NCBI GenBank assembly: GCA_943704425.1
Contig: CALSCP010001339.1
Location: 1 to 33,624 of the forward strand
DNA length: 33,624 bases
Origin: Ministeria vibrans ATCC 50519
Lineage: Eukaryota; Protista; Filasterea
Direction: 5' to 3'
Part shown: one piece after another, positions 1-33,624 of the stretch
Position numbering within the stretch: the stretch's first letter is position 1
Layout: the number at the start of each line of letters is the position of its first letter
Notes under the pieces: model-generated
What the model saw: the letters and a program-made list of their open reading frames with translations, nothing else
Told to the model about the DNA's origin: nothing
The model's database searches: none
Position numbers and translations under genes: made by a program

Positions 1-52
<52 letters not shown>

Positions 53-272
53 GGAGGAAAGAAACAAAGTGATAGAGAGAGAGAAAAAGAAAGAAACAAA
101 GTGATAGAAAGGAGGGGCAAAGACACAAAGTGATAGAGAGAGAGAAAGAAAGAAACAAAGTGATAGAAAGGAGGGGCAAAGAAACAAAGTGATAAAGAGA
201 GAGAAAGAAAGAAACAAGCAAAGTGATAGAAAGGAGGGGGAAAGAAACAAAGTGAGAGAGAGAGAGAGAGAG
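1..272. repeat. (AG)n microsatellite followed by a degenerate purine-rich minisatellite with core GAAACAAAGTGATA, inside a TBCK intron
   Basis: (AG)n at 1-46; recurring units such as AAAGAAACAAAGTGATAGAGAGAGAG and AAAGAAACAAAGTGATAGAAAGGAGGGGC from about 58 to 272. Confidence 0.9.
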
Positions 273-335
273 TCAGTTAGTGAGACCGAGAGAGAGGAGA
301 TGTGTGTCTAACTGAGTTAAGACTATGAAACCTAC

Positions 336-3331
336 CTTGAGAATGTCAATTGGAAGAGGATTCTCCCACCAACGATTGATCCGCACACCGCTCTAAATTG
401 ACAATATAAATTCTCATCACTCACATAAAATCATTTTCGTTAGTTACGTCAGCTTCTGAGTTATCCGAGGGACTGTCGTGTTGATCGAGTTTGGAAAAAG
501 CAGAATCGCGAGACTTATCACTGTTGCAACGTTGCGTGATGGAAGGAGGAGCCTCTCGAGCAATGGGACGCGCAACGCGGATCACACGTTCAATGTCAAC
601 ATCCTATGTGAGTGTGTGTGTGTGTGTGTGATGAAATGAAAGAGAGAGAGAGAGGAGGGGAAAGAAACAGATGAGGAGAAAGAAACAATGTGATAGAAAA
701 AAAGTGGAACACAAAGTGATACAGAAACAAAACAAAGTGATACAAAACAAAGTGATACAAAACAAAACAAAGTGATACAGAAACAAAACAAAGTGATACA
801 GAAACAAAACAAAGTGATACAGAAACAAAACAAAGTGATAATGAAACAAAGTGAAACAACAACATGACACACGACTTACAGGCATATCGGAGAAGTGCAA
901 AATACACTCATTGAACGAAAAGGAGAGCAAAAGCGAACGAAACTGCAAAAGAATTGCAATGCCAATACACATCGGAAGAGACACAGAGCCCAAGAGAATC
1001 GTATCCCATAAATAGTAAATCTTATCCAAAGGGAAAACGTCTATCAAAAGAAAGGGGGTTGAATTCAGTCAGAGTTTGATCAAAAACGTATTCGTTACGA
1101 GTGAAGAGAGTGAGAAACCAAGAAATGGCATAGAGCTCAGCGTGAAAGCCCACATTTAGCAAATGCTGAGCAAGTTCTGGATCGTGAAACGCAATAAGAT
1201 GCGAAAAGACTGCGAGATATTCCTGAATGACAAGTGAGTTGTCTGCTGCAAAAATGCCATTAAGGTATTTGTGGATGAATGCGTTGAGAGAGGCCCAGGC
1301 GAGTGCTTCGTCGTTGAAGGAGAGGGTTACAAAGGGCGCAGCAAGGGAGTCAAGGCCTGATAGAAAATGAGAATGAAGTATAAGTAGTGTGGTCTTCTTT
1401 TCTTTTCGAGTGAATGTGAGTGTGTGACAGAGAACGACAGGCACACACACACATATATATATAATATACGCCCTCCTTTTTGTGTGAGTGTGGTGTGTTT
1501 GGCACACACTTCATTGTTGGGCGTGGCAGTGAATGGCATGCACTTGACTATGATGGTGTCTCTAACCTTGCCAGTAGACCAGGGCTGGGTTTGCAGCAAC
1601 CCATGCCTTGAGGACACGCTTCATGATGGCATGGCCGGTCGGGGACGATAGAAGTGTGTGGTACTGATGGCAGCGTGGGATGTCCACCTCAATCTGCCGG
1701 TCGGTCGCCGTCGCGGTGTCCTTGTCGACGGCGGCGTAGTCTGCGCGGTAGTCACCGTGAACGCCCAGCACAGCGGCCCATGCACGACCGCGAAAAAAGG
1801 GTGGGATGTCGACGGCACCGTTGCTCACGATAGCGTCGCGCGTGGATGGGTATGCCTGGAGCATCTGACGAAACAAGTCAATGCGGCCGTACTGGTACTC
1901 GACGTCGTCTTCGCGGATGCTCAGGGGCAAGGTGACCGCGTCCGCTGCGTTGGTACCGTCGGTGACAGCGCGGCCGATGCGCTCGATAAGCCGGGTCAGC
2001 GGGAGCACCACCACCATGTCCGTGTACATGCTGACCCGGTCGCGTGCCTCTTCCACGCGACGTCCTGTTGTCACGCAGTGCAGCGAAGGAAACCGCAGAA
2101 TTGGCGGTCGCACCTGAATGAGATTGTGTTGCGTGAGAAGAGCGACCAGATCGCCTCCGGCCCGACACCACAAAAAGTACAGCTCGTCGAGAGGCAGTGC
2201 TGCAACTTCATTGGTGCCCGCTGGAACCGTTATCGCTGCTTCTGCTGCGGCCGCTTCCGCTTCTGCTGCCCTCTCTGCAGCACCGGCCTTCTTCTCTGTG
2301 CTCCCATCGGTTGAGCCTAAGGCACCGCTGCTGTCAGCAACGCCTGGCGACGACTTGCTGACCCACGGCGCCACTTTGAGCGTTGCTTTGGTGCGTTGCG
2401 ACACAAACAACATTGAGGCTCGCGTGCACGGGCGTGGCATCCACTGGCCGAGCATGACAGGCTGCGGATCGGCGCTGGCATCAGCTGTGGTCGACGCGAC
2501 CAGTGAGCCAAGAAGCGGTTCGAGATAGGGGTGTGACAAGAGCTGGTCGGCCGTGAGACGAGCGCGCGGATCAACAGCAAGGCAGCCACGCAAAAAGTCG
2601 ACCAGGTCTGCATCGAGGGTCGCGACGTCCTGGGCCCGGTGCTCGGCCAGAATCTTGTCGAGGACGCAGCCGGTGGACAGAGCACCCGACGCAATGGCCA
2701 TGGTCTTCCTGAGCAGCGCTGCAAGGTCGTCGCGCAGATGCGCCCACACCTGCCGCCCCATGAGCAGCTCAACAAGCACAATACCAAGGGCCCACGAGTC
2801 GACCTTGCAGCTGCACGGCCCGCGCAGGCCCGCGTCGGCGTCGTCGCTGCTGGCGATGAGTTCGGGCGCCAGAAAGCGCGCGTCTCCAATGAGAAAGGGG
2901 ACGGCGCGGCCCATGTCGCTCATCGAGAAGAGCCCCCAGTCGCTGAGCTTGACGTGGAGCCCCGCACCGTCGGCACCGGCGGTCGCCATCAGCAGAATGT
3001 TGTGCGTCGAAAGATTGCGATGGACAACCTGTCGCGCATGAAGGTGCTGCAGCGCCGAGCAGACCTGCAAGGCAACGCGACGCACGTCGAGCGAGCCCCG
3101 CACGTCGGCGGCGGTCCGTTCGGCGTGCTCCTGGACGACCAGCAGCCGATCGTGGGCGCTGCGACGCAGATCAATGTATCGCGCCAAATGGACATGGCCA
3201 AACGCATTGGCGTCCGCCAAACGAGGAAACGCCCCTGCAATGCACACGCTCTTGGGCGTGACTGGGAGGCCGTTGGATCCGCACAGATCGCTCGATTGAG
3301 CGACCGCGACGAATGTTCGAACGCCAAGCAT
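336..3331 (-). CDS. TBCK: TBC domain-containing protein kinase-like protein (pseudokinase + TBC RabGAP); 3' end, expected to include the rhodanese domain, lies beyond the window start
   Basis: Exons spliced by eye with GT-AG in frame: 3331-1567, 1356-1099, 1040-880, 603-448, 392-336. N-terminus [14 protein letters not shown] matches TBCK (DVCGSNGLPLTPNS). Degenerate kinase motifs [10 protein letters not shown] and KLSDWG. TBC fingers IEVDIPRC and YWQG|LDSLAAPF, then WFLTLFT|[13 protein letters not shown]. Confidence 0.95.
711..855. repeat. Intronic tandem minisatellite, about 21-bp unit (ACAAAGTGATACAGAAACAAA) with shorter variants
   Basis: About seven to eight copies of CAAAGTGATA visible in TBCK intron 604-879; these produce the repetitive spurious ORFs at 582-907. 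Confidence 0.9.
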
Positions 3332-4061
3332 TGCAATGATCAATAATATTATTATTATTATTATTCTATTTTGGAATTTGGATGGATGAATAAAAATATC
3401 TGTGTGAGGGTGCGCGCCCGTCCGCCCGCGAGACAGATCACAGATAGACAGACATTGTCAGACAGCCAGGCAGGCAGGCAGGCAGGCAGCAGGGGGGAAT
3501 GATGAGGCGAGATAGAATGAGTGTGTGTAGAAATGGATATTTTCAATCAGACTGACAGCTAAATGACATCGCTTCACCATGGCTCTGTAATCTGTTAATT
3601 GAACAACCGAATCGCTTGCTCGGCAGCCTGTCGCTCCTGCCACGTCTCAAACAACCTTACATATCAAAAGTTTCAAAACTCACATTTGTTTACTTTTGAA
3701 TAACAGAACAAGTCATCAATCAGTCTCTCTTCCCACATTCCGTCCTGTAAAGGAGATCGTTGGCACGTGGCGCAAATGATGGATGACGACGTAAGCGCGC
3801 GGAACACATCTTTTTTCTATCTGCGGATTTCATATCATTTTGACATATTTTATGAGAGATAAAAAACGCCGGTCGGCTCGTTCTCGCCACAGCGGCTTTC
3901 TTTCGCCTTGTTGCTTTCCGTATGGGTGGCCCATGTCTATTCACACGTCTGGAAGGCGCCAAAACGTCACGATGTGGCTGTATTGCTCTGCTTTTCGCTC
4001 ACCAGCGAATTCTGCCCATTTTTTTTTCAAAAATCACTGACTGAAACTTTCTATACTTCCA

Positions 4062-6735
4062 ATGGACTCACTCGCTATCGTATGGCGGCAGATAAACGGC
4101 AGACACGGCAGAGAAGTGGTTCAAGCGCACGGTGGGGGCGGCAGCGACGACACCGAGGACGAGAGCGCGGCAGACGGGCCGGACGATGTGGTTGCGCTCG
4201 ACAGCGACGACGATCTGCTCGTGAGCGACGAAGACCGCGATGCGCCCATCACCCGCCGCCGCTTCCACTCCCACTGGCGCCGCTCCGCCGCCTTTAGGCA
4301 TTCCTGGCGCCAGAAGAAGCTCTCTGCGAGCAAACGAGGTTAACATGTTTCAAAAAAAAAAAAAAAAAAAAAAAAAAACGCCTGTGGTGTTGTTAACTCA
4401 CTCAATGTGGACTGACTGACACTTTGCGACTTTTTTTTTTTTTTTTTTTTTTTTTTGCAACGTAGATGGCACTCTGTTCTGTGCGGACGATGAGACGTTG
4501 CTGGCGACGTTGGAGCCATTGGTATCGCTGCATCACTACGCCAACGTTGAGGTAGCAGGGCTCCCTGCAATGCCACGCCTACAGGTACCATGGGACACGG
4601 TTGCCAGTCAGGTGCACGAGTGGACGGCGTCGGAGCTCAAGCGTCGCTGGCGCTACCTGCGCATGCTTGTGGCAGGTCCCACTCTTCTTGTTCAACTACA
4701 GTCGCTGTGCAAGTTGTTCAGCGACGCCAAGCGCAGTGGTTCTCTGGAGACATGCGAACGTGTGCGCACTCGGATGCGCCGTCAACTCCCTCAGCCTACA
4801 GCCAACAAGACGCATCAGCGACCTTCACCACCAACAACAACAACACCACCACCAACAACACCATCTTCATCATCATCATCATTGTTATTTTCAACAACTA
4901 CAAGAACAGCGAGAGCGACTACATCTGTCGGGTCGCGGCCCAACCAACCGCTCGTTGTGGGTCAGCATTGGACGGCGTTCAGACTGTACTTCAAGGAGCA
5001 GTGGCTGCGCGAGCACCCGCATCACGGACTGAGTGAGGCCGTTGCTCAGGTGCACGCACGTCGCGACTGGCAACAGCAACTGACGGCAGAGGAGCGCCGA
5101 GCGTATGCAGACAATGCCCAGGTACAGCAGGAGTACGGGCGAGTGTTTCAACGGGAGTTTGAAGGGATCGTCGAGCCGCAAGCGCGTCCAAAGGCGTCGA
5201 GTGGTGTTGCACTATGGACAACTCTGTCGCCTGAAGAGTATCGTCGTCACCGACCGCACGCGCATGTATTTGAAGAGGAACACCGACTGCGACTGGAAGA
5301 GCAAGGGCACCGCATGCGCATGGAGCGACTGGATGCGCGACGGGAGGAGGTGGCGGCCGCGGAGAAGGCGATGAAGCTGGTGCAGCGGCAGCGACGACAA
5401 CTGACGGGCGGCAAGCCAACGCGTGCTCCAACGGGCTACCAGTTGTTTCTGCAGCGGCAGCGAAAGCGCGACGAAGAAGGGAAATTTGCGCCGAGTGGGG
5501 GGTTTATGGCGCAGAGGGCAACAGAGTGGAAGGCACTGACGCGCGAGACACGGGCGGAGTACACGCGCGAATCAAACGAGCTAAGTTGCGTGTACGAGCG
5601 GGAGATGGAGGAGTACTGGGGAGTGTACGGACGGCTGTTTCCGGACGATGCGGCGTATGCACTGGCGCAAAGGAGTGTACAGACGCGCAGAGGGACCAAA
5701 AAGCGCAAGAAGGAGAATGCAGGGGAGGAGGAGAAGGAAGGAGGAACGAGTGGCGAGGATAGGGAGCCAAAGCGACCGAGACAACAAACAGATGTGCCAA
5801 ACATTGGGAGTGGGAGCGGGGAATGTCCGTTTGCTGGCGACTATGCATTTCGAATGTTCTGTCGCGCGCGACAAGATCAAGTGCGAGCTGAGCTGCGCCA
5901 CTCAAGAGTGTACAATGGTGATGATGGCGAGGAAGGTGGTGATGGTGGGAGTGAGGATGAGGCTGTGTCGCAGGCACTGGTAGGTGCGTGGGGGGTTCTG
6001 TCGAGCAGCGAGCGGCGTGCCTTGGAGCATATTGCGGAGCGACTGCGCGCTGATTGGGAGAAAGAGAGGGCCACTGCTGCTGCGACCACCACAGCGACCA
6101 CAAAAGCAACCACACGAGCAAGCACAAGAGCAATTGTGCCAGCAGCAGGAACAAAAGCGAGCACAACTAGGACACACTCGCCGCCACCGTCTTCGATGGT
6201 CACTGTGGCAGTTGCTGAGCTGTCTGCGTCAACGAACGTGCCTGAGTCATTGCTGTTTGGCGACGAGTCACTGTTGCCACCGAACTACTTGCTTAACGAG
6301 CACGAATTGGACGCTTGTAGTGGCGCAGAAATGCTGCTGGGAGGACCCGCTGTGTTGTCATTGAGGGCACTTGCCGGTAGCACGGATGTGTCGGAGGAAG
6401 AGGAAGAGGAAGAGGAGGAAGAGGAGGAAGAGGAGGAGGAGGAAGAAGAGGAGGTGCCATTTCTTGAAGGAGCCGTTGACGATGTACTGAGTGAGCTGCA
6501 AGACACGCTGACGAGTCTGTGTGAGAACAGCGGCGACTATGCGACTGCGCGTGCTGTCTTCAAGCAGTTTGCAGAGCGAATGCGCGAGCACGTTGTGTTC
6601 CATTATCCCGCGATCAAAGCGGGTGCTCTCTCACGACTGGTTCGTCAATTGTGGCTCAAGGTGCCGCTCATTCAACGACGCCACTTGGGGGTGCTTCTTA
6701 AGCGACGTCGAAAGAGTTTGGGCGATTGTGTGTAA
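4062..6735 (+). CDS. Multi-HMG-box nuclear protein (about 850 aa) with N-terminal Myb/SANT-like segment and poly-Glu tract; UBF-like architecture
   Basis: Exons 4062-4338 and 4466-6735 join in frame across a GT-AG intron. Four HMG-box-like segments: WTAFRLYFKEQ..WQQQLTAEERRAY; KPTRAPTGYQLFLQRQR..EWKALTRETRAEY; YAFRMFCRARQ..AWGVLSSSERRAL; VFKQFAERMRE..LVRQLWLKVP. SANT-like VPWDTVASQVHEWTASELKRRWRYL. Basic NLS-like KKRKK. Confidence 0.8.
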
Positions 6736-7027
6736 ATAAATTCGTTTCATTTTTTTTTGTTTTCGAATTGGAGTGCACAACTATTTTAATGAGTAAGCTG
6801 AAAATTCTCTTGAATCTCTTTGTACTCAAATGAGAAGAAGTGTTGTTTGACCCTGATTAATAATAATAATTTTAATTAAAATTATAAATAATAATATTAT
6901 GTTAATAATGTTTTGGCTCAAGATATCGAAACTTGAATGTCCCTTGTGAGTAAGTTCTCGAATTTTTTTGCTTCAGAGTCTACTATGTTCATTCGCAGTT
7001 AGTGTCTGTCGTGACAGTCTGTCTCGC

Positions 7028-7098
7028 GCTGTGTTGGCGTCGATCTGGAAGACTGTGTGCAGTGGTGTGCAATGTTGTTTGAGGGAAAGAGTGAGAGT
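7028..7098 (+). pseudogene. Degenerate fragment of the 3' part of the zinc-finger repeat gene
   Basis: CTGTGTTGGCGTCGATCTGGAAGACTGTGTGCAGT..GTGCAATG..GAGGGAAAGAGTGAGAGT aligns with about 8516-8595 (CTGTGTTGGCGTCGACCTGGAAGAGTGTGTACAGT..GTGCAATG..GAGGGAAAGAGTGAGAGT) with substitutions and a deletion. Confidence 0.75.
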
Positions 7099-7286
7099 AA
7101 ATATTGAATGAACAATAAGTGCACAAGATAAATAAGATTTAGGCTGGCACTCCGAGGAGCCGATTTATTTGGTAAGAAAGTGCTAACTGTTAAGCGAGCG
7201 CCTTGCTTGAAAATTGAAAGGTGGGCAACACAATAATATTTTCAAAAGGTGAACTGTTGATACTTGATTATAGTCTTTTTCAATTG

Positions 7287-8676
7287 ATGAGCGAACCGTG
7301 GGATCGCGTCGCGGTCGCCGCTGGTCGTGCGTATGCGTACAACATGGAGCTGATGATGTCGGAGACGGGCGAACGATGCCGGACGGATCCGCCAAGTGAG
7401 ATTGGCGCTTGTTTTGCATTGGGCGCCAACGGAAAGATTGTGTGTCGCTTTCCTACAGCCGATGGAGAGCCATGTCGGTCACAGGGGTTTGTGGGCGAGG
7501 GTGTGCGGAAACACTTTACCTTGCACCATCCCATGAGCAAGCACCGCGTTGTCTGTGTCGTCTGCAATTCGTATGTTGGTTCAAGTCACCTCAAACGTCA
7601 CGTTGCTTCACACCACAGCAACACATTCACAGCCACCGTCATGGAACGCAGTCCGTTGGAGGACGGAGGGATGGAAGACGGTCTACCTGCGGGAGGTGCG
7701 TGCGGCATTGGAGCGCGACGGAGAAGAGGAGGACGTTGAGGGAGAAGTGGCGAAGGTGTTTGATCGTGGCGAGTTCGAGCGAGTCCCAATGGGATTTGTG
7801 ACTTGGTTGGCGATGGCACGAGGCGAGAAGGAGGATGAGGAAGACACGAGTGTGTTTGAGATGCTGGGGAATGGCAAGGTGCGGTGTCGGTGTCGACTTG
7901 TGAACGGACGAGTGTGTGCTGGACTGGGATTTGCGCCTGAGGGGGTGGGGCATCATTTCTCAAACTCCCATCCTCGGAGTGTGTTTCGCGTCAACTGTGT
8001 GGTGTGCAAGGAGGATGCGGCGCCACACGGAAGCACATTGAAGCGCCACCTGCTGCAATCGCACAGTGATGTATTCACTCGTGGCTGTGACTGGCTGAGA
8101 GTGTACGCTTCACTTGTGCGCAGTGAGCTGGAGGAGCGCAATGCGAGTGAGGCTGTGATTGTGCGTGAGCTGCAGCTGTTGCATGAGAGCGAGCGAGTGC
8201 CGTCGTCATTCTCTGGTTGGTTGTCGCGTGCGCAGAAGGAGAAGGAAGTGGGGAGTGGGTGCGGTGCGGTGGATCTCGACGCGTCGTTTGAGCGACTGGC
8301 CAATGGTCGGTTCAAGTGTCGAATGGTGCGACCGGCGACGGGACAGGTGTGTGATACTGCACTATTCACAAAGAGGAATGTGAGTGGTCATTTTGGCATT
8401 TATCATGTGCTAAGTGTGTATCGCACTCGATGTGCCATCTGCTCGCAATCCGTGTCCGAGGCGAGCAATCTGCGCAGACATCTGCGCGGCCGTCACTCTG
8501 CGTTGTTCACTCCCACTGTGTTGGCGTCGACCTGGAAGAGTGTGTACAGTTGTAATGTACGTAGTGCAATGATGCGAGAGGGAAAGAGTGAGAGTGCGAT
8601 TGAGAGAGAACTGAGCATTTTGTATGAGCATGAGAAAGTGCCTGCCTTGTTTAAAAGGTGGGCGATACAGTATTAA
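7287..8676 (+). pseudogene. Triple-repeat C2H2/BED-like zinc-finger gene, copy A, with a +1 frameshift near 7668-7670 (pseudogene or sequencing error)
   Basis: ORFs 7221-7739 and 7549-8676 together encode three homologous units. Copy A reads GGAGGGATGG where copy B reads GGAGGATG; removing one G fuses the frames (LEDGGWKTVY). Confidence 0.75.
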
Positions 8677-9118
8677 TTCATTATTTTTGTTTCCTCATTG
8701 GCGTATTGCCGGATTCTTAAAAAGTTCATCAGATCCAGTGTGATAGTGTCATTGGCGGTTTCAATTTACTCCGGTGATATTGAACAAGTTAGCGAATACG
8801 AAAAATATTTTTTAAAGAATGGAGAGTTGTACTGAATGTCGAAACAAGACATAAAAACCAAAGAGCTATTATTAACCATTAAGTCCCGTTTGTAGTATTA
8901 TTGAAAAAGAAGAATAACATTTCCAATATATTATCAATCACATGACAACACAATATTAATATTAATAATCATCATCGAGAATATGAGAAAATAATAATAA
9001 TAATAATTATTTAATGACGTAAAGAATAATAATAATTCATAATAATTATTATTTTTTTTTCTCAAGTTGTAGTCTTCTGTGTGCATCGAGCCACCGAAAG
9101 CCCAAGGAATCCGTTGTA

Positions 9119-9333
9119 ATGGATACGGACCCTCTCGTGGAGGAGAAGGAGGAATACCCGGTGGAAAAGGGACGGTATTTTGTGATCGTTGTGTTCTCGT
9201 TTCTCTCCGGGCTCCAATGTCTTTGCTGGTTCACCTTTTCCTCTGTCCCCGGGGCAGCCAAGGTAGTATAGTGTATTTTTATTAATGTGTTTTTATTAAT
9301 GTGTTTGTTTTTGTGTGTGTGTGTGTATGTGTA

Positions 9334-9415
<82 letters not shown>

Positions 9416-10830
9416 TGTGTGTGTCTGTGTGTGTGTGTGTATGTGTGTGTGTGGTGAGCTTCACGACGGCAGTGACCAAGAACCTTCCGTGTGTTGTGTT
9501 TGTCTTAGCAATTCTACCGCATCGACCAGGCGCAAATCAACCTTCTCCTCAATTGGGGGCCCATCGTCTTCCTCCCATTTGTATTTGTGGTGAGCTGGAT
9601 GCAGACCAAGCGGCATGGCTTGCGACGTGCGGTTGGAATGGGAGCGTGGCTGACCTTTGCGTGCACCATCATTCGCTCGATTCCCTCTCTCGTCGGCGGA
9701 CGCTTCCCCCAGACGACGGGAGCGCTCGCCATGCTTCACATCGGCCAGATACTGAATGCAGCAACGGGTGCAGTGGTCATGTCGCTGCCCTCGAAGCTGT
9801 CGGCCGTGTGGTTCTTAGAGCGCGAGCGGGCAACGGCGACTGCGGTTGCGTACATTGCAAATGGTCTTGGGTCCGTGGTCGGCTTTCTCCTCGGGTACGC
9901 TGGCGTGTGTGTGTGTGTGTGTGTGCTACAGTGCCCTCTTGCTGTTTTTTTTTATGTCTTTTGTTGTTGTTTTCTCTTTTGATTGTTGTTGTGTGTGTGT
10001 GTGTCTCTTTTGACTGTAGACCAGCACTGGTGCCACACACGGACGATTTTCCTCACCTACTGTATGTGGAAGCGGGTCTGGCATTGCTGCCTGTGCTGGG
10101 ATTTCATGTGTACTTCCCCAACGGTCCTCGTGAGGCTCCCTCACCGTCGGCCAAGGAGTACCAGAATGGTGGGTACAAGTCGCCGTTTGCGGCCAATCTC
10201 TTCAAGGCACTGCGCAACGGCCACTTTCTGCTGGTGGTGCTGGTTGGAGGAGTGCAAGCGGGAGTCACGGCGGGCTGGCAAGGGGTGCTCACTAACTCAC
10301 TGTCGGCGCAGTTCTCGCCGTCGGTCATTGGCTATCTGGGCTTTGGCAATACACTTGCGGGCATGGTGGGCGGTCTGCTTGCCGGTCAGCTGTGCGACCG
10401 TTTCTTCCAGCGTCGCTACAAGACACTGCTTATCGTGTTTTTTGCGCTTGCTGTGCTTACCTTCCTCTGGTTCACTCTCATGCTGCCACTTCCCTTTGTC
10501 ACCCATCCGTCTCCACTGCTCTCGTCCAATCTCGCGTCCATTGCTGCGTCCATCTCGCTCGCTGGGCTGTTCCAAGGCGCCACCGAGCCCCTCTGCTACG
10601 AGCTCACGGCCGAACTGGTCTACCCTGTGAGCGAGTCTACCAGTGGCGCGCTCCTCGTGCTTGTTTTCAACGCCGCATCGCTCGTTTTCCTCGCCGTCTC
10701 CGCACACATCCCAACGACCGCCATGAATCTCATCCAGACCTGCTCCATCCTCGCCTGCACCCTTCTTCTTCTTTTTGTCCGACCCTCCTACCGCCGTGCC
10801 GATGCCGAGCGTACGCTCGTCATTCAGTGA
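9119..10830 (+). CDS. MFS transporter, SLC49 family (SLC49A4/DIRC2-like), about 446 aa
   Basis: Exons 9119-9262, 9509-9894 and 10020-10830 splice in frame. RYFVIVVFSFLSGLQCLCWFTF; INLLLNWGPIVFLP; GQILNAAT..SKLSAVWFLERERATATA; LCYELTAELVYPVSESTSG are SLC49/DIRC2 signature segments. About 12 hydrophobic spans. Confidence 0.88.
9312..9452. repeat. (GT)n microsatellite in intron 1 of the MFS gene
   Basis: About 140 bp of nearly pure TG repeat. Confidence 0.97.
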
Positions 10831-11628
10831 CCCATCGACTATCGTCGCGTGTCGAGTGGACTCCTTGCTTGTTATTCACTATCTGTGTTTTTGATCTGTC
10901 AATTGTATTCTTATGCGTGTACTTGTAGTCGTAAAAATCTACCGTGGCCTCGCTCGTCATCGTCTTCTTATATAAATTTGTCTTTTTCTTCTTCTTCTGG
11001 TTTCTGATGGAACGCGAAAGGAACACCAGGGTCCCACCAGGGATTGTCTTGAATGCGCGCCAGCAGAGTGCCGGATCCACCTCGATCACCTTCTGGTTGC
11101 CTCATAGGTCCATGATGGAATTTTAAGAGTCAAAATTGCGCCTTCTTTGTTGGCCTTGTCTTTCATCATGCTTCAGAGGAACTTTCGCGGACGGTCACAA
11201 TGAAGTCACAATACACTCCCTAATCATACAGGTGAGCACAACTTCGACTTTTCCACGACCCAAGGCCGTTTCACACACACACACACACAGTTTTAGCCGT
11301 CCGTCTAGTTGCTCTGTAGTAAACGAGTCTCTAGCACAGTGTCACGCGCCACTGACGCGTCATTGTCCATGAGGTGATCCCGCCACACCCTCTTTGGCAG
11401 CGTGGAGGGGAGGGGGATGGTCTCACCGTCTCAGCCGCACACCGGGGACACAGCCATATCGTTGACACACGCAATGGTTCATGCTAGGCGTAAGGCGTGA
11501 TTTAGGCGTTGCAGCATCAAGTCCTTCTGCTTGATTTGCAATGCGAGCAGTGAGAGTGTCCTTTGCCGCAACAGACAATGATATTCTTCTTGTTCCTTGA
11601 ATACGTAATAACTATTATTCGCTTTCAC

Positions 11629-13014
11629 ATGAGCGAACCGTGGGATCGCGTCGCGGTGGCGGCTGGTCGTGCGTACGCGTCCAACATGGAGCTGATGATG
11701 TCGGAGACGGGCGAACGATGCCGGACGGATCCGCCAAGTGAGATTGGCGCTTGTTTTGCATTGGGCGCCAACGGAAAGATTGTGTGTCGCTTTCCTACAG
11801 CCGATGGAGAGCCATGTCGGTCACAGGGGTTTGTGGGCGAGGGTGTGCGGAAACACTTTATCGTGAACCATCCCATGAGCAAGCACCGCGTTGTCTGTGT
11901 CGTCTGCAATTCGTATGTTGGTTCAAGTCACCTCAAACGTCACGTTGCTTCACACCACAGCAACACATTCACAGCCACCGTCATGGAACGCAGTCCGTTG
12001 GAGGACGGAGGATGNNNNNNNNNNNNNNNNNNNNNNNNNNNNNNNNNNNNNNNNNNNNNNNNNNNNNNNNNNNNNNNNNNNNNNNNNNNNNNNNNNNNNN
12101 NNNNNNNNNNNNNNNNNNNNNNNNNNNNNNNNNNNNNNNNNNNNNNNNNNNNNNNNNNNNNNNNNNNNNNNNNNNNNNNNNNNNNNNNNNNNNNNNNNNN
12201 NNNNNNNNNNNNNNNNNNNNNNNNNNNNNNNNNNNNNNNNNNNNNNNNNNNNNNNNNNNNNNNNNNNNNNNNNNNNNNNGAGTGGGTTGCGCATCATTTC
12301 TCAAACTCCCATCCTCGGAGTGTGTTCCGCGTCAACTGTGTGGTGTGCAAGGAGGATGCGGCGCCACACGGAAGCACATTGAAGCGCCACCTGCTGCAAT
12401 CGCACAGTGATGTATTCACTCGTGGCTGTGACTGGCTGAGAGTGTACGCTTCACTTGTGCGCAGTGAGCTGGAGGAGCGCAATGCGAGTGAGGCTGTGAT
12501 TGTGCGTGAGCTGCAGCTGTTGCATGAGAGCGAGCGAGTGCCGTCGTCATTCTCTGGTTGGTTGTCGCGTGCGCAGAAGGAGAAGGAAGTGGGGAGTGGG
12601 TGCGGTGCGGTGGATCTCGACGCGTCGTTTGAGCGACTGGCCAATGGTCGGTTCAAGTGTCGAATGGTGCGACCGGCGACGGGACAGGTGTGTGATACTG
12701 CACCATTCACAAAGAGGAATGTGAGTGGTCATTTTGGCATTTATCATGTGCTAAGTGTGTATCGCACTCGATGTGCCATCTGCTCGCAATCCGTGTCCGA
12801 GGCGAGCAGTCTGCGCAAACACCTGCGCTGCCGTCACTCTGCGTTGTTCACTCCCACTGTGTTGGCGTCGACCTGGAAGAGTGTGTACAGTTGTAATGTA
12901 CGTAGTGCAATGATGCGAGAGGGAAAGAGTGAGAGTGCGATTGAGAGAGAACTGAGCATTTTGTATGAGCATGAGAAAGTGCCTGCCTTGTTTAAAAGGT
13001 GGGCAACGCAATAA
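11629..13014 (+). CDS. Triple-repeat C2H2/BED-like zinc-finger protein, copy B (about 461 aa; contains a 265-N gap)
   Basis: Nearly identical to 7287-8676 and in a single frame across the gap. Each unit has C-x9/10-C-x12-H-x4-H followed by C-x2-C...LKRH-x4-H; the helical W..VY...VRS..ERVP..F..W tail is visible in units 2 and 3 (unit 1 tail falls in the gap). Confidence 0.8.
   Translation: MSEPWDRVAVAAGRAYASNMELMMSETGERCRTDPPSEIGACFALGANGKIVCRFPTADGEPCRSQGFVGEGVRKHFIVNHPMSKHRVVCVVCNSYVGSSHLKRHVASHHSNTFTATVMERSPLEDGGXXXXXXXXXXXXXXXXXXXXXXXXXXXXXXXXXXXXXXXXXXXXXXXXXXXXXXXXXXXXXXXXXXXXXXXXXXXXXXXXXXXXXXXXXEWVAHHFSNSHPRSVFRVNCVVCKEDAAPHGSTLKRHLLQSHSDVFTRGCDWLRVYASLVRSELEERNASEAVIVRELQLLHESERVPSSFSGWLSRAQKEKEVGSGCGAVDLDASFERLANGRFKCRMVRPATGQVCDTAPFTKRNVSGHFGIYHVLSVYRTRCAICSQSVSEASSLRKHLRCRHSALFTPTVLASTWKSVYSCNVRSAMMREGKSESAIERELSILYEHEKVPALFKRWATQ
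12015..12279. other. Assembly gap (265 N)
   Basis: N run; its length equals the corresponding interval 7674-7938 of copy A. Confidence 0.99.
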
Positions 13015-13019
13015 AATTT

Positions 13020-13061
<42 letters not shown>

Positions 13062-13809
13062 TATTTTTATTAATTTTTCTGTTTCATTGAAGTCTCATTT
13101 TGTTGCTGAAAGCGCAATATGTTACATTATGGATGATGTAAGTCATAAATACAGCAAGTGAGTCAGCAACATGTCCCCGGAATAGTATGACGGGTGGCTC
13201 ACTATAACTAACTGTGCTGGAGTTAGGTTTATTTTCAAAGTATGCGTGAAATTTAGTAATAATAATAATTATTATTATTATTATTTTTATATTTTTAATT
13301 TAATAATAATTTTAGTTTTTACTGATCACTGGTCATCACTCTTTTTTCATCATGCAGTTCCGATACAAGTTTTTGCTTGCTTTTGCATTCAGCGCACTTC
13401 TGTGTGTATCTATGATGCCTCAAGGTACGCTGCAACGCCTCGATTTGGTGTTATGTCCGCATATTTTTGCGACCTCAGGTTTTGCGCTGTCGCCGGTTGT
13501 TGTTGGGGCATGCTTGTCTTCGGCATAGCTTTGTAAAGCCGCCTGGCACCGAGGAAGCGAGAGACGCCGTGGAATAGTCTCGAAACAAGCCCGTACCACG
13601 CGGACGTCGTTGATTCGCCCGTCTTTCCGTCGCCTCTCCGCCCTCATTCCTCCCTCTCATTTGCCTTCTACCGCGTCGCCCCCGTTGCTCTATGTCTTCC
13701 TGTACCCGCCCACTGTACCGGATTCGCTTGAATGTCTCGCAAATCGGGAGAGGACCGCACAAACCTGAATTATTGTCGTCCCTCTCTTCTTTCTCTCTCT
13801 CTCCTGTAG

Positions 13810-16800
13810 CTGTTCGAGCTGATGGCGGAGAAGTTGACCCCGAATCGGCACCTGTCGTTGTTGACGACGTTGTGGGCGAGCGTGAGGGCACGGATGCGAC
13901 TGTTGTCGACAAGTACGAAATCACTAAGCTGATGTGACACTTTTAATGTTTTAATATAATTATTTTTATTGTGGTTTATATAGGGAAGATGAGCGAATCA
14001 AGCTCGACGGATTATCGGGTGCCGAGGTGAAGCTGTTGCGCGACCAGGCTGAGAAGTTTGAATTTCAGGCGAGCAATCAGCGTCTGATGCAGTTGATCAT
14101 CAACTCGCTGTACAAGGTATTGATCATATTATCATGTCTTACATGTCTGATCTCACATTCTCTCCCTCCATCACTCTGTCTCTCTGTGTCTTTTCTCTCT
14201 CTCTTTTGTCTCTTTGTTTTTTTTTTTGTAGAACAAAGAAATTTTCCTGCGTGAATTGGTGTCGAACGCCAGCGATGCGATTGACAAGATCCGTATGATG
14301 TCGCTGACCAACCCAGAACTGGCGGGTACGCTGGGCGAGCTTGGCATCAAGGTCAAGGCAGACAAGGACGCCAACGTGCTGCACATCATCGACACGGGCG
14401 TGGGCATGACCAAGAAGGAGCTTGAGGCGAACCTGGGTACGATTGCCAAGTCAGGCACTAGCGAGTTCCTCGATAAGCTTCAAGGATCATCAAGCGAGGT
14501 ACAACCCCAAGAACAACAAAAGAAATACGTTTGTAAACTTTGCTGTTTCATTCGTGTGATAGGACGCATCAAACCTCATTGGACAATTTGGTGTTGGGTT
14601 CTACTCGGCGTTCCTTGTTGCCGACACAGTTGTGGTTACGACCAAGAGCAACGACGACGACAAGCAGTACATTTGGGAGAGCGACGCTCACTCGTTCACC
14701 ATTGTTGAGGATCCTCGCGGAAACACTCTTGCGCGCGGAACGCAGGTGAGTCACTTTAATCAACTTATAAATAAATGAATAATAATTATAATAATAATTA
14801 TTATTATTATTTATTGTGTATACGTGTGACTGATTTGCGTGTGTGTGTGTGTTTGTGTTGTGTAGATTTCTCTGTTCTTGAAGCCGGAGGCAAAGGAGTT
14901 CCTTGAGCAGACCAAGATTGAGGAGCTGTTGCACAAGTACTCTGAGTTCATTCAGTACCCGCTTGCGGTGTGGTCGTCGACGACGGAGACGGTCGAGGAG
15001 CCCATTGAGGAGGATCTGACGGCCGAGGAGACCGAGAAGAAGGCGGACGAGAACGACGAGGAGGCCAAGGTGGAGGAGGAGCAGGAGGACAGCAAGCCCA
15101 AGACCAAGTCGGTCGAGAAGACCACCTGGGACTACAAGGTTGTCAACGAAAACAAGCCCATCTGGACCCGCTCGCCCAAGGACGTCACCGACGACGAGTA
15201 CAACCGCTTTTACAAGGACTTCACCAAGGACACAAACGTAAGCGATCACGTGTTCTGTCTCTCTGTGATTGGTCTCTTTTCTGTCTTGATGTATGACTGT
15301 GATTGTTTTCTTTTACACTTTATTATTATTTTCTTTTTGCCGTGTTCGTACTCTCTCTCTACCTCTCTCCCTCCTGTCTCACTGTCACGTTTTTTTTCTT
15401 CTCACTTTAGGACCCCATTGCTCGCACTCACTTCTCTGCTGAGGGTGAGATTACCTTCCGTGCCATTCTGTACATTCCGGCCGAAGCGCAGTCGGAGCAT
15501 CTCCAGAACTTCTACAAGAAGACCAAGAACGTCAAGATGTACGTGCGACGCGTGTTTATCACCGATGACTTTGAGGATATGCTTCCCAAGTACCTTAACT
15601 TCATTGTGGGTCTTGTTGATTCCGATGATCTTCCTCTCAACGTTTCACGCGAGACCCTCCAGCAGAACAAGCTTCTCAAGGTACATCGTCTGTGTGTATG
15701 TATATATATGTGTGTATGTGTGTATGTATGTATGCATGTATGTGTGTGTATGTATGTATGTGTGTGTGTGTGTGTATATGTATGTCGGACTGTGTGTCAG
15801 TCCATGCCTGTCTTTATTTCTGCTCTGTTTGTGTATCTCTTGTCTTTGACTCACCCTCTGATTCTTGTCATCCGTAGGTTATCCAAAAGAAGCTGGTTCG
15901 CAAGGCGATTGAGATGTTGAAGAATCTGGCAACCAACGACAGCGAAACGTACGACAAGATCTACAAAGAGTTCAGCGTGCACATCAAGATGGGTACGATT
16001 GAGGACCAGGCCAACAAGTCGCGTCTGAGCAAGCTGCTGCGGTTTGCCACGAGCAACGATTCTGAGAAGATGACGTCGCTTGCGGAATATGTCGAGCGCA
16101 TGAAGGACAAGCAGGTATCACTTGCCATCCACTCTCTTCACTCAACTCGTGTTATGTTCACTCTATTGTTCACTTTCTTTTCGCTCTTACTGGCCCACTC
16201 ACTTTTGTTTTATACTGTTGCGTCTTTTGCAGGACAAGATTTACTACATGGCTGGCCCAACACGCGAGGAGGTCGAGGCGTCGCCGTTTGTCGAGCGTCT
16301 CCTCAAGAAGGGCTATGAGGTGCTGTACCTGGTGGACCCCATTGACGAGTACCTGATGCAGAGCCTGACTGAGTTTGAGAGCAAGGGCTTCCAGTCGGTG
16401 GCCAAGGAGGGACTCACGTTTGGCGATGAGACGGAGGCGCACAAGGAGCTGGCAAAGCAGCAGGAGGAGAAGTACCAGCCGCTGCTGGACTGGCTCAAGG
16501 AGACGCTTGGCGAGTACATCTCCAAGGCGACCGTGTCGAACCGTCTGGCCGAGTCGCCCTGTGCGCTTGTCGCTCCGTCGTTTGGCATTTCGGGCAACAT
16601 GGAGCGCATCATGAACAGCCAGGCGATGGGCAACAAGAAGGATCCCATGTCGTCGTTCTACAAGACGCAGAAGAAGACGCTCGAACTCAACCCGGGCCAC
16701 CCACTCGTCGCAAAGCTGCTCGAGCGCATCGCGGACGGCGGCGAGGACGCCAAGACGGACGAGAGCAACAAGGACCTGGCGCTCGTGCTGTACGACACGG

Positions 16801-17048
16801 CTGTGCTGCGCGCCGGCTTTGCTCTGCGCGACTCGGCGCAGTTTGCCGGTCGCATTGAGCGCATGTTGCGCATTTCTGTTGGCGTCGATGTCAACGCGCC
16901 CGTCGAGGAGATGCCCGAGCCCGAGGTGACCGACGACGGCGATGAGGAAGACGACGACGATGCCGAGGAGGAGGACGATGCTGAGGAGGACGATGATGTC
17001 GTCGAGGACGCCTCTGAGTCCGACGAGCCTGTCCATGAGGACCTGTAA
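13810..17048 (+). CDS. HSP90B1: Endoplasmin / GRP94 (ER HSP90); signal-peptide exon upstream of 13810 not resolved
   Basis: Multi-exon: [10 protein letters not shown]..; [15 protein letters not shown]|[21 protein letters not shown]; [18 protein letters not shown]; [17 protein letters not shown]; [37 protein letters not shown]; acidic tail ending HEDL (ER-retention type). Confidence 0.97.
15690..15785. repeat. Mixed (GT)n/(GTAT)n intronic microsatellite
   Basis: Directly visible within a GRP94 intron. Confidence 0.9.
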
Positions 17049-17213
17049 AGACAACAATTTGAAGGGTGGCACTCTTTTTTTCTTTTCTTCTTCTTCTATT
17101 TTTCTCTTCTACAAGACATAGATAGTATGCGCCTTTTGCTGGTTTGGTTTGGTTTTTTTAATTTTTTTTTTAGGGGGTAGGGTTTTTACAGCGAAAGTGT
17201 GTATTAAGGGCCT

Positions 17214-17502
17214 TCAGGGCCACTTCCATTGCTTCGCGGGCGCGGGCTCTTCAACACTCTCCCATGCGGCCCATTGCTTTGTTTTCTCGGCGAGACTCAG
17301 CTCGTCGCGTGCCTCGCCAATGAGATCGTCGAGAGGACCCGCACCCGACGGGTACGTTGCGTCCGGGTCCGTCTTGAGCTGCAGCACCATGTCCAGTCGC
17401 TCCTGCGTGAACTTGGTCGTCGCGATGCGGTAGTGCGCCGTCGCGGGCATCTCTTTGAGGACAGCGAGCGTTTGCTCGTACAGCTGCGCTAACACCTACG
17501 CA

Positions 17503-17535
<33 letters not shown>

Positions 17536-17891
17536 CGAAAGAGAGAGAAAAAAATTAGAAACCCAACAGCGCAGTCGGGGGGACGCCAAAGAGGGGTATC
17601 GTGGTCGGAAGGGGTGGGGTAGACGTTGTTGGAGGGGGTGCCCAGTGGCGCGTGGGAAGATCCGGTGTGGAGAAACGAAGAGAGAGACAGAGAGTTTTTC
17701 TTCTTTTTGCAATGGTTACCGTTCTTGGCATATGGGCGCTCTTCATGGCAACGAGCCTCCCCATCTAAAGGACAGGGTAAAAACAAGAGGTCAGCAGCAG
17801 CGTGACGAGATGGAGGAGAGGGAGGGAAGCGAGAAATCAAGAACACAAGCGACAGCGCATGAAGACGTACTCTTCTTGTGATTCCCGACAT
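17214..17891 (-). CDS. NDUFA5: NADH dehydrogenase (complex I) accessory subunit NDUFA5/B13, about 115 aa
   Basis: Exons 17891-17871, 17764-17720 and 17495-17214 give MSGITRR|MGRLVAMKSAHMPRT|VLAQLYEQTLAVLKEMPATAHYR...LIGEARDELSLAEKTKQWAAWESVEEPAPAKQWKWP, collinear with NDUFA5 including the C-terminal QWKWP. Confidence 0.92.
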
Positions 17892-18032
17892 GGAGAAGAG
17901 ATCAAGATGAGCTGAAAAGTGGTAATAAAAAAAGTGAGACTTGTGGTCAGTTGGTCTGCGGTCTGTTAGTGAGTGATCAGTGAACTATTGACTATTGAAT
18001 CAGGTTATTTTTTTGTTACACACGTTCGTTGG
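17892..18032. promoter_or_regulatory. Putative compact bidirectional promoter between NDUFA5 and NPRL3
   Basis: Only about 141 bp separate the two divergent start codons; no specific element identified. Confidence 0.5.
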
Positions 18033-20096
18033 ATGGTCGTCGTGCTGCTCACGGTCAAGGGCAGTGGCGGACAACGCCTGTTGTTTCGATCGGACGACGT
18101 GGCGGTGGGCGCGGCGACTCGTGCAGCCGGCACACCCAAGCAGCGCCGCCCACTCGGTGCGTCGGTGCGTCGCTCCGTCATGGCGGCCAGCAGCGGGCCG
18201 CCTGCACGTCTGGTTGCGTCAAGCATTTCGCCGCTGGGCACCACGGTTGAGTCGTTGCTGGAGCGGAGCAACAGTGCGCCTGTGGCCGGCGACAGTAGTC
18301 TTGCCGCCAAATCGTCCGCAACTTCTCCCTCTCTTCCCGCCTCTCTGGGCTCGTCCATGGCGGGCGCGTCGTCTCCAGCCAAGTCGAACATGTCGTCCTT
18401 AAACGTGGGCGGTGCCTCGGCGGGCGCTGGCGGTCGTGTTGACCACTATGGCGAACTTCGCGGATTCAGCAGCTCAACACTGGCTGGCATGCTTTCGCCG
18501 CGCAACGCTCTTGCCGACCAGGAGTTCGCCCTCACCGTCGACACGCTGCTCTTTGTTGGACGGCCCATGCTGTTTGAGTGCGTCAAGGTGGAACCGACAG
18601 CGAGCAGCAACGGCGGGAGATGCGGCGGCAACCATGGCGACAAGGACGACAGCAACGAGGACGACGACGACGGCGACCGCCCCCACGACCCCTCTTGCGC
18701 TTCTTCTGCCTCTGCAGTCGCGCCTTCCTCCTCCTCCTCCTCCCCACCCCCTCCTCATCCTTCTTCTTCCTCCTCCTCATCCTCCTCCTCATCGGGGCGC
18801 ATGTTCCATGTCGTGTTTATGCTGGACGCGGAGAGAGTGCGCAGCAGCCCAGGCGACGTCCAGGCGCTCCAGGTATTGTCGGCACGTCTTGCCTCGGCAA
18901 TCCAACACGAAGAGCGTCGCTGTGGCTACTTTAGCGAACAAGAGACGATTCTTGTGCGCGAACTGGACGCCATGGTGAGCAACGAAGGGGTGAGCGCTTT
19001 TATTGCGCAACAGACTCGCGTAAGCTCACTGGCACGCCTACTCAACGACGCAGCAGAGACACTGCGCGGAAGTCGCGTTAACGAGTCGATGCGACTGCGA
19101 CTCAACGATTGGCTTGACATTGACTTAGGAGTGGGGCTGGGCGCACGACTGCGGCAGCACCAGCTGCAGCGACGCGCCCAGCAGCACGCGTACCCGCGTC
19201 TGCTGCGCCGTCCCACTGTGAGTGCACGCCTGAGTACCCTTCGCGGTGACGTGGACTGCTTGCGTCCGTACCACTCGTTGCTTCTTCTGAGCGACGCCGA
19301 ACAGCTTCGCAGCGCGCTGTTCACCGACTACTATTCGCCCGCACTGCAGCAGCTCGTCGACGCAGTCGCCGTGGGGCCCATGCGGTCGTTTGAGACCATC
19401 TCGCTCGAGACGGGTGTTCCCCTCACCCAGGTGTATCGGCTCGCTGTGCACATGGTGAGCTGGCAACGCGCCCGCATTGTTCACACTGTCTCGCGTGCCG
19501 CAGTCTACACCGTTCATCCCACAGCCACGTGCAGTGCCCAGTCGCCACTCGTCCGTGAATTTGTCGATGTCTTTGGCGAAGGGTCGCATCTTCCGTCAAC
19601 TTTGCGTCAGTTCAACAACCCTCAGGCTCTTGCAGAGCACATGGCTCCCCTCACGGAAAGCGAAGAGCTCGAGCTCACGCGTGTGGTGTGCTGGATGCTC
19701 CGCCACACTCTCCTTCTTGAACTGCACACCTACGTTCATCTCAACGTGTCGACTGACCTCCCACCGCTCGAGACACGCACCACGAACACTCTTGATCATG
19801 CCATGAACGATGCTAATGAAAATAGCAACAATAGCCCACTGGACGACGAAGGAGACGATCCCGACACTGTTCACCTGTCCGCAGCACAACGCAACGCCCT
19901 CTCACACCATCCCGAAGCACACTCACGCCCCCACGAATTCCGTCTGCTCCTCCTCGTTGCGCCCTTCTTCTCCGGTCGTCACCACGTCACTGAGATCCTC
20001 TGGCGCACTGGTGTCTCCCGCGCTCAGCTTAATAAAGTCATGTCGGTCTTTTCCGACATCCTCATCATGTGCCGCCACGAAGCAGACGACGTGTAA
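18033..20096 (+). CDS. NPRL3: GATOR1 complex subunit NPRL3/Npr3 (apparently intronless)
   Basis: VVLLTVKGSGGQRLLFR (compare SVILVSSGSRGNKLLFR); GFSSSTLAGML..FALTVDTLLFVGRP; MFHVVFML; AIQHEERRCGY; LRPYHSLLLL; QVYRLAVHMVSWQRARIV; FFSGRHHVTEILWRTGVSRAQL. Confidence 0.93.
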   Translation: MVVVLLTVKGSGGQRLLFRSDDVAVGAATRAAGTPKQRRPLGASVRRSVMAASSGPPARLVASSISPLGTTVESLLERSNSAPVAGDSSLAAKSSATSPSLPASLGSSMAGASSPAKSNMSSLNVGGASAGAGGRVDHYGELRGFSSSTLAGMLSPRNALADQEFALTVDTLLFVGRPMLFECVKVEPTASSNGGRCGGNHGDKDDSNEDDDDGDRPHDPSCASSASAVAPSSSSSSPPPPHPSSSSSSSSSSSGRMFHVVFMLDAERVRSSPGDVQALQVLSARLASAIQHEERRCGYFSEQETILVRELDAMVSNEGVSAFIAQQTRVSSLARLLNDAAETLRGSRVNESMRLRLNDWLDIDLGVGLGARLRQHQLQRRAQQHAYPRLLRRPTVSARLSTLRGDVDCLRPYHSLLLLSDAEQLRSALFTDYYSPALQQLVDAVAVGPMRSFETISLETGVPLTQVYRLAVHMVSWQRARIVHTVSRAAVYTVHPTATCSAQSPLVREFVDVFGEGSHLPSTLRQFNNPQALAEHMAPLTESEELELTRVVCWMLRHTLLLELHTYVHLNVSTDLPPLETRTTNTLDHAMNDANENSNNSPLDDEGDDPDTVHLSAAQRNALSHHPEAHSRPHEFRLLLLVAPFFSGRHHVTEILWRTGVSRAQLNKVMSVFSDILIMCRHEADDV

Positions 20097-20390
20097 ACAA
20101 TCACAATAGTATAAACACTCAAAACACCACACTTTTTGTATTATTATAATTATATTGAAGAAGAAGAAACGAATTATTATGGATAATCATTACTATTATT
20201 TCAAGGGTTTCTTATTTTCTGTTTCGTTTCGTTGCGTGCTGCATCTTGTAGTTGAAAATTGAACTGTGCATACTATTTTTACAAAAGAAAATTAGCTGCT
20301 GACGGCAGATTAAAATAATAACAAAATACAAAATTAATTCAGTGTGGAGTCGACAATGTTTCAGTGCGTTCTTTATGAATGTAAGAATTT

Positions 20391-21550
20391 TTACACTCCT
20401 GTCCAAGTGATGTTCACTGTGCCCATTGCTTGGTCGACAATGGCCTGTGATCCACACGCGGGCTAAACACAAACCAATGGTGTCAGTAAGGTTGGGAAAA
20501 GTCATGTCATTCGACTGAGGGTTAGGACAACACAACCAATGGTGTCAGTAAGGGTAGGAAAAGGGCTGTCATTAGAGGTTGTCATTAGGCTTAAGATTAA
20601 GATTCTCATTGAAGGCGGTCATTAGACTTTGGGTTCGGGTTTGTCATTAGGAATGTCATGAGGATTAGGGTGAGTGATTCGAGTTGTTGTTGTTGTTGAC
20701 GTTACCTGCTCCTGCTTGGCAACAAAGAGGGGCTTGTCGACCGCCTTGCCGTTGACCTCGACGTGAATGTCGTACCAGCAGACATTGCCACTGGGGGGCA
20801 GCTCGCGGCAGTTGCGCGGCTGATGCTCAAGCACGAAGTAGGCAACGCTCTCCGTCGCATGCTGCTCGGGCAGCAGCTTGTACTGGAAGTTGCTCTGGCG
20901 ACCCGTCGACTTGGACGTCATGTTCATGAGGTACATGTTGGAGGCAGCCACGTAAGTCACGGAGGCCTGGATCTCGTCGCCCGCCCGCACAGCAATGGGA
21001 CTCGTCTGTTTGTCGCGCTCGTCAGTCCAATCGAAAATCTGCAAAACACAACACAATTCACAAAAAAGAAGACAATGAATATGAGTTTGTCGTTTGAATG
21101 GAACACACCTCTTGGAACATGTAGAAGGAGTTCCCGAGCCATTTGGACTGGATTGGCTGCAAGGGAGGACGTGGGATGAGTAAACAGTCGTTTTGTGCGT
21201 TGTCCTCACTTGGATGAGTGCGCCATCGCCCTTGGCGGTCTGCACACCGAACCAGAAGGCCTGCAACACAAGTGTCAGTCATAGTGGAAGGCAGCCCAGG
21301 GCACAGGGACGCGGCAGAGCAGCGCCAGAGGGCGTCTGGCAGGCGACAAGTTAGATCAGGCGAGACGTACTGGCGATCCGCCCGACTCCTCTGGCGTGTC
21401 TGGGACCCGCATCGTCGAGCTCATGAACGTGATCGTGTCGGATGGCTCGGCAGTGAACACCGCATACGACAGCCAGCCAGCAGACGGGTCGGCGGCGCGC
21501 GTGAGAGCGGCAAAGGCAACGACGGCAGACAGCCACAACACAACTTTCAT
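20391..21550 (-). CDS. Secreted beta-rich protein, probable glutamic peptidase family G1 (eqolisin)-like, about 227 aa
   Basis: Five exons joined by phase-0 introns: 21550-21371, 21260-21210, 21156-21109, 21038-20706, 20462-20391. Signal peptide MKVVLWLSAVVAFAALTRA. Motifs AFWFGVQ..GALIQP, VRAGDEIQASVT and AYFVLE resemble G1 motifs WVGIDG..ILQTG, VSAGD and AEWIVE. Confidence 0.6.
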
Positions 21551-22018
21551 TTTCGAATGTGTAATAATAACTCTGAATGAATGTGGAAAACTCAAAACCG
21601 AGAAACTGGAAATAATAATATATATATATATATATATTTTTTTTTTGGGGGGGGGGGGTCCATTTTCGTGTAAGCGTTTATTGTTACAGACGCTCTAAAC
21701 TCTAATAAATCTTATCAGGTATTACATCCGTCTTCAAAGATCTCATCCCATTTGTTGTTAACATTAATAATATTTTTTCTTATTATCTCGAGTTCTTATT
21801 TCGTTCTTATCAGGAGCGTCTTCGGAGGGTCGAGAGGAATCAGTTACAACATACAAGTAGACTGGTGCAGGACTGCAGGTAGCCAGACAAGTCACGCAAT
21901 GGGAATCATGCGTGGCTGTCGAAAATTGGAATCCTGCCACTCTATGGGTTCCTTTGGAGTTTCTAATTGTATTCGCTTCATTAATTAACTTCTTCGGCTA
22001 CGTTCCGCTTCTCTCCAC

Positions 22019-23922
22019 TTAGCAAAGCTCGAGAGACCCGTACCCCGAGATGGTGGTCGTTCCGGCTGTGGCAGCCTGTATACTCGACTGTAGCGACTGA
22101 CAGAGCGCCAAGCGCGAATTGCCAGTCATAGTTGTTGTTGTGCCAATGGATGTCACAGTGAAGAGGAAGTTGGCGGAGACAAGACTCGTATCGTCAATCT
22201 TGAGGGTGGTGTCGATTGTTTGAAGGTTGTTGAATCCTTGGACACTGGTCAGAGCAGCAAGGGTGTCCAGTTGCAGAGAATGGACACGCGAGAGAGAGGC
22301 AAAACCGGAAATGGATGACAGAGATGAAATGAGAGTGAGTCGCAGTTCACTGTCAGTCACATGAGTGAGGTTGTTGAACGAGGAGAGTACTGAGAACTGT
22401 GTAAAAGAACTGGCCGAACCACCTGATATGATGAAGGATGACGTCTGAGTGAGAGCGGGGAATGACATGGCAGTGAGACCATACATTCCGTTNNNNNNNN
22501 NNNNNNNNNNNNNNNNNNNNNNNNNNNNNNNNNNNNNNNNNNNNNNNNNNNNNNNNNNNNNNNNNNNNNNNNNNNNNNNNNNNNNNNNNNNNNNNNNNNN
22601 NNNNNNNNNNNNNNNNNNNNNNNNNNNNNNNNCGCCAAGCCAAGAGAAGTCATTGCAGCCATGCTCTTCACATCAAAAGCACCTCCAACGGAACTCACGC
22701 CAAGTCCGTCCAGGCTCTGCAAACTTCGACAATCGTCCAGAACAAAGTCTCCGCCAATCACAATCACCGTCTCTAGTCCCGCAAAGTCAGTCAGACCGTC
22801 CATATTGGTCATTTCAAAGTTGTTGGTAATGTGGGTCAGGTTCATAGAGCCAAACGAAGTCACGCCCAAAGCAGAGAAGCCCCGCAAAGTGCCGTTGATT
22901 TGAGTCACATTGCCCATAAAGTCGCTGAGCACAATGGAGTCGACAATGCCCGAAAGGATGACATCGCCAGCAACAAAGTCACAATCTTTGAGACGCTCAA
23001 GGGACGAAGCTGAGGTGAAGACGCCGCCGGGGCAAACGGTGGTGAGACACGGCTCCGGGTTGCAGGTGGTGGTGTCGACGAGAGATGGGCAGGCGGCGCC
23101 ACCGTTTTGCGGATGCGTCAAAATGCCACGGAAGCGGAATTGCTCACCTCCGCCACAGCTGGCCGAGCATGAGCTCCAGTTTCCTGGAAGACCAAGAACG
23201 CAGTCCACTGGACATCCGTGTGTGTTGCAAGAGCGCGTGTCCACCAGATAAACGGAGGCGTTGCACGATAGGCCGGCAACGTCGACGGTGACATTGCGGG
23301 AGCGGCTCTGCGTACCACCGTCGCAAAGAACCGAGCAAAGTGAGTAATCCGAGTATTCAGAGTACTCGCAGGTGCCGGGAGACGTTGGTTCCGGTGTTGA
23401 AGTTGCATTGGTCGTGTTTAGACCAGCATGGTCAAGTAGCAGAGCGGTTGTGAAGGAGAGACTCGTCAGGCTGCGGCGCAGCTCGGTGTTCTCTGCGCGC
23501 AAATCCGTGACGTCCACCTCAAGAGACGCGACAGCAGAATAAATAAATAAATAAAAATGACATCCTCATATTCACCTCAAGCGCATGCAGCATTGCGCGG
23601 AAGTCGTCGTTGGCTGTGCGTAGCGCCATCAGATTTGCCACCAGATCGCCGATACCGTCAACAATGACAGAGCGGTTTGCAGCAGCGCTGAGCTGCAGAT
23701 TCCCGTCAACATTTGTGATGAAGGCTTTGTCAACGTCGGTGGTCGCGGTCGCCGTAAAAGGGAGAATCACGACCATGGCAATGAAAAGGATACAGTTCAC
23801 TACGCATGAAGTTGCGGAGATATAAGAAGACAATCCTCCGGTGATGTACCCCCCTCTGGGATTCGAGCTGAATACACATAGGTGATGAATAATGAACCTT
23901 TCAATTCTTACCAGAAGCACAT
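22019..23922 (-). CDS. Secreted or surface protein: hydrophobic leader, coiled coil, two spondin-type TSP1 repeats, receptor L-domain-like solenoid (interrupted by an N gap; start codon tentative)
   Basis: Leader VVNCILFIAMVVILPFTATA. Intron about 23575-23518. TSP1 repeats CEYSEYSDYSLCSVLCDGGTQSRSR and DCVLGLPGNWSSCSASCGGGEQFRFRGILTHPQNGGAACP. L-domain cap CPGG..LERLKDCDFVAGDVIL followed by LxxLxGLxxLxxIxG-type repeats through to the stop at 22019. Confidence 0.75.
22493..22632. other. Assembly gap
   Basis: N run (with one base call near its edge); the reading frame differs on the two sides, so the length is probably an estimate. Confidence 0.97.
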
Positions 23923-25267
23923 GCGAATCGGGGCATGTTGATGAAATGCGAACTTTCCTCTAAAGTGAAAGGAAAGTGAAAGTTACAAATGTGTTTTTTT
24001 TCACTCTTTCCAATCCACACACACACACTGAGTCACTGAGCGCACAGACGGTCCGCCGACAAACGACTGCAAACATTTAGAACCCCAATCGCCCTCGCAC
24101 GTCCACACCGGGACTGCACGCCAGGCCTCTCGACCAGGCTGCAGTAGGGGAAAGGAAAGAAAAAACGAACAAAAAGCGAACAAAAGAGAATTCCAATGCT
24201 CATAATTAAGCTTTTCGTTGGTTCCAAACCCCAAAGGCTTCACTCCACAGCCCCACACTGATACACGTAACAAAATGTTGAAAGGGCGGGGGACAGAGAC
24301 ACCGCTTCAGAGGGTTTCAGCTCGCAGGAAAAAAACGAAGAAGAAAAAAACGAATTCATTTGCACACTTTTTCGCATTCTCCTGTCTCTCTCACGCTCAC
24401 AAACCCGCCTAGGTGCCTGCCTACCTTCAGTGAGACAGTGAAGGACACTGTCAAGGAAGAGAGGGGTGAAAATGAGTAGTCACGAATCCGCACTCGCGGT
24501 CTCTCTCATTCGTAAAAATACTCAGCCATTACTAGGAAACCCACAAAGCTTTATTCTTCAATTTTCACGACTTTTTTCTTTCTCACAATGTCTAAAGCAC
24601 CCTGCGCGGCCCCTATCTGGTCTATCACACACTGTTTGCTCACTAAGCACAGCGCGGCAGAAGGCGTAAGCGAAGCGTAAGCAGCATGGGGATGGGGGAG
24701 ATCCGCGCCCTCCGCACCCCCTGTTTTTGGTAACATGGGAGAACAGTGGCAGGTCAGAGTGCTGTATCGTCGCTATTCAGGGAGGCAATTGCAATGGTAC
24801 GCCATACCCCAAGTAGGGGCTTAGGGCTCTGACACCATGAAGGTGTCTGTCGGCAAGGAGTGTAAAGTCAAAGTTCAGTCAAAGTCGTGGTTGAAGCAAT
24901 CGGATCGGTGGTCGGCGGCGGCTGCGGGGCGCTCCCGTGGTACGCATGCGAGGCGGGTCGGCTGCAGGGCGGCTGGTGTGCTTGCTGTGTGTTAGATTAT
25001 GAGGATAAGGATATGGTGGGTAAACGTAGGAAAAAGGGGGTGTTCGGGGTGAATCACCGGGTGGCGTTGACGGCGGCGATGAAACATTTGTACATCTCCC
25101 CCAGGGAATGAATTAATCGAATGCACAAAAAAGACCCAATAATGATAAAAGAATTGTTATTACAAACGAAGATATTTTACTCCCCGAATCAAAGACACCA
25201 AGATGAATCATAAAAAAATAAAAAAATATTATTATATTATTTACATTCAATCAATCAGCCCTTGTCG

Positions 25268-28200
25268 CTATGGCGCTCCAGATCCGTTTCTAAAGAAGAA
25301 GATGTCACCCTCGTTGGTCATTTCGTTGGTCCAATCATTCCAAATGCGCGCCACCAACATGGCTTGGAATGTGTTTTCCCTGTCCAGTTCCGTCAGACAA
25401 CGCCGCAGCTGAACCGCCGTAATGCACTGCTGTCCGTCAGGAAACGCACGCAGTTCAGAACCCAGCGCGAGCAGGAGAAGCTCGGTCATGCGCGTCATGC
25501 GGCCGTCACCCACATAAGCCCTGGCGTCCCTGAGCGAGCTCGTCATAATCTGGCGCGCATAGAGACCCTCTCGTCGCTGGGGAACGGGCGCGCTCTGCTC
25601 GGGTTGCAATTGTGTCAAATCTCTTCCCGCGTCAATCAATGCACCGCTGTTGCAGAAGTCGCTAAACACCATCACATTGCCACCCGGCCAGAACACGGTG
25701 TCACGCAGAATTGTCGAGAGATCATTGAGGGCAAATCGCGTCAAGCGACCTTCAACCGCCGTCGTCTCTGCGTCACTGAGCAACAGACCGCCGAGACGGT
25801 CGCTCGCGCCGTGTCCAATTAAATGGACAATCAGCAGCGAGTCCTGTCCAATGATTCGTCTCCGCGAAAGATCAAGCAGGCCCGAAACGATGTCCTGGCG
25901 CACCACTTGAGGTGTCTTCTTCGTTTCTGTCACAGACCTCACTTGACAGCCTCGCTCTCTCCACAACTGCCTGAGATGGCGCACACTTCCTCTCGCACCC
26001 GGCAGATCATTGTAGGGTTTGAGGGCGGGGTTGCCAGTGGAGCGATAGCGACTCACACAAACAATCAGCACAGAGACGTTTGCGTAGACGTCAGGGACTG
26101 GGTAGAAGGAAAAACGGGATTATTGGTTCTATTCAAATAATATTATTTAGAATTCATACCTTCAGGCTTCACCCACCATCGAGACAAAGAGATATTGCAC
26201 TGCAGTTGCGTGTTTTCAGGTACACGGCTAAGTTTTTCCTGAACTGTGTTTCTCTCACGGAATGGCTCGCAATTGAGCGCAACATGTTCGGGCGGGAACA
26301 AGGGACGGGCTGCACTGCCTTCCGGCTGGTGCGGGTGAGCGGGCACCGCCACGAACTTGCCTCGCCAGCCCCATCGTTGAGTGTTTGTTGACTCGCACAA
26401 TGTCTTCAGCGTGGCTAAAGTCATCTCACACTTGCGCGATTCGTCGCTCAGCAGCTCCACTCGAATGAACGACTCGCCATGTTTGAGTCGCAGTCGCATT
26501 GGCGCACAACCATTCATTGTGAGCATGTTTGTGCAACGCTGTGTTGCATCAATCGGACTGCCAGGCAGACACTTGCGCCACAGCGCGACCATGACCAAGT
26601 GAAACGTAGCAAGTGGCACTGGAAGCTCCTCCCAGCCATCCACAATTTTGCTCATCTGGTAGACGAACAGAACGGCGAGTTCGGCAGGCGCAGCCGGTCC
26701 AACGGCCGGCGTCTCAGGCAGCAGCATAGGCGCCAAGAGTCGCTGGTCGTGCACATACACCAAGCTGAGGCGCTCAAGCGATTGCATGAGCACAGGCACG
26801 TCGTCCACACGTGCACCGGCAAGCAGGGGATCGTTACTGCTGTTGGTGCTGGCCGCTGTCCAGACAAGCCACTCGGCCACCTCGCGCGGGATGCCTTTGT
26901 CGGCGCGGGTTCGGGAGTTGTCCAGAGCTTTGAGTAGTCGCTCGGTGCGCGGCAGATCGATCGCATTGCCAGCCTCAATGACCTTGGCCAACATGTTCCT
27001 TGCGCGCTCGCTTTCCACTTGTTCCCATCGTGCCATCACGACCGAGCACAACAGCTCGACGACCGCGATGAGGCGCGGAACGTCAAGCACGATTGTGTCT
27101 GTCCGTTTCACTTTGCGCGACAGCGAGTTCTCACGGCACACCAGGATGTCAGCTGCGTCCTCGAGATACCACAAGAGCTTTGTAGACACTTCGGCACTGT
27201 CCGGCATCAGATCAGACACCCGGATCTCTGGCTCACTGCTGAGCTTGAGCGAGTGGAATCCCGCCACGGTGGAGACCAAAGGTATCTCACCCAGTCGTGC
27301 AGCTCGACCAAGCAGGTCTTGCACACAAACGTATTCCAGTGGCACCGCACGTAATTGTCTGACACCAGCGTCATGGAGAGCCTGCGAGAGGGCACGAAGG
27401 CCGATCCGCTTGACGCTGCCCACCTGGAAGAAGGGCACCAATGTGGGGGCCGGCCCGGCCGGGAGCATCATGTGATCGCCCAGCTGGACTCCAACAAGAC
27501 GGCGCACATTGTTGGAAACTTCCTCAAGCAGAGCAGGCGGCACAGTGTCGTCGGGGAACCTGTCAAGGTGAGTTCCGACAACAATCACGTGAAAGGAATC
27601 GTCCTCGTTGGAAGAAAGATTTTGATGCGCGATGGCGTGGGCCCACTTGGCCAGGTAGGCGTACTGACGCTGAGCTTGGTCGGGATCGTGCATGACGGAC
27701 AGATCAAAGACANNNNATCGTCCTCGTTGGAAGAAAGATTTTGATGCGCGATGGCGTGGGCCCACTTGGCCAGGTAGGCGTACTGACGCTGAGCTTGGTC
27801 GGGATCGTGCATGACGGACAGATCAAAGACAAGCAAGTAGGCGGACTTGGAGCCCACAAAGAGGGAAGAAAGTGAGTCGAACGGCTCGTGACCTAATTGA
27901 AATGTATAAAAGAACGCGTGTAAGGTGAGTGGATATTGGGTTTGCGGGGTATAAGCACTTACCGGCACAGTCGATTGTTTCAATGTCAGTGCACCCGTGA
28001 CGCAAATCAGACTTGAGAGCCCTGCGCACAGCGTCCATGACGTTTGAGATGGGCGGAGAGTCGGACGTCATCGAATTGATGGTTGTAGTTGTGGCTGAGC
28101 GTGAGCGTGAAGGTGTCGATGGCTCTTGTGGTTCAGGCTGCTTATGAGAGAAAGAGCGCAAAAAAAATCGAAACCGACTGCAAATTGTCAAAGGGGGGGG

Positions 28201-30472
28201 CCTTGGGGCGCTGGCTGGGCCTGGGGCCAATGATGGCGGATAGCGCGCGCGGAATGGAGTGGTTGTTTCTGACAGGTGCTGATCTGCGGTTGGATTCTCT
28301 GCCCGCGCTCCAATGAGACTGGCGACACGGTACTCGTTCTGCGGCACGGTCTCAAACCTGCTTGCTTCAACCTCAGTTGCAATCATCCGCACTCGTTGCG
28401 GGCGACTTAACCCCAAGCTATCGCTGTCGCATGGCAGTGTCTCTTCACGCACAGCAAAAAGCAGAGCCGACTTGCCCGCCCCGGGCGCGCCTAGACAGGG
28501 CGTTTTGATCATACGCGACACCAAACCACAAGCAATGTATTTGACTGCCCGCTGAAAGGCAGAATTGTACGTGCTGCAAGAAAATGAAGAAAAAACAAAA
28601 AATAATAATAACAATTAATACTATTTCGGCCAGCAGCTGCTATTGGTACTCACTTGAACAGTGGCCAGAAATAGGTTCTTCCTACGCATTCTGCAATAAT
28701 TGTTTCCCCGTTTTGCGAGAAACTGACTGAGGTAACGCTAAAGAGGAGTGGACGAGAGAGACAAAAAGGTATGAGTGTTGCAATGAGAAAATAATTAATT
28801 CCACCTGCTCGATTGTGTAAATTGTTCGCGGATAAATCCTTTGGCTCTCGACCAAACTTTGATTGTCCAGTCTTTAGAGGCGCTGTAAATGATTTTCCCG
28901 TCCTGAGAGAGTGCCACCGAGCGCACACCACTAAAAGTGAGTTTATTTTAAAAAGAGTTGAGCAAAAAAGTATTTTAAAATTCATTCTTTGGAACCAGTA
29001 CTACCTATTGTGTTCGCTAAAGGTCTGCTCGCACGTTCCTGTTTCAACTTTCCACACTTTGACTGTCGTGTCTTCCGATCCGCTGACAACATGGAGGCCG
29101 TCGGGGGTAAACAGAGCTGCATGAACAGTTCTAAGAGCAATTGTTTTGTCAAAGAGGGCTTGGGTTTGTGTCATTGTTTGAGGGAGACTTACTCTGTGTG
29201 CCCGCTCAGGGTCGCCTCAATAGATCGTTTCTCAAGGGACCAGATTTTAATTGTTTTTGTTTTAAACACAGTCAGAATGCGCAGACCGTCAGGTGAGTAG
29301 GCGACACATCGAACAGCCCTAGGGAGGAGGGGGGTTATAAGGTATAAGTTTCCATTATTATGATGATAGGTATTTCGTTGAAATCATGTGGCTATTTTGT
29401 ACCCGCCGTTAGGTCCGTTGCAAAATGTGTGCAAGCACTTTCCTGTTTTGCTGTCCCACAATTTCGCTGTGCTGTCGTGTGAGCCAGATAAAATTGTAAA
29501 TCCGTCAGGGGAAAATTTTGCCGCAAGGACTCCTCTACCAAGGTCAAATTGGGGATAAATACAATACTAATCATTGGTGGTTTCTCTTGGAAACATTGAA
29601 ATAGTCAATGATACCCAGTGTGTCCCTGAAGAACGTGCAGAGGCGCACCCGTTTGACTGTCCCACACACGAACAGTTTTGTCAAAGCCTCCGCTGACGAG
29701 CTTGTCCTCATTCGGGGAGAAATCAACACAAAAGACAGTTCTAAAATAGATAGCAAATCGTAAGTGAGAAAAGAGGAAGAAAGAAACAAATCAAAGTCAT
29801 AGAGAGAAGGAGAAAAAAAACGAATTGGAGTGATAGAGAGAGAGAGGGAGGAGGGAGAAAAAAACAAATCAAAGTAAGAGAAAGAGGGAGAAAAAAAAAA
29901 CAAAATAGAGAGAGGAGGAAGAAAGAAACAAATAGATGGAGAAGGGAGAAAGAAACAAAGAAGGGGTATATAAAGATAGAGTATGTGTGTGTGGGTGGGG
30001 GGTCAACTGATGGTTTTTTTTCCTGTACTGTTCGTGTCCGAAAAGGGTAAGTTTGCACGTTTCACTGCGGCAATCCCACACTTTGACTGTCATGTCTCCA
30101 GAGCCAGTGGCGACCGTATGGCCATCGGGGGATACGCACACGCACATAATTGCACTACACCACAGCATGAGAGTGACTCTTGCCAAAAACCCGCCTCTTT
30201 CTTTCTTACTTGGTGTGTCCTTTCAGGGTCTTCAAAGACGTCTGACAAGATGGCGACCAAATCTTGACAGTTTGGTCGTTCGACACGCTTGCAAACCACT
30301 CGTCGTTTGGACTCACGGCGACGTCTGTCATCTGCGCCGAGTGCTCTTTAAGCGTCTCCAAGGAACAAATGATGGATTGGTCTCCGTCTGAGTCCTCCTC
30401 GAACAGAAACACTTGCCATCCGTGAGTGTATACTTTGAAGGCAGGATCAATCGGATTAGTTGCAGAACGCAT
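25268..30472 (-). CDS. WD40-ROC-COR-caspase-like (peptidase C14) ROCO protein, copy 1, about 1,387 aa, 11 exons
   Basis: Exons 30472-30210, 30154-30029, 29740-29615, 29534-29403, 29318-29193, 29130-29005, 28930-28805, 28737-28654, 28573-27963, 27892-26160 (minus a 119-nt gap artefact) and 26097-25268 total 4164 nt in one frame. WD40 repeats (GH..V..V.FSPDG..L.SGS.D.TVKVWD). P-loop GAPGAGKS (28468-28491). G3 DCAG|HEPF..F....AYLLVFDLS; G4 VIVVGTHLD. COR-like LWYLEDAADIL..TIVLDVPRL and LAPMLLPE. Protease motifs LIVHLIGHG and VFSDFCNSG. Confidence 0.85.
27598..27831. other. Assembly artefact: 115-bp direct duplication flanking a 4-N gap
   Basis: 27598-27712 is repeated at 27717-27831; collapsing one copy and the Ns restores the ROC reading frame. 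Confidence 0.9.
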
Positions 30473-32064
30473 TCTTCTACAAAAAATTTAATTGTGTAAA
30501 AACAGCGGTCGGTACTTTCAAAAGTACAATGGAAATATCATGGAATAAAATAAGAAAAATAAATAGAGAATCGAGAGCTGTCAATGAGCTCGAAAGCGAG
30601 AGCTCGGGAATGCGGAATGTTTAGGTTTGCGGTATGATTCTGTGATAACAGTAGTTAAAAGGGCAATCTACTAACTATCTCACCCTCTCGTCGACGTAAA
30701 TGTAAAAGTTACATCCTTAACACACCGTATCCCTGCACAGACAGCGCAAGTGCGCTTCATTTCTTGTTTTTTTTTCTTCTCAAAAGCAGCTTTTTTTTTT
30801 CTATTCTTTTTCTCCGCGTGACTGCGCTCTCTTGCTGAAACCGTTGACTCAATGGCCTCAACGCTTCGCACCGTACACCCACACAGTTGTACCGACCCGA
30901 TGACGCATGGTACGGGTATTTTTTTTTCCAATTAATTGATTGGCGAAAGTTCAGCGAAAACTCAAGCGAGATCGTTATCTCTCTGCGGTCGACACTGTCG
31001 ATTTTTTTTTTCGTGAATTTTTTTTTTTTCGTGATGCATGACTGACGTCCGTGCCGCCTTAAACGACGGCTGTAAGGTTTCAAAGCGATTATATGATACA
31101 CACAGGATCGTTGGCCAGTCGACATGCGTCAGAAAGAGACGGAGTATTCCGTGGGTGAACGGTAAAAGAAGATTTCCCCTGGGGAAATATTTAGAGAGCC
31201 GATTGAGAGCTCGTGGAGAGACTCCCTTCGGTGTATCGTACCGCAGAGTTGAGAAGCAAGAGTACTCAAAGGCAGTAGGAAGTGCGGAGTACGATACACT
31301 CCTTACGACAGTGTAGGGAGTAGAAAAAATACTGAGTGTCGACTGTCGTCTGTCAACTTGATCAGCAGTTAGTTCAAGTTATGAGCCGATCACCACCGCA
31401 GAACCACTGTATCCTTGTTTCTATTTAACTACTGCCAACCGGGCATCACCACCATTGCAAAACAGCGACACTTGAGAGCGTCAAATTGAGCTGCTTTGAC
31501 AACAACACACTGTTGGCTAGAGTCCCTTTGGAGGACCACTGCTGCTTCTCCAACGCGCATCTGCCGACTTCAGCAACTTCCTTGTCTCTTCTGTATGCTG
31601 TGTGTACTGTGTAGGGAAGCAGGGGTAGCGTCGAGCTGTATGTGTGTGTGTGTGAAAGAATGCTGAAGTTCTGTTATTGTTCTGTTGTTTTTCGTTTCAC
31701 ACACAGACAGACACACACACACAAACAGAACACTGCTTCGACGGCGAATCACGCAGACACACGGTGAACAGCCAAAAGTCGGGTCGGGTGTCACCGTGTC
31801 GGTACATCCTCCTTAAGACGCGGAGGAGCGTCAGAGGGAAGTGTCCTGGCAAATGGCTCGCCAATGCGAGGGCTGTGGTTGTTGTTGCTGTTGATTTATA
31901 CGTCGGAAGTTGATACGAGCCTCATTTGCTGTGGCTTTATACGCGTTGCTGTTGGCCTCAATGGCCTGTTGCTGCTGTGCCTGCGGGAAGGCTGTGCATT
32001 GGAACGTGTCGCTCGACGTCGCATTGTCGTGGATTGTTGAAGGCTCATCTCATAATGAAAAAAG

Positions 32065-32095
<31 letters not shown>

Positions 32096-32343
32096 TAATT
32101 ATGCTTCTCATGGACAGTGAGTCTATGGGTTTCTTTTGCGGCATTCTCGTCTTGAAGTCTACGGCCGAAGTATTGTGCTGCTCTTTGTTTTGTTTATAGT
32201 CTTGTTTTGGCATTGAGTGCAGCTCTCGATTCTCTATTAATTTTATTATTATTATTATTTATTTTGATTATTATTATAGTCTTGCCTTATTATTTACATC
32301 TCTCTATTCTCTATTCATTTATTATATTATTACAAAAACATTA

Positions 32344-33624
32344 TTATACACTATTATACATTCCACATCCGTTCCTAAAGAAGAAGATGTCACCCTCGTT
32401 GGTCATGTCGTTGGTCCAATCATTCCAAATGCGCGCCACCAACATGGCTTGGAATGTGTTTTCCCTGTCCAGTTCCGTCAGACAACGCCGCAGCTGAACC
32501 GCCGTAATGCACTGCTGTCCGTCAGGAAACGCACGTAGTTCATCGGTACCCAGTGCGAGCAAAAGTAGCTTGGTCATGCGCGTCAGGCGGCAGTCAACCG
32601 TGACATAAGCGCTCGCGTCCCTGAGCGAGCTCGTCATAATCTGGCGCGCATAGAGACCCTCTCGTCGCTGGGGAACGGGCGCGCTCTGCTCGGGTTGCAA
32701 TTGTGTCAAATCTCTTCCCGCGTCAATCAATGCACCGCTGTTGCAGAAGTCGCTAAACACCATCACATTGCCACCCGGCCAGAACACGGTCTCACGCAGA
32801 ATTGTCGAGAGATCACCTAGGGTAAATCGCGTCAAGCGACCTTCAACCGCCGTCGTCTCTGCGTCACTGAGCAACAAACCGCCGAGACGGTCGCTCGCGC
32901 CGTGTCCAATTAAATGGACAATCAGCAGCGAGTCCTGTCCAATGGTTCGTCTCCGCGAGAGATCAAGCAGGCCCGAAACGATGTCCTTGCGCACCACTTG
33001 AGGTGTCTTCTTCGTTTCTGTCACAGACCTCACTTGACAGCCTCGCTCTCTCCACAACTGCCCGAGATGGTGCTCACTTTCTCTCACACCCGGCAGATCA
33101 TCGTAGGGTTTGAGGGCGGGGTTGTTAGTGGAGCGATAGTGACTCACACAAACAATCAGCACAGAGACGTTTGCGTAGACACCAGGGACGATTGGCTGTC
33201 CTGCAAAGGATAGAGGAGGGAAACAATGAGTATTTTGGGTAGAATTACGTACAAGAGAATGAATACCTTGTCGCACCCACCACCGCTCAAAATTAATGTT
33301 GCACTGGCGCGCCACGCCCTGTTGCACGCTAGCGAGCTCGGCCTTAACCACGTTTTCCTCTTGAAGTTGGCGAAGGTTTGAAGCGATGCGACTCGGAAAA
33401 AACAAGGGACGGGCTGCACTGCCTTCCGGCTGGTGCGGGTGAGCGGGCACCGCCACGAACTTGCCTCGCCAGCCCCATCGATGAGTTTCTGTTGACTCGC
33501 ACAATGTCTTCAGCCTGGCTAAAGTCATCTCACACTTGCGCGATTCGTCGCTCAGCAGCTCCACTCGAATGAACGACTCGCCATGTTTGAGTCGCAGTCG
33601 CATTGGCGCACAACCATTCATTGT
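32344..33624 (-). CDS. ROCO-caspase-like protein, copy 2 (3' part only: end of COR + caspase-like domain; 5' part beyond the window end)
   Basis: Close paralogue of 25268-26520. In-frame 66-nt intron 33266-33201 at the same position as in copy 1. His (32902-32904) and Cys (32743-32745) codons of the dyad are intact. Confidence 0.88.
   Translation of the reverse strand, partial: TMNGCAPMRLRLKHGESFIRVELLSDESRKCEMTLARLKTLCESTETHRWGWRGKFVAVPAHPHQPEGSAARPLFFPSRIASNLRQLQEENVVKAELASVQQGVARQCNINFERWWVRQGIHSLVRNSTQNTHCFPPLSFAGQPIVPGVYANVSVLIVCVSHYRSTNNPALKPYDDLPGVRESEHHLGQLWRERGCQVRSVTETKKTPQVVRKDIVSGLLDLSRRRTIGQDSLLIVHLIGHGASDRLGGLLLSDAETTAVEGRLTRFTLGDLSTILRETVFWPGGNVMVFSDFCNSGALIDAGRDLTQLQPEQSAPVPQRREGLYARQIMTSSLRDASAYVTVDCRLTRMTKLLLLALGTDELRAFPDGQQCITAVQLRRCLTELDRENTFQAMLVARIWNDWTNDMTNEGDIFFFRNGCGMYNSV

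Follow-up and report, generated by a model that had tools for sequence, protein, structure and literature searches.

A transcribed gene of Ministeria vibrans predicted to combine WD40 repeats, a Roc-COR GTPase module and a caspase-like protease in one polypeptide

Gene structure and transcript

The window analysed here, a 33,624-nt stretch of Ministeria vibrans contig CALSCP010001339.1, carries on its minus strand one transcribed gene that encodes a 1387-residue protein (Table 1). Its 12 coding exons, from an ATG at 30472 to the stop at 25268, are joined by spliced contigs assembled from three RNA runs (X1, X2 and X3), for which a DNA run (X8) served as comparison, and by phase arithmetic they add up to a single frame of 4164 nt, stop codon included, that reads through 1387 codons without interruption. 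All 11 introns between coding exons are of the GT-AG type, their joints being present in RNA contigs and absent from DNA contigs; given these spliceosomal introns and the probable poly(A) site, the gene is eukaryotic. A preliminary description of this DNA had proposed that splicing joins WD40, ROC-COR and protease parts, and had predicted the junctions 28654/28573 and 26160/26097. Both junctions occur in contigs of X1–X3 and are missing from X8, and a single 4309-nt contig from X2 runs from 25248 to 30477 without any intron, then continues into a 5' exon ending at 31242, so that all four parts (WD40, Roc, COR and protease) are covered by one spliced contig. The proposed order of parts in a single polypeptide is supported by the transcript, and likewise by the fold and the paralogue family described below; each motif coordinate that had been listed was also confirmed in place on the minus strand.

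The contig reached 120 nt of the upstream exon, the true limit of which may lie further out. Within this exon the frame leading into 30472 contains no ATG, and further upstream it meets a stop near 31379; to judge by the sequence, the exon is probably non-coding. In DNA run X8 the gene differs from the window sequence in several places.

One stretch of the Roc exon (27598-27716) is a scaffold-join artefact: exactly these 119 nt are skipped by the X1 and X2 RNA contigs, in which only one copy is found. An assembly fault inside the gene, and the fact that a single molecule cannot be proven from contigs alone, might be taken to mean that separate neighbouring genes were wrongly joined or that the assembly is chimeric. 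This reading is already close to refuted, as every junction is crossed by contigs of three RNA runs, one contig covers the four parts, and the same collinear order is repeated at dozens of loci, some of which have one uninterrupted frame.

Table 1. Features of the locus, with positions in the window, strand and the evidence on which each rests.
Feature	Position	Strand	Basis
5' exon, probably untranslated	31242..31361	-	X1–X3 contig ends past 30477 match 31243-31272; GT donor after 31242
Intron 1, 765 nt, GT-AG	30477..31241	-	RNA contigs
WD40 region	28654..30472	-	Pfam WD40 on seven exon pieces; RNA splice joints; start codon 30470-30472
WD40 coding exons 1-4	30210-30472, 30029-30154, 29615-29740, 29403-29534	-	
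WD40 coding exons 5-8	29193-29318, 29005-29130, 28805-28930, 28654-28737	-	
Roc GTPase domain (predicted)	27352..28573	-	G motifs; paralogue profile A3; structural alignment of model
G1 GAPGAGKS	28468-28491	-	sequence motif
G3 DCAG/H	split by intron 27893-27962	-	sequence motif
G4 GTHLD (LRRK2-type THxD)	27562-27576	-	sequence motif
G5-like QVGSVK	27409-27426	-	sequence motif
Assembly artefact in Roc exon	27598..27716	.	NNNN + 115-nt exact repeat of 27717-27831
COR-A-like part, model residues about 121-326	26734..27351	-	AlphaFold model, Foldseek, VIA-align, ESM Atlas
COR-B-like part (model residues about 327-517) and short linker to donor 26160	26160..26733	-	VIA-align
Intron between COR and protease exon, 62 nt, GT-AG	26098..26159	-	joint 26097/26160 in X1, X2, X3, not in X8
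Caspase-like (Peptidase C14) domain, one exon	25268..26097	-	Pfam, AlphaFold model, Foldseek, VIA-align
Putative catalytic His codon	25811-25813	-	residue 103 of window:25271-26119:-
Asp two residues before Cys (D154)	25658-25660	-	
Putative catalytic Cys codon	25652-25654	-	residue 156 of window:25271-26119:-
Stop codon	25268-25270	-	
3' UTR to probable poly(A) site	25211..25267	-	X1 contig end at 25211, then T run (plus strand)
Tandem paralogue, 3' end (COR-B tail and caspase-like domain)	32347..33624	-	one 426-codon open frame leaving window

WD40 repeats

About eight WD40 repeats had been proposed, and the exons bear this out: seven exons match PF00400 once each, with E-values from 2e-5 to 2.5e-10, and an eighth piece of 27 residues, without a Pfam match, comes after them. 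Five of the eight WD40 exons are 126 nt long, and all after the first start in phase 2, with two bases of a split codon carried in. As far as sequence alone can tell, the tandem repeats would suffice for a closed propeller of seven blades and a partial eighth. The blades are 45–65% identical to those of paralogues, compared with 50–58% for COR and protease; their variability does not clearly exceed that of the other parts, and the comparison does not suggest a recognition surface under rapid evolution. Repeat number did not vary in the WD40 exons of the paralogues seen.

Roc-COR module

The three motifs previously assigned to a ROC GTPase (GAPGAGKS, DCAGH and GTHLD) are all found in the gene, and with them the motif set expected of a ROCO G domain, namely G1 GxxxxGK[ST], G3 DxxG and G4 in its THxD form, is complete. 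Between switch I and G3 lies a disordered Ser/Pro/Thr-rich insertion of about 130 residues. Searches with the Pfam Roc model gave no match for the window pieces and only E-values of 5e-4 to 1.6e-3, under the 27-bit cut-off, for paralogues, while a profile built from paralogues (A3) retrieved LRRK2 Roc chains alone from the PDB, weakly (best E 0.0045), in register from DxxG to THxD. In an AlphaFold model of the Roc-COR part (m3ed9d4059d13, pLDDT 83.2), residues 1-120 align with the Roc part of LRRK2, LRRK1 and the Chlorobium tepidum Roco (CtRoco). The P-loop Lys, and H48 and D50 of THxD, are invariant in paralogue alignments, and the Thr is kept in at least 90% of aligned paralogues. Switch I of the window copy reads DSLGLSR and departs from the family consensus DRSVATR, for which reason the GTPase cycle of this particular copy may be atypical.

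For the COR region there was no Pfam match, and its identification comes from structure. The best Foldseek match of the Roc-COR model is 3dpu_A (E 9e-8); VIA-align superposes model residues 121-517 on the C. tepidum Roco 3dpu_B with a Z of 14.3 (287 residues aligned), the COR-only crystal structure 3dpt_B reaches Z 13.5, and model residues 327-514 match LRRK2 1670-1860 (6vp6_B) with Z 7.5. The best 30 VIA-align matches are all Roco proteins, unrelated structures score Z 6.6 at most, and the ESM Atlas neighbours of the COR region carry COR-A and Roc. By fold, COR-A and COR-B follow directly C-terminal of Roc, as required of a ROCO protein.

Caspase-like protease domain

The reading of the C-terminal domain as caspase/metacaspase-like was upheld by a Pfam match above cut-off, by fold comparison (Z 18.7–19.2) and by the dyad at the codons first named for it. 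The Pfam match to Peptidase_C14 (PF00656) is barely above the cut-off (E 1.2e-4; 22.3 bits versus 21.4), and the NCBIfam model caspase_w_EACC1 (NF047832) is matched with E 3.9e-9 and 36 bits, below its cut-off of 140; the nearest sequence family is the bacterial conflict-system caspase of the EACC1-associated type. The protease model (mdbbfb8b014ee; pLDDT 84.7, pTM 0.88) gave 321 Foldseek matches at E<=1e-3, the top ones being without exception caspases, MALT1, metacaspases and one legumain, and VIA-align returned Z 19.2 for metacaspase 4 (AtMC4; 211 residues at rmsd 2.9), 18.7 for MALT1 and 17.9 for caspase-9. As modelled, the domain has the caspase–haemoglobinase fold.

The His-Cys dyad of peptidase family C14 is present and is invariant in 20 of 20 aligned paralogues, as are, in the same alignments, the whole His-Gly pair and the Asp, Cys and Gly of D-x-C-x-x-G. 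In family C14 the catalytic His, with a Gly behind it, is expected after strand 3 and the catalytic Cys after strand 4; here H103-G104 comes after strand 95-101 and C156 after strand 148-154, and a profile alignment to AtMC4 places GHG and D-x-C-x-S-G (DSCHSG in AtMC4) in register. D154 aligns with the Asp of this AtMC4 motif, one position of the acidic S1 pocket to which metacaspases and paracaspases owe their Arg/Lys specificity; only this pocket residue was compared. A caspase fold need not be catalytic: c-FLIP is a catalytically dead one, and so provides a precedent for a pseudo-protease that acts only as a scaffold for dimerisation or recruitment. Pseudo-orthocaspases of bacteria (PMC6426788) provide another. 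We consider such a role very unlikely here, with the active-site His, Gly, Asp, Cys and Gly invariant across the 20 paralogues and aligned with the catalytic residues of AtMC4.

A lineage-restricted paralogue family

The 29.7-Mb genome holds at least 35–45 collinear paralogues, and in at least 12 of them WD40 exons lie directly upstream. Paralogues such as L013:4949-8173 (1075 codons) and L015 (897 codons) encode Roc-COR-caspase as one uninterrupted frame, and members of the family typically show this fusion. The tandem paralogue that leaves the window shares 92% identity with the window gene in its caspase part; the dN/dS of the protease domains of this pair (0.58) rests on only 39 differences and is uninformative. 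Immediately upstream of relative L013 there are LRR and NB-ARC reading frames (NB-ARC E 1.2e-8). Outside this genome we found only four short environmental fragments among 1.84 billion protein representatives, and no close relative in the genomes of 185,579 species of bacteria and archaea; the family to which the gene belongs, with at least 35–45 members, is lineage-restricted.

Comparison with known systems

The architecture had been put forward as one without a characterised eukaryotic counterpart, and this part of the claim stands in so far as no eukaryotic Roco-caspase was found in the literature searched. It is not without precedent, however, since caspase is listed as one of the effector domains found behind AP-GTPase(Roc)-COR in bacteria, in proteins predicted to be counter-invader systems (Kaur, Iyer, Burroughs, Aravind 2021; PMC8195603, Fig. 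6D). The present gene shares with these the succession of repeat sensor, Roc-COR and caspase-like effector in one chain, the presence of several paralogues per genome and the proposed nucleotide-switched counter-invader logic, and its protease scores best against the bacterial conflict-system model NF047832. The bacterial proteins are prokaryotic, carry N-terminal LRRs and are known from sequence analysis only, whereas this gene is eukaryotic and has a WD40 sensor.

Eukaryotic Roc-COR proteins with a C-terminal protease are known from group 3 of the ROCO proteins of brown algae and other SAR lineages, in which the peptidase is of clan PA (PMC11378527), and the LRR-ROCO proteins of Ectocarpus are candidate receptors (PMC3341825). 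Like the present gene, they are proposed as immune receptors and encode each repeat of the sensor on its own phase-2 exon, the LRR exons being of 72 bp and the WD40 exons of 126 nt. Their peptidase, however, is trypsin-like (IPR009003) and their sensor LRR, as opposed to a caspase fold and WD40, and no sequence relationship between the two was detectable.

With LRRK2, LRRK1 and the C. tepidum Roco the predicted protein shares the THxD G4 in Roc, followed by COR-A and COR-B (Z 10–14); with LRRK1 and LRRK2 an enzymatic output right after COR-B; and with LRRK2 a WD40 propeller. That output is a kinase in LRRK1 and LRRK2 and is lacking in CtRoco, whereas here it is a protease; the WD40 propeller is C-terminal in LRRK2 and N-terminal here, and the Roc insertion of about 130 residues is found here only. 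The protease in turn shares with AtMC4, AtMC9, Yca1, MALT1 and bacterial orthocaspases the caspase–haemoglobinase fold over p20-like and p10-like parts (Z 18–19) and the His-Cys dyad with an Asp two residues before the Cys, the Asp-x-Cys motif of metacaspases and paracaspases. Unlike metacaspases, MALT1 and orthocaspases, it has no zinc-finger or Pro-rich prodomain, death domain, Ig domains or long p20–p10 linker, and a GTPase switch precedes it in the same polypeptide.

A WD40 sensor, a nucleotide switch and a proximity-activated caspase-type effector are also, as inferred logic, what the gene has in common with the Apaf-1 apoptosome, HET-E, other NLRs and bacterial caspase-NB-ARC-WD40 proteins. 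The switch differs, being a Ras-like GTPase with a COR dimeriser rather than a ring-forming STAND ATPase, and the protease sits in the same chain rather than being recruited as in apoptosome-type systems. No exon piece of the gene matched a NACHT or NB-ARC domain, and membership of the STAND NTPases (NLR/Apaf-1 type) was rejected on that ground; the protein is inferred to work like an NLR but is not one.

Proposed mechanism and role

We propose that the protein is a single-chain sensor-switch-effector, in which the WD40 propeller would bind a trigger or keep the protein autoinhibited, while the nucleotide state of Roc and the COR-B dimer interface would set the positioning of two protease domains. 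The protease would then be activated by induced proximity, like initiator caspases and MALT1, and would probably cleave after Arg or Lys. The most likely setting would be cell-autonomous defence, non-self recognition or regulated cell death. Sensing, GTP binding and gating, dimerisation and proteolysis are all inferred, and we put this reading only slightly above even. Points counted against this reading were the WD40 blades, which are not hypervariable, the weak Roc sequence matches, the unusual switch I and the role of LRRK1 and LRRK2 in trafficking. Counted for the proposed setting were the large family with tandem copies, the relative beside LRR and NB-ARC frames, the protease nearest to a bacterial conflict-system caspase, and the predicted counter-invader role of bacterial Roc-COR-caspase proteins (PMC8195603). 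The more specific idea of a eukaryotic, GTPase-based analogue of apoptosomes and NLRs, with Roc-COR in place of the STAND ring between WD40 sensor and attached protease, and with dozens of paralogues as an innate-immune or self/non-self repertoire, is offered tentatively, as something that may well prove wrong.

The same architecture could instead serve a housekeeping or regulatory protease whose limited proteolysis would serve signalling in trafficking, the cytoskeleton or development (compare MALT1, LRRK2 and separase-like enzymes), without a role in immunity or death. Characterised eukaryotic Rocos such as LRRK1 and LRRK2 do work in membrane trafficking and signalling and not in defence, the lack of hypervariability in the WD40 blades fits, and the gene was found in all three RNA runs examined, without known challenge. 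Yet 35–45 or more paralogues with tandem copies would be unusual for a housekeeping function, and the position of one relative directly downstream of LRR and NB-ARC frames and the closeness of the protease to bacterial conflict-system caspases also speak against it; we regard this explanation as unlikely, while keeping it in view. Less probable still, in our estimation, is an allorecognition or selfish-element-linked system like the fungal HET/NLR incompatibility genes, in which the paralogues would mark self versus non-self between strains rather than sense pathogens. WD40 sensor, nucleotide switch and death effector are indeed the HET-E design, and the differences between X8 and the window within the gene would be compatible with it, but WD40 repeat number did not vary among the paralogues seen and no population data stand behind this reading.

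Roco proteins have been studied mostly through LRRK2, and how Roc-COR controls an output domain is still debated. In a natural Roco with a protease output, peptide cleavage would report in a simple way on control by GTP state and by dimerisation of COR. Apoptosomes and NLRs built on STAND ATPases are the known cases of the sensor-switch-caspase design; here it occurs in a eukaryote expressed, greatly expanded and with a different nucleotide switch. With its WD40 sensor, GTPase switch of the LRRK2 type and caspase-like protease, the protein represents a design known so far only as a prediction, in bacteria and with LRR sensors, and here transcribed in a marine microbial eukaryote. Under our proposal of a single-chain sensor-switch-effector, a role for caspase-fold proteases in receptor-triggered defence or death of protists is now testable.

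Gene structure and transcription

The source assembly is eukaryotic (29.7 Mb in 2860 contigs), and on the minus strand between 30472 and 25268 the stop-free pieces correspond to a set of WD40 repeats, a segment with the P-loop, a long piece in the middle and one that resembles a caspase. Contigs from four public sequencing runs, three of them (X1–X3) from one study and the fourth (X8) a DNA run, were mapped onto window 25100-30700. The X1–X3 contigs skip eleven stretches there, 10 of which are introns of 55–288 nt, each GT...AG on the minus strand. Since the X8 contigs cover the same places and contain none of these joints, X1–X3 represent RNA and the joints are introns. A single X2 contig of 4309 nt crosses all parts, from 25248 to 30477, and contains both junctions predicted from the sequence beforehand (28573/28654 and 26097/26160). 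With this contig and an intact 1387-codon frame, the fused gene proposed in the preliminary description is confirmed. The coding exons total 4164 nt, made up of 1387 codons and the stop codon (25268-25270), without internal stops; this continuity comes from phase arithmetic only, and the exon pieces were searched separately, with no joined 1387-residue protein searched or folded.

The remaining skipped stretch, in the Roc exon, is not an intron: it consists of NNNN and an exact repeat of adjoining sequence, and the RNA contigs have one copy of that repeat, which identifies the stretch as a scaffold-join artefact, one on which a naive gene call would fail.

Downstream, an X1 contig ends at 25211 and passes into a run of T on the plus strand, the trace of a poly(A) tail on a minus-strand mRNA. 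Upstream, RNA contigs extending past 30477 continue in sequence at 31243 and upward, revealing a first intron. The 5' exon frame leading to the ATG at 30472 contains no ATG and has an in-frame stop near 31379, so that 30472 is taken as the start. Inverted repeats at 31172-31312, pointed out in the preliminary description, straddle the boundary of this exon and its intron. The third intron of the transcript differs in length between the window and the X8 DNA, either because the tract is polymorphic in length or because the assemblies differ; the remaining introns inside the coding region measure 55–84 nt. An ordinary neighbour on the plus strand (14232-17045) is an ER-type HSP90 (endoplasmin-like) gene with several short introns and an HEDL end.

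Features of the gene and its surroundings in the window
Feature	Position	Strand	Length	Remarks
Tandem paralogue, 3' end	32347-33624	minus	426 codons	COR tail and protease in one open frame
5' exon and first intron	30477-31361	minus		exon end at 31242; RNA contigs
First intron (eleventh in total)		minus	765 nt	GT donor after 31242; RNA contigs
Third transcript intron (second inside coding region)	29741-30028		288 nt	CT-rich low-complexity tract
Scaffold-join artefact in Roc exon	27598-27716			NNNN plus 115-nt exact repeat of 27717-27831; one copy in RNA contigs

WD40, Roc and COR domains

Pfam WD40 matches were found in seven exon pieces (E 2e-5 to 2.5e-10), while an eighth piece of the WD40 region, 27 residues long, has no Pfam match; the WD40 exons number eight, five of them 126 nt long, and all but the first begin in phase 2. 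The Roc GTPase motifs follow: G1 (GAPGAGKS) on the P-loop exon, G3 (DCAG then H) interrupted by a 70-nt intron, and G4 in the variant found in LRRK2 (THLD). Switch I and G3 are separated by an insertion of ~130 residues rich in Ser, Pro and Thr, which all paralogues have in variable form. Switch I itself (window 28400-28440) reads DSLGLSR, where the majority of the 22 other paralogues in the alignment have DRSVATR, each residue of the latter being conserved in at least 90% of them; the usual switch I Thr is a Ser in the window copy.

The Roc and COR assignments of the preliminary description received no Pfam call on the window pieces: Pfam Roc matched only paralogues, under the cut-off (E 5e-4 to 1.6e-3), and the ~400 residues after Roc had no Pfam match. 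Both assignments are nevertheless supported by other means. When a profile built from 22 paralogous middle pieces (A3) was compared with all PDB sequences, only LRRK2 Roc chains matched (best E 0.0045), and the alignment kept register from G3 through THxD. With the P-loop half profile, the PDB matches were merely those of small-GTPase P-loops in general (SAR1, E 0.004; CtRoco, E 0.06), which are consistent with a Roc domain and not specific to it. An AlphaFold2 model of window 26158-27711, built with the paralogue alignment, was confident (pLDDT 83.2, pTM 0.72), and its best 31 PDB matches in Foldseek were all Roco proteins, headed by the Chlorobium tepidum RocCOR structure 3dpu (E 9e-8) and followed by LRRK1, LRRK2 and M. 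barkeri Roco2. In VIA-align, the model scored Z 14.3 against 3dpu_B (model residues 121-517), 13.5 against the COR-only crystal structure 3dpt_B and ~10 against LRRK1 and LRRK2, the last two aligning from the Roc part through the end of COR-B, with unrelated rows at Z ≤6.6. An independent ESM Atlas feature search likewise returned COR-A/Roc clusters. Its motifs and modelled fold place the gene in the ROCO family.

Protease domain

The C-terminal piece is barely over the threshold of Pfam Peptidase_C14 (22.3 against 21.4 bits) and falls under the cut-off of the bacterial NCBIfam model 'caspase, EACC1-associated type' (E 3.9e-9). Its structural model (pLDDT 84.7, pTM 0.88) aligns with Arabidopsis metacaspase 4 (AtMC4) at Z 19.2 over 211 residues (rmsd 2.9), with MALT1 at Z 18.7 and with caspases 6, 9 and 8 at Z ~17.5–18. 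The His-Gly and Asp-x-Cys-x-x-Gly motifs are invariant in 20 paralogues and align to GHG and DSCHSG of AtMC4. By modelled structure and dyad, the protease is of the C14 fold. In metacaspases and paracaspases, too, an Asp sits two residues ahead of the Cys, an arrangement tied to cleavage after basic residues; it suggests the same specificity here, cleavage itself being inferred. The proposed WD40-Roc-COR-caspase architecture is thus supported by WD40 and marginal Peptidase_C14 profile matches to exon pieces, by Roc motifs and the LRRK2 profile match, and by the Roco and caspase folds.

A paralogue family within the genome

The protease piece has 61 matches in the M. vibrans genome and the Roc-COR piece 66, and the family comprises at least 35–45 loci. 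At all of them the P-loop, G3-to-COR and protease pieces are collinear on one strand, and several paralogues carry their parts in an uninterrupted frame: 1075 codons from P-loop to protease end in L013 (4949-8173), 897 codons in L015 (765-3455) and 426 codons in the tandem neighbour (32347-33624). Full-length paralogue alignments (A1, A2) were badly aligned (1500–1700 columns, 15% column identity) and were dropped in favour of per-domain alignments (A3, A4, A5). The tandem paralogue is 92% identical to the window gene in the protease and 74% in the COR tail; the protease dN/dS of the pair (0.58) is uninformative, with only 39 differences.

WD40 exons ~175 nt apart lie directly upstream of the P-loop exon at at least 12 loci, which makes WD40-Roc-COR-caspase the standard form of the family; this survey covers part of the loci and leaves out 20 further paralogues. 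An exception is L013 (G000:C2822:44500-53500), where LRR (1-2043) and Roc-like plus NB-ARC (2058-4931) frames immediately precede the Roc-COR-caspase frame in place of WD40 exons. The three frames share one strand, with gaps of only 14–17 nt, and canonical frame-keeping short introns are possible (e.g. 4907-4968); judged from sequence alone, L013 may be one giant gene uniting Roco and STAND switches with a caspase. At L014 (G000:C2643:45500-54500), a frame open for at least 789 codons (6633-8999) starts with a caspase-like domain that is divergent (28% identity) and has the dyad; the 450 or more residues after this domain lack any Pfam match.

Relatives and known counterparts

Outside the genome, an exhaustive search of 1.84 billion representatives with the Roc-COR piece returned only four matches, all short ENA metagenome fragments, and five such fragments match the protease. 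Two short ENA metagenome contigs (L047 and L048; 54–58% G+C) encode Roc-COR relatives of 35–39% identity. On sequence evidence, a second organism with this family exists in the environment. The protease profile found no relatives in bacterial and archaeal species genomes, JGI metagenomes or viral contigs, a homology search for long proteins with the window protease domain found none, and PADLOC gave no match.

In bacteria, proteins that combine N-terminal LRRs with AP-GTPase(Roc)-COR have been described, and caspase is one of the effector domains listed as following Roc-COR in them (Kaur et al., 2021; PMC8195603), so that Roc-COR-caspase has already been predicted for bacteria in print. For eukaryotes, full-text literature searches with incomplete journal coverage turned up no Roco whose output has a caspase fold. 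'Group 3' ROCOs of SAR (brown algae and others) carry a C-terminal PA-clan peptidase and encode each LRR on its own 72-bp phase-2 exon (PMC11378527), a parallel to the one-blade-per-exon WD40 layout here. The window gene is not a STAND/NLR protein and is NLR-like in logic only.

Possible mechanism and role

The order of the chain, its expression and the conservation of nucleotide-binding and catalytic residues are observed. We suggest that the propeller would either sense a ligand or hold the protein autoinhibited, and that the dimer state would be set by nucleotide cycling in Roc and by the COR-B interface; C. tepidum Roco is reported to dimerise through COR-B (Gotthardt et al., 2008, as cited in PMC7159879). 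Because the protease starts ~10 residues beyond the end of COR-B, such a switch would join or separate two protease domains, which may be activated by proximity, like initiator caspases and MALT1. Two points count against this mechanism: the WD40 blades show no visible hypervariability, and the switch I of the window copy, as read from the alignment, departs from the family consensus. No step has been shown experimentally and all are inferred, yet the sensor-switch-protease mechanism is plausible. By analogy, a possible role in defence, non-self recognition or regulated death is suggested by the size of the family, its tandem copies, the relative with NB-ARC and LRR frames and the parallels in bacteria.
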